A DNA stretch of 60,014 bases, the filler included, from Jimgerdemannia flammicorona (taxonomy: Eukaryota), in NCBI GenBank assembly GCA_003990765.1. It is 3 parts of 3 records of this genome, joined end to end, with 100 filler letters (N's around TTAATTAATTAA, not from the genome) between each part and the next. Parts side by side here need not be neighbours in the genome. Positions count along the whole stretch, not along the records: positions 40,078 to 60,014 come from RBNJ01001800.1; 2 more parts are not named here. One strand, given 5' to 3'. This document shows, piece by piece, positions 1-60,014 of this stretch. The notes under the pieces were generated by a model. It worked only from the letters and a program-made list of their open reading frames with translations. It was not told the origin of the DNA and did no database searches. The position numbers were made by a program, and so were the translations under genes. How positions within the stretch are numbered: position 1 is the stretch's first letter; each line of letters opens with the position of its first letter.

Positions 1-515
1 TTTTATAGTCTCTTGAACTTTGCCATTTATTACCAATCTATTAAATATAAATACAGTACCCCAGCCCACTACCCAATCTCCCTAGATGGGACTCTCCCAA
101 TATTCTCATGCTTGAAGACCACCTTACTCTATGCTACTACAACCCTCTCTCCACTCTACCTATAAATCTTCTCCACTAAGTATCACTGCCAACCCCCCTG
201 TAGACTTCATCCCAGCCATCAACCCATTAGGATATCAACCATCAACCCTACCCACCTTGCCAGCTATTCTCCCAAACTCAGTAGCCTCTCCTTCTCAAAA
301 ACAAATAACCAGTATCCAGCCAGCCCCACCTATATAGCTAAAACTCATTTAACTATAAGTCACTTATAATCAATCCCCTCTACCAATCTATCTCTCAAAT
401 CTCTCCATCTATCTTGCTCATCAATCTCCCTCCTCACTACTCTCAGTTGAGTTCCAACTGCCAACCAAAAGTCTCCAAGTACCTCATACTCTCCAATATT
501 ATATTTTGCATATAA
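1..515 (-). mobile_element. 3' end fragment of L1/Tx1-like LINE (degenerate)
   Basis: Reverse complement ends ...ttcaagagactataaaa, matching the 3' terminus (gtccaagtgactataaaa-polyA) of the LINE copies ending at 14765, 22569 and 30949; pyrimidine-rich plus strand like other minus-strand copies. Confidence 0.75.
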
Positions 516-894
516 GAATTATACTTTTATATAGCAATAAACAGCTAATGTATTTTCAGTTATTTGTTCCCCTTATATACCTTTTTATATATCTTCTTTC
601 TACTTTGAATGTGGCTCTGGGTTCATTCCTCTGGCTCTTACTAGGTCTTCTTTCTCTACTAAGCATTTTCAGCATCAATATCTGAACTATTATCTTCATT
701 TGAATCAGAGCCACTCTATTTAACAGATTCTTCTTCTTCTTCTTCTGAGAATAGGATTTCAATATGATTGATAATGCTCAGGTAGATAGTGGGATTCATT
801 TGTTATATATTGTTTAGAGAGAACTGTATCTATATCAGTGCTGGGGTATCAATATTAGTAAAAGGCTTTACTGTCTTCTAGTTACAGAGAGACC

Positions 895-2548
895 TTTTTT
901 TTTTTTATTTTTTTTTTATTTTTTTTATAGTCTTATAGACTTCTAATTTATTACCTAACCATTTAAGATATATTTCTAATATATATGTATCCCTTATCCA
1001 ATCCTACTTAGAAAGTCTCTCTCCTCCTTACCATTACTCTAAAACACTGCCCACCACCCTGTCATCCTAATTCCCCCCCTACTCTATATATAAATTATCT
1101 TCTCCAGTAGCAGCCTTTGACCTCACTCAAACACTGAAAGCCAATATCCAGCCATACTGACCCAAATCACCAGCATCCATCCTAATGTCAACCACTCATC
1201 TCCCACCCCTCCCCCACCATCCTCCTCCATAGGTCACCCCACCTCTCTCCAATTATCAGTTCTGGTATATACACTCCCAGCCATACCTCAATCTCCCTCC
1301 AAAAGTCTCCCATCACCTTGTACTCCCCTAGCCAGTATTTAGAGGTCTGCACTACCCCTCCCTTCTATTCAACATTATAGTACTCCTCATACTCCTAATA
1401 CTCCTGAGTACTCTCCTCCACTAAGTGATTCATCTGATAGTTCAATAAGTAATCACTCCATCCCAGAAGAGTATGTTCCCACTCTGACAATCTCTGCTCT
1501 CACTACTCACATAGTAATAAGGAGCCATATACCAAAAAATAGATTCTCAGATATCAAACTGCCTCTCCTACTGGGAGAATTGTTCCAATCACATCCCCAT
1601 CTACTATCTCTCTGCCCAGCAACAAAGTCTCACACTTATATCAGTTAAGCTTTATACCAGACACCCCTCATACTACTCTATGATATCCTTCAGGACTACA
1701 ATATCTACAACTAACCCCAGCCCAACCACCATATCATCAGCAAATACCCCACCTTCCAATTAACCCCTAATATGATCAACTCTCCTACCTTGTGCCATAT
1801 TCTATCTAAAAGAGGCTCTAGTGATAGCATATATAGTATTGGTGACAGTAGATCCCCCTGCATTACTTCTCTGTCCAATAGAAATGAATATCCCCTGTAC
1901 TCATTTGCTATGATCACTGTCTTTCTTCCAACAGACTGACTAAGGCTCACAATACCCTATAAGGGACTCTAATGTTCTTCAACACTCTTTCCAACCATAC
2001 TTACTGGACTCTATCATAGGCCTTTTCTTGGTCCAGAAAGACCAGTTGTCCATCTACCCCTATAGTATGTACACTCTCAATGATACTATGCACCCAGGCC
2101 ATCTTATCTCTAATTAGACAACTTTCTACAAATCCTCTCTGCTCTACTCTCAGAACTTGTTGAGCCACTCTCTGCAGCTTAGCTACTAATATCTTCATGA
2201 CCAGCTTATGATCTATATCTAAAAGTATGATTGGCCTCCAGTTCTTCCACTCCTCTCTCCTCTCTTTATTCTTAAACAGCAGAGCCACAAGACCTAAGCT
2301 CTGCCCTCCAAACCACTCTCCAGAGTCTATTACTTCATTGTACATTGCCATTATTTTCTTTAGGACCAGCTCAACTCCTGCCATCTTCTTCCAGAAATCC
2401 TACCATAACCTATCCTCTCTAGGTGCAGTCCTAGAGCTTATCATTCTCAGCACTTGCTGGATCTTCTCCCCCTGGACAGCAGTACCAAGTTGTCCTAGGC
2501 CTGCCACTGGATTCAGGTGCCATTTCTCCATGTATCTGTAAATGTCCA
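895..2548 (-). mobile_element. LINE 3' half (RT region to poly(A)), degenerate, with internal deletions
   Basis: Poly(T) 895-926; minus-strand ORFs give RT motifs KNWRPIILLDIDHKL, FLDQEKAYDRV, QGDLLSPILY homologous to ORF2 of the 25155-30949 copy. Confidence 0.9.
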
Positions 2549-3690
2549 CTCAGAACACAGAGACTGCAGACATCAGAAGATTCACCTCAGTCAGGATGTT
2601 ATAGTCCATACTCTAAAGAGAGAAGACAACAGAACTCAGATCCAAAAAAGCCAGACCAAGAAACCAGAAAGAAAGATTTTAAGATCTATGATTTGTGAGA
2701 AGACATCCTGGCCCTCATTAGACATATAACTCACTGAGAATGGGTAGAAGATGCTACCAATTTTAAGGATACCCTAGACCTCACAGGAAAAAGAGGAATC
2801 AATTATCTCTGAGATCCTTCTACTGGAACCTGATGGCCACACCTCAACCAGAGCTTGGAGACTTTCTGCTAGTAGAGCTTCAGCCTAAGAACAGTCTTAA
2901 CTCAGCTAAGATATTGCCCAGTATATCCTACAATACCCCAAGGCCAAACTCTCAACCAAAGCTCATCAAGAAGATATAGAGTATGACCTATATAGTCTGG
3001 AGGACAAATCCATTAAGCCCGGAAGAACATTGGTGTCCAGAACTAGACTAGCCATACAGCCACCCAAAGGAACTTACATCCAACTAACCTCAAGATTGAA
3101 CTTGCCAGCCAAGGTGTAACTGTTGAAGGAAGAACTATAGATCCAAGATATAAAGGTGAAATCAAGATCATCCTGCTTAATAGTATATAGAATGGTACTA
3201 AATTCTTAGAGACCAGAAGATTTCTCAAGCAGTCTTCATAAAAGTCAAGATCCCTCAATTACAAGAAGTCTCTAAACTGACTGAAGGAACAAGGCAAGCT
3301 AAAGGATTTAGAAGCTCAGAAAAGAAGGAAGTACATCTCTTTCAGATCAACTATCTCAAGAAGAATACACCTCAGTAAGTATATCACAAACTAGTCAAAC
3401 TGTACAAAAATCTCATCCTGGAGCCTGGAGAGCAAACCATTCTCAAAATCTTTGCACCACTCGACCCCAGGAATCTCTTCTTTAAACTAATGAAGATATC
3501 TCAAATCTGGACATTGAAGGACACACATTCCCTGACAAAATGAATTCAGTATACTCCTGAGTAACCAACCAGAGCTGGGAAAGCATCATCTTGCCAAAAG
3601 GAACCATCATAGGACATCTAGTGTCCTTTCTCAACTGAATCTATAGAGAAGTCTATAACCTAAACTTATTAGGAAACAGTAAAAGGTCTC
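2549..3690 (+). mobile_element. LTR-retrotransposon relic containing a dUTPase pseudogene (~2930-3320) and a possible second degenerate dUTPase-like segment (~3400-3620)
   Basis: Manual translation across frameshifts: TKAHQEDIEYDLYS (motif 1), PPKGTYIQL, EGRTIDPRYKGEIKIILLN (motif 3), QKISQAVF (motif 4), TRQAKGFRSS (motif 5). Confidence 0.75.
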
Positions 3691-6600
3691 AGAAGAAAGA
3701 AACGACCCCTTCTTCTTTCTCCAGTAACATTCACGTTACACAACCTTCTAGCAACACTCACAACTTCATTTTTGAAGAAAAGATACTAGTAATATTACAA
3801 CTGATATGTATACTGAGATTTATGCTGAGCAGGATGACCCTAGCACATTTAACTGGCAGTATGTGGAGAGGGGCCCAGGCTTGGGGGGAAGCATGAGGGG
3901 CCTGCTGGCAGGAGGATATAGAAAGGGAGGGGGCAGTGCTGGTAGATAGGGGACCAGGAGGACAAGCTTTGCTGATAAGATGAAAGGGGGTCAGCTGGTA
4001 ACTGGACTGGAGAGCTGACTATGAAAGGGCAAGGAGATAGTAAAGACTTAAGGGCATGGGGGAGCAGTCCTTGAGGGTAGGAATAGAGGAGCTGGGGGAG
4101 TAGAGACAGGGATGAGTGAGACTGCTGATAGCAGGGGGACTGCCAATTTGGAAAAAAAATCCAGATGTAATAGCTAATGGTAGAGCTGGACAGAGGGGGG
4201 CATGAGGCCCAGAGATCTGACAGATATTGTAACAGGCCTTGTGGCAGCCCTATTACTTAAGAAATTGAGATCAGAATTTACTATCACATTGTGCTTCTGA
4301 GACTTAGCAGTTAGGAAAAGAATGATTCTGGGGCTGGTGGCTCAGAAGGTAAAGGGGGCCACTTTGGTGAAGTTTTTGAAGGAGAAGAAAGAGATGGAAG
4401 TTGGCTTCAAGCAGAAGGAGGTACTATTAGAGATGATGGAGAAGGAGATAATAGTATAGGGAGTGATGATTCCTATAGCATAGTGCTTATACTGGGATCC
4501 TCGAGTGGTATAGTTGATAGTGCTGGAAATATTGATAGTATTGAAGAAAATGGCCAGGAGGCTGATTGTAGAGGCAGTCAAGGAGTATGGAGAGATCATA
4601 GATGTTGGGTTTAGGGTCTGAGAGGGTACTGAGCTCAGAACAAGAGATGTGGATATCCAGGTATAGCTGATGGGCAAGGAGACTATGGGGAAGGTGAGGG
4701 ACTGGCCAGTGGTGCTAAGTGGGGCCTGGTGGAATACAAGGTCATGTGGGTGAAGAGGATATTGATAGAGGAAGAGGACTTACTAGAGGTACTGAAAGAT
4801 CTGGCTGGGGCTGTGAAGAGGAGGAGATTGGTCTAAAAGAAGTATGAGGCCAAGATAGTAGTAGAGATGATCAATGGCAAGAAGGTATAGTTGGATCAGG
4901 CAGTCTGAGAGAGGGCACAGGGGAGACAAGTTCAGAAGGAGCTGCTGGTGAAGTTGAAAGGGAGGGCAGCTGGAGAGAATACCACTAATATAGTCAGATT
5001 GAAGGTGAGTGCTTAGGCAGGAGAGAAGGGAGCAGTACCAGGGGGAGAGCCTGGGAGGGGAGGAGGGCACAGAGATGAGTATCACTGTGGAGGATGCAGA
5101 AATGGCAGAGAGTGAGGGCCTATATTATGGAGTGCCTAATGGGGCTGGGGATGATGACAAACTACAGAATATTCTGAAGAAAGACTGGGATAAGTCAGCA
5201 AAGAGGAATGCAGAGAGAAGATAGGTGGAAGAGAGAATAGGGGTAGCTCAGAGAGTGACTCAGAAAGTAGCAGAGGCTGAGCTAGAGGAGAAATAGCTGT
5301 AGAAGATACTGGAGAATGTGGTGGCTGAGGAGCTGGGAGGAGAAGACTTTCAGGTAATAAGTGAGAGACACTAGAGAGAGATCTTATATGGGGAGGAGGT
5401 GCCATAGAAACTCCAAGATGAGATAATGGCAATATTATTGAAGATTGAGGTATATCAGGTAGATGATGCCAGGGAGGAGGCACTAAGGAGGGTGGCAAGT
5501 GACAGGGCCACATATATGTATGGCCTAAGTAAAGGACTAGTAAAGTGGCAGATAGTATGTAAAGAGTACTAGACAAAGATGGAGGCTGTAGATGGTATAG
5601 ATTGTTAGGAGATTTTGGCAGCATTAGAGGCTCAATAGGGAGAGACAGATGACCTGGAAGCAGAAAGGAACCTGAATTTGGCTGGAGATATAAGGAGTAT
5701 TGAACTGTAGAGTGAATGGATGGGCTTCAACCAAAATTATTCAATATGAATAGTACAACTAGAATCTTATCTCTGAATATCAATGGGCTATGAGGTGAGG
5801 TGAGATAGTATAATATTTTTGGATGGCTGAAGGGGATGGAGGCAGACTTGTTTTTACTATAGAATATTAGGTGTAATAGAGAGTGGGATAGTCAGGATTG
5901 GATAAAGGAATAGAGGGGAGTGGTAGTTTGGAGTAAATGGATGGGTATTCTGATTAGGAAGGATAAGGGGGATATTAGATATATTGAACAATGGGGGAGC
6001 AGGCTAGTGTGGGGAGTTTGGAAGAGGCCAGGCTGGAGGCCTTTGGTAGTTGGATCATGCTACTGTCTGGCAGAAAGAGGAGAGAGAGTGGAATAGATCT
6101 GAGGGCTGTGAGAGTCTAGAGTACTAGTGGAGACAGGGATTAATTGTCTTGGGGAGAACTTCAATATAATATGCAATGAGAAGATAGATAGAACTGATGG
6201 GGGTAAGGAGATGTTGGGTAGGAGTGGGGGTATGGAAGCTTGGGAAGAGATCAAATATCTATATGTTTTGGTAGATACTAGGAGACTTGGATAGGGAGAT
6301 CATAGAGTCTTTATCTACTGGGTGGTAGGATTGAGCTTGAGGAGTGGCTGGATGTTGACTGCAGATTACTAGAGAGTAGATATCTGCATAATCTTAGAGA
6401 CAGTTTGGTGTCCATGGTCAGATCACTGGAGTCTATTAGGAGGGGGGTGTTTTGGAAGAAGTAGGGAGGGGCCTGGACACTAGTGACTAAATATCTCCTT
6501 ACTAGATGAGGAGTCTCTATAAGAGACCTGAGTGATAGACATTAGTGGCTAGAGAGAGGCAGATCTAGAGATTGGGGATCAGTAGAGGTGATTGAAGTCT

Positions 6601-7039
6601 GTGGTACAACAGTACTGAGAAGAGGCAGAAAGGATCTGGGAGACCCAGAGGAAGCAGAGATTGAGATGGGCCTCTCAAAGGCTGATGAGGATGTTAGAGA
6701 CTTGGGCAGATCTGGAAAATATAGGTGTGGAGGGAGATTGGTGGCTTTGGCAGACTAGGCTAGAGGCAGAGGAGCTGGAAGATATACTGAGACAGAAGGA
6801 GGACCTACAGGTTAAAAGCATGACTACTAGGCTATGGTTGTAGGAACTAGAGAAAAGAGAATGGCCTACTAAGTTTTTATCATATCTATTGTAGGTGAGA
6901 AGAGTCTGGCAGTGGTAGGAGAGAGTTCTGGATGAGGCAGGAGAGCTGGTTAGAGAGATACCAGAGATACTGGACAAGTTGAGCAAGCAGTAGAAATACC
7001 TATAGAATAAGAAGAATGGTGAGAAGGGGGCTACTGGAC
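3691..7039 (+). mobile_element. LINE 5' half (5'UTR, ORF1, APE endonuclease part of ORF2), degenerate
   Basis: 5'UTR similar to 25155 copy (ccagtaacattca); ORF1 homology (NLEKNPDV, LKKLRSEF); ORF2 start atgaatagtacaact at ~5746 with SLNINGL and PWSDH motifs; many in-frame stops. Confidence 0.9.
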
Positions 7040-8340
7040 CAGTATAGATAAATATACTATTTCTAGTATCTCTGGTTAATTATATAGGTTGGCATAGTAA
7101 AGCATTCTTGATTACTTAGAATACTAGATATAGTATGTGGCTAATTTATAATTTCAGTAGTATAATTCTATTACTTATCACACTATATATATATTATAAT
7201 ATATCTGGCTCAATGGAGACAAATTACAAGGTTAGGGGTTGATATAGTTTGGCTTGAGCCCCTAGTTACTTTGTCAAAAGCAACAAAATATTTATATTTT
7301 CTAGTATTCTTATTAGTGTTTAGTGGTATAATAGTCAATCTGAATATCTGTGTGTGATTTCCTTATTGGGATGGGTTCTTAGATATAGTGGTGATTTTGT
7401 ATGTAGCATAGGTAGTCTAGCAATTTAGTAGTTTTCTTATGTGATTTCTGCATGATGATCTCTATATAGTGTAATGATCTTCAAAAGTATGTAATTTCTG
7501 ACAGATAACTTGATTTGGTATAAATTCTTCTAAATTGGCATACTTTTTGGATAATAACTTAGACAATGTAGATTCTTCTGGAATCAGCTTACTGAAATAG
7601 AGAGTAGGGTGGATTCTTCTAAATTGGGCTCACTGAGAACAGACAAATAACTCAGATGGCATGGATAACTTGGATAACTCAGACAATATAGATAACTTGG
7701 ATGTTGCAGATTCTTAGTAAGTTATATCAAAGACTGGCTTCATTTGTATAAGATTATATCATAGACTGGCTCTACTGCAAAGTTGCATCTGATAGACTAG
7801 CTTGGTGACAAGGATCAGGCTCTTCTGGGAATAACAGACTTCTCTTGAAAATGGCAGCTTATTCCTATGCAGCAGATTACTCAAATGGCAGTAAAGTTCT
7901 TCCTTGAACTTAGCAGATTTCTTGGATTCTTCAGGCTTACCTGACAAATGAATCAAAATGGACTTATTCTTTATATTGGAAAGTGGACCAGAGTGAGAAA
8001 AGGGGACTAATGCTCAATCTTTAGAGGCTTCTTTGGTTTGTACTTCAATTCAGACTCAGGTTTATTCACTCTTATCTCTGGGGTATTTTATACAAGTTAA
8101 TTGCTACCTAATTACTATATGGCTAATTATAGAAGACTATTTAGGGCAGATGTTTCTGGTTCTGTACAAGTGTTCAGGTCCTATATCAGTATTTAGATCC
8201 TGTATAGATATCTTTTCTAATATGTTTAGCTAATTATATAAGTTATCATAATAAAGCAATCCTAGCTATTCAGACATGTTTGACTGTCTTTTATATGCCT
8301 GGACATATTTGACTGTCTTTTGTATACTCAATATGATATA
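7040..8340 (-). mobile_element. Probable degenerate LTR and gag region of the LTR element continued at 2549
   Basis: Minus strand has gtataaaatacccc (compare gtataaatacccc in the 36539 LTR) near 8080-8095; joins 2549 seamlessly if 2544-7039 is re-inverted. No clean protein motif is readable. Confidence 0.35.
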
Positions 8341-9060
8341 ATGTTTTTGGTAGTATGATTTCTACTACTTATCACAATATTAAAAATATATTTATCTGTT
8401 GAAATATATCTTTACCAATCTAATATCTTTTAAAATTTTTGCTAATTTCAAATAAAACACATATCTCTTATAGAATTGTTATTGCTATTTTTGAATATTA
8501 TTTTTCCAATATCATCAGATGTCCAATAATATCTAGAAGAAATTTTCTCTCTATTAAACCAGTACCTTTACTTTTTTTTCATAAAAGTTATTCTTCTTTT
8601 AGTCTTATCTATATCTAAGATCATTATTAATATTAAAAATAGTCTCATTATGAGTAACTAAGACATGTTGCTCTCCAAATAAAATATTATATATATAATA
8701 ATAGTTGAAGATCTTAATCCTATTTAACTATTAATAACTCTCATTTAGCTAGTTGTTGTAAAAATTGTTTATAGTGAGTTTTGATATTTTTATATTGATA
8801 ACATCCCATTTTAACCATTTATTTTCATCAGTTTCCTTATGAATAGTTATTGTCTTTATTAGTAGATTAAGTCTTGGAAAAATCTCTATCTCAAAATGTT
8901 TAGTTTTTAACTATAAGTTAAACATTCTTCTCTTTAAGAAGACTTTTAACTTTCACATATTTTCCTTATTTGATAGTGGAAATAAGTTTTTTATTAATCC
9001 AATTCTATCTTTATTTTAGTATAATAATATCTATAGTTGACACTTTCTGCAATAAGATTA

Positions 9061-9183
9061 CCTATTAATAGAGACTCATTGATAGAGAACTGTCAATAGA
9101 GACTCACTAATAAAGAACTATTGATGGAGGCTCACTGATAGAGAACCATCAATAGAGGCTTACTAATAGAGAACTATTAATAG
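9061..9183. repeat. Degenerate ~29-bp tandem repeat (gactcactgatagagaactatcaataga), left part
   Basis: About 4 units visible; the same unit resumes after the LINE poly(A) at 14766. Confidence 0.8.
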
Positions 9184-12100
9184 TCATCTTTCTCTAGTAC
9201 ATTCAGATTATATGAACTTCAGAAAATACTTCAATTGATATTTTTAGTAAAAAGATGATAATAATATAATAAGCAATGACCAATCTGGGGAGAGTACTAG
9301 ACAGGGCAGCCCTAGTGCCTTTGACTAGCAGCATATAGAAAGGGGTCAAGGTATAGGTTTGGAGATACCAAGTACTGCTCTGAGGAGATGGGGGGCTGGT
9401 AGTAGTAGAAGGAGTAGAAGGCAGCAGGAGACAGGATGATTGATCTTTGCTGATAAGGTCAAGATGAGAGTATGAGCAATGGGACTAGATGGATGGCTGA
9501 AGCTATGAAAGGAGAAGGTAGCTACAGGAGAGAAGGGGAGAGCCCTTCTGGGGGATCAGAGTAGTGGGGCTAGTGATATAGTAGCTGAAGAGATAACTGC
9601 TGATGGGGTATAATGGGCAATCTGGAAAAAAATTTAGATAGAACTACTGATGGTAAACTGAGTTGTGGGGAGAGCATGAGGCCTAGTGATCTTGCTAATA
9701 GTATAATAAAGCTGGTGGTAGTACCATTACTTAAGAAGTTGAGATCTGAATTTACAGTTATAATATACTTCTGGGGTCTGGTAGTGATGGTAAAGATAGT
9801 ACTGGAGCTCTTGACCAAGGAAGTGAAGAATATAGCCTCAGTAAAGTTTTTGAAAATGTTTGAGTCAGTAGAGGTGGGCTTTGAGAAGGAGGAGTTATTA
9901 TTGGGGACTTTGGAGAATGGGCTAGCAATTGAGGGAGTGACAGTTCTAATGGTAAGGTATATGTGCTTGGATTCTCAGATAGTATAACTGGTAGTGGTTG
10001 ACCTGCTAACTGTTAAGAAGAAGAAGGCCAGGCAGTTAGTTATGGATGTGATCAAGGAGTTTAGCAATATTATCAATGATAGATTTTGGATCTGAGAGGA
10101 GATAGAGCTTAGGACTGGAGATGTGAATATCAGAGTGAGACTGATAGAGAAGGAGAATACTGGAAAAGAGAGGGACTGACTGTGGTACTAAGGTGAGAAT
10201 CTGTGAAATATAAGATATTGAGGATGTAGAAGATACTGAAGGAGGAGAAGGATCTGCTAGAGATACTAGAGGATATAGTGGGAGCAGTTGAGAGGAGACA
10301 AAGAGCTTGGAAGAAGTATGAGGATAGAACAGTGGTTGAGATTATCAATAGCAAGAAGGTGCAGATAGACTGGACTCTCTAGGAAAAGGCACAGGGAAGA
10401 AAGGTACAGAAGGAGCTATTGATAAATCTGAGAGGAGATCCAATAGAAGTTGAGATGACTGGGGGGGAGGGCACAAGGGTTTATATATAGGCTGAGATAA
10501 GACAGTAAGGGGATGGCCAGGAGGGAAAAAAGAGACCAAGGTTGAAGGAGGTAGTGGCAGATATAGAGATGGTAGAGCAGGTATTGATTCAGTATAGAGT
10601 TCCATGCATTGGAGAGGAGGAGCTACAGGATGTGTTGAGTAATGGATGAGATGGGTTCAGGAGAACAGAGGAGGGGGAGAGAGCAGGAGTCAGCCTAGAG
10701 AGAGGAGGCAGTTGGGAGAGAGAAGTGGCTGTAGAAGGTAATGACAAATATAGTGATGGAGGAGATGAGAGAGATAGACTTTTGAGTGATTAGTAAGGCC
10801 TTCTGAGGAGTGGTACTGAGAAGTGAGAGAGTGGTGAGGAAGTTGAGAGATGAGATAATGGCAGTACTGTTGGAGGAGGAGGAGTATAAGGTGGATGGGA
10901 TCTGAGAGACAACTCTTCTTGGTATTACAAATGATCAGGCAGCATATCTGTAGGGGCCAAGGAACAGGCTGGCAAAATGGCAGGTTGTGTGTAAGAAATA
11001 CCAAGTATCTATAGAAATGGTAGATAGAGAGGATTGTATGAAGTTATTGGCAGCTCTGAATGAATAGTAGGAATTGGAGGCAGATATTGAGGCTGAGCAG
11101 AACTTGGATTTGGCAGAAGAGAATATGAGTATAGAATTATAGAGTGGCTTCATAACTCCATAACATTTTTTGCTATAAACAATATAACTAATATATTTTC
11201 TATAAATATTAATAGACTTTGGGGGGCTGGGAGATAATGCAAAATCTTTGGCTAGCTGAGGAGACTGGATACTGATTTGTTCCTACTTCAGAATGTACAG
11301 TATGAGGTCAAGGATGATATATTGGAATAGACAAGAGAGTGGGGGGGCATAGTGATATGGTAGGAGAAGGTGGAAATAGTGGTCAGGAAGGAGAAGAGAG
11401 ATATTGGAGATATTAGACATTGGGAGAGCAGACTGATATGGGGATTGTAGCATAGATCAGACTGGGGTAATGTAGTTGTAGGATCTTATTACTATCTGGC
11501 AGAGAGGGCAGCCAGGATAGAATGGATACAAGGATTGCAGAACTCTGGTGCTCTGGTGGAGACTAGAGTAGACTGTCTGAGTGGGAACTTTAATATGGTC
11601 CAGGATAGCAGACTGGACAGAACAGATGGAGGAAGGGGAATGCCTGGAAGAAGTGGAGGAATAGAGGACTGGGAGGAGATTGAGATGCTTGGTGCTCTGG
11701 TGGATGCAGTATAGAATTAGAGTAGTGAATATCAGATGTATATACATTGGGTAGGAGGGTTGGACTCTAGGATCAATTGGATTTTGACAGCTGAGGACTA
11801 GGGAGAGACAGTTTAGGAGAAAGTGGAGGTGGAATGGTACCCCTGGTCAGATCATTAGGGTGTCTATAGTAGAGGGAGATTTGGAGAAAGTGGGGAGGGG
11901 CCTGGACATTGGCATCTGAACTTCTTGCCGTTAGATGAAGCTACTCTGTGGAATTCCTGGAAGTGGATTGTTAAGTTCCAGATCATCACATGGCAGGGGG
12001 CAGGTATAGGCATTGAAGACTGGTAGTGGAGATTAAAGTCTGAGACTCAGTATTTCTAAGGTGAGGCAGAGAATGCATGGGGGGCTCAGAGACATAGAAG

Positions 12101-14765
12101 TGTCTGGTGGGCTTCTCAGTATTTGAAATGGTTATTGGTAATATGGGTGGAGCTTTTGAAGGAGGAAGGGGGGTTGGACTGGAGGATTCAGTGGGTGAAA
12201 CTAGAAGTTGTCAAGCTTCAGAACTTACTGAGAAGAGAAGAGGATGTACAGATACAGATATTGATAGCTAGGCTGAGATGGTAGAGATTGGAGGAAGGAG
12301 AGTAATCTACCGAGTTTCTGTTGAGGCTCCTATGAGCTAGGGGTGTATAGTATAGATAGAAAGCAGTATTGGATGAGGATGGTGAGATAATAATAGGGGT
12401 GTAGGGAATACTGAAATAGTTGAGTAGCTGATGTGGCAGACTTTGAAGTGAGGAGGAGAGAGGAGAGGAGGTACTAGACATTGAGCAATATCTGAAAGAG
12501 TAGTACCCAGTTCTGACTATGAGTCTGGGGGTACTTGGAGCACCAGTACAGTGAGAGGAAATTCTTTGGGTCTTAGCTTCAACAAGCCTGAGCACTGCTC
12601 CTAGGGAAGATAGACTACTGTGGGATTTTTGGAAGAAGATGGCAGCAGTCAAGAAGATACTGAGAGAGATGTTATAGATATATAATGAGGTCATTGGTTC
12701 TGGGGCATGGATTGGGGGACAGCAGTTGGAGCTAGTGACTTTATTATACAAAGATAAGGGGAGGAGAGAGGATTGAAAAAACTGGAGGCTGATTATGCTT
12801 CTGGACATAGACTATAAGATGGTAATAAAGGTTCTGGTGTTCAGATTGCAGAGGCTGGCTCAACAGGTGTTAGGAAAGGAGTAGAGAGGCTTTGTGGGAG
12901 GTTGTCTCATTAGAGATAGCACTTAGATCTATGGAGTTATTGAAGAGGTGAGGACTGCAGGAGTGAATGGCCAACTGATGTTCTTAGATCAGGAGAAAGC
13001 TTATGACAGAGTTAGAGAGTATGGCTTGGCATGATACTATAGTATATTGGAGTTCCCCAGAGTATTTGATAATCTATAGTTAGTCTACTAGAGGGGAGCC
13101 AGATGGTAATTTTAATAAATAGCTACAGAAGAGTCTTTTTTTCTCTTGGAAGAGAGGTACCACAGGGTGATTCACTCTCTTTCAATCTTTATGCCTTTAC
13201 TTTGGAACTATTGCTAAATAGGATCAGGCACAGAGTAGGAGGATTGGATATTCTTGGGGTGAACCATAAGGTCAGGGCCTTTGTAGATAATATGGTGGTT
13301 GGATTGGGATCAGTGGAGAATGTGGCAGTACTAAAGGAGACAGTGGAATAGTATGAGAGGTGCTCTGGGGTTTAGCTCAACTGGTACAAGTATGAGACAA
13401 TGGTACTTAGTGAGGGAGTAGTTGGAAGAGATGTTATTGGAACAATTGTCCCTACTGGAGAGGTGGTCTGATATCTAGAGATCTACTTCTCAGTATATAG
13501 CTCCTTGCTACCTAAGGAGTAGTGGGAATGAAAGCTGGTCAAATAGGGTCAGGTGTTAGTGAGCTGGAGTAATAGATATCTATTGCTGGCTGGAAGAGTG
13601 ATGGTGCTGAATATATACTAGATGCTGAAGCTGTAGTACCTAGGTTACCACCTTGATTTTTTAAATAGATGGTTAAGAGGCTTCTGAAGATGGCCTGCTC
13701 ATGGCTCTGGGGTAAGAGGTGCAGTCAGATCAGATGAGAGGTGCTGGCAATTCCAGTGGAGCATAGAGGGCTTGGCCTGATAGACTTTACTAAGTATCTA
13801 CACTGCTTGAGAGTATAGTGATTGGGGAGAGCTGGAGAGCTGAGGGGAGGAGAGTGGGTATCTCTTTGCAATATCTTTGGGAGATGTGGGTGTTACTCAG
13901 AGGAGGTTCTGGCAACTTGCTTTCTTTAGTAGTACTGGAGGGGAGTCAAAAGATGTACTACAAAGACTTCTAGTGGGATGTAATTAATAGAGCCCACCAC
14001 ATTGGTATCTGGTAGAGAGGTGAGAAGAGAGAAGAGAAATAGAGGTCTAAGATATTGAGGTTGAACCATCTTCTGTTGGAAGGTAGTCTATATGGTGCCC
14101 ACCTAAGTTCTGGGTAGTATGGTGGAGATTGTTGAGGTGGAATATGATGCTGAACTTATAGTCAGAGCATCTGGTAGAGGGTAGTTTCTTTGTTTGTAAG
14201 GAATGTTATAATGTAGAGCAGGAGAGTGGGGTGGTACAGACTCTAGAACATTGGCTGAGAGAGTGTGAGAGCTTGGAGATTTTTTAGAGGAGAATTGAGA
14301 GGTATTTGGGGGTTATTGCCCCTGTGCAAGTGGGGGTGGGTGGTAGGCTGTTCTGCAATTACATTTTGGTAGGTAGTGTAGATAATGAGTAATTGACAGT
14401 TAGATGAGTAATAGCTGTGTAAGTTTGACTCATAGAATACTAGAGGAGTATCTTTAAGGAGGGCTCCAGGTCAGCAGTTGGAATGTAGAAGATAAGATGG
14501 GAGTGGTTGATGTTAGAGCTTCTGAATAGATAGTGAGTAGAGTGGGGGACCAAGGGTAAGAGCTAGAAAGGACTGATGAGAAGGATTATAGTAAAGAGTG
14601 GAGGGAGGATTGGGGTATCCAAATGGAGAGTCTCTTTAATAAAGAATAGAGGAAGACAAGTCCCTTGTGGGATAAGATAGGGGGAGATACTATGTAATAA
14701 TATATTATAGATATAAGTAGTAATAAAGATAGAGTCCAAGTATGACTATAATAAAAAAAAAAAAA
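9184..14765 (+). mobile_element. Full-length, heavily mutated L1/Tx1-like LINE
   Basis: 5'UTR, ORF1, ORF2 (APE, RT with FVDN for FADD, C-terminal Cys/His motif) and poly(A) collinear with the 25155-30949 copy; candidate TSD aactattaatag (9172-9183) / aactattgatag (14766-14777). Confidence 0.92.
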
Positions 14766-15010
14766 AACTATTGATAGAGGCTGATAGAGAACTATCAATA
14801 GAGACTCACTGATACAATTAATTCTCATTAATGGAGACTTATTACTACTAAATTCTCATTGATGGAGATAAACTATCAATAGAGACTCACTGATAGAGAA
14901 TTATTAATAGAGGCTTACTGAAACCATCAATTCTCATTAATAGATATTTGTGATTACTGAATTCTCATAGAGGCTTGTCAATAGAAGATTAGTAATAGAA
15001 GTCTATTGTA
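14766..15010. repeat. Right part of the same ~29-bp degenerate tandem repeat
   Basis: ctattgatagag, aactatcaatagagactcactgata units; scattered copies also near 15270-15440. Confidence 0.7.
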
Positions 15011-16559
15011 GCTAAATTTTTAAGTTCTGATTTATTATACAATATATATATATATATATACTTAATATTGATACAGCAGCATTGCTTATACAGTTCTATA
15101 GGCTAATATATATTATAAGATTATATTTTTATATATCTTATTTAAAGTATAAATAGGTGGAATTATAAAAAAAGGAGAGAGTATATATAGCTAATATTGA
15201 TATATTTTAACATATATTTATAATTTTTAAGTCTAATAGACTGAACTGAACCAAATCCTTTATTGGCAAATCTCTATTGATAATGTCTCTATTAAAAATA
15301 TCTCAATGGATGAGAATTTAGTAGTATATATAGCTGATATATTCTCATTATTATTACTGAATCTTCATTAATAGAGACTTGTCACTATCTAATTTCTATC
15401 AATGAGAGACTTATAATGAACAAAGCTCATAGAGTCTACTAATAATTTTTTTATTTTTTAAAAAATGCTCTATAAAATTAAAGTTAGAAGTAATTTAGAT
15501 TAATATATATTTTTAAAAAAAAAAATTATACCACTATTATTAAGAAATAGAAGTTAAAAAAACAATTAAAAATATATATATATTTCAAATAGATATTACT
15601 TATTATAAATAAAATAAAATTAAAAAAACACTCTATAGAGTTGAAGTCAGAATATGACTTTTTGATATATACTAATAAAAATACATACTGTATTACTATT
15701 ATAGAGAAATAAAATCTAAAAAAGAGTTAAAATAGTCAAGTATAAGTGTGGAAATTAGATTAAAAATGAAACAAACTTAGTTATATGATATATTCTAAGC
15801 TATAAATTCAGTAAATTTGAGTAATATTTTTATAAAAAAAATTAATTATTATAAATATAAAAGAGAATAATATAAAAAACCTCTCTATAGAAGTAAACTT
15901 AAGAATGTTTTTTATTAAGTTATAATTTTTTTATTATTTTTATTATATTAATAATCTAGAAATAGAGTTTTTAAAAGAAAAAAAATTACTATAGGTGTGG
16001 AATACTATACTATGATCAAATATCTATTCTCTGATTATTATTTCTAATTTGGATCAACTCTTATAACTTTCTCCTAATAAGTGATTTTATCTCTAAATCA
16101 TCTTATTCAAACTCTCATACTTTGACCGATTATATATTCTTATATTATATAATTTACTCAATTATATTCTTCTCTTACTTACTAAAAATCTCCTAAGACT
16201 AATTTTTAGAAATAGATCAGAGCTTGCTCATTATTTTTAAATAGTTTGTAGACTTATTTAGTAATAGTAATCTGAGTATAGTTGAGTATAGAATATCTAG
16301 CTCTCTGCAATCTATTCTTCTTTATTCATATTCTTTCTATTTAGTAATTTTTTTAATTTGAAATACTCTTGAAACTCCAGCAATGTTGATAGGCTCCAAA
16401 GTGTTAAATTTATAATAAGTGAGCCTATATAATACTTTGAATACTATCAAAGAATTTCTCTATAGTTAGTAGCTTAGTGGAATATCATTATCTTTTTATA
16501 ATATACTGGATAGTACTTATGATCTTAAGGATAATAGCAATGCTTTTTGGTTAGCCATA

Positions 16560-17170
16560 GTACTTCTTGAGTCAGGTTTAGTAGATATTGATAGTGATAA
16601 TTATATCTGATGATTTTTATAGCTAAAAGATAATTCCTTTTATAGTAAGGTCCTTTCTACTTAGGCTTTAGTTTTTATAACAATAAAGCTTCTACCATAT
16701 TTTGATATTTTAGAACTTTGTCTCTTATCTTAATAATCTCTATAGACTTGTAGATCTTTTCTATATTATTCTGTTATAATATCTATATTATAATTATATA
16801 TTTAATCTTCATTTTTCCTTATTTGGAACAATCTCCATATCTTAGTATTTATATATTTTTATACTATATCTCTATTGAATAATAGAGTTTCTTTAGAACC
16901 TTCTTCTCTAAACAGCAATTATCAAGAGATGAAATAGATACTTTGTAATTATATATTTTAAAGAGTAGATAATACTATTAACAGATAGTGATCTCAATTT
17001 TTGTAGTTATCACAAATCTTAGTAATAATATTCTAAAGTATCTTATTAGTTATTTAAGTCTGTTCATTTCTCTATAGATAATAAGCTATGGTTTGAATGT
17101 GCTAAATCTTGTACTTCTTATATAGAATCTTAAAGAGTGACTTTAAGAATTCTGTTTCTCTATCTGTTGT
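16560..17170 (-). pseudogene. Ty3/Gypsy-type integrase relic, copy 1 (very AT-rich)
   Basis: Aligns by eye to copy 2 at an offset of ~685 bp; includes KPK*KGP (GPY/F motif) near 16650-16670. Confidence 0.6.
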
Positions 17171-17269
17171 TACTTGCTTTAGAGTCTTGAATTAACAGAT
17201 AATTTCTGCAGCATTACTTCATTAGTTGGTCATGATATTTCTTGAGTTGGTTTCAGTAAATAGTAGTAG

Positions 17270-17860
17270 AGATGATTGTGTCTGAGAGTTTTCATAACCA
17301 AAAGGTGGTTTCTTTTATATTTTGTATAAGGTAAGATCCTTCTCACTTAGACTTCAGTTTTGTGATCATGAAGCTTCTATTATGTTCTGATATATCAGAA
17401 CTTTGTCTCCTGTCTTGATAATCTTCAATAGCTTGTGAATCTTTTTTACATTATTTCATTGTAGAGCCTATATCTTGATTTTATAATCCTTAGCCTTTTT
17501 CTGATTTGGTTAGTCTCTATATCTCTATATCTATGTATTTCTATACCATATCTCTGTTGGATGATAGAGATTCTTGAGAACTTTCTTCTCTAAACAGTAT
17601 TTCTCAAGAAGTAAAATGGACTTTGTGATCAGATATTCTGAAGAGCAGAAAATGCTATTGGCAAATAGTGATCTCAGTTTTCATAGTTATTGCAGATCTT
17701 GGCAATGACATTCTTGAGGGTCTTATTGGTTCTTTCTATTTGTCTATTTCTCTGAGAGTGGTAGGCTGTAGTCTGGATGTGCTGGATCTTGTACTTTTTA
17801 TAGAGAACCTCAAAAAACTAGTTCATGAATTCTTTTTCTCTGTCTGTGATTACCACCAGA
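17270..17860 (-). pseudogene. Ty3/Gypsy-type integrase relic, copy 2
   Basis: Minus translation TDREKEFMN*FFEVLYKKYKIQHIQTTAYHSQRNRQIERTNKTLKNVIAK matches the rve core (D..AYHPQ.NG..ER.N.TLK); KSK*EGSY GPY/F-like motif near 17340. Confidence 0.75.
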
Positions 17861-18170
17861 GTATGGAAGAATACTTACTATTCATCATAACACACCTCAG
17901 TATGGCCAAGTGCTAACAATAACTTCGAAAGACTTATCACGTTATCTATCAGGGTTGAGTTATTTTTATCCTCGGAGTATTGACGCATTTGCTTTCAAAG
18001 ATTGAGAGGTCATCCGCCGAATGCGCCCCATGCGCCCCACGATGGGAAATCCGAATGAGCATATGCGGTCACGTTACATGGTCGAAATTGAACCTCCGAA
18101 AACGCGCAGTACTCACTCAACATAAAAAGCTCGCTAGAGCCAATTATTGTGAACAATTACCGATTCCTCA

Positions 18171-18374
18171 ATGGCTCCGAAAAAAAGCCAACCTGAAAAA
18201 TTGGTCTGCAACAACTGCAACAAGAGCAGGAAATTCTGTGACAAAAAAGATCCTTGTTCAAGGTGTCAGGGCTTAGGAAAAGATTGTTCGTATATCCGCT
18301 CCAACATAACACCCGCCAGTGGCAATGTCGCGAAAAGGCTAAAACGGACTAACTCGCCATCGACGATTGAGTAG
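18171..18374 (+). pseudogene. Zn(II)2Cys6 binuclear-cluster DNA-binding domain (short ORF, probably first exon of a disrupted gene)
   Basis: CNNCNKSRKFCDKKDPCSRCQGLGKDCSY fits C-x2-C-x6-C-x5-C-x2-C-x6-C; lies in a CpG-rich island; the obvious downstream splice (ga|gtaggt...ctag|) leads to a stop. Confidence 0.75.
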
Positions 18375-18740
18375 GTTATTACAATGTTTATGAGTACAAT
18401 CTCATCCGATCTATTAACCGCTGCTAATAATATCTCACAAAACCTAGCCATGCCTTCTGACAATAATGACGCAAACGTCGACGTTGGAACCGCGTCTACC
18501 AGCGCGATTGGCGGCCAGATGACTACCCACCATCAAGGAGACAACACCCAGGACTTAGTGCAAAACGTGAACAACAATATCGATAGTTGGAGGTTCGGCG
18601 ATTCTTGGATCCGTTAACGGAACAGTATATACTGGTAAGATATTATGGCATGTGTGAAAATTTATATTTACAAACTAATCTTTTTTTAAAAAATAGCAAT
18701 TTCTTTCGGTTTTTCTTGGGTTTTTTTCATAATTTTTTTG

Positions 18741-19325
18741 AAGTACGACAAAGCAGAGCCACTTTATGTACGGGCGCTGGCAATCAATGAGAAGGTGTTG
18801 GGACCAGAGCCCCCGGACATGGTAACAACTCTAAATAACCTGGCTGTACTTTACTTTAGCCAGGGCAAGTACGACAAGGCGGAGCCGCTGTTCGAACGGG
18901 CAGGCAATCTATGAGAAAGTGTTGGGACCAGAGCACCCGGACACGGCAACAACTCTGAACGACCTGGCTGGACTCTACCAAAGCTAGGGCAAGTACGACA
19001 AGGCGGAGCCGCTGTACGAACGGGCGCTGGCGATCTGTGAGAAGTTGTGGGGATCAGAGCACCCAGCCACCGCAATATGTCTGAAGAGCAGGGCAAATAC
19101 GACAAGGCGGAGCCGTTGTACGAACGGGTCCTAGCGATCCGTGAGAAGGTGTTGGGAGCAGAGCATCCAAATACGGCTTTTCTCTACATAGGACAAGGCG
19201 AATATGACCAGGCAACGTCATTGTTAGAACGCGCGCTGGCAATCTTTGAAAAGGTGTTGGGATCCGAGCACCAAAACATGACCAAATCTCTGCAAGCACT
19301 AGCTATATGTCTCCGCACTGTTTAA
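18741..19325 (+). pseudogene. TPR array of the 42-aa kinesin-light-chain/fungal NLR type, 5 units, frameshifted
   Basis: Units start at 18741, 18867, 18991, 19095 and 19200 (spacings 126, 124, 104, 105 bp); consensus GKYDKAEPLYERALAI.EKVLGPEHPDTATTLNNLA.LY. Confidence 0.9.
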
Positions 19326-19939
19326 TGGAGTTACTAGATATCTTCATTCATATGTATTTCTATACATATTTTCTGGCTTATGGATTGCAAGTTGCTCCTT
19401 CCCTTCTCTCGTAGTGTCGGACATTCTTTCTAGTATATACCAATATATCTACCAAATTTGTGTGATGGTATTGCTGTAATGCCTCCACATCATTGTGTTA
19501 TCTTTATTTTTATTTATTTATATGAAATAAATTATGTGACTATTGGAATTAGTAATCTTTACTGCATATGTTTACGTCTCAAAATTCCAATAGGATAAAT
19601 TCGGGTTGGATATACCATCGCACCCTTCAACCCGGTCAGCACATGTAGAAAGAGATTGTTACCCTCTGGTAACTCGCACCAACGGCCCAACTCCACCCAG
19701 CCTCGCCCAGTGGTATTGAAAATCGTTTGTGCGTGGTACCGATGCGGTGTGAATTTTCACGGATAAGTTGATGACTCCGCAACTGGGCTCAATCTCGGAA
19801 GCCGCCATCAGCATTCTCTGTCGCGATGGCGGAAGTGAAAGACGGAATGGGCTGGATCGACGAACTGACAAAACGCGCGATGGTTCGACAATATTCTGAC
19901 CTTAAAACATATCTGGCATATGACGCCTGTCCAAAAAAA

Positions 19940-20039
19940 NNNNNNNNNNNNNNNNNNNNNNNNNNNNNNNNNNNNNNNNNNNNTTAATTAATTAANNNNN
20001 NNNNNNNNNNNNNNNNNNNNNNNNNNNNNNNNNNNNNNN
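19940..20039. other. Artificial assembly spacer (N run with TTAATTAATTAA)
   Basis: 100-nt block of Ns containing a six-frame stop linker. Confidence 0.97.
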
Positions 20040-22569
20040 CCCAAAGATTTTGGAACTGTTGAGGACTCATTGGGGAAATTTATAGAGTGAAGAAAAAGGA
20101 GGTAAGGATGCCCTGAACATTAAACAGTAGCTGGAGGACTGGTACCCAGATCCAGTATTGGGCCTGGAGATGCTGGAACATCTGATGTAGGGAGAGGAAG
20201 TATACAAGGTCTTGGCTGCAACAAGCAAGGGGACAGCTCCAGGAGAGGATGGGCTCCCCTGGGATTTTTTGGAAGAAAATGGTTAGGGTGGAGGTAGTAT
20301 TAGAGGAGATGACAGTAATGTATGGTGAGGTCCTTTGGTCTGGAACTTAGATTGGGGACCAGCACCTAGGGCTGGTCTCCCTGCTCTATAAGAATAAGAG
20401 AAGAAGAGAAGATTGAAAGAACTAGTGACCAATCATACTCCTTGATATAGACTGCAAGATAGTGACAAATATCTTGGTGACTAGATTGCAGAGTATAGCT
20501 CAGCAGGTATTAGGAGTGAAGCAGAGGGGATTTGTTAGAGATTGGTTGATCCAAGATAGAACTGCCTGGGTTTATAAGATGATTGAAGAGACTCAAGCAG
20601 CTGGAATTGATGATCAGTTAGTATTTCTGGATCAGGAGAAGGCCTATGATAGAGTGAGGAGAGTCTGGCTGGAAGGAGTACTGAAATATGTGGGAGTTCC
20701 CCAAGCATTCAGGAGGTCATTAATCAGTCTTTTGGAGAACAGTCAAGTAGCATTGGTGGTGAATAGGCATAGAGGGGTGGCTTTTCCACTGGGTTATGGG
20801 GTGCCGCAAGGGGATCCTTTGTCACCCATCCTATATGTCCTTTCCTTGAAACCCCTATTGGACAGGATTCAGTATTTAATTGGGGGTTTGGACATTTTGG
20901 AGATTAATTGGAAGGTTGGGGCTTTTGTAGATAATATGATAGTTGGACTAGATTTATTAATGGATGTAGAGGAATTAAGGAGGACTGTGGAATGGTATGA
21001 GAGGGGCTCTGGTGCTCGACTCAACTGGTACAAGTGTGAGATCCTAGTGCTAGATGGTAGAATTGTTGGTGGCAATGTGATTGGAACAGTGGTTCCAGCA
21101 GAAGAACTGGTCTGATACTTGAGAATATACTTCTTGGTATATGGGTCCCTTCTATCCTGTACATGGTGGAAACAGCAACTACTAGTATGGGAGAATACTC
21201 TTTTGAGGTGGGGTGGTTGGCATATATTCTTGGCAGGAAGGGTGACAGTGCTGAATATGTGTTGGCTACTAAAGCTGTGATATGTAGGGTATCATCTGGA
21301 CTTTTTAGCATGAGTGGTTGGGTGTCTTCTAAAGATGACAAGATCTTGGATTTGGGCTGAGCAGTGAAGTCAGATAGGCTGAGAGGTTCTGACCCTATCT
21401 GTTGACAGAGGCAGGCTGGGCTTAGTGGATTTTCCAAGTATCTATACTGTCTGAGAGCTTGGTGGCTAAAAAGGGGCAAGTGAGTTAAGAGGTTGAGAGT
21501 GGGTACCACTTATACAGAGGGTGTGAGAAGTCTGTTACTCTTCTTATAGAGTGACTGGTGATCTGCTTGTGATGGTAGCCATGGATGAGAGTAGGAGGAT
21601 ATGTTACAAAGGCTTTTGGTGGGAAGTAGTGGATAGTGTAAGAAGAATTGAACTTCAGTGGAGGGATAATGAGGGGGAGGAGGGCTGGGGACCAAGGATG
21701 TAGAGATAGGACTGGCTACTGCTGGGAGATATATTGGTGGAGGACTTTTAGCTTGGTGATGGAATGAAATATATGCAGAGACTCAGGGGTGATATGTGGT
21801 CTAAAGCATGGCAGAGGGTGGAGATTGGCAAGGAGTAGGATTGAAATGGTATTTGGCCTTGGAGTAAGCAGGTGATACACTGGCTTCCCCCCAAGTTCTG
21901 AGTAGTATGGTGGAGGTTCCTAAGGCAAAATGTGATACTGAACTACCAGTCAGGGCACTTGGTAGTAGATGGCATATTTGAGTGTGAGGAGTACATAGAT
22001 ATTAGCCAGGAGGGGGGAGTGGTGCAAATGCCTGAACATTGGCTAGGAGAGTGTGAAGTTTTGGAAGAGCTTTGACACAGTATTTCTAGCAGGCTGGGAT
22101 TGCAGCCCCTGGTGGAGGGGGAAGGAGGGAGATGGGAGGACCACCAGAGAAGGTTAGTGGGTGGGGTGGGAGATAAATGGTTGATCTTGGGTTGGGCCCT
22201 GGTAATTTGGATAGGATTAGCTAGTCATTGGCTTCATGTCTTTAAGGAGGGCCAGTAGGTTGTAATTGAAGTTAAAGTAGTACATTGAGAATGGTTAATA
22301 CTAGACATTTTGAATGGCTAGTAGAGAGGGTAGGACTCAGGTGGGGGGGGGCCATTGGAATCTGGTGAATTGTATTTGTAAAAAGAGTGGCAGGAGAGTT
22401 CAGATGGTTAGTGGCTGAGTTGTTCTTTAGTAGAGAGAGATAGTAAGTAGAGAGAGAGATCCAAGGGACATTGGCTAAGAGATTGTAGGTACATATATTG
22501 TATTATTTATAGATTGAGTAGTAATAAATGGAGGTCTAAGTAACTATAAAAAAAAAATAAAAAAAAAAA
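20040..22569 (+). mobile_element. LINE 3' part (RT, Cys/His motif, poly(A)) inserted into the 5' LTR of the Gypsy element; 5' part lost at contig edge
   Basis: ORF 20462-21115 has FLDQEKAYDRV, GVPQGDPLSPILY and FVDN; poly(A) 22546-22569 abuts LTR sequence equivalent to ~36720. Confidence 0.92.
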
Positions 22570-23176
22570 CTATTGCCATAGCAGCTGATAATTATCTAGT
22601 AATTGAGGTCCTGATCATAAAGTTGTTTTTGCCACAAACTACCTGATAAAGGTCATGATCACAAACCTTACTATAGTTACCAAATTAGTCACTCATACTT
22701 AGTCAGAAATCATAGACCAACTTATATAAATACCCTCCAGTCTCCATCTGAAATTAAGTAGTTTTAGTTCAGTTCTTGATATAAGAATCAAGTCCTCCCT
22801 CTACACACACATTCTCCTGAGTCTTAGTAATGACATCTAAGTGACTTTAGTGTTTCTGACTAAACTCCAGAAGCCTAGCTAACTTCTGCCAGAACTGAGA
22901 CTGGTATATAAATCCCCAAAGACTTAAGTAAATCTATTGAATCTGAATTCTAAGATAAATTCAGTCTATGTATAGCAAAGAATAAGACTCTTGAAAGATA
23001 GGACAAATCAGAAAGAACTTTGAAAGATAAGGCACTACCACTACAACTACTTTTAAGTGAGTACATTCTCAAACTGAAGGCTTCTTAGTACACATTGTGT
23101 ACTGAGTCTCTAAGTTATATCTTATTTTCCTAAGTATCCAAAGGATCAGAGAGGAGTATAAATAAAAGTTATTACA
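22570..23176 (+). repeat. 5' LTR (first ~180 bp displaced by LINE insertion)
   Basis: Direct repeat of ~36720-37357; ends gttattaca. Confidence 0.93.
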
Positions 23177-23179
23177 ACT

Positions 23180-23191
23180 TGGTAGCAGCAG
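23180..23191 (+). promoter_or_regulatory. Primer binding site, probably initiator tRNA-Met
   Basis: tggtagcagcag 3 nt after the LTR CA; TGGTAGCAG is complementary to the CUGCUACCA 3' end of eukaryotic tRNAiMet. Confidence 0.7.
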
Positions 23192-24070
23192 ATTACTAAG
23201 CCAAGAAGATACCAAGAATATACTTCTGAAGTTGGAACAAGACCAACTTTGGACAGAAGTAACCCCCAGAACCAACTGTGGATTTCCTAGGATCAAACCC
23301 CCAAACTAGAGCTAGAGAATAGGACCAAGTAGTACCAGGAAACCACAGACCCAGGGATCCACTAGCTTGTAATTAACCAGGCTTACAAGGATCTATACCA
23401 GGCCTTTAGGACTTACCACCCAGGACTGAGGAATATAGCCAGCCACCATAGGTTCTATGAACTTCTCTGTGACTACATTGGAACCACCAGGACTCCAGAA
23501 TCTACTGCTGCAACCACCTAGGATTTTTTAGATTATATCTCACCTCCTGCTATAAGAGAAATAGCTGTCAAGTGGATTACTTCTGACAGATACCATCACA
23601 CCCCTACCAAGACCTCACTCTACTATAGGCTAGTTGTATACTATACCTCTGCTATAACTAGATATGAGAACAAGCAAGTAGGCCACCCATCTCCTACTGC
23701 TGAACAAGAAGCAGGCCCATTTACCTAGCCAGAAACTGATATTCTCTTTGAAGGATCTAGTCAGTACAAGGATGCACTATCTCATCAGGAAAGGGAGTCA
23801 GATGAAGACTCTACAGGATATCAGTCTGATGATAGCCAATAAGAAATAGCAGGCCTAGGAATTTACCAAGGAACTACAGGTCAAGAAGATAGGACCCCAG
23901 AACCAATCCAGCCACCTATACAGAGGTTTGGTTTACCCCCTCTCACAGGACTCTTTGATCTGATATCCAGGAATTAAGTAACTCCAAGTCATACAGCACT
24001 ACAACCCCACTAGGTAGAACAATCTTCAGGAGAATCTACCTCTACAGGTCCACTACTAATAGTCAATATA

Positions 24071-25154
24071 ATGGTAGATACCAACATTGCAGTACTGACT
24101 ACTCAGCTAGCTATACTAGTAGGGATAGTAAGACAAATTGCTGAACAGAACAAACCAACCAAGACTTTGTAAATTCCAACATTTAGTAGAAAAAACAGTG
24201 ATATCGAAAACTTCATTAATGCAGTTGATACAGACTACCAAGCCAATCAATGGAATGATAACCGAGTGCCTATAGGAATGCTCACAAACAACCAGAACAG
24301 TACCCTCTAACAGCTGTTTGCTACATCAGCAGCACAAGTGGAAACAGTAGCCACATTCTTCACTGGAACAGCAGCCAAATTCTGGCGAACCTTGGAACAA
24401 CACTCAGTAACCTGGGAAGCCTGCCCTCAAGTCAATGGACAAGTACCTGGCAACAATAGACCAGGTTGAGATGACCATGGAGCAGGCCCAGGACTCAAGA
24501 CCTTGCTACTGACCAAATTCCGAAATGTGGCCTACATATAAGAAATTTGGAACAAACTGTCCCAGATGAAGTTCCACAAGAATGGCAAAGAAGATCTAGA
24601 GACCTTTGCCACCAGAATGGATGCCTACCTTAAAACTGTTGGACTTACCTACCAGAAGAACAATTTGGCTATCAATGATACCAGAGCCAACCATCTCTTT
24701 GCAGCCCTACCAGACTGGCTCACCCAGAAGATCAAGGAACAAGGTCTTCCCCAAGGATGTCTCCACTACTCATGGTGTTTTGCCCAAGTACAAAGAAGAG
24801 CCCACAAAATCCTTGCTACACAAGCCCCATGAAATCAAGAACACAAGAAGGATAACCAAGATAGGAGAAACCCTACCAGAAGAAATGATCAAAGGAATGA
24901 CCAAAGATATGATCAAAGATATGATTAAAGGAACCAGTAAAACCCCAGAGGACCCAGACCTCCCACTGAGGATGAAAAGAAGCAGCTCTATGAAAAGGGA
25001 TTGTACTTCATCTGCAAGAAGGCAGGACATATCTCAGTCAAATGTCCTGAGAAGAAAAACAGATCAGACAAACCCAGTAATCAGAACATTACTGTCATTG
25101 GAGAAGGTCCAGGAAAGAAGAACCCTGAGAATGTCATCAAAGTACAGAAGATAT
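24071..25154 (+). pseudogene. Gypsy gag (probably extends further upstream), with in-frame stops
   Basis: Single frame through 24566-24832 and on to zinc knuckle GL(Y)FICKKAGHISVKC at ~25000-25050, first Cys changed by TGC>TAC; runs in frame into the dUTPase. Confidence 0.8.
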
Positions 25155-25252
25155 ACATATAACTCTTGTTCACCTTTCACCAGTAACATTCAGGTAACAC
25201 AAGACTCAGACAACACTTTTCACTATATTTTTGATGTACAGCAACTATCAAC

Positions 25253-27169
25253 ATGGACGGCAATGATCAAACTGGTGAGCGTACTGGACAGGGGGGTGCT
25301 GGTGCCTTTGGCTGGCAGCAAGTGGGGAGGAGGGGAGATGGTTTGGGGATGCTGGGAGCCATGATGGCTAGCCGAGGCCCTGGTGGTGGAGGGAGGGGCA
25401 GGCTGAGGCAGAGAGGTGGGGAGAGGTCGACCTTTGCTGACAAGGTCAGATTGGGAACAATGGCCTCAGGTCTGGATGGTTGGCTGGGTCTGGGGAAGGT
25501 GTCGAAGGCTGCTGCTGGGGGACAGGGAGATGTGCCCAGAGGGGTCTCAGGGGGCAGGGGAGGAGCCGGTGTAGGGGAGGGAGATGTGACTGTTGATGAG
25601 GCTGTGACTGGGGATCTGACAAAAAATCCAGATATGACAGTGGTTGGTGATTCAGGACAGGGAGGGGGCATGAGGCCCAGGGACCTGGCAGATGGTGTGA
25701 TGGGCATGGTGTCAGCCCCATTACTCAAGAAGTCGCGGTTGGAATTCGCAGTCATGATGTGCTTCCAGAGCTTGGCAGTGATGGCGAGGATGATTCTGGG
25801 GCTGATAGCACAGGAGGCTAAGGGTGCGGTGTTGGTGAAGTTTTTGAGGGGAAAAGAAGGAGTCGAGGTAGGGTTCGAGGAGGAAGACACCTTGTTGGCA
25901 GTGATGGAGAAGGGGGTGAAGATTGGCAGAGTAGTGGTTCCTATGGCTCGGTGCATGTGCTGGGACCCCTGAGTGGTGCAGTTGACAGTGTTGGATCTCC
26001 CTACTGTGTCGAAGGAGAGGACCAGGGAGGCAGTTGTGGAGGCGATCAAGGAGTATGGCGAAATTGTGGATGTGGGGTTCAAGGTCTGGGAGGGCACAGA
26101 GCTTAGGACTGGTGATGTAGATATCAGAGTGAGGCTGGCTGGGAAGGAGAATACAGGGAAGTCGAGGGACTGGCCAGCGGTGCTTAGATGGAGACTGGTG
26201 GAGTGTAAGGTCACGAGGGTGAAGGGGACCCAGGAGGAGGAGGAGGATCTGTTGGAGGCCCTGGAGGATCTGGAAGGGGCGGTGGCGAGGAGGAGATTGG
26301 CCTGGAAGGAGTTTGAGGCCAGGACGGTAGTGGGGGAGGTTGATGGGAAGAGGGTCCGGATGGAGAAGGGGGCCTGGGAGAAGTTGCAGGGAAGGCGAAT
26401 CCAGAAGGAGCTGCTGGCAATGTTGGGTGAGGGAAGGGCTGGTGGTAGCTCAGGGGAGGGAGTTGCAAGGTTGAGGGAGAGTGCCTGGGCTGAAGGGGGA
26501 GGAATGGCACAGAGTGTAGTACAGATTGGAGTGGGGGAGGTAAGAGAAGGCAACTTGGAGGCAGATGCCGAAATGGACGAAGGTGTGCGCCCTACATATA
26601 GTGTCCCGGAGGGAGCTAAGAGGGAGGAGAAGCTGCTGGATGTGCCGGATGAGGAGTGGGATGAATCCATAAGGAGGAGTGCACTGGTGGACCCCGAGGT
26701 AGATAAGGGACAAATTGCTCAGGGTGCGGCAGAGGCAGTAGATGAGGAGAAGTGGATGTGGAAGACCCTAGAAGGGGTTGCGGCTGAAGAGCTGGGGGGT
26801 GAGGATTTCAGGGTGATGGAAGAGAGGCACTGGGAGGAGATTCTTAGGGGAGAGGAGGTGCCGAGGAAGATGAGGAATGAGATCCTGGCAGTCCTCCTGG
26901 AGTCGGTGGAGTATCAAGTAGATGATCAGTAAGAGGAGGAACTTAGGAAGATGGTGAGTGAGAGGGCACTTTTCTTGTGGACCACAAGGAAGGGACTGGA
27001 GAAGTGGCATGCTGTCTGCTTGGACTACCGGTCAGATATGGAGGAAGTGGACAGAGTGGAATGCCAGGAAATCTTGGGGGCACTAGATGCTCAGGATATT
27101 GCGGAGGGTGAATTGGAGGCTGAACGGCGCTTGGATTTGGCTGGGAATGGGATGAGCATGGAATTCTAG
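25253..27169 (+). pseudogene. LINE ORF1 (~638 codons, two internal stops)
   Basis: ORF-track pieces 25253, 25973 and 26951 share one frame; stops TGA (CGA in the paralog near 4500) and TAA. Confidence 0.88.
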
Positions 27170-27199
27170 GCTGGGTCCCCTTTACAACATTTTTCCAAT

Positions 27200-30100
27200 A
27201 TGAACAGTACAACTAAGATATTCTCGCTGAACGTCAATAGGTTATGGGGGGCAGCTAGGAGGAAGCATATTTTTGGATGGCTTAAGGGACTGGATGCAGA
27301 CCTCTTCTTGTTACAGGATGTTCATTATGAGGTAGATGTGGACTTGCAGGATTGGACTAGGGAATGGGGGGGCATGGCAGTATGGAGGGGGAAAGTGTGT
27401 ATTCTCATTCAGAAAGGGATAGAGGACATTGAGAACATTGGACATTGGGGGTCTAGGGTGGTGTGGGGAAGGTGGAATAGGCCTGGATGGGGTTTGTTGA
27501 TGGTTGGGTCTTGTTACTGCCCAGCAGAGAGAGGGGAGAGGGTGGATTAGATTTGTGGATTGAAGGAGGCTGGTGTATTGGGGGAAGTTGGGCTGGACTG
27601 TATGGGGGGTGACTTCAACATGGTTCAGGATAAGGAGATGGATAGAACAGATAGTGGGAGAGGCATGTGAGGCAAAAGTGATGGGTTGGGTGACTGGTTA
27701 GAGATAGAGAGGTTGTGTTCATTAGTGGACTTGGGAAGATATTTTTGGACTGAGTGGCGGGTGTATACCCACTGGGCGGCAGGACTGGGCTCCAGGATTG
27801 ACTGGGTTCTGACTGCAGAGTGTTGGGGTACAGATGTCTGGTCTGCACTGGAAGTAGTATGGTATCCGTGGTCTGATCACTGGGGGATGTGTGGAGGGGG
27901 GAGGTTTGGGGGAAATGAGGATGGGCCTGGACATTGGCAGCTAAATTCTTCATTGTTGGAGGATAGGGCATTGTGGGAGGGCTGGAAGATAGAGGTGGTG
28001 GGAAATATCAGCAGGTGGCAGGAACAGGGCCTTGGGATTGCAGACCGCTAGAGATGACTGAAGGCAAATACTCAGGGGTATTGGCAAGAGGCTGGGAAAG
28101 AAAAGTGTGCCCAGCATAGGCAGAGAGAGCGGTGGGCCTCACAGCGCCTGGCTGCACTCATAGAAAGATGGGCAGGAGTGCTGGAGGATGGGGACATGTC
28201 TGATTGGTGTATCACTCGAATCCGGTAGGAGATAGAAGAGCTTAAAGGGGTTTTGCAAAGGGAGGAGGAGGTGCAGATGCAAGGAATGGTGGCCAGACTG
28301 CGGTGGTAGGGGCTGGAGGAGGGGGAGAGACCTACTAGGTTTTTGTCAAGATTGTTACAAGCACAACGAATGAAACAGCGGTGGGAGGGGGTTCTGGATG
28401 AGGAGAGAGAGCTGGCGGAGGGGACTCCAGCAATTCTGAGCCTATTGCAAACCCAGTGGGGGAATCTATGGAGTGAAGAGGAGGATGGAATGGATGCTTT
28501 AGACATTGACCGACAGCTGGGGGATTGGCACCCAGACCTTGCAATGGGACTTGGGGCATTGGGGGACCCGGTGAGTGGTGGGGAGATTTGCAGGATTGTG
28601 GCCTCGACAACTAAGGGGACAGCCCCAGGAGAGGATGGACTTCTCTGGGATTTTTGGCAGAAGATGACTGGGGTGGGGGAAGTGCTAGAGGAGATGACTG
28701 CTATGTGTGATGGGGTTCTTCAGTCTGGTGCTTGGATTGGGGGACAGCGACTAGGGCTAGTTTCCTTGCTCTACAAGAACAAGGGAAGGCAAGAGGATTG
28801 GAAGAACTGGCGGCCAATTATGCTTCTCGACATGGACCACAAACTGGTGATGAAGATCCTGGTGGGGAGGCTGTAAGAAATCACTCAGCAGGTGCTTGGT
28901 GTGGAGCAGCGTGGGTTTGTCGGTGGTTGGCTGATTCGAGATGGGACAGCTTGGGTTCATGGAGTGATTGAAGGTGCCCGGGCGACAGGGGTAGATGGTA
29001 GATTGGTATTTTTGGACTAGGAGAAGGCCTATGATCGAGTGTGGAGGATATGGCTGGAGGGAGTGCTGAAACAGATTGGCATTCCCCCAGGGTTTCATGG
29101 ATCTTTGATCGGCCTCCTAGAGGACAGTCAGGCAGCACTGGTCATTAATAGCCACAGGGGGGAGACCTTCCCCCTGGGGCGTGGGGTACCGCAAGGGGAC
29201 CCGATGTCACCCATTTTGTATGACCTTTCTCTGGAGCCCCTACTGGATAGAATTCGGCGGCGGATTGGGGGTTTGGACATTCTCAGGGTTAATTGGAAGG
29301 TGGGGGCCTTTGCTGATGATATGGTGGTTGGGCTGGGCTCCTTGGCGGATGGAGGGGAGTTACAGAGATCTGTGGAATGGTATGAGAGGGGTTCTGGTGC
29401 TAAACTTAACTGGCACAAATGCGAGATGCTAGTGCTGGGAGCTGGCATTGTTGGCGGCAATGTCATTGAGACAGTGGTGCTGGTGGGGGAACCAGTGCGT
29501 TACTTGGGGATCTACTTTTCAATGTTCGGTTCTCTTCTTCCCTGGGCTTGGTGGGACCATCAGCTTCTGGAGTGGAGAAATGTTCTATTGCATTGGAGAG
29601 GCCAGCACATGTCTCTAGCCAGAAGGGTAATGGTGCTGAACATGTATTGGATACCTAAGCTATGGTATGTTGGATATCACTTGGATTTCCCAGCCTGGGT
29701 GATCAAAGGGCTGTTGAAGATGGTGAGATCATGGATCTGGGGAGGGCGGTGCAGCCAGGTTGGTTGGGAGGTGCTCACACTGCCCTTGGAAAGAGGTGGG
29801 CTGGGCTTGGTGGATTTTACTAAGTGGCTTCTTTGTCTGCGAGCTTGGTGGTTGCAAAGGGCAAGCGAGCTTCGGGGTCAGGAGCAGGTACCACTCATGC
29901 AGAGGTTGTGGGAGGTTAGGTACTCCCCACGTGGTGACTCGGGCGACCTGCTTGCAATGGTGGCCATAGAAGGGAGCAGGAGGATGTGGTTTACAGGCTT
30001 CTGGTGGGGGGTGGTGGATGGCGCCAAGAAAATTGGACTTTGCTGGTGAGGTGATGAAGTTGAGGAGGATTGGGGACCGGAGATGTGGCAGTGGGACAGG

Positions 30101-30850
30101 CTTCTACTGGGTGGGGTTCTGGTGGAGGACTTCCAGCTTAGTGAAGGTTTGAAGTATCTGTGAGGCCTTGGTGGAGACCTGTGGCCCAAAACCTAGCAGA
30201 GGGTTGGAATTGGTGAGGAGTGGGATTGGCATGTGAGCAAAAGAGTGAGGCAGTGGCTGCCCCCCAAGTTTTGGGGGGTGTGGTGGCATGTCCTATGGCG
30301 GAATGTGATGTTGAACTATCGGTCAGGGCACCTGGTGGATGGTGGAGTTTTCGAGTGTGAGGATTGTTTCAATGTTGGTCAGGAGGGAGGAGTGGTACAA
30401 ATGCCTGAACATTGGCTGGGTGAGTGTGAGGTTTTGGAGGAGTTTTGGGGATGTATTATGGATAGGTTAGGGCTGGGTGCCTTGGAGGGAGAGGGAGGGG
30501 GAAGATGGGGGAGGCTCTGCCAGCGACTGGTGGGTGGGGTTGGGGACGAGTGGCTGACCCTTGGTTGGGCTTTGGCCATATGGGTGGGGTTAGCGGGGCA
30601 TTGGGTTCATGTCTTTGAGGAGGGGTAGCAGGTTGGGGTCAGCGACAAGGTGGCGCAATGGGAATGGTTGCTATTGGACATTTTGAATAGCTGGTGGCAG
30701 GGTTGGGGGCTAGGGGGGGGATGCCGCAGGGGTTTGGTACAGTGTATCTCCCGGAAGAGTGGTGGGAGGATTTGGGTAGTGGGTAATTGGGTGGTGCTTG
30801 GGCAGGGGGAGGTCAAGGGAGGAGGGTTGGGCCCACGGGGCATTGGCTGA
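27200..30850 (+). pseudogene. LINE ORF2: APE endonuclease, reverse transcriptase, C-terminal CCHC (~1216 codons, in-frame stops only)
   Basis: FSLNVN, LLQD, GGDFN, SRIDW, PWSDH, GPGHWQLNSSLL; KNWRPI, GVPQGDPMSP, FADD, YLGI, LPLERGGLGL; CEDC...EHWLGEC. All ORF pieces are in one frame. Confidence 0.95.
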
Positions 30851-30949
30851 GGGTGGGAGTGACATTGTATTGTTAGAACTATAGACTTTGATAATAAAGG
30901 GCAGTCCAAGTGACTATAAAAAAAACCAAAAAAAGAAAAAAAAAAAAAA

Positions 30950-31360
30950 TACAGAAGATATGGTACAAGGCTACCATCCCCACTAAGGCCCACCCAACCA
31001 ATGCTGGATATGACCTCTACAGCAGCCAAGACCTCACCATTCCACCAAGTACCAATGCTACAGTGCAAATAGAAATTGCAATGTAAGCTTCCAAAGGTAC
31101 ATACATCCGCCTTGCTGAGCGAAGCAGCCTAGCCAAAGAGTTCAACATTGGACTAGGAGGAGGAGTAGTTAACTAAGAATTTACTGGTAAAATCTATGTC
31201 ATCTTGCGAAATTTTGGAGATACATCATTTGAAGTCAAAACAGGCCAAAGGATTGCCCAAGCAATCATTGAAGAAATCTGTCAAGATCTCACCATTGAAG
31301 AAGTCCCCAAACTCTCCCAGACAGACTGTAGCAAGAAAGGGTTTAGATCTACCAACAAAC
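30950..31360 (+). pseudogene. dut: dUTPase domain of the Gypsy polyprotein
   Basis: After removing the LINE: NVIKVQKIWYKATIPTKAHPTNAGYDLYS...RLAERSSLAK...GGGVVN*EFTGKIYVILRN...KTGQRIAQ...TDCSKKGFRST, i.e. all five trimeric dUTPase motifs; two stops. Confidence 0.92.
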
Positions 31361-31679
31361 CTCCCAGTTAAAAGGTCACTACCATGAAAGAAGATAATGA
31401 AAACTGTTATAAGAGAATTGCAGATGGTTATGCACCATGTGGATGATGCTCTCATTCTATTCAAATGTACTGCATGAAACATGTTGGTAAATGCCATGCA
31501 TACCTCTCCAAAGTTTTCAAAATTCAATCTGAGAAGCATCAAGCCCCACAGACTGAGGAACCTGAACAAGACAACCCTCCTTGTGAAGGATGGAGAGAAA
31601 CTGACTTTGAGGAGACTGACAGCAATTGGGACAACAATGAGGATGAAGAGCTCAATACCATCAAGAAGGAGGACAGTTG

Positions 31680-34600
31680 CATCAAGTTCACAGGCCAAGT
31701 CCACAGACAGAATGTCAATGTCTTGCTTGATAGTGGTGCTACTAGAAACTACATCAGCACCAAGACTGCTAAGAGAATTGGAGCCTGAAGCAGACCAACC
31801 ACTAAGAAAAGAAGTGTTACCTTTAGTGATGGAAAAACTACACCATTGACCAAGATCTGCGAAGATCTTTTACTCAAGATTGGCAAATATCAAGAGAAGT
31901 TAGACTTCAGCATTGTAGACCTTCCAGGACAAGACATTATCTTAGGAAAAGCCTGGTTGACCCAGCACAACCCAGATATCAACTGGAGAACCAATGAGGT
32001 TAACCTGACCCATGAAGGCAGAAAGATCACTCTGATACCCCAGGAAGATACCAACCACCAAGGAATCAAAATCATCTCTGCCATTCAAATGAAGAGACTC
32101 TCTCAAAAAAAAAGGGAAATACCTACTTCATCTGTATAGTACAAGAAGTTACTGAAGCTACAAGTAGCTCAATCTCAACAGAAGCTCAAGAACTGTTTGA
32201 AGAATTCCAAGATGTATTTCAGGACCCCCAAGGACTTCCACCCAAGTGCCAAATCCAACATGGAATTGATCTTATTCCAGAATCTGAATCCCTATACAAG
32301 AGTATCTACCAACTGGTCCAACCCAAGCTCAAGACTCTCAAAGATGAATTGACCAAACTACTGGCCCAAGGATACATTGAACCCAGCCACTCTCCATTTG
32401 GAGCCCCCATTCTATTTGTCAAGAAGAAGGATGGCTCTCTGTGAATGTGTATTGACTACAGAGCCCTCAACAAGATCACCATCAAGAACCAGTATGCCTT
32501 GCCTAGGATTGACGAGTTGCTACACCAAATCTTCAAGGCCAAGACCTTTTCTCTACTGGACTTGTGAAATGGCTACCACCAGATTCTCATTGATGAGAAG
32601 GACATTGAAAAGACAGCTTTCTGAACATGGTTTGGACACTACCAGTTCCGAGTCATGCCTTTTGGATTGACCAATGCACCAGCAATATTCTAGTATCTGA
32701 TGAATGATATCTTTGGACCACCCCTCAACATCTGTATCCTTGTGTATATTGACAATATACTAATCTACAGTGAGACAGTAGAGCTACACTACACCCACCT
32801 CAGACAAGTACTAACCCTCCTGCAAGAACACCAGCTCTATGCCAAGATGAGCAAATGCAAGTTCTATTAAGACTAGATTGAATATCTAGGACACATCATC
32901 TCTGCTGAAGGTATCAATGTGGACCCCCAAAAGGTATCAGCCCTTAAGGATATCCCTATCCCTACTACCCTTAAGCTACTCCAGTACTTTCTGGGTATTG
33001 CTGATTATTACCAAAGGTTTATCTAAGGATACTCTACTATTATAGCTCTATTAATCAGCCTGGCCCGCAAGGGAGTAAACATCAAAGCTGAATGGACCCC
33101 CGAATGCACCCTGGCTATAGACTATCTCAAGAGACTCCTTACTGAGGCCCCAGTGCTAATTGCACCTGACCTTATCAGACCATTCACTCTGACCACAGAT
33201 GCCTCTGACATTGCTATTGGAGCAGTACTCAGCCAAGAAGACCACCCAGTAGCCTACCTTTCCTAAAAGCTCAAGCCAGCTGAGACCCGGTATACCACCC
33301 ATGAGAAGGAACTCCTGGCTATTGTCACTGCACTCCAGGAATGGCACCATTTCCTCCTAGGATAGCTATTTGTGGTCTACACTGATTACCATGCACTGCA
33401 GTATATTCACACATAGCCCATGCTGACCCACAGACAAGCCTTCTGGATGGAAATCATTGCCAACTTTGATATGGAAATCAAGTATATCCCAGGCAAAACC
33501 AACCATGTGGCTGATAGTTTCTCCAGGTATATGGAAGATGAACTTGTCTTCATGGTCAAAGTAATTGGAGACCTGACCCAGATGATCAAGAATGGCTATC
33601 AGCAAGACAGCCCCCTGATGAAATTCCTTCATTTCTGCCAAGACCCAGAGGCCGAGGTTCTAGAACCCATGAGGCAAATGGCCAAGAGATTCACTTACCA
33701 TGATAGACTTATCTACAGGGACTATGATAGAGTGGTTGTATCCAACAATGATGCTCTGCGACTCAAGATCATGCAGGAACTCCATGATACTCCTGCAGCA
33801 GGACACTTTGGTTTCGAAAAGACCTACAACCTTCTCTCAAGAGAGTTTTACTGGCCCAAAATGACCAAGGACATCAAAGACTTTGTAGCCTCATGCGAGA
33901 TGTGCCAAAGGTTCAAAAGTGGTAACAAGCTACCAGCTGGACTCCTGCAACCCTTGCCTATCCTGAGCCACAACTGGGATCAGATTGCAATGGACTTCAT
34001 TGTCCAACTCCCCAAGACCAAGGCAGGATGGGATGCCATTGTGGTATTTGTAGACCGCCTAAGTAAACAAGCCCATTTTGCACCCACCAAGACCACTGCT
34101 ATAGCACCAGAGATTGCTGAGATTTTTCTCAATCAAGTATTCAGGCTACATAGCATGCCTAGTACTATTGTATCTGATCGAGATATCAAGTTCACAAGCA
34201 ACTTCTGGAAGGCATTCTTCTCTCTCTATGGAACTAAGCTGAAGTTCTCTACTGCCTATCACCCTCAGACTGACGGTCAAACCAAGCGATCAACAGGACT
34301 CTCAAACAGATGCTTAGCATCTTCTGCTGTTACAAGCAAAATGATTGGGATAAGTATCTAGCCCATGCTGAGTTTGCCTACAATAATAGTCAGCAAACCT
34401 CCACAAAGAAGACTCCATTCTTCCTGAACCATGGTCAACACCCAAGAACCCCAAGTACTACTGCAAAATCAGCAGTCCCAGCAGCCCAAGACCTGGCCAA
34501 GACTATTTCTGACCTTATGCGAATGACAAGAGATGCCCTCATAGAAGTACAAGACTACCAGACCAAGTATGTGAACTTGAAGTGAAGAGAAGTCTCCTAT

Positions 34601-35053
34601 AATATTGGTGACATAGTCATGCTTAGAACAGACCACCTCCACCTGGATACCCTAGCACAACAACCAGCCAAGAAACTCTGTGCTAGAAGAATTGGACTAT
34701 ATAAGATTGCAGAAAAAATCAGCAAAGTCAACTACAAGTTGCAACTCCCTCACAATATCCAAGTACACCCAGTATTCCATATCAGCCAATTGGTAGACTA
34801 CCATGAGAACTTATTCCCTGAGCATACAGTTCCACCACCACCCCCAATTAGGATCAATAATCATGAGAAATTCGAAATTGAGGTCTACAAATATCCCAAA
34901 ACAGTCAAGCGGTTTTTTCTGATCAAGTGGAAGGGTTACCCCACCCATGGTGCCACCTGGGAAAAAGAAGAAGCCCTGAAGAATATACGTGAAGCCCTCT
35001 AGGACTACATGGAAACACTCACCCTCCAGCAAAGAAAGGACCTGCAGCTCTGA
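31680..35053 (+). pseudogene. Gypsy pol: aspartic protease, RT, RNase H, integrase, chromodomain
   Basis: VLLDSGATRNYIS; VKKKDG, PFGLTNAP, YIDNILIYS; TDASDIAIGAVL; H-H-C-C, MDFIVQLP, VSDRD, AYHPQTDGQ; VHPVFHISQL then FLIKWKGYPTHGATWE chromodomain; several stops and frameshifts near 32110 and 34290. Confidence 0.95.
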
Positions 35054-35312
35054 GAATTAAAGCACATAGTGAGCAAAAGGATACCACATATTTTATCTGG
35101 AAATATATAATACCAAACATTGCAGAAAAAGGTATACCATGGATAACCAACAAGAAGAGGCCTGAGCAAAGAACAGTCTAGCATATTATAGCAAAATGCA
35201 TTTGAACAACTCCATTTCATGTCATCTGTGTCATCTCTGCTGGATGATGATGGATGCTTCATATGGAACTTAAGAAAGCTGATGATGTCAAAACCAGTCT
35301 AAGTCCATCCAC

Positions 35313-36527
35313 ATGACAGATATTGTTACTAGAAATTGTCTCAGATTACAAGAAAAGTCTATTTCCGAAAGGTTCGAACCCCCAGCCGCAACAATGGGAG
35401 CCCTCACCCTAGACAAGGATGGCCAGTCCTCGCAAATGTACCAACCAGACAAAAAAAAAATAGACCAAGACCTGTTAACCTTATGTAACCACAACTATGA
35501 GTGACGAGATCTTTGAAATCAGGATTTTCTCATGTGACCAGCACATGCCCTGCTTACAGCAATAGGTCATGCATTTTTCCAGAAAGTATGACCAAAGGAA
35601 GGTCACATTAGATGGGTGAATAAGTATAAATACCCTAGGCAAGAATACCCCACAACCCTCATCCCCCTCTCCTTACAAAGAAAAGACAAGACAAGAATGC
35701 CTGCTACCCACCGCCAAACTGCCTGCTGTAGCCAGCCCCTTCCAAGCCAGGTTGACTGCCTCTTTGGACATATCCAGGTTGCTATCCAAGGAAGGAACCA
35801 CTGCTCAGAGGCCCTTAACCTCTCCAGCCAGGACCTAGGACACTATGTCCTCAACTGCTATGAAGTCATCAAAAGAGCCTACCTTACCACCAGCTGCCTA
35901 GAGATCTGGCATGAATACAAGATCAGCCATCAACTCCTCCAATGAGCAAAGAACCTGCCCATGGACTAAGTCTCTGATTGGACCCACCTGGATGAGAGTG
36001 AGCAAAGACTTGCCAAGAAGGTCCATCGAATCATGTGCCATACACCCTTTGCAATCCCCAACCTCAACTATGTCCAACTGAAGGACTTCCAGAACCTCTC
36101 CTTCTTCAAGGTTGATGAACTAGAGATCAAGGTAGCCCAAGAATCCAACTCCTGGATCACTCTCAAGTCTACTGACTACGAACCCTACTGGAGCCCCCTC
36201 CTGAATGACAACTCTGACCAATGACTCCAAGGCCTCTCTGATCTCTTTGAAGGACCACCCATCTGAATGGATATTCCCAGGCATGAGAACCAAGAACCCT
36301 ACTTGGATGGCCCCAACTGTATCAGATGGAGAACCCCTACACCAGCACTTATCCCAATGCAAGAACCATTTGCAGACCTCATTGACTTCTCTATCCTAGA
36401 CAGTGAGCCATCAGCAACCACCACCCCCCCTGCTACTAAAGAAGATGCCAACAACTCTGAGGAAGATTCCCCACCTTTCTCTCCCCTGGTTCTCAATTTC
36501 TCACTCAATAAGGATGTTGATTTCTAA
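35313..36527 (+). pseudogene. Additional sense ORF (ORF3, ~400 codons) of unknown function between pol and the 3' LTR
   Basis: ORF pieces at 35313, 35616, 36033 and 36267 are in one frame, separated only by TGA/TAA codons explicable as C>T or G>A changes; the final stop overlaps the PPT. Confidence 0.7.
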
Positions 36528-36538
36528 GGGGGGAAGGA
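36526..36538 (+). promoter_or_regulatory. Polypurine tract
   Basis: aaggggggaagga immediately before the LTR-initial TG. Confidence 0.9.
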
Positions 36539-37357
36539 TGTAATAGAATGAATGAGTGAACAGATGGAATGCAATGAGTGATCATGAACGATCATGTGAC
36601 CTGGCGAGTGATGACATCATCATATGATCGAGTGCGATATATGAATAGCGAGTGACAAACGATGCGAAATGATACAGAAAACAATATCCAGCTTATCCCC
36701 AACAATCGGCACTGCAGTAACTGTTGCCACAGCTGCTGATCATTGCCTAGTAATTGAGGTCCTGATCACAAAGATATTCTTTATCAAAAACCACCTGACA
36801 AAGGTCGCAATCACAAATCTCATTATAGTTACCAAATTAGTCACTCATACTTAGTCAGAAATCGCAGACCAACTTGTATAAATACCCCCCAGTTTCTATC
36901 CAAAATAAAGCAATTTTAGTTCAGTCCTTGATACAAGAATCAAGTCCCCCTCACACACACACATTCCCCTGAGTCTTAGTAATGACACCTAAGTGACTCT
37001 AGTGTTTCTGACTAAACTTCAGAAGCCTAGCTAACTTCTGCCAGAACTGAGACTGGTATATAAATTCCCAAAGACTTAAGTAAACCCATTGAACCTGAAT
37101 TCCAAGGCAAATTCAGTCTGTGCACAGCAAAGAACAAGACCCTCGAAATAGGGCACAAGAGAAAGACCTTTGAAACAAAAGGCAAACCAGAGAAATACCT
37201 TTGAAAGATAAGGCACTGCTGCTACAATTACTTACAAGTGAGCGCTTTCTCAAACTGAAGGCTTCTTGGTACACATTGTGTACTAAATCTCTAAGTAATA
37301 GTCCACTTCCCTAATTATCCAAAGGATAAGAGAGGGATAGAAGTGAGAGTTATTATA
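36539..37357 (+). repeat. 3' LTR (~819 bp)
   Basis: Starts tgtaatag after the PPT and ends gttattata (CA mutated to TA relative to the 5' LTR); TATA-like gtataaata near 36876 and aataaa near 36904. Confidence 0.93.
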
Positions 37358-39977
37358 TACTACAAGATCCATAGGGGTAGGGCAGAGGAAACATAGTATT
37401 GATAGGGGGGGAAGTCAGATGATGGGTCTGATGGTGGGTCAGGTGACTGATAGGGGACAGGGGTCTGGAGGTGGGACAGCTGAGACTGGCATTCCTGGGG
37501 CTGAGCTGGTGGCAGGGCCAGTGGCTGGAAGAGGGACTGCTAATGGCCTTTCTAGGACTAGTGAGGTGACTGCTGGTGTCTCAGGAGGTAAGAGGAAGGT
37601 GATGATGGCAGCTGACTCTAGAGAACTAGTGGTGCATCCTTTTTTCCACAAATCAGTATCAATGTGGGTGATCTCAGCAAATTTTCTGAGATTGGGCTTG
37701 TCTACCAGAGAGGTTTTGCAGCTGGTGGGTGAGGAGATTACTGGCATAGAGTCTCTGAAGTTTATTCCATTAGTAGAGACAGTGGAGATTGGCTTTGTGG
37801 AGGAGGAGGAGATGGTGAAGACCCTGGAGAAAGGGTTGGTGGTTAAGAACATCAAGGTTGAGATGGTGGGGTATCTGAGGTGGGATCTATGTATAGTATA
37901 TCTAGTGATCAAAGGGCTGCTGACACTTGGGAGGCAGGAGACTAAAGAGATAGTGGTGGAGGCACTGATAGGATTTGGTGAGATGGTTGACTTTGGATTT
38001 ATGTTCTGAGAGGGGACTAAGCTGCAGAATGGCAACTGTGAGATTATAGTGAGACTGGAGGGCAAGGAGGCCACAGGGCTAGGGAGGGACTGGCTGGAGG
38101 TGATTTGTGTTGGAGGACAGGAGTGCAAGGTATGGAGAAGAAAAGGTTCTGAACAGGAGGAGAAAGAATTACTACTTGCCCTGAAGGAGAGAGAGACTGT
38201 GAAGGAATTGCAGAAGAGGAGATGAGAGGAGTTCACCAAGGACTGGATCTGGATTCTGACAGATAGGAGGAGGAAGAGGTGGCAGAGGGCAAACTGGGAG
38301 CACCTGCAAATAGTCCTCCAGAGTGTAACAAGGGAGGAAGAAGTGTAGACAGAGATGGCCAAGAGTCAGATAGAGGAGGTGGAGATAGCTGAGGTGTCCT
38401 TTTCACAACTGAGAGGTGTGGAGAACTCAGATCATGTATCAGTGAAGGGGAAGTGGACTGATAGAGAGGAGGTGGGTGAAGGGAGTTTTGAGAATGTCAC
38501 TGAGATAGTGCCTGAGACCCAGTTAGAGGATTTTCATATGGTGGGAGCAGTGAATGTTCATTGGGAATGTCCAGAGACTGGTGAGGTAGTGTGGCTGGAG
38601 AAGGATGCTGAGGAGAATGATCTGGTAGATGGCCTCTGATGTGTCAGCAGACAGGGAGATACTACAGAAGCTGAGTAGAACCCCAAGGCCTGCCACTCCT
38701 GGGCCTCTAGTGATGACTGCAGATGACTGGTATCAGGCAGTGCTTGAGGAGCTTGTGGAGGAGGATATCAAGGAAGTGGATGTATTTAATAGATCTCAGG
38801 AGGCTTGGGAGGGTTTCTTTAATATTGCTTTATAAGGGCTTAAACTGGTGATGATGATGGTGGCGGCACTTCTGAATGATGAAGGATATGAGATAGATGA
38901 GGCCCAGATGGCTGACATCAGGAAAGTAGCTTCAGAGAGAGTTAACATCTTCTGCAGTAGTGTGAATGGAGCCTGTATCTAGAGAGCCATCTGCGAAGAA
39001 TGAAAGGAAATCATCTGTGGTTGAGCTGAAAAGGTGGTAGTGATTCTGGTGGAGCTTTAAACAATTTTATTAATAATGATGAACAATCTACATATTTTAT
39101 CACTGAATGTTAATGGTCTATATGATGGAGTGAAGTAAAGGTGTCTATTTCATTGGCTGAAGGTTAGGAGGTATAATGTAGTTTTTCTTCAGAATGTTTG
39201 AGCTTATGGTGAGCAGGATTATATGGAGTGGAGCAAAGAATGGTATGGCAGTATAGGTTGGAATGAGCAGGTGGGCATCTTAGTGGACTTGGAGAGAGGT
39301 GAGCTGGTGGAGATTGAGATTTATAGTGATTGATTGATTTGGGGGAGATTAAAAGAAGGAGCTAGTGATGGACTTATTGTAGGCTCTGCTTACTTGCCAG
39401 CAGTTGGCAGAGAGCAAAACCAATGGGTGGAGGGCTGGCTGACTTGGGGTGACTGTGAGGGAATTGGGCTGGACATTTTGGGGGAGGACTTTAATATGAT
39501 ATATGACAGAACACTAGATAGGTCTGATGGTGGAGTAGGTGTGGCTGTGTCAGCAGGACTCTTGTGATGGCTTCAGATTGAGAGAGATATGGGATTAGTT
39601 GATAGGGTATAGCAATATCAAGGGGAGAGTCCAGGGCCCTTTACTAGGTAGCACTCAGTTGGTGAGAACTTAGTAGAGACAAGAATTAATTGGATTCTAG
39701 TGGCAGAATACTGGGGTAATGTATTGGATTTGGTGGAAGTATGGTAGTGTCCTTGATCAGATCACTGGAGAGTCAAGGTGCATAGAAGATTTCAGGTATT
39801 CCATGGAGGTGGAGGTCACCGGAGACTTAATGTAGCTTTACTCAAAAGGCAGACAGAGTGGGAGAAATTTGTGACAATTGCAAGGCAGAAAGTGATATGG
39901 TGGAAGGACAGTAGGCAGCTGATAGAGCAGTGGTGGGGTAAATTTAAACATTTGGCAGGTGCCTATTGGCATGATAT
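37358..39977 (+). mobile_element. Divergent LINE subfamily: ORF1 and APE part of ORF2, cut at contig edge
   Basis: ORF1 homology (SLKF..VEIGF, YLRWD, DFGF.F*EGT); ORF2 near 39075 MNNLHILSLNVNGL, LGEDFN, P*SDHW, GGGHRRLNVALL. Confidence 0.85.
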
Positions 39978-40077
39978 NNNNNNNNNNNNNNNNNNNNNNN
40001 NNNNNNNNNNNNNNNNNNNNNTTAATTAATTAANNNNNNNNNNNNNNNNNNNNNNNNNNNNNNNNNNNNNNNNNNNN
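39978..40077. other. Artificial assembly spacer (N run with TTAATTAATTAA)
   Basis: Same structure as the first spacer. Confidence 0.97.
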
Positions 40078-43000
40078 TCCCTCCTGATTAAAGATCACTA
40101 GACCATTAATCACCTTCACCTGTCCACTACTCTGTCTGCAAATCTCTTCTACCAGATGGTAGTAATGCCTGCCCTGGGGACTCCATCCAACCCACTACTC
40201 TGTCATTATATCTCCCATCAACTCCTGCCATCTTAACAACCTCTCCTGCAAACCCAGCTATTGTCTCTCCTTAAAAATGAAGAGCTAATATTCAGCTGGC
40301 CCTATCCATACAGCTAAAACCCATCCTACAGTAAGTTATTCATTACCCACTCCACCCACCAACCTTATTCTCAAATCTTCCCAGTGACTCCTCTCCCTAT
40401 CTGGTCTCCTCTTTATACTCAGCTGGTTCCCTACCATTATCCAAAAGTCCCCCAGGACCTTGTACTCTCCCAGCCAATATTCTGGTATCTGCATAAATCC
40501 CCCAACTTGTCTTACATTATAGCATGCTTTATATTCCAGTAGACTACCATCCACTAGATGCCCAGCACAGAAATTCAACATGATATTCCTTCATAGCATT
40601 TGCTACCATACTACCCAGTACTTAGAAGGAAGCCACCTCTACACCTTAGCACTCTATGCCCAGACTTCTACCCAATTCCACTCTTTATCAATCCTCACTG
40701 CTTGCCAACTGCCAGGCCAAAGATCCTGACCAAGTCTCCTCTGACACTTCACTCTATCACCAATATTAAATTCAATAAAAGAAGTACCCCCCAGAAGCAG
40801 TCTATCCTATCTCCATATAGCTAGTCTCCACATCCTCTCCCCTTTATTACTATATCAGTACAGGCTGATGTAGTGTGCTCTATCTACTACCCCCTATCAG
40901 AAGTCTTTATACTATAGCTGGTGGCTTCCACTCAGGTCTACCAGGGAAAGCAAATCCCCTGAGGACTCTCTTAGGGAGAATTTCATCTCTCACATCTTCT
41001 GCATCAATGGCACTCATTCCCCTCCCCTCAGTTCTACAGCCTGCTTTAACCACCAAGCTCTCAGACAGTATAGTCTCTTAGGAAAGTTCACCAGTCCTAG
41101 CCCCCCTCTAACTACTGGTATAGAAAGGGTATCCCAACTGATCTGGGACCTTCTCTCAGCCCAAATCTAATCTTTAGCCAGCTTCATCAGTCTCTTCACC
41201 ACCCAAGCTGGAAAATCCAAGTAATAGGCAATATACCACAGCTTAGAGAACCAGTAGATATTCAGAATCATTACTTGGCCTACCAGAGAGATGTGGTGGC
41301 CTCTCCAGCCTTGAAGTACCTCTCCCCAGATAGCCACCCTCCTCTTCCACTACACCTGTAGCAAGACCAATCTATATACTGAGAGGAAGATGCCCAGATA
41401 TCTCACTATCTCTTCTGCCAGGACAATTGTTCCAATGACATCCCCTCCCACTAACCTATTTCCCAGCACTATAGTCTCACACTTATATCAGTTGTATTTT
41501 GCTCCAGAGTATACCTCATACTATTCTACTGTCTCCTTAAGAGCCTCAACATCTGCCACTGATCCAAGTCTGACCACTATGTCATCTGCAAAGGCCCCCA
41601 CCTTCTACACTATACTATAAACAGTAAGCCTTACTACCTTCTGCCAAATCCTATCTATCAAAGGTTCTAATAAAAGGGCATATAGAGTAGAAGACAGTGG
41701 ATCCCTCTGAGGAACCCCTCTCTCCAAAGAAAATGCTATACCCTGGTGACCATTATACATTAGTGCTGCCCTACTACTCTTCAATAAATTCAATATAGAG
41801 ATATGGAATAGTAGGGGAACTCCTATTCTGTCTAGCACCTTGCTCAGCCACACCTGCTAAACATAGTCATAGGCCTTCTCCTGGTCCAAAAAGACCAGCC
41901 TTCTATCCAATTCACTAGCTCTTACTCCTTCAATGATACCATGGATCCAGGCCATCCTATCTCTAATAAGTCTGCCTCCAACAAAGCCCTGCTGCTCCTC
42001 ATCCAACATCTGTTGGGCAACCCTCTGTAATCTCACCACAATCACCTTAGTCACCATCTTTCTGTCCATATCCAGAAGCATGATTGGCCTTCAGTTCTTC
42101 CAATCCTCCCTCCTTCTCTTATCCTTGTACAACAGGGTCACCAGCTCTAGGTTCTACCCTCCCACCCACTGACCCCTCAGTAGAATAAAATCACAGAGGG
42201 CTGCCATCTCACCTAATACCCCAGGGACCCCCCACTATCTTCTTCCAAAAGTCCCAAGGTAGATCATCCTCTCCTGGTACCTTACCAAGCTTAGTTGCTA
42301 CAAAGACTCTCTGGATCTCCTCCTCTTGGACCAGAAGGATCAAATCCCCCAGACTCTCTACTTGTGGCAGCTCTCAGTACTCCAGAGTGTCTCCAATTGC
42401 CTCTGCATCAGTACCCCCTTCCTCCTCACTCTATAAACCCCTCCACCACTCCTTCAGTAACCCTAAGATCTATTGTATATTATGTACCATTTCCCCCTCA
42501 GCATTAAGGACTCTATCCCACTGATATTGTACCCTTCTCACTTGGAGGAGTCTTGACAAGTATCTAACTAAGTAAAAATATTCTTCCACTGTCCAGATCT
42601 CCATAGCTCATTTACATTTAGAGAAAAGATATTAGTTGTACTGTTCATTGAGAATAACATTTAGAAGTAAGGTCCTGTATATCCTCTTTTCTCTCCTCCT
42701 GTGCTATGTCCAAGTTGTGTTCAGCAGCCAATCCCTCCTCTTCAGTCTTCTTTGCCTCCAATCCAATCAGAAGTTCAGCCAACTCCCCATCCTTCTTTTC
42801 ATGATACTCCAGACAGATCTCCTGCCAGAGCTTCAGACCATGATACTCTGCTCAACAGTAGGAGGCCCACTTATCAGCAATGACTGCCAGCTCAGCCTCC
42901 CTCTCCTTATCAATCTCATATCTCTCCTCCTTCAAAAGAATTGCAAGCACCTCCACCTTCAGTGCCTCCACTACCCCATCACTATACAAGATCCATACCC

Positions 43001-44772
43001 AATGCTCCTCACTTATAACTCTCAGGTCCACTTCTCTCAACTCTTCTGCCATGAGGTTGTTCATCATCCAGCACATCTACAGTAGGTTTCTCACCTCCTT
43101 CCCTCCTGACATCACTGGTCTCCCAGCATCCAGCATTGTGGTGTCTGCCTCTACACTTGCAGTCTCATCCCACCTCTCCTCTGGAATATCTACCAGCTCA
43201 TCCTTGTCAACTGCCACCACTTGTCCCCCTTTTGCTATGTCAGAAACTTCAAAGTATACTCACTGAGCACTATGTATCAGTACATCCTCTGCTGTCTTAC
43301 TCCTCCTAGCTGAACCCCTTCTGATAAGAGAGAGAGTGTCATCCAATTCCTCTTCCCAGACCTCAAATGTGCCATCAGTATAAGGATCATTGTGTAGTAT
43401 CTTCCTGGCCCCATCTAGGCCCTCCTCTCCATTCTCTCCTCTCTTACTAGCCCAGACACTTGCTTCAGCACCACTAGACTCCTCAGCTTCACTAGTACTT
43501 ATCTTTGCCCCTTCTTTTATACTTGCCAACAACTCTCTCTGTCTCATGCACCCTTGAGCCCTCTCCCACTACCTCTTGTCAGTATGAATATATTTCCTAT
43601 CCACAATCTCCAAATGCATAGACTCTTCATATATCTTCCAGACCTTTATCCTTTACTCCACTGCCCCACTCATCTCCTCCAGAGCCTCTAACAGATCCTC
43701 CTCCTCCTCCTCACTCTCTTTCACTCTCAATATCTTACAGATAAAGGCCCCCCACAATATAACTGAAGACCAGTTGCTTGCCTTCCCTGTGGCTTCTCTC
43801 TCTATCAGTCTAATTCTGATATCAATATCACCAGTCCTAAAAGCAGTCCCCTCCTACATCTGAAATCCAATATCGACCACATTGCTATACTCTGCTATCA
43901 CCTCCTCAACCCTCCTCCTAGTCTCAACCTTCATCACTGTAGGCACTCCCTTCACTAGTAACTGAACCACTCTAGGGTCCCACCTTAAATACTGCACCAT
44001 AGAGACCACCACCTCTCCTACTACTACTGTAGTCTTCAAAGCTTCCTCCAGTAGACCTGCCTCCTTAAAGCCCACCTCCATCCCCTCCAATCTCTTCAGA
44101 AACTTCACTGAGACAGCTTCAGCCACCTGCTCCAAGATAATCCCCAGAACCATCCTTGCTGTCACTGCTAAGCCCTAGAAGCACAAGGTTGCAGTGAACT
44201 TCAAGATCAATTTCTTGAGTAACAGTACCACTGTCAGCCCTATCACACCATCTGCTAGGTCTCTCTTCCTCTTTGGGCTCATCTGCCCAGCTCTACCATC
44301 AACTATCACATCTGGATTTTTTTCCAAATTCTCAATTATGCCACTATCAGCAGTCCCCCCCCTACTTCTAGCTACTGCTCCACTAGCTCTTCCACTCACT
44401 GGCTGAGGTCCAGCATCTCTCACTTCTCCTTCTCTCTACTTTTTCTTCTCTCCTGCCTACCTACTATGAGTTCTAACAGGCTATCCTCCAGCCTTAAGCA
44501 TATCCACAAAGCTCCTCTCCCTCTACTCTCCTGCCTCTCCTCTAGTACTGCTACTACTACCTGAACTGCCCTGCCCACTTGGATCACCAAAAGACCCCAT
44601 CTCTAGTTCATACTCTCATCTGATATATTGCCAGTTGAAGGCTCCAGGTCCACCTGACCTAGTATGTATGTTGGCTTGCTTGTTAGTTGCCATGATCTTA
44701 GTATCTTTCTCCAATAAATGGTTCAAAAGTATGCTTCAAAGTTTGTATTATATGAGTAATAGAGGAGAAAGA
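40078..44772 (-). mobile_element. Degenerate LINE (5'UTR, ORF1, ORF2 with ~1-kb deletion of the endonuclease), 3' end at contig edge
   Basis: ORF1 pieces 42852-44423; ORF2 start MNSTTNIFSLNVN at 42648 jumps after ~27 codons to RYLSRLLQ; RT pieces 41605-42081. Confidence 0.88.
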
Positions 44773-45159
44773 TGTCAGTGCCAAGATCTGCTGTACTCTA
44801 ATTACCAAAGTACTCTCCTCATCCAATATCCTATTCCACTACTGCCTCACTTTTATTGTCTGCAGAAGTCTAGACAGATACTTAGAAGACCTCTTGTCTT
44901 CCTCTAGCCCCTGCTACTATAACTATACAATCATACTCTGGACTCAGACCTTCTTCTCTGTCCTCAATACTCTTATCAACTCTTCTACCTTTATCCAGAT
45001 ATACTCTAGATATCAATTCTCAATAGCCTCCTAATCTAATAATCTAGTTCAATCTAGCTACAGTCTCTCTAGCTAACATAAAGCCTATCTTACCCTTTAC
45101 CTACTCTAAATAGATTAAATTTATTCAGATGAGATTTAAATCAGATTTATTATATGATG

Positions 45160-45590
45160 AATTTGAATCAATTTGGATTTATCTTATAATCCAATCTGGA
45201 TCAATTTGGATCAATTTGAATCAATTTGAATCTTTGATGATATCATTCCTTTTTTGTACACATTTGAATATATTCAATATACTATCTTTATATCTATCAT
45301 CTTTGTATTTACTACTTATATTTACTATCTTTGTTACAATACTATACTCTCTCTTTCTCAGAGAAGCTATTGCTTGATATATCACTCATTCTAGTACTCT
45401 CTACCACTTACTCTAGCTGTTTGATATTACCTTAACTTGTCACTCATTTTAATATATCTCAATTTAACATACCTCAACTCATCACTCAATTTAATATATC
45501 TTAACTTATCACTCAATCTAATATACCTTAACTCATTACTTAATCTAATATATCTTGACTCATCACTTATTCCAATAAATCTTAATACCC
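45160..45590. repeat. Short degenerate tandem repeats (10-bp aatttgaatc; ~27-bp ctcaatttaatatatcttaactcatca)
   Basis: Visible periodicity at 45160-45230 and 45440-45590. Confidence 0.65.
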
Positions 45591-46373
45591 AGGTTAAGAC
45601 TAGAAGTCCTTCTTATATAGATTCTTATAGCTCTTCTAATATCTTGGAATATTCTTTTTTAGACTGAGGAGCCTTAGTGGTTTCTGGACCTTGAGGTTTA
45701 GTAGACAGCAGGTATTTTGTTTATAGTGAGTCTTTGAACTATTTTGAGATTTTGTGAGTTTTGTTTGAGTTGCTATTGCTGTAGTTTCTTAGTCTTTCTT
45801 TTATATTTCTTGAGATGTCTATCTTGTAGTTATAATGACTCATGGTTGGTCATTATTGCTCATCTTATAGCCTGGATAAGTCATGCTGTATGATCTTCTT
45901 GTACTGATCTGGTAGCTTATAAGGAAAGACTGTCTTCTGTAATAATATTACCATTCTGAGATCACTGTTACAGTAGAAAAAGTAAAGCTGAGGTTACAAT
46001 ATACTCAGTATAGAGAGTATTTATATATATTCAAAACTATAACTAAATATAGTATACTGAGTATGTCTATATGTATATAGTTATACTACTTTGGATAACT
46101 ATAACTACTAGTTGGAAATTTCAGAGACTTGTAATGATTCATTACACTATTAAGATATAAAAATTTTATTATAACTAAATAAATATATCTTATTATTAAT
46201 ATCTCAAAATATATAAAATTCAAGCTGATAAAAATATTATTAAAATTTAAACACAGTTATATATAATAGACAAAAAATAAACAAAATACAAAAACAAAAA
46301 CTAAAGAACACATATTATAGCATAAGTGGTAAACTGCAATATATTCAGAGTTTGAAAATATCATCTTTGAATC

Positions 46374-47516
46374 CTACACTAAATTTCCTAGATATTTTGC
46401 CAAATGCACCATATCTACGAACTTGTACTCAGACGTTTCCTTGAACCTGACGAGCCCATCATTACCATTTGTCCAACATAGTTCTCCTAGCTGTCCACGG
46501 AACTCGCCCGTCATGGCTTTAACGTTTTCGTGCTTTCTGGGTTGCACGGGTTCAAGATGGTCCCAGCTGATGCTCTCCAGCACCGAGAGCCGCCCTCCCA
46601 GTAGCTGCACGCAGCACGTGCGTCGTGAGCTATCCACCCGCAACACCTGCCCTGTGTGCCTGTCGTGTACGCCACCCTTGTAAGGATTCCCTGTACGCCG
46701 GTGTCGGATCACGCGAACTTCGAAATTTCGCATTGGCCAGTTTACCATCGCTTTTTTTTTTTTTTTTTTTTTTTGTTGGATTGCGTGAAACAGATCGTCA
46801 GGTTCCCATATGGGTAATTACAAACGATTCATTAAATACAATAAGAAACACCTACTTCTCTGTAGAGAATGGGTTGACACCGACAGGGGTTCTGGAGTTG
46901 CAAGCATGAGCGTTGGCAAATCATGAGTACCAGATGTTGCTGAATTAACCCTAGCTAATCGAGCTTCCCTATTGTCATTTTTACCGTCGTTTTTCTTCCA
47001 CATACCTTTGCTACTATAAAAAATAAAAATAAAAATAACAGAACAAAAAATACATCAGCACATAATCCACATAACTAAAAAATAAAAAATAGTTCCATTT
47101 TCCATCATTACATATCCAACTCCCCCACCTCCAATAATTTCCTACACTGGTGTGCCAGCATATATCCAAATATTCCACACCTCAACTGTTGACCCGCCGT
47201 ACTTAGAACTACTCCTATCTCTCCACTCTGAGGTCCCATCAGATACATACAAACTGGATATGTTCGAGCTAGCTGTATCACTGCCAGATGAATTATGCGC
47301 ACTAGTACTGGTGGCACTGTCACCGTCACCATGTATATTGTCGCATTTGGCTGCGAAATTGAGATCGAGAACACGACCTTGCAGTCGCTGTCCATCCATC
47401 TTTGTTATGGCCCACACAGCACTCTCAACTGACTGGAAGATAAGAAATGCGTAGCTGGATGGTGTAGTACAGAGGTATTATAAAAATATGGCAAAATTTA
47501 CAGAGAGAAGGTAGAA

Positions 47517-47571
<55 letters not shown>

Positions 47572-50010
47572 ATACCTCTTGCGCATGCCGATCTTATCGT
47601 CCGTTGGTAAATAATAATATACAATATCTCCGAATTCATTAAAAACGTCTTTAATCTCTTTCCAGGTCATCACTGGATTTATATCTCTAACAATGATTGT
47701 GTCACTCATATCATTGAGTGTCTTTGCTCGGACTGATCTGATGGCGAGTTTTTCTCTGACAAGGGCAAGTGCAGCCCGTGCACCTTCTGGCTTGAGAAAC
47801 CCGAAGCAGACGTTGCTGGAAGGAAGAGGGTGAAAAGTGAAGATGAGGACTCCATCATTATATCAATTATCAATGGACAAATACCTGTGCCCGGAGGGCG
47901 ACGTACCCAGTTCCTGAATCGAATCAAATAAATAATACATACCCAGCTAGCTTGTGTGTGAATTTGTCCTTAATAACATGCATACGGACGATCTCTCCGC
48001 ATGGCTGAAAAATTGCACTCACCGTATCAACATCCAAGCTGAACAACCCACTGATTAGAATTAGATTTCGATCATTGGCAGGAGAGCTACCAATAGAAGA
48101 ACTAGCAGCCGCACTCGGTAATGAGATAGAAGAAAAAGTATGAACATCAGGAGAAGAGGAAAAGGAGGGTTCAATTGTTTGGTATGGTCCGTTACTCATG
48201 ATGTTTGACACGTTTGACTGCCTCCTCAACTTCTCCAAATATTCTTGAACTTGGACAAGTTCGTCGTCTGGCGCACGATGACGTGCAGCTTCCAAAGTAT
48301 ACGATCGCAAGATTATAGAGTTGTGAGGTTGGTGTAAAGTATTCAGTGAGTTACCGTCAATCAAGATAGAGTTATATTGCGTATAGAGCAGTGGAGAATT
48401 GTTAAGGTGACGCCAAAGCATCCTTAAATCTTTGCAAGTTTGCGTGTCCGACCAATATTCGTCAGCTGGTGATTTAAGTTTTGATTTGTCGAATATGCCT
48501 CTCAACTTGCTTTTCTGCTCTCCAAATAGTAGATCAATCATAGGTTCGATCTTTTCCTCCGTCTCCAAACTCCACACGCACACGTGGAAGTTCTCCAGTA
48601 GATATCGGATGAAGGTGCGGGCGTGCGGACGAGGGTAAAATATTTGCTGTTTCAGATTGGATCCCCTTGCTATCAAGCATCCATTCAAATCACAAATAAC
48701 TAACTGGGTTTTAGATGGTTCGATGAATTGAGATGTCAACTCGCAACCATGGAGATAATCTTCTGTCGGTGGAGGATGCGGAGGTTTGGAGATGCCGTAA
48801 ACTTGTAGCGTTGTGGGAGTTGTGCATCTTGTCATGTTTGTCTTGGAAATTTGATCAAACAAGGCCTCTGTCCAATTTTTCTGTGAAGTTGTTTTCGCTT
48901 TTTTGATTGTTGACTCGGCGATCTCTTCTCCTCCATTGTTCTCAGAAAGTGCTTGTGGTGACGTTATCGATCGCTTTTGAGCGCTGAAGACCTTGGTTGC
49001 AGTTTTAATCTTGACGATCAGCGTCTCTCTGGTGTGTGAAGTTGCCTTATTGGTGTTGATGCTCTCGGAAGGGGTGACACCATACTCAGAGGTGAAATCG
49101 GAAAGATCTTGAGATACCAATGTATGTGGTTGCACAGAGCCCATCAGCTGATATTCTGTGGTTACCATGGTATCTGATGGTAATGTCATAAATATATCGG
49201 AGTTTCCATTCATATAAAAGCATAAATCCACATTTATGTAATTTAAAACCTTTATAACTTACTTTCATGAATTGCGGATGGTTGAGATGTAGCTGTTTCC
49301 GAAACCAGTGTGTCTGATTCGGTGGAAGAGGTGCTAGAACCTTCTCCTGTACTCTATAAAGAATGAAATGGTCATTAGCTTTTCTGAAAACTGTACAGAA
49401 ATTTCAACAATATGTGAGATCTATTCTCTTTTCTCCTTGTATCCCCCCCCCCCAACACACACACATTCAACACCCTTCCTCGCATGTCATACCAGAATTA
49501 CGAATAAATTATGCCATACCGTTGAAGTAAACCCTGAACTATGAAGCTGATCGTCATTTAATAGACGTTGCACCATGTCAGGTTTGCGATCTTTCCCATC
49601 TACAGGCAAACTTCGAGCGCAGAGAAGAGCAGCCAGATTGGCCTTCGTCGTATGTACATAGGGATTCTTGGCTATGTCATAGTCTACCAGTCTTTGCGCC
49701 AACTTGTCCTTGCTATCGCTTTGGTCTACTTGAAGTCGCCTCTCCGCACAAAGTTGAAAGAGTTCGTGGAAGCTCTTCCTTTTGTAAGTGCTTTTGGATT
49801 TTGCGCTATGGCAGAAAAAGAGGTGAGGCAACAATACATGAGTAGAGATATCACAGGCTCCAAATAGGTTTTGTTGTCATATCTGTTCTGACAGTTCCGT
49901 TCACGTCGCCATTCACGTCGCCATTCCCACCATCTTACATACAAGTTGTAAGTCTTCCTCATAGTATCCCTTGCCTGATATGGGTGTACTCACTTGGATG
50001 GGTACTCCAT
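46374..50010 (-). CDS. 8-exon gene, ~883 aa: 2x SAP-like, FCP1/NIF-type HAD domain, 2x RRM, Spt5 C-terminal-type tandem KOW
   Basis: Phase-consistent GT-AG exons 50010-49994, 49805-49520, 49353-49263, 49173-47943, 47815-47576, 47454-47203, 47013-46856, 46750-46374 (2652 nt). Motifs: ELFQLCAERRL..SKDKLAQRL and NLAALLCARSL..RKPDMVQRL; LVICDLNGCL, YPRPHARTF, CVWS, KDLRMLW, SILID; LILISGL..AGNVCFGF; IIVRDI..KSYAFLIF..MDGQRLQGRVL; HLEPVQPRKHENVKAMTGEFRGQLGEL..DGLV..LAK. An alternative first exon from ATG 49962 is also phase-compatible. Confidence 0.8.
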
Positions 50011-51146
50011 CCTTTCCTTTCCGACTCGGTAGTTTTGCAAGAGGTAAGGGTACAAAACGTGGCAAAAAGAAAACAAAGTTAGACAGTCACATACGTCATC
50101 GGTCTTTACGTTTCCGGGAGCTGCGGAATTATTCAGACGTATATACCTTGGATGACCTTTGCTTTTTCGCAGCTCTGCCTTTTGTTACCGCTGGCGGTTG
50201 CAAAGTATTCCGTATGTTAAAGCAATTATACGAGGGATCTTTCGTAGCGAATAAATAAATGCACGGTACATTTAATTCTCCATATTCACCGAATTGTAGA
50301 ACCGACAATATATATACCTACTTAACAGTCACCTGTGCGTGTAGAAACGATATGGAAGAAACCGGGGGGGGGGGGTAGGTGAGTTTACGGTCCAAAGACA
50401 ATGTTCAAATTTGGAAGTACTATCCATGTTTTGGGTCTTTCACTGCTTCAGACACCACGAATCATTCATCAATTCACGTTCCATTCCACCTTCGGCAGAA
50501 ATAAGTACTTGCGATACCCACCGAAACCTCTCTTAAAGTCAACCGATAGATTTTTCAGTAAGCGTATACCAGTTATACAATTGGGTTTCCAATAAAAACG
50601 TAGTCGCTCCAAAAACTAAGTAAAGGTGATTAAATTGGAGAATTAATTTTTGCACCAGGTGAAAAAGTAAACAATATCGTCTACATCGGTCGGGATGGCT
50701 TGAGTCGGACTTGAATGGACAATATAGGCATTTCCCGGTATCCCAAAAGGCAGCTCCATCCAGCAAAGGCCGGAGAATGTGTATACGTGTCAACAAAAAG
50801 GATGGTCTGTCCCTCTAGGCGAATCCTCGATTCTACAATATTTACCATCATTTTATATTGTCATTTCCTCCATCGCTTGATCATCATATACCGGCGTTTT
50901 GGGACCAGGATTACTAAGCCAATTAGGGTGACGTGTTTCATTTCGACCCTTTTACGACATGAAAAGTTTCTTTGTGAAGGAAATAGGGGACTTTGCTAAC
51001 CGCCGAGTGCTGCGAATTCGATTACATGGCGCATCAGTTGATATCAGACGTGCCTAAATCTCAGATGCCTACAAATAAATGCGTCACTGGTTGACAAACA
51101 CTCAGCCGCAGCAGATAAAGAAAAACTCTCTTTATTCTTTTTTCTC

Positions 51147-51242
51147 TTTCCCACCTTTCACCCAAACACATATCCCGCTATCCCGCCTTTCATCCAAACA
51201 CATATCCCGCTTTCCCACCTTTCATCCAAACACATATCCCGC
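51147..51242 (+). repeat. 3 x 32-bp tandem repeat immediately upstream of the ZNFX1-like ATG
   Basis: t(t/a)tccc(a/g)cctttca(c/t)ccaaacacatatcccgc at 51147, 51179 and 51211; ATG at 51244. Confidence 0.95.
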
Positions 51243-51243
51243 T

Positions 51244-54200
51244 ATGAATCACAATCAGAATAACCGTGGTCGAGGGAATTTTAGGGGCGGAGGTGCTGGG
51301 CGCGGAGGCCGAGGCAGAGGACAGAACACAAACCAAACCCCGGGTGGTCCTGCGAGGCAAGCAAGACCGAGCGGAATCACTCCAGAGCAGAAACGGCAAA
51401 TTGTGGAGCGACGGCAGGAGTCCATTCAAATTTCCAGTGACGGGACAGACGACCTAATTGTGGCCGAAAACGGATCGGAAGATATCCAGCAGCTGGCATT
51501 CGTGACACTGGGGCGCAACTCGCGCGCGTTCGAGCACCAACACCGCATGCGCCGCTTCGTCAACTCGTGCCTCGTCAACTTGTCCAACCATCACGACGTC
51601 GACACCTCTGGCTTGCTCATCGGCCTTGTTTCCGGCCCGGGCGTCGCGCGCATGAACGACATCATGCTCCAGCCCATGTCTGTCGACGCCGGATTACGAA
51701 AATGGCCTGTTTCGTTCCAGTACGTCGTGCTGCCTTTCGTCGGCGTGCTCACCAGGGAAAAGGTATGCCAGACGAACATGGTCCAGCAGGCAAACACCAT
51801 CTACACGGCCGTCTACGTGCATGCGGAACAATTCTTGCTGAAGGGCGTTCTCAGATGTATGCAGGAATTGATGGACAGGCAATCACTGCGTGATTACAAC
51901 GTCTCTCCCGAACAAATGCGCGCCGAGGACGCTGGCGCATGCACAGTCACAACTTTTCCGCACGCTCTCCTCGCCATCACCCGCCTCGTATTCCAGCTTC
52001 TCACACGAGTACGTGACGCAAAGTTTGAAGATCATTTCACGTCTATCGTGGACCAACTCCTTCACCTTGCTACCCGATGCCCTCAGATGCCTCCCGACAC
52101 TGCCGGCCGCGCATTCGAGCGCGATATTCTCAACCGTGAAATAGAACGCATCAACGCCATCATCTTGGATGCCAAGGGTCTGACGCTCCCCGCAGCGCCT
52201 GATTCTATAATCAAACGAAAGCCACCCGGGACAACAGCCAACATCGAATTCCTCGAGCGTAACTTCGACCCTCCAGGCGACTTCTCCCCAGACGGCCCGC
52301 GTCACGACAACGACCAGCCAAACATCGCTGACATCCAGGTAATCCCAACGCAGGCGGAGGTGACATGCAAACGGACGCCGTTCCTGCCGGCGAACGGGGT
52401 TCCTGACGCGCCGCACTTCATCGAGCCGGGATGGAAGCGGCAGCTGGACATCCACTTCCGGCTGTTCCGCGAGGACATGCTCGACCCACTGCGTAAGGGC
52501 ATTTTGGCGTTCTTACGGCTGCTCGAGCAAATGACGGGGGAAACGCGCATGGCGCTCTCGCAGCAAGGCCGATTGCGTCACATGGTAGACGAGAACGTGG
52601 ATCTGAACGTGTACTGTGACGTGCACTTCCACGGCCTCAGATTAACCAAACAACAGCGTGTGTCTGTCGAGATCTCATTCGCACAGCCAAAGTCATCCAC
52701 CGCACGAACGGCGGATCAGCGTAAGGAGTTTTGGGAGCGCTCCAAGAATCGCCTGATGCAGGGCGGGCTCATCTGCTTGGTGTGGAAGGACACCAGGGGC
52801 CGCACCGAGACAGCTACCGTTGCGCCGCTACGCATGATATTTGGCATCATCATCGACCGCGATGTTCGGCAACTGGCTGTGAATCAGGATCACGCCATCA
52901 TAACCATCGCGTTGACTGACCCGTCTGTCTACCTGCTGATGCTCGAAGCTGCCGAACAGGGGGGCGGACAGGACGTTGAGCATTTCATGGTCGAGTCGCC
53001 GGGGGTCTTCTTTGAATCCTATCGCCCCATCCTCAAGGCTTTGCAGCAGTGCACGCCGGTTACGTTGCCATTCGGGAGATATTTGGCTCCGACTGCAGCT
53101 GACGTCGTGGGGCCGAATAATCGCGAAGATTTTGTCGAACCACCATTGTACACGAGAGCGCCCGGGTTCGCTTTCGATCTGTCGGTTATACTCGAGCCTG
53201 GACAGGCTTACAACCTAGTGACCACGGACAAGGCATCAAGAGCATTGGCGGTTACCATGTTACAGCAACATAGTACGTTGGATGATACGCAGGCGAGAGC
53301 GTTGGTGGAGACTTTATGTAGAGAGGTTGCTTTGATTAAAGGGTAAATAACAGTGTTTCGCTTCAGCGTAATTCTTCTGGATTAGGTGATTCGCAAAAAA
53401 GCAATGTATCCACATTTATTAATGAACATTTTACATTTTTCCTCCAGGCCTCCAGGAACAGGCAAAACCAAGATCGGCATCGACCTCATGCGGGTATTCC
53501 TCCACAACGCCAATAAAATGCAATGTGGACCCATCCTCTGCATCTGTTACACGAACCACGCTCTCGACCAGTTCCTAGAGCACTTACTCGACCAAAACGT
53601 GAAGAGCATTGTGCGTGTGGGAGCACAATCCAAGTCCGAGCGGCTGCAGGACCACAATTTGGAGCAACTTATGCGGTCGCAGGCGCGGTCGTTTGACACG
53701 CGACAAGCCATTTACGAAGGCAGAACGAAATGGGATCAGGTGTCTAAAAACCTGCTAGACATCGACAAGTCGCTCCAAACTGGTACCCTCCCCTGGAAAT
53801 ACCTCGGTCCTTACCTGATGGATTACTGGTACGATCATTATCGAAATATCAACAATGAGAACGCGTTCGAGGCGGAATTTGAGGATGAGGATGATGGCGG
53901 AGGTGCATTCCAGACAGTCGGAGCGAAGAATGAGGATGGACCTTACCATCGCTGGATTTCGGGGAGCGATATCAAACGGAGGCAGGAGTATCTCGAATAT
54001 TTGCGGAAACAGAAGAAAAAGGCGCGTAAAGAACGGAAGGCGAACATTAACAGGTACGCAGAGTTGGGCCTGGACGCGGATTTGAACGGAAATTACTCCT
54101 CAATGCGACAGCAATCTCCCGAAGACATCGCGGCGCAGGCAATCCATATTCCGAAGACAAACCGACCACTCGTCTTACTGGAAGTGGACGGGAACGTGTG

Positions 54201-57200
54201 GAACATGTCGCTCGAAGAGCGCAGGCGACTCAGCGATTCGTGGAAGCGGCCTGTGCAAGAGAATATGCTGGACGAGCTGAAGCGATTGCTGGAGGAATCG
54301 GAGAAGATTGAACAAAACATAAAGAATGCATACGACGAGATGCGCCGCGTTATCCTCAAGAAGAGCACCGTCATTGGCATGACCACCAACGGCGCCGCAA
54401 AGTACCAGACCCTTGTGAGCTCCGTCGCCCCTAGGATCATTGTTTGTGAGGAGGCGGGGGAAGTACTAGAGTCCCATATCCTCGCTACACTGTCGTCGTC
54501 TACACAGCACTTGATCTTGATCGGAGACCACCAACAATTGAGACCGCATGTCGCGACCTACAATCTATCGGCCGACTCGCACGTCGGAAGAAATTACAAT
54601 CTCGATAAGAGTCTGTTTGAGCGCTTGGTGACGGCCCCCGTTAACACACTTCCAATGTCGATTCTCACGACACAAAGGTACGCATTTTCCTGGGTTTTAA
54701 CATATAAATACTATATTCTGTCTATTCCTTAACATAATACTCATTTAATTTCTAGGCGTATGCGACCCGAGATTGCAAATCTCATACGAAACACACTTTA
54801 TCCTGATCTTGTCGACGGCGGTTCTGCTTTGACCCACCCACCTGTCGGTGGGATGAAGAAGAATCTATACTTTATGGACCACAACCATCCCGAAGATAGC
54901 AAGGACCAGTTTGGAATGCAGTCGTACTCTAACACGTTCGAGGTTCGGATGATAGAGGCTCTAGTGAAATATCTAATCCGGAATGGATACAACAAACACG
55001 GCGATATCGCCGTTCTGACGCCGTACTTAGGCCAGCTTGCGAAGCTCCGTAAGGTTTTGATGAATAGCTTTGTCCTGGTTATTGATGAGAGAGATCAGGA
55101 GCAACTTGAAAATATGGATTTGTTAACTGCTGAGAACGAGGAGGCGGAGCGTGTCGAGCAGAATGTCGTCAAAGGCATGGTGCAGAAAACGCCGTTGCAA
55201 AAACAGGTGACGCTTCGAACGATTGACAATTATCAGGTATGTGTCTCGTAACAAATGTTTAGATTTACTAGTAGAGAGGATCATATCGTTATTCAGAAAA
55301 ACCTTATTATCACATTTCATGTATAGGGGGAAGAAGCCAAAATCATTATCATTTCCCTAGTACGTAACCTTCGAACGCAAGATGGCGCTGGCAAGGGCAT
55401 AGGATTTTTGAAGTCCCCGAACCGGACCAACGTCCTTCTCTCCAGAGCCCAACATGGCATGTTCTTGCTCGGTAACGCTAACCTGCTTGCTAGGAACGAA
55501 GCGGGCATATGGCCCAAGATTATCGACCAACTTCGAGAGACAGATTGCGTCGGTCCGGGGTTCCCAATTCTGTGCCAGAAACATCCCGACACGCAGAACA
55601 TTATTGACACCCCCGAAATGTTTAGGCTAATGGCGCCGCATGGTGGGTGCAACTTGCCGTGTAGCTACAACATGGATTGCGGTCACGTTTGTCCTTGTCA
55701 GTGTAAGTATTCACATTCCCCGTTCATTTTTGTATACATGAGCTGCAGAATTTACCGAATTGCGCGTTAATTCTCTCAGGTCACTCTGATGACGAGAGGC
55801 ATGTCATGGTCACGTGCCCGCAACCTTGTCCTCGACTCCATCGTATTTGCAATCACGCATGCCCCAAACGGTGCGGTGACGACTGCGGTTCTTGCAAAGA
55901 GATTGTAGGCGATATTTTCCTGCAATGCAGCCATATATTCCGTCAACCCGAGTGTTGGCAGGCAAGAAATCCCTCCCAGATCGCCTGCAAGGAGCGCGTC
56001 GAACGGGTCATGCTTGGCTGCGAGCATAGCACAACCATGGCCTGCTCCGACGACATCAAGAACGTCCGTTGCAAAAAACAATGCGGCGTCGTACTCCCGT
56101 GCGGACACCCGTGCAAGCGCCAATGCCACGAATGCCAGGTTGAAACCAATGCTCGGTCCAAGGCCCAGGCAAATGCCAAGGACGTTGTCATCAAGGTGCC
56201 GCGCACCTCCCACGGTGCTTGCCGCCAGGTGTGCGACAAGGCGTTGTTCTGTGGCCACTCGTGCGCCAACGCGTGCCACCCAAACAAGGACTGCCAGCCG
56301 TGCCAAAAAGAGTGCGTTACGAGGTGTGTGCACTTCACGTGCCAGAGGCCGTGCAGCGATACGTGTCCCGCCTGCTGCGAGACTTGTCCATGGCAGTGCT
56401 CGCATCAGGGAAGGTGCTTGCTGCCATGCGGGGCGCCGTGCAATCGGTTGCCTTGCAACAAGCGGTGCGATAAGCTTCTCGGATGTGGTCATAGGTGCCC
56501 GTTGGTGTGCGGCGAAGTTTGTCCCTTGGAAAAGTTCTGCGTTGTCTGTGCTGATGACGCTACGAAGGATATGATCGTTGACGTAGTCATGCAGCAAACT
56601 TTGCGCGAAGTGAATGTAGATGAGGACCCGCTGTTGATCTTGTCTTGTGGTCACGCGTTGACTATGTCCAGTTTGGATGGTATTATGGAAATGAATCAAT
56701 TCTACGTCGTATCCAACCCCATGGCAGAGACACCGGAGTTCACTGCCTGTCAGGAAGTGCCAGGGGAAGAGGTGAAGCAGCAAGCGTGTTTTCTTTGTCG
56801 AAAGCCCATTGTGGAGTTGCGTCGTTACGGGAGACGTATTAAGTATGCACAGTTAAGTGTCAGGTCGAAGAAATATATAAAGGCGCAACAGGGCAAGATC
56901 AAAGTCGTCAGAACCGATTTGCGCGGAGTACAAGCAGAACTGGAAAAATCAGCTCCCCAGTTTCACGTGTGGATATCCAAAAACATGAGTACACGCCCCA
57001 TTGGTCAGCCAGGCGCCAGTACCGACAGGAGTGCAGACCCCGTGAGTGAGCCAAACGTCAGTACCCGACTATTGCGATCCCTTCCCGCAAACAAGCTCGT
57101 CTTGCCCGTCGAATATTTCCAGCAGATCATGAAAATATACAGCATTCCAAAAGAACAGGCAGATCGCTGGACAAAGCACGTCAAAACAGTCCTTAATTGC

Positions 57201-58238
57201 TACCGCACCTTGACAGGCATCTACGAATCCGCCTACGGCTCGCCCGCGAAGCAGCTCTTTGACGCTTCCGTCGCACACCTTTACCGGTCTAAAATCTGGG
57301 GCGCGATGGACGAATTCGGCGACCAGGCCGAGTCTTCCAGCTCCTGGAGCGATGCGGCAACGGCCACTTCCATCATCCACGAGTGCATCCGCGAGTGCGG
57401 CATCCCCCCGGGCGGCATGGACGGCTCTTCGTCCGTCGAGTCCCTCCAGGAGATTGTCAACGTCCAGCTCCTATTGCACCAACAGGCCATCGGCGTCTTG
57501 GAAGTGGCGGGCCTGTCGTCTGGGTGGTACTGGTTTGTCGACGACCTGATCGAGGCCATTATGCTCCATGTTGAAAAACTGATGGTTTCTGCCGAGCAGG
57601 GGAAGTACTTTCGGCATCTGGCCAACGCGCGGTTGACTCTGATGGACGCTTTGTACAAGAGGGTGCAGTGGCTGGGGAGAAAGCCCGTAACCGATGAGAC
57701 CAGGCCCGAGCGTCTTGTCGTTTTGGATGGACTGAGTGTGAGGTTTATTCAGGAGAGGAAGATTCTTAGAAATGAATGCCCCCTAGGGATTCGTGACCAA
57801 TGCATGGCAAGGCTTGAAGAGCTGAAAAGGAAGATGGAGGACGCCATCAGGAGGGCCCAAAGTGGTACGTTCTATTCGGAGGTCACTCAGCAAGAGAGGG
57901 TTGAGTTATACCGCGCCATGGCGGTGGAGGTCGGTGGGACGGGCCACTGGTACCGTTGCAGGAATGGACATCCTGTAAGCCATTTTTCTACTTTGTGAGC
58001 GAATTTTTCATTTTTCTTTACCTCTCTTGAGGGAGAGGGAATACACATTTATCACTAACGCGTTTTCACCAAATTTATTGTCTTGCACGAATAGTACGTT
58101 ATCGGAGAATGTGGGATGGCAATGGAGTCGACTCGCTGTCCGGAGTGCGGCGCACCAGTCGGCGGTGGCAGGCACATGTTGCACGTGGACAATTCTCACG
58201 ACGACCAGTTCGAGAGGAGTATGGCGAACAGGCGGTGA
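51244..58238 (+). CDS. ZNFX1: ZNFX1-like SF1 (UPF1-family) helicase with NFX1 zinc fingers, RING-like segment and C-terminal RZ finger; 6 exons, ~2174 aa
   Basis: Exons 51244-53342, 53448-54677, 54756-55236, 55327-55702, 55780-57974, 58095-58238 (6525 nt, phases consistent). RGG N-terminus; GPRHDND, HFRLFRED; GPPGTGKT, CYTNHALD, CEEAGE, IGDHQQLRP, SLFERL, RMRPEI, TPYLGQ, TIDNYQGEE, RTNVLLSRA; repeated CGH.C...CH; HWYRCRNGHPYVIGECGMAMESTRCPECGAPVGG. Confidence 0.95.
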
Positions 58239-60014
58239 CCGATGCAGGGTTGTCCTTGATAAGGAAATCGACTTTTGTCGGGTGGATCGAAACAGTATTT
58301 TTGTTTTTTTTTTTAAAAAAAAAAAAAAAGAAAAAACGGGTTTATCAATATTTGTTCACATTAAAATTAGGGGAGAGGGTTTAAAATCATATTGTCATCC
58401 TGTAATCCTGTAATATTTCTACACACGTGCTGATCAAGCGAACCGTATGTCGAAGTAAGAAATTTGGAACAGCCAGATGCACAGAAATAAAAGTTCCATT
58501 CACAGACGAATGAGGTAGAGACAATGTCGTCATGGTGCAACAAGTGTTTGACACAAATCATTGTAATTCTCGAGATGCCATTACCTCTATGCGCAATCGC
58601 CAATCCACTCCTGCATTACCATGCCGGTGGACCCCTGCCACGCAATTCTAGACACCGCGGTCCGTACGGCAAAAGACGCGTCTATATTCTGACGCGAAAC
58701 GTAAACTGTACGTACAAACAATTGTCGAGCGACGCTGCCCCAGACGACGTTTGATTCCGTCCAAAACGCCGCCGGCAGGTAGTTCAGATTGCAAATGGCG
58801 ACAGGGATGTCATTCTTTCGCCTCTGGATTTCGAGCAGGCGTATGAATCTAGGGTTAGGGGTGGATTTGGCAATGCTTAATTTATTGCGCTCGCGAGTCA
58901 CGCCGTAGCCCATGAATGGGATAATTTCCTGCACAGTCGCAAGGCACCACACAAGATTGAGGGGAAGTCGGGTCACATTAGGGGGTATGTGGACGTCTTG
59001 GGTGGCGACGTACCTGGGATTGATGAAAGGAATTGCGAAGAAGGGTTGCGGGAGGCGCCGGTGATGGAGGCGATCATGATTTGTGGAGTTGGTTAGAGCG
59101 GATGATTGATGAGGAATGCGCTCAAAAAAGCTCACGGCATCCTTTTTATAACGTCATCGCAACGCTTGACAGCTGGCTCGAGGTATACACGAATTCGAGC
59201 TTTCTCAGAATGGAAGTATCGGCCGACCAACAAACGCCTGAAACACTGATGCGGAAAATCCGACCCGAAGTAGTGGGTATTAAATCCCTGGTGTGAATGA
59301 TCGAACAAACTTGTCAGATCGTTGCAAGTTGAGATGCCATAGTCCTCGCCAGATTTCAGACATGTTCAAATCGCGCCCGCAATTTATGAGCTGCACCCAG
59401 CGCCAAGGCGTTCAAGAACGGCCGGCGAAGATCGTACACTCACCCTTCTTTGAATTGCTTTTAATGTGGGCTTGATTCCTGGACAAACCGAGCGCCTCTA
59501 GATTTTACTTCCGAGAGGATCGGTACTTACTACCGGCGTCGGTGCGTACACTTTGGGCCTTAGAAATAACTTGTATTTCGCATTTGTACGCCGGGATCCT
59601 CAGGTAAAAAGAGCCCGCACAATTGACGTGGTCCCACAATTCCATGTGGACGGCATTTGAGAATGTGCGTCATTGCCGTGCACAGTTCTGGATTCGGCCT
59701 GTGTCCGCCTCACTAAACATCCCATAACATAAGCGACATCAACGCCATGAGTTAATCTATTACAAATGTAAAAAAAAGGCAGGAACGCGCGTCCCTTGTA
59801 TGCTGTGCACCGTGGGACCCTTTGGTTGGGTTGCTGGATGTAAACAACTAAGGGCGCCGTCAGGCATCACGTAGTGACATATTGATGGCGCAGCGAGAGG
59901 GCCATCCACGAGGGATGGAAAACGACTTTGTAAAGTACAAGGAGTCAATCTGCAAGATAAACACTGCGCAACTGAATCTAAAAGAAACCAATAGCTTGGC
60001 TCAAGAAAAAAAAA

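Follow-up and report, generated by a model that had tools for sequence, protein, structure and literature searches.

Transposon domains of the early-diverging mycorrhizal fungus Jimgerdemannia flammicorona are largely stripped of CpG by predominantly one-way C>T/G>A change on both strands, with sharp domain limits and a loss graded by element age, while genes and nearby noncoding DNA keep their CpG. This bimodal landscape is probably best read as the decay of CG-methylated transposon domains by deamination, together with a general C>T bias; it is not the canonical, CpA-directed, RID-dependent repeat-induced point mutation (RIP) of ascomycetes. An earlier note on this DNA had proposed RIP-like hypermutation at CpG and CpA confined to repeats, its interest depending on a host outside Dikarya; the host, a member of the Endogonales (Mucoromycotina), does lie outside, the sequence observation was partly confirmed, and the interpretation was partly supported. 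The window (the whole stretch of 60,014 nucleotides analysed) comprises three unlinked contigs of ~19.9 kb each (1-19939, 20040-39977, and 40078-60014), joined artificially, so the CpG-rich stretches sit on contigs other than the middle one, which is transposon throughout and carries the finding (Table 1). On the third contig, an ORF at 47924-49231 on the minus strand shows 99% identity to J. flammicorona BC938DRAFT_474404.

Table 1. Features of the window (N, filler letters).
Feature	Position	Strand	Basis or content
CpG-normal genic DNA, contig 1	17926-19939	.	109 CpG/2014 bp; Zn2Cys6-like and TPR-like ORFs
Artificial spacer, contig 1/contig 2	19940-20039	.	N44-TTAATTAATTAA-N44
Old LINE copy D, 5'-truncated	20065-22569	+	blastn vs young LINE: 69.6% over 2528 bp
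5' LTR, Ty3-type element	22571-23176	+	0 CpG; TpA/ApT 1.29; composite RIP index +0.34
Primer-binding-site-like TGGTAGCAGCAG	23180-23191	+	3 nt past 5' LTR; read from sequence
gag part, CCHC zinc knuckle	24080-25154	+	translation; 6 in-frame stops
LINE 12-bp target-site duplication TACAGAAGATAT, left copy	25143-25154	.	12/12 identical to right copy
Young nested LINE (E)	25155-30949	+	single frame, endonuclease and RT domains, poly(A) tail
LINE target-site duplication TACAGAAGATAT, right copy	30950-30961	.	12/12 identical to left copy
dUTPase and aspartic protease, LTR element	30967-32126	+	Pfam PF00692 1.9e-28; PF08284 8e-10
RT-RNase H-integrase, LTR element	32127-34316	+	10 in-frame stops
Integrase C-terminal SH3 domain and chromodomain	34292-35029	+	different frame from RT-RNase H-integrase
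Extra 333-codon frame, nearly open, chromodomain to 3' LTR	35568-36566	+	
3' LTR	36722-37357	+	4 CpG; composite RIP index -0.02
Old element F, G-rich, nearly CpG-free	37358-39977	+	flanks 3' LTR
Second artificial spacer, contig 2/contig 3	39978-40077	.	N/TTAATTAATTAA type
CpG-normal gene-rich DNA, contig 3	46418-60014	.	FCP1/NIF phosphatase gene and ZNFX1-like helicase gene

The ratio of observed to expected CpG was 0.012 (14/1156) across old transposon and AT-rich stretches totalling 29.4 kb, 0.11 (45/405) in the LTR element, 0.29 (97/335) in the LINE, 1.055 (952/902) in the two gene-rich stretches pooled, and 0.93 (77/83) in the noncoding stretch 49232-51078. The loss rises with age, from the nested, younger LINE through its host LTR element to copies diverged by 50-70%, where (CA+TG):CG reaches 258:1; in human DNA, this ratio is roughly 15:1. 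The GpC control lay at 0.78-1.05 overall and was not depleted in transposons (0.78-0.90), where TpG and CpA exceed expectation, mostly at 1.0-1.7. The onset of CpG at 17926 and 46418 is sharp, falling within tens of bases, and the claim that CG is rare in transposable elements and abundant from ~17930 and ~46370 proved stronger than it had been put. As for confinement to repeats, transposon domains are indeed affected, but the CpG-free domains also take in AT-rich spacers with no recognisable repeat; "confined to CpG-free domains" is therefore the better wording, and strict repeat dependence fits poorly.

CpG depletion as known from other fungi and from vertebrates is far milder than the 0.012 seen here, and loss so much more complete than that of vertebrates could mean an active enzymatic process instead of passive decay. 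Such a process would be a cytosine mutator directed at repeats or heterochromatin outside Dikarya, a RIP analogue preferring CpG far above CpA and CpC (about equal) and these above CpT, and deaminating in bursts without reliance on slow 5mC decay. The near-total removal of CpG favours it; the grading of CpG loss by element age is what slow decay predicts, and the active LINE lineage may have been CpG-poor from the start, which would weaken the case for burst mutation. We consider this mutator unlikely on balance, and return to it below.

A Ty3-type LTR element (22571-37357) hosting the nested LINE fills most of the middle contig. The old LINE copy upstream, whose poly(A) tail adjoins the 5' LTR, retains 2 CpG in 2505 bp, and the old element downstream shows only weak similarity to the LINE. 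At the ends of the LTRs, the terminal TG of the 5' LTR and the terminal CA of the 3' LTR each read TA. Just past the 5' LTR lies a putative primer-binding site, so named by its motif. The gag frame is almost open from ~23330 onward and, after removal of the nested LINE, is shared by the dUTPase and protease; a Pfam search of the gag part gave no match. Among the stops in the RT-RNase H-integrase region, three are TGA at conserved arginine positions, with TAG or TAA at others, and the change of frame ahead of the chromodomain implies one frameshifting indel near 34290-34316. The extra frame before the 3' LTR matched no Pfam family.

We polarised changes at nonsynonymous sites using relatives only 24-83% identical, a basis that counts against the deamination reading. 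Across 429 conserved pol/PR/IN columns with 120 homologs, the LTR element deviates at 90, comprising 39 C>T/G>A changes, no T>C/A>G, 27 transversions, and 24 unassignable cases; the 39 fall at CpG (18), CpA/TpG (9), CpC/GpG (6), and CpT/ApG (6), and split evenly by strand (20 C>T vs. 19 G>A). For the LINE, 507 columns showing agreement between two or more of 14 relatives gave 50 C>T/G>A, 10 reverse changes, 26 transversions, and 56 ambiguous cases, the 50 lying at CpG (22), CpA/TpG (7), CpC/GpG (15), and CpT/ApG (6). Its 12 C>T and 38 G>A stand against 845 C and 2291 G bases, and in both elements the two per-site rates are similar, the strands being about equally affected. The predominance of C>T/G>A on both strands that marks canonical RIP is thus present (39 vs. 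0; 50 vs. 10). Other genomic copies differ from the element in the window chiefly by transitions (178/204 changed places in run X1, 107/127 in X2).

Resolved by context, LINE changes hit 19/57 CpG sites (33%) and 46/985 others (p=1e-10), an excess as expected for deamination of 5-methylcytosine. At non-CpG sites, the LINE rates were 9/293 for TpG (3.1%), 27/479 for GpG (5.6%), and 10/213 for ApG (4.7%), making TpG>TpA the lowest of all contexts; in pol, a test for CpA preference was negative (9/361 vs. 12/612, p=0.65), and in the old LINE copies CpA differed just 1.2-1.4-fold. The CpG rate per site is roughly at least 10 times that of other contexts; every data set puts CpA approximately level with CpC, and the two level with CpT or higher. 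The lack of CpA preference in the LINE and pol weighs against the mutator, and the one-way course of the non-CpG transitions in pol (21 forward, 0 reverse) weighs for it. Taking a 3:1 bias as baseline, such a run has a probability of 0.75^21 = 0.002; these transitions are more one-way than that bias, a counterpoint to the deamination reading.

The sense strand of the LINE is 40% G and 15% C, and that of the LTR element 33% A and 19% G. Skews of this kind, along with transitions, could arise if an APOBEC-like activity edited the RNA or cDNA of retroelements as they retrotranspose. We judge this very improbable: copy-private changes have similar per-site rates at C and at G, the old copies are symmetric (C>T 0.25-0.35, G>A 0.24-0.29), AT-rich non-element DNA is likewise CpG-free, and the LTRs of a single element have diverged from one another, which places change after insertion. 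As a source of the copy-specific changes, editing is largely refuted; it could still explain the base skew of the family.

The earlier note described the LINE as having no frameshift and over a dozen stops, and this was borne out. The frame at 25253-30880 (1876 codons) contains 17 stops (8 TAG, 7 TGA, and 2 TAA), has no frameshift, and encloses the endonuclease and RT Pfam matches. That all stops can be explained as CGA>TGA, CAR>TAR, or TGG>TAG/TGA is true but carries no weight by itself, because it is true of any stop codon. Relatives resolve 8 of the 12 ORF2 stops, as W>TAG (two), Q>TAA/TAG (three), R>TGA (two), and R>TAG (one). So many stops with no frameshift, and with the target-site duplication and poly(A) intact, would suit the mutator; numerous stops in an unshifted frame would also suit a reassigned genetic code (TAR as Gln, TGA as Trp or Arg), given that relatives have Q opposite TAR and W opposite TAG. 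TGA, however, aligns with R, and TAG with W, Q, and in one case R, so no single codon meaning fits; host genes read as long ORFs in the standard code (755, 448, and 730 aa), broken only by short multi-stop introns, and the noncoding LTRs show the same C/T differences. Reassignment is refuted by the standard host ORFs and the inconsistent alignment of stops, and we give it almost no credence.

The two LTRs, aligned over 22571-23176 and 36722-37357, are ~82% identical with a 29-bp indel, and differ by 90 substitutions not adjoining a gap, of which 71 are transitions and 19 are transversions. The differences are indeed mostly transitions, the examples given in the earlier note are all present, and CA/TG supplies the most changes; per site, its excess over CC/GG vanishes. 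Changes affect 5/5 CpG, 29/81 CpA+TpG (36%), 16/40 CpC+GpG (40%), and 9/92 CpT+ApG (10%) sites, with CA/TG not higher than CC/GG (Fisher p=0.69) and each higher than CT/AG (p=4e-5 and 1.5e-4, respectively). The T/A allele lies 51 times in the 5' LTR and 20 times in the 3' LTR (binomial p=3e-4). Both this inequality and the gap between CpA/CpC and CpT count toward the mutator, as does the positive RIP index of the 5' LTR and leader. Passive CG-only methylation explains neither the context skew of the LTR pair nor the RIP-positive 5' LTR and leader.

The excess decay of that block may instead be inherited and not the work of a local mutator, the element being a recombinant or chimera that took its first ~1.7 kb from an older copy. 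We hold this to be possible, if somewhat doubtful. The element lacks a matching target-site duplication at its flanks (AAAAC vs. TACTA), its LTRs are as divergent as stated above, 22571-24200 has 0 CpG where the density in the remaining element predicts ~7, and near 24290 TA/(TA+CA+TG) drops abruptly, from 0.40-0.53 to 0.18-0.25. Against this, stop density is similar across the step (7 in ~320 codons vs. 6 in ~273), the divergence of other genomic copies from the window is 6-12% over the entire element, and the LTR and leader may be TA-rich by origin, the 3' LTR already having a TpA/ApT of 1.14.

Canonical RIP of the Neurospora type is a RID-dependent process of Pezizomycotina that turns CpA into TpA in duplicated DNA only, before meiosis. 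Using TpA/ApT >0.89 and (CpA+TpG)/(ApC+GpT) <1.03, which give a composite index >0, we found a positive index in only 13 of 113 1-kb windows, a paucity that also tells against the mutator. The index was -1.00 in the LINE, -0.83 in the internal part of the LTR element, and -0.30 to -0.36 in old LINE copies, and most transposon DNA in the window does not show the RIP index signature; by element, the positive blocks were only 22571-24200 (+0.36; 5' LTR and leader) and the AT-rich 15000-17000 (+0.17). The strong preference for CpA over CpC, CpT, and CpG that typifies RIP was absent from the LTR pair, pol, LINE, and old LINE copies. The earlier note had named CpA changes no more frequent than CpC/CpT changes as grounds against its reading; as regards CpC, this is the outcome in all five data sets, with indices mostly negative, so the RIP-like CpA part is unsupported. 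Of its repeat-directed mutator acting on both contexts, what stands is strongly directional C>T/G>A change in transposon and heterochromatin-like domains, and CpA targeting falls. RID itself has been reported from Ascomycota only (PMC13297926), and PMC8647823 cites Venice et al. 2020 for Mucoromycotina as having no reported RIP signature; both speak against a RIP analogue here.

Under the deamination reading, transposon domains would be densely CG-methylated over evolutionary time, and genes and their noncoding surroundings would not. A DNMT1-, DNMT5-, or Dim-2-type enzyme would presumably maintain the mark. Conversion of 5-methylcytosine to thymine on either duplex strand would turn CpG into TpG or CpA no less than 10 times as fast as any other change proceeds, removing ~70% of CpG from the young LINE, ~90% from the older LTR element, and ~99% from old copies. 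Cytosines outside CpG additionally undergo a weaker C>T/G>A drift in one direction, in which CpA and CpC are hit about alike and each as often as CpT or more often; it converts Gln and Trp codons to TAG/TAA and moves relics slowly toward AT-richness.

Our literature search turned up nothing on methylation or CpG decay in Endogonales, and a 2026 review holds 6mA, not 5mC, to be the dominant mark in early-diverging fungi (PMC13297926), which counts against a 5mC reading. Three other sources describe DNMT1, a Dim-2-like enzyme, and CG-biased methylation in Phycomyces, also of the Mucoromycotina (PMC7862722); a DNMT1-related protein and bimodal CG methylation concentrated on transposons in Rhizophagus (PMC8647823); and, in Agaricomycotina transposons, a CpG transition excess ascribed to 5mC deamination (PMC3318451). 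The decay in J. flammicorona resembles these DNMT1/DNMT5-type systems in its CpG-specific, both-strand C>T change limited to transposon domains, in the sparing of genes and their noncoding DNA, and in its grading by age. It differs in the additional one-way non-CpG component and the far deeper loss, and methylation here is inferred. With Pezizomycotina RIP, it shares one-way change affecting either strand of repeated DNA, numerous stops alongside few indels, and a positive composite index for the block at the 5' LTR and for certain AT-rich relics; unlike RIP, it has CpG as the main target with no CpA preference, indices negative over most transposon DNA, and a host outside Dikarya.

Two further systems bear comparison. 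TpCpG hypermutation of transposons is described for Pucciniomycotina (Microbotryum, Puccinia) in PMC3318451 and is likewise limited to transposons and centred on CpG. Among the surviving CpGs in our window, an indirect measure that counts survivors, not events, TCG exceeds the share predicted from base composition (LINE 1.33, LTR element 1.65) and ACG falls short of it (0.38 and 0.39, respectively), the opposite of a TCG target, and in genes all four NCG contexts lie at 0.86-1.09. For Entomophthorales, PMC11105155 suggests RIP outside Dikarya from the composite index alone, a point in favour of an active mutator. That case also concerns early-diverging fungi whose huge genomes abound in Ty3 elements and LINEs, and it too has some index-positive windows; here, the counts are polarised and context-resolved, index-positive windows are a minority, and the signal is carried by CpG, which the composite index ignores.

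CpG dinucleotides are nearly absent from the old transposon DNA of the window and undepleted in its genes. We counted 14 CpG against 1156 expected in 29.4 kb of AT-rich and old transposon DNA (observed/expected, O/E, 0.012), 45 against 405 in the Ty3-type LTR element without the LINE nested in it (0.11), 97 against 335 in that young LINE, E (0.29), and 952 against 902 in gene-rich DNA (1.055), with 77 against 83 (0.93) in one noncoding stretch; the loss is thus graded by age. GpC, used as a control, ran at 0.78–1.05 with no depletion, and on contig 1 alone the CpG depletion reaches a Poisson p of ~1e-226. The earlier note had placed the return of CpG at ~17930 and ~46370, which agrees with the onsets we located at 17926 and 46418, sharp to tens of bases. 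In the old copies (CA+TG):CG stands at 258, the comparable figure for human DNA being ~15-fold; at or close to equilibrium, such a value would mean that destruction of CpG outpaces its re-creation by a factor of a few hundred.

The material comprises one 20-kb contig with the finding and two unlinked contigs (pieces of 19,939, 19,938 and 19,937 bp, parted by N44-TTAATTAATTAA-N44 spacers), so that features on different pieces have no physical linkage. Contig 2 consists of transposons throughout, and the LINE family has at least four further old copies on contigs 1 and 3. The LTR element shows a single frameshift near 34300 and no matching target-site duplication at its own flanks (AAAAC vs TACTA); the 12-bp duplication around LINE E is perfect. 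Its dUTPase domain (PF00692, 1.9e-28) is also present in several database relatives of the element. Ahead of the 3′ LTR, a frame of 333 codons that is nearly open, with 7 stops, had no match in a Pfam search and may be an extra ORF of the element family. One contig from a public sequencing run (X1) joins the 3′ LTR region (37076) to the 3′ part of the LINE (30296) with 23 other letters between; copies of both families may occur in other arrangements elsewhere in the genome.

Features of the three contigs, in order of position
Feature	Position	Strand	Remarks
Old LINE-family copy	4151-6492
Old LINE-family copy	9273-14278
Zn2Cys6-like motif ORF	18171-18374	+	host gene
TPR (kinesin-light-chain-like) ORF	19047-19325	+	host gene
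Spacer	19940-20039
Old LINE copy D	20065-22569		5′-truncated; poly(A) tail adjoins LTR element
Ty3-type LTR element	22571-37357		gag with zinc knuckle, dUTPase, protease, RT-RNase H-integrase, SH3 + chromodomain
5′ LTR	22571-23176		PBS-like TGGTAGCAGCAG 3 bases past it
LINE E target-site duplication	25143-25154 and 30950-30961
Young LINE E	25155-30949		nested in gag; poly(A) tail
Antisense ORF, 467 aa	25267-26670	-	inside LINE
dUTPase domain	30967-31353		between gag and protease
333-codon frame	35568-36566		between chromodomain and 3′ LTR
3′ LTR	36722-37357
Spacer	39978-40077
Old LINE-family copy	40441-44322	-
FCP1/NIF phosphatase exon	47924-49231	-	99% identity to hypothetical protein BC938DRAFT_474404, J. 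flammicorona
Noncoding stretch	49232-51078
ZNFX1/NFX1-type helicase gene	51079-55900	+	large, short introns; AAA_11, AAA_12, ZNFX1 domains

Given that protein collections contain no close intact copies, changes were polarised at columns where relatives agree, an approach that rests on nonsynonymous sites and distant relatives. The best of 7705 matches to the LTR element shares 51% identity (only conserved columns were used, and gag gave no usable homolog columns), and for the LINE the relatives came to 14 fragments with 53–83% identity. Across 429 conserved columns of protease, RT, RNase H and integrase (pol), 90 deviate, comprising 39 C>T/G>A changes, none in the reverse direction (T>C/A>G), 27 transversions and 24 unassignable changes. 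In LINE E, 365 of the 507 columns passing the agreement rule were unchanged, and the others comprised 50 C>T/G>A changes, 10 in the reverse direction, 26 transversions and 56 ambiguous cases. Both strands are affected about equally; pol has 20 C>T vs 19 G>A, and the 12 C>T vs 38 G>A of the LINE are balanced per available base, its sense strand holding 845 C and 2291 G. Outside CpG, none of 21 transitions in pol is reverse, which has a probability of 0.002 under an assumed baseline bias of 3:1.

The two LTRs, whose differences mark change after insertion, differ at 90 scorable positions by 71 transitions and 19 transversions (an unpolarised comparison). Contigs from two public runs, X1 and X2, both of which contain the host gene, differ from this copy by transitions in 178/204 and 107/127 cases, with patchy cover of 22570–37357 (13/30 and 15/30 bins, respectively), so that the comparison speaks for the covered bins alone. 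Strand balance, the LTR-LTR differences and the transitions in other copies together indicate a process acting on duplex genomic DNA after insertion, and RNA or cDNA editing was rejected as the source on the grounds that the changes are post-insertion and lie on both strands of duplex DNA.

CpG is the dominant context, accounting for 18 of the 39 polarised transitions in pol, where just 13 CpG are left, and 22 of the 50 in the LINE; per site, the LINE shows 19/57 at CpG vs 46/985 in all other G contexts (p=1e-10). The remaining contexts, small samples throughout, are compared below.

Transitions by sequence context outside CpG
Data set	CpA/TpG	CpC/GpG	CpT/ApG	Remarks
LTR pair	29/81 (36%)	16/40 (40%)	9/92 (10%)
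pol	9/352	6/252	6/348	events / extant dinucleotides
LINE	9/293	27/479	10/213	nonsynonymous G>A
Old LINE copies, C>T	0.35	0.28	0.25	alignments with young copy 48-69% identity, saturated; CpG columns unreliable
Old LINE copies, G>A	0.285	0.243	0.236	as above
X1/X2 contig differences	13	9	4	40 of 320 rows listed; also CpG 10, transversions 4; small sample, not independent of copy history

CpA is no more frequent than CpC in any data set, nor than CpT in the LINE and pol, an outcome that the earlier note had named as refuting, and the RIP-like, CpA part of its claim did not hold. The related description of the LTR differences as mainly transitions stands, and per site CpA is no higher there than CpC (36% vs 40%). 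Symmetric CHG signal was absent from the LTR pair (CAG 9/26, CTG 0/21, no CCG present). The composite RIP index, for which positive values are RIP-like by classical indices, exceeds zero in 13 of 113 1-kb windows and is −1.00 in the LINE, −0.83 in the LTR-element interior and ~−0.3 in the old LINE copies. Lacking a CpA preference, the process is not RIP as defined. A caution follows for RIP-index scans, since the classical indices are blind to CpG and picked out just a minority of this decayed DNA.

The 5′ LTR and leader (22571–24200) form a distinct block, with no CpG, a TpA/ApT ratio of 1.36 and a composite index of +0.36 (the rest of the LTR element, −0.8). Composition steps near 24290, and the stretch up to that step takes in the N-terminal part of gag. 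Of the LTR-pair transitions, 51 have the T/A allele in the 5′ LTR and 20 have it in the 3′ LTR (p=3e-4). A sharp mutated block at 22290–24290 was rejected as proof of a local mutator, because stops are equally dense to either side of that step and the LTR may be TA-rich by origin. That the element is a recombinant of an older copy (5′ part) and a younger one is no less likely than a local mutator, and is consistent with its unmatched flanks and with a 29-bp indel between the LTRs; the equal stop density argues against a large age gap between the two parts.

This block also bears on whether an active RIP analogue, with contexts ranked CpG >> CpA ~ CpC > CpT, is at work. We regard this as unlikely, and slightly less likely still its fuller form, in which Endogonales would possess an unusually potent, domain-limited cytosine mutator, a DNMT-dependent, RID-independent functional RIP analogue in Mucoromycota. 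On this reading CpG would be removed ~250-fold faster than re-created, with CpA and CpC also struck in some segments, as in the 5′ LTR and leader with their index of +0.36 and in the 51 vs 20 asymmetry of the LTRs. If true, this would speak to whether mutagenesis directed at repeats is older than Dikarya, besides helping to explain the viability of a 77%-repeat genome.

The sequence itself shows the spectrum of changes, with its direction, strand balance, age gradient and domain borders. From this pattern we consider it probable that the transposon CpGs have eroded through methylation-type decay, and we infer CG methylation and the enzymes behind it. Transposon domains would be stably CG-methylated and genes unmethylated, and deamination of 5mC on either strand would lead to CpG loss. 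A general but weaker bias toward C>T, perhaps aided by some Dim-2-like non-CG methylation, would yield TAG/TAA stops and push relics toward the 18–25% GC blocks found at 15000–17000. The stops in the LINE and pol share the mutation spectrum of the other changes. As the earlier note had it, LINE E has no frameshift and more than a dozen stops, namely 17 (8 TAG, 7 TGA, 2 TAA) in a single frame of 1876 codons that includes the endonuclease and RT domains. Twelve lie in the ORF2 part, where relatives resolve W>TAG (two), Q>TAR (three), R>TGA (two) and R>TAG (one); three TGA stops in pol occupy invariant or near-invariant R columns. A reassigned genetic code was rejected, given that the transposon stops align to R, Q and W with no single meaning and that the ZNFX1-like helicase gene has long standard ORFs and short introns with several stops.

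Early-diverging fungi are commonly summed up as 6mA-dominated, with 5mC of little importance. The host, Jimgerdemannia flammicorona, belongs to the ectomycorrhizal Endogonales (Mucoromycotina) fungi and lies outside Dikarya; its genome is given as ~240 Mb with repeats >77% (PMC10386755). Published work describes DNMT1, a Dim-2-like enzyme and CG-biased methylation in Phycomyces (PMC7862722) and bimodal CG methylation on transposons in Rhizophagus (PMC8647823). RID is recorded from Ascomycota alone (PMC13297926), Mucoromycotina are reported to lack RIP signatures (Venice et al. 2020, as cited in PMC8647823) and RIP has been suggested for Entomophthorales from the index alone (PMC11105155). In the literature searched, neither Jimgerdemannia nor Endogonales came up in any account of RIP, methylation or CpG decay. 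Methylation-type CpG erosion of transposons is a known phenomenon, and the notable points here are its depth and the host lineage. The footprint in these Endogonales transposon domains is about as deep as possible and its gene borders are razor-sharp, which points to cytosine methylation that is long-standing, dense and accurately bounded, or to an equivalent mutator, serving this lineage in the defence of its genome.

Among the surviving CpGs of the young elements (25165–30950, 30963–36721), ACG/CGT is depleted (0.38–0.39) and TCG/CGA enriched (1.33–1.65), while in genes all four flank contexts are flat at ~1. This bias may stem from flanks that the methylation or mutation process prefers, or from the composition that the elements had to begin with. 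The TCG enrichment is the reverse of what the TpCpG target of Pucciniomycotina would leave (PMC3318451).

Three AT-rich blocks (7000–9200, 15000–17000 and 45000–46400; GC 0.18–0.30) are CpG-free and adjoin old LINE copies. They contain no recognisable repeat, the composite index is slightly above zero in some, and they may be fully decayed relics.

The LINE family also has an extreme base skew, its sense strand (25155–30949 and old copies) containing 40% G and 15% C (GC skew ~+0.46). Its protein is rich in Trp, Gly, Glu and Val, with 104 TGG codons, and W stands in several columns that are Y, F or L in relatives. Copy-specific mutations are strand-symmetric and therefore do not explain the skew. 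The antisense ORF inside the LINE is probably a by-product of this C-poor, G-rich composition, which leaves few opposite-strand stops, rather than a gene.

Follow-up and report, generated by a model that had tools for sequence, protein, structure and literature searches.

A multi-exon gene of Jimgerdemannia flammicorona with an apparently lineage-restricted combination of SAP, NIF, RRM and Spt5-type KOW modules

Does a locus that reads as SAP, phosphatase-like, RNA-binding and Spt5-type KOW segments encode a single protein, and if so, what could such a protein do? In the window, i.e. the whole stretch of 60,014 nucleotides (filler included) analysed here, these segments lie on the minus strand at 46374-50010 of the soil fungus Jimgerdemannia flammicorona and form one multi-exon gene, as a sequence-only reading had proposed. 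Splicing and translating its nine coding exons, all with GT-AG borders, gives 2490 nt with the sole stop at the end, hence 829 aa in frame. The order of the parts is two SAP-like units, a disordered linker, a NIF domain, a degenerate RRM1, a canonical RRM2, a short linker formed by exons of 8 and 36 nt, and KOW6-7. At least three 5'UTR exons precede the coding exons, and the 3'UTR extends to 46261 or beyond. The public model of the gene (P0001) has 725 aa and covers the SAP, NIF/FCP1-homology and RRM parts with no KOW; its stop at 47142 falls within intron 6. Transcript support was taken from X1 and X2, two sets of assembled contigs (not reads or single molecules) which we presume, as a guess, to be RNA, with X2 diverged from X1. 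The features are as follows.

Ending at 50522, minus strand: preceding 5'UTR exon, upstream of the 11-nt microexon
50322..50332, minus strand: 11-nt 5'UTR microexon, acceptor CACAG and donor GTAGGT, its letters placed in the window
50147..50190, minus strand: 5'UTR exon, acceptor CCAG and donor GTATAT; X1 joint 50024>50147 (CT..AC)
49994..50024, minus strand: start-codon exon, ATG at 50010-50008, with the same start in P0001; joint 49805>49994
49520..49805, minus strand: coding exon 2, a pair of SAP-like helix-loop-helix units (aa ~16-52 and ~58-93); joints on both sides
49263..49353, minus strand: coding exon 3, Ser/Thr-rich linker; joints 49173>49263 and 49353>49520, CT..AC
47943..49173, minus strand: coding exon 4, a disordered stretch, the NIF/FCP1-homology domain and the N-terminal half of RRM1 (Pfam, AlphaFold, Foldseek)
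48209-48700, minus strand: Pfam match to NIF, within coding exon 4
48674..48691, minus strand: HAD motif I, DLNGCL, read from the sequence
47576..47815, minus strand: coding exon 5, rest of RRM1 (C-terminal half) and start of RRM2 (N-terminal half) (Pfam RRM_1); joint 47815>47943
47251..47454, minus strand: coding exon 6, rest of RRM2 (C-terminal half) followed by a Ser-rich tail; donor at 47250, GTATGT
47006..47013, minus strand: 8-nt coding microexon TAGCAAAG, acceptor TTATAG and donor GTATGT
46856..46891, minus strand: 36-nt coding exon, acceptor CTCCAG and donor GTAGGT
46374..46750, minus strand: last coding exon, Spt5-type KOW6-KOW7 tandem and stop codon (46376-46374); Pfam, X1 records 1 and 3

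The 11-nt microexon is supported by a loose end at 50190 in X1 and by the joint 50190>50332 with 8 intervening letters in X2. An extended N-terminus was considered and is ruled out by an in-frame stop in the spliced 5'UTR, 35 codons before the ATG at 50010 and with no ATG in between.

The coding part is traced by a 2215-nt cDNA contig of X1 (record 3), which aligns in the pieces 49727-49520, 49173-47943, 47815-47581, 47456-47251 and 46742-46554. Its unaligned letters number 91, 3 and 52; they correspond to exon 3 (record positions 209-299), to an ambiguous AG at intron 5, and to 8+36+8 nt, i.e. the microexon, the small exon and the masked start of the KOW exon between the pieces at 47251 and 46742. 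Five joints in X1 read cleanly as CT..AC, equivalent to GT-AG for a minus-strand gene. The border of exon 6 is given by the piece 47251-47456 of the same contig and by the joint 46893>47251, present in both sets. This joint encloses six letters, at a depth of 49.4 in X1 and of 40.2 in X2, where two variants of it occur, and these letters of the microexon TAGCAAAG have a single occurrence within 46894-47250. For the 36-nt exon, the X1 depth in the bin 46806-46956 amounts to 38 covered bases. A soil metatranscriptome (X3) gave one 216-nt contig on 48354-48569 with a depth of 2.6, too thin a cover to be informative.

These data change the 3' part of the model that had been drawn from the sequence. 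Its exons 1-6 are those of P0001 and stand, while its total of eight exons and ~883 aa gives way to nine coding exons and 829 aa, the number and borders of the 3' exons being different. The 883 aa would need a donor at ~47203, whereas the presumed RNA places it at 47251, and what had been taken as a single exon 7 of 158 nt appears as the 8-nt microexon (47013-47006) plus the 36-nt exon (46891-46856). The introns said to interrupt both RNP1 motifs are there in the sequence and in P0001, one after ...KLAG at 47943 and the other inside RKSYAFLIF, split as RK, S and YAFLIF, at 47576/47454. Spliced cDNA contigs link the KOW exon in frame, so the fusion is not a chance adjacency of reading frames; the contigs are spliced through introns 6-7, where breaks between separate transcripts had been considered, which favours the fusion. 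We regard the gene structure and the fusion into one 829-aa frame as highly probable.

How good are the individual modules? Five of the six exon pieces scanned against Pfam had matches. The second SAP unit matches SAP (PF02037) with E 4.2e-5 and 23.5 bits, just under the cut-off of 23.9. AlphaFold places helix pairs at 18-27/38-52 and 60-69/80-93 of this region with pLDDT 74-91, and the first pair (pLDDT ~91) is the sole basis for the first SAP unit, on which no Pfam match was found. RRM_1 (PF00076) recovered both halves of the intron-split RRM in the exon pieces, with 4.5e-6 on aa 40-74 of the exon 5 piece. The two RRMs differ in quality: RRM2 is canonical, with 65.1 bits vs a cut-off of 20.7 at aa 582-651 of P0001, whereas RRM1 alone is degenerate and stays below that cut-off with 17.7 bits (E 0.0032). 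One phmmer match, P0013, aligned across aa 516-649 of P0001, and the RRM region of the AlphaFold model of P0001 has pLDDT 30-56, which makes the model uninformative on RRM1.

The phosphatase-like part matches NIF (PF03031) at 8.9e-17 with 61.7 bits vs a cut-off of 21.8 in the exon piece, and its core at aa 260-470 is predicted by AlphaFold with pLDDT > 90. It had been described as an FCP1-like HAD domain; in predicted fold, however, FCP1 itself is more distant from it than UBLCP1, SCP and TIM50 are. The top folds found by Foldseek are UBLCP1, Scp1-3, TIM50 and CTDNEP1 (E 3e-9 to 3e-8), the FCP1 structures ranking 30-32 with E ~1e-4 and TM ~0.27; UBLCP1 is the only PDB sequence match to the NIF part (E 3.8e-4), and a Pfam scan of P0001 down to E 0.1 detected no BRCT. 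In the ESM Atlas the NIF part led only to NIF-only clusters, auto-named NIF or 'putative TIM50' with scores of 0.92-0.94, which we take as a lead only.

Motif I of this domain, DLNGCL, retains the nucleophile Asp, has Asn at Asp+2 and replaces Thr by Cys, so the DxDxT of active FCP1/SCP phosphatases is absent. The lack of the second Asp, already noticed in the sequence, is real, but it is no private lesion: among the 149 other best-listed matches of P0001, D-[LM]-N-G occurs in 132 and DxDxT in none, and the Asn is a hallmark of this DLNG clade. Private changes come in addition. Of the 45 columns conserved at >=80% in the clade, our copy agrees at 31 and departs at 14, active-site columns included (motif I T>C, motif II WSSA>WSLE, motif IV DD>DG). 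Motif IV, whose acidic residues hold Mg2+ in active FCP1/SCP-type phosphatases, keeps its first Asp and has Gly at the second position vs Asp in at least 90% of the clade; Ser in motif II and Lys in motif III are unchanged. Solved NIF-type phosphatases carry DxDxT, for which two Scp1 entries of the PDB, 3l0b (phosphoryl-intermediate, D206A) and 3l0y (D98A mutant), serve as support by their titles only. Since the general acid/base Asp is missing clade-wide and the T-to-C and DD-to-DG changes are private, the NIF domain is less likely to be a fast phosphatase than a module that is slow, phospho-trapping or confined to binding. The literature searched gave no assay, localisation or interaction data for the DLNG clade or for the chimeric protein.

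Is this combination of domains found elsewhere? P0001 was searched against 1.84 billion representatives, giving 2896 matches, and the best 149 others were listed and all scanned with Pfam. Nine of them have RRM only, 139 have NIF (138 NIF-only and one bromodomain+NIF) and one has no family; NIF combined with RRM, SAP or KOW occurs in none of these best 149 of 2896, in agreement with the earlier impression of an uncommon architecture. Among 8000 scored candidates only P0001 itself and one RRM protein were recovered. The representative-protein and metagenome searches revealed no orthologue outside J. flammicorona, and metagenome scans with 278 pattern matches for the NIF exon and 124 for the KOW exon yielded no tblastn relative. 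No further copies of the locus were detected within the window by blastn and tblastn; remains of retroelements were observed there. No paper joining FCP1 homology, a SAP domain and an RRM was found in the literature searched. Judged by sequence comparison, the architecture is probably a lineage-restricted chimera, seen in no other protein searched.

Such a pattern raises the question whether the gene is a young exon-shuffled chimera in a repeat-rich genome, transcribed and spliced under little or no selection and having no specific role. We consider this unlikely, because X1 and X2, diverged as they are, share the fusion and the microexon, no frame or splice site is broken, the NIF core still has a predicted fold with pLDDT > 90, and RRM2 scores 65 bits. 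The searches did return no homologue of the same architecture, RRM1 is degenerate and the window holds the retroelement remains. In P0026, a relative, the SAP pair runs straight into the tail segments with no NIF or RRM, which suggests that modules are being reshuffled, and the 14 of 45 columns at which the NIF domain leaves its clade, active-site ones included, can be read in the same way and would also fit decay.

The KOW exon is the part missing from the public model. It matches KOW7_SPT5 (PF23287) with 1.9e-12 and 47.2 bits vs a cut-off of 27.1, and residues 1012-1085 of human SPT5, i.e. KOW6-7 (5ohq/6er0), with E 4.6e-8, which bears out the Spt5-type C-terminus recognised by the sequence-only reading. 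The KOW6 part rests on two observations: the GPKOW_C profile aligns end to end (positions 3-107 of 107; 1.5e-8 and 35 bits, below the 65-bit cut-off), and the exon has 71% identity to P0002, a fragment from the C-terminus of a J. flammicorona Spt5. This identity covers 120 aa, with similarity starting 3 residues after the acceptor, and the profile of a 2-row alignment (A2) aligns P0002 with human SPT5 874-1086; a structure prediction of the KOW exon from A2 has a mean pLDDT of 32.7, too low for use. Given the 71% identity, the exon looks like a captured duplicate of the Spt5 C-terminal end. NGN and KOW1-5 are absent from P0001 and the last exon according to Pfam, which leaves the protein outside the Spt5/NusG family. 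Contigs of the orthologue and of the paralogue overlap at the KOW exon in X2. Retroposition as the origin of the exon was ruled out: in the direction of the gene, the A-run stands before the exon (5') and not behind it (3').

Does the KOW exon belong to the functional product? It could be argued that the annotated SAP-NIF-RRM protein of 725 aa is the functional product and that the exon is a dead downstream fragment of an SPT5 duplicate, its splicing being minor or accidental read-through. P0001 indeed ends at 47142, and a 207-nt X2 contig (record 7) crosses intron 6 unspliced at a depth of 9.6, so some unspliced RNA, or DNA, is present and would encode the 725-aa form. However, the X1 contig with exons 2-6 continues through the spliced joints, the depth in intron 6 of X1 being 0-2.6 vs 49.4 for the spliced contig, and the diverged X2 has the same microexon joint at 40.2 vs 9.6 unspliced, where a depth is one figure per contig and ranks isoforms only weakly. 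The acceptor of the KOW exon is preceded by the A-run instead of a pyrimidine tract and its GC is 0.53 vs 0.43-0.47 in the other exons, which speaks for this reading as well as for a captured origin, but the frame is maintained over the 8-nt and 36-nt exons and the 125 KOW codons contain no stop. We find this reading quite improbable.

A competent Ser/Thr phosphatase, in which the DLNG clade would use another general acid and SAP, RRM and KOW would target the enzyme to the Pol II CTD or the Spt5 CTR in elongation or termination, is hard to credit with Asn at Asp+2 here and in 132 of the 149 listed matches, this copy further lacking Thr in motif I and the second acidic residue in motif IV, non-enzymatic TIM50 fitting the fold equally well and the Scp1 mutants (by PDB title only) at the corresponding residues, even though the nucleophile Asp, motif II Ser and motif III Lys are retained, Scp1-3 and UBLCP1, active as CTD phosphatases, are among the nearest folds, and plant CPL1, in the accessible part of PMC6026497, also joins an FCP1-homology catalytic domain with RNA-binding motifs.

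We infer as the most likely account a lineage-restricted chimeric nuclear protein that would dock on the Pol II elongation machinery and carry a weakened or phospho-trapping NIF domain. As an overall explanation, a lineage-restricted chimeric gene with the origin and role proposed here has our moderate confidence; the mechanism itself is tentative, the adaptor role being read from the identities of the domains. The last exon or exons of the fungus's own SPT5 would have been duplicated and the copy then taken up as an additional exon at the 3' end of the gene. The resulting protein would be nuclear and work at transcribing Pol II, its SAP units gripping chromatin or DNA and its RRMs gripping nascent RNA. 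The KOW6-7 module might dock on the same protein partner as the C-terminal KOW6-7 of Spt5, near the RNA exit, and the NIF domain might recognise a phosphorylated Ser/Thr segment, e.g. of the Pol II CTD or the Spt5 CTR. According to the accessible part of PMC6076269, no binding of human KOW6-7 to nucleic acid or to Rpb4/7 was found, and KOW6-7 was proposed to recruit protein factors. We speculate, with considerable doubt, that the transplanted KOW6-7 could be an autonomous docking module for a partner on the Pol II elongation or termination machinery, that the chimera could work beside Spt5 or compete with it at that site, and that the DxNxC NIF domain could be a natural 'substrate-trap' reader of transcription-coupled phosphorylation, capturing the phosphorylated CTD or CTR without turning it over.

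The significance of this single-lineage gene is potential, not established. KOW6-7 carried alone on a body of the chromatin, RNA and phospho-CTD type offers a handle on the role of KOW6-7 in Spt5, as the protein bound by KOW6-7 of the chimera should be the partner of KOW6-7 in Spt5. The gene also draws attention to the NIF domains of the DLNG clade, a large and seemingly unstudied group that lacks the general acid/base Asp. Microexons of 8-11 nt in this fungus defeat automatic annotation and lead to shortened protein models.

The closest known relatives of the NIF part are the small eukaryotic proteins of the DLNG(T)L clade (PF03031), with 30-37% identity in NIF, the D-L-N-G motif I, the W-S motif II and the K of motif III in common and the same predicted fold. 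All but one of the 139 listed members (138 NIF-only, one with a bromodomain) are NIF-only, whereas the J. flammicorona protein adds two SAP-like units, RRMx2 and KOW6-7 and differs by T>C (motif I), SSA>SLE (motif II) and DD>DG (motif IV). SCP1-3, UBLCP1, CTDNEP1 and TIM50 give the best Foldseek matches to its NIF domain, but the solved phosphatases have DxDxT where the chimera has DxNxC. FCP1 is a far worse match in fold, and the chimera has no BRCT. Plant CPLs (CPL1/CPL2) carry a catalytic DxDxT, have dsRBMs in place of RRMs and are not known to have SAP or KOW. In the accessible part of PMC6026497, CPL1 has an FCP1-homology phosphatase-type domain joined to RNA-binding modules in one chain, a likeness in architecture to the chimera. 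GPKOW likewise reuses Spt5-type KOW modules in a non-Spt5 protein, and its GPKOW_C profile spans the last exon, although at 35 bits below the 65-bit cut-off, and the chimera has no G-patch. Plant SPT5L/KTF1 is another non-Spt5 protein with Spt5-like KOW modules. Spt5 itself, the large subunit of DSIF, has the C-terminal KOW6-7 tandem that the last exon of the chimera encodes; NGN, KOW1-5 and the CTR repeats are absent from the chimera, in which the tandem follows a NIF-RRM body and not the Spt5 CTR.

The gene lies on the minus strand of the window, and a Pfam scan of its translated exon pieces (6 pieces, with matches in 5) gave the following domains.

49520-49804, minus strand: SAP (E 4.2e-5, 23.5 bits against a cut-off of 23.9)
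47945-49171, minus strand: NIF, the FCP1/SCP-type HAD domain (8.9e-17)
47578-47814, minus strand: N-terminal half of an RRM (4.5e-6)
47145-47453, minus strand: C-terminal half of the same RRM (0.0083)
46377-46817, minus strand: KOW7_SPT5 (1.9e-12)
46377-46817, minus strand: GPKOW_C (1.5e-8, under the family cut-off)

The translated piece 46857-47012, taken as exon 7 in the sequence-only reading, has no Pfam match. A word-indexed search of longer proteins with the NIF exon returned a single protein out of 3675 candidates, the public model P0001 (725 aa, 100% identical; 'hypothetical protein BC938DRAFT_474404 [Jimgerdemannia flammicorona]' at its source). This model follows the earlier exons 1-6 and then reads intron 6 up to a stop at 47142, and hence it lacks the KOW part.

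Sequencing runs were used to ask whether the KOW exon belongs to the gene. Three runs share sampled words with the gene, i.e. X1 (0.55), X2 (0.26) and the soil metatranscriptome X3 (0.05); X1 and X2 have one common coded organism label. We aligned the assembled run contigs, each with a single depth figure, to 45900-50400. The X1 and X2 contigs are labelled 'RNA? (a guess)' but must derive from cDNA since they are spliced. Record 3 of X1 (2215 nt) aligned in these pieces:

49727-49520, minus strand: first piece
49173-47943, minus strand: second piece
47815-47581, minus strand: third piece
47456-47251, minus strand: fourth piece
46742-46554, minus strand: fifth piece

The unaligned letters between pieces number 91, 3 and 52; the 91 are exactly exon 3 (49353-49263), the 3 are what is left of exon 5 once an ambiguous AG is taken off, and the 52 are the sum of 8, 36 and 8 nt. 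Six extra letters stand between the two sides of joint 47251>46893; with the two aligned bases after them they spell, on the minus strand, the 8-nt TAGCAAAG, found once in the skipped interval (47013-47006) with flanks TTATAG and GTATGT. Another short exon follows:

46891-46856, minus strand: 36-nt exon, acceptor CTCCAG, donor GTAGGT

The X1 depth in the bin 46806-46956 corresponds to 38 covered bases, fitting this exon plus two ambiguous bases. The nine exons joined give 2490 nt with all introns GT-AG, 829 codons and one stop, which is terminal. The product is thus 829 aa and not the ~883 aa proposed earlier; the donor is at 47251 rather than ~47203, and the single 158-nt exon 7 gives way to the 8-nt and 36-nt exons. 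Introns do split both RNP1 motifs, as had been read from the sequence. X2, whose contigs are a few percent diverged from the window, has the same microexon joint in two versions of differing sequence, at depths of 20.8 and 19.5, and its record 7, a 207-nt contig of depth 9.6, lies over intron 6. Exon 6 is joined to the KOW exon in spliced contigs, and the test for a transcript break at introns 6-7 favours the fusion. The last acceptor is preceded by an A-run without a pyrimidine tract. The homopolymer runs in introns 5 and 8 (47506-47580 and 46751-46775; on the coding strand ~60 T, and ~25 A just before the last acceptor) were masked as repeats in the contig alignment.

At the 5' end, two joints (50024>50147, 50190>50332) together with one loose end indicate at least three 5'UTR exons, including:

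50332-50322, minus strand: 11-nt 5'UTR microexon, from contig joints

The spliced leader has an in-frame stop 35 codons upstream of the ATG at 50010 with no ATG between, therefore this start codon stands. Both microexons, the 11-nt one and the 8-nt coding one, are on the minus strand with consensus splice sites and occur in cDNA contigs. Lacking the coding one, the public model ends early, and other gene models of this genome may be cut short by microexons in the same way. X2 also has alternative joints 49796>49878 and 49796>49994 with six extra letters each, and a joint 49151>49272 with 22 letters that do not match; this reflects either different 5' exons or sequence divergence in the relative. 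The divergent neighbour at 51079-54732 (plus strand) is an NFX1/ZNFX1-type helicase gene given its ZNFX1 domain (E 2.5e-6) and AAA_11/AAA_19 helicase core (E 2.2e-25). Upstream in the window, the plus-strand ORF pieces 20429-21112, 29021-30046 and 33417-34358, with reverse transcriptase (RVT_1) and integrase (Integrase_H2C2, rve) domains, are retroelement remains.

In human SPT5, the last exon matches residues 1012-1085 of the full-length protein as well as two KOW6-7 structures, 5ohq and 6er0 (E about 5e-8); its own predicted structure, at pLDDT 32.7, is too poor for use. The KOW6 assignment is based on an end-to-end, sub-threshold GPKOW_C alignment and on P0002, the sole protein found with this exon among longer proteins (1 of 86 candidates). 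P0002 (260 aa, from a different isolate of this species) carries the KOW tandem (GPKOW_C and KOW7_SPT5) behind proline-rich TP repeats, and its residues 28-256 align with human SPT5 874-1086 using the profile of the two-row alignment A2, so it is an Spt5 C-terminal fragment. The window exon is 71% identical to it over 120 aa, the similarity starting three residues past the acceptor. The orthologous contig, record 6 of X2, differs from the window at 5 of 196 bases, and a second, more diverged KOW-like contig was found in each of X1 and X2 (records 2 and 5; 15/193 and 21/194 bases different). These diverged contigs (46383-46579) part from the window just after the stop codon, with loose ends at 46387 and 46383, and probably come from the 3' end of the true SPT5 or from another copy. 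GC content is 0.53 in the KOW exon versus 0.43-0.47 in the other exons. We infer from these comparisons that the SAP-NIF-RRM gene may have captured a duplicated SPT5 3' exon. Retroposition leaves no signature here, since the A-run lies 5' of the exon. An X1 contig ending at 46305 (plus strand) has 19 loose A's on that strand, which may mark where a convergent plus-strand transcript is polyadenylated or be an artefact of local A-rich DNA. A figure legend in PMC6076269 places the region beyond KOW5 only in metazoans and plants; P0002 is a Mucoromycota Spt5 fragment with CTR-like TP repeats and a KOW6-7 tandem.

The NIF domain is modelled by AlphaFold in P0001 at pLDDT >90 (aa 260-470). Its best Foldseek matches are UBLCP1, Scp1-3, TIM50 and CTDNEP1 (E 3e-9 to 3e-8), with FCP1 itself only at rank 30-32, and UBLCP1 is the sole PDB sequence match. 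Motif I does read DLNGCL (48691-48674). An exhaustive phmmer search with P0001 against 1.84 billion representatives gave 2896 matches at E up to 1e-3, the best 150 being listed including P0001. Among the 149 other proteins listed, 132 have D-[LM]-N-G, one has DLHG and none has DxDxT; the other 16 are nine multi-RRM proteins, the SAP-pair relative P0026 and six NIF matches missed by the motif pattern. The absent second Asp, thus, is a trait of the DLNG clade. When 135 NIF segments, chosen by the D-[LM]-N-G motif and hence biased for motif I, are aligned with MAFFT, the query agrees at 31 of the 45 columns conserved at >=80% and departs in motif I (T>C), motif II (WSSA>WSLE) and motif IV (DD>DG). 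This NIF copy is further eroded or remodelled at its active site.

Of the two SAP units, the second is at the Pfam threshold and the first has no Pfam match; the AlphaFold model of P0001 (49-row alignment A1) has a helix pair for each (18-27/38-52 and 60-69/80-93, pLDDT 74-91). For RRM2 the Pfam match is solid (aa 582-651 at 65.1 bits). Taken by itself, RRM1 reaches 17.7 bits (E 0.0032, under the cut-off), and the model fails to resolve it. One phmmer match among those listed, P0013, aligns over aa 516-649.

The combination of SAP, NIF, RRM and KOW was not found elsewhere among the 149 matches listed, which were Pfam-scanned as 18 at E up to 1e-3, 65 at 1e-5, 10 new in A1 and the 56 of A3. Nine are RRM-only, 139 have NIF (138 NIF-only, P0032 also a bromodomain) and P0026 has no family; none of the 149 combines NIF with RRM, SAP or KOW by Pfam. 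The lack of a listed NIF+RRM protein is meaningful because such a clade-type protein should out-score the NIF-only matches. A word-indexed search with P0001 returned only itself and one RRM protein (2 of 8000 scored). The literature search gave no papers for DLNGTL, for C1271.03c, a fission-yeast member, or for 'FCP1 homology', 'SAP domain' and RRM together. P0026 (246 aa) is 64% identical to the SAP pair, which is followed directly by the stretch lying after RRM2 in P0001 and, farther along, by a match to the 36-nt exon's peptide, with no NIF or RRM in the model. At the level of gene models, at least, there is thus a relative lacking both NIF and RRM; it could be a paralogue or else a model that skips exons, and its layout points to module shuffling in this fungal lineage. 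This is a new domain architecture from known parts, confined to one fungal lineage as far as can be seen, and missed by public annotation because of the microexons. Overall, the sequence-only observation is partly confirmed and its interpretation partly supported.

SAP domains bind DNA or chromatin, RRMs bind RNA, and the substrates of SCP/FCP1-type NIF domains are phospho-Ser residues such as those of the Pol II CTD, so that all modules point to transcribing chromatin. We expect that the protein would be nuclear and could dock via KOW6-7 on Spt5's own putative partner, that SAP and RRM contacts would keep it in place, and that NIF might bind a phosphorylated segment of the CTD or CTR or hydrolyse it slowly at most. 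Less likely readings are that the 725-aa form is the actual product, that the chimera is neutral, or that the NIF domain is a competent phosphatase. In design, plant CPL1 comes closest, with an FCP1-homology domain and two dsRNA-binding motifs (PMC6026497).
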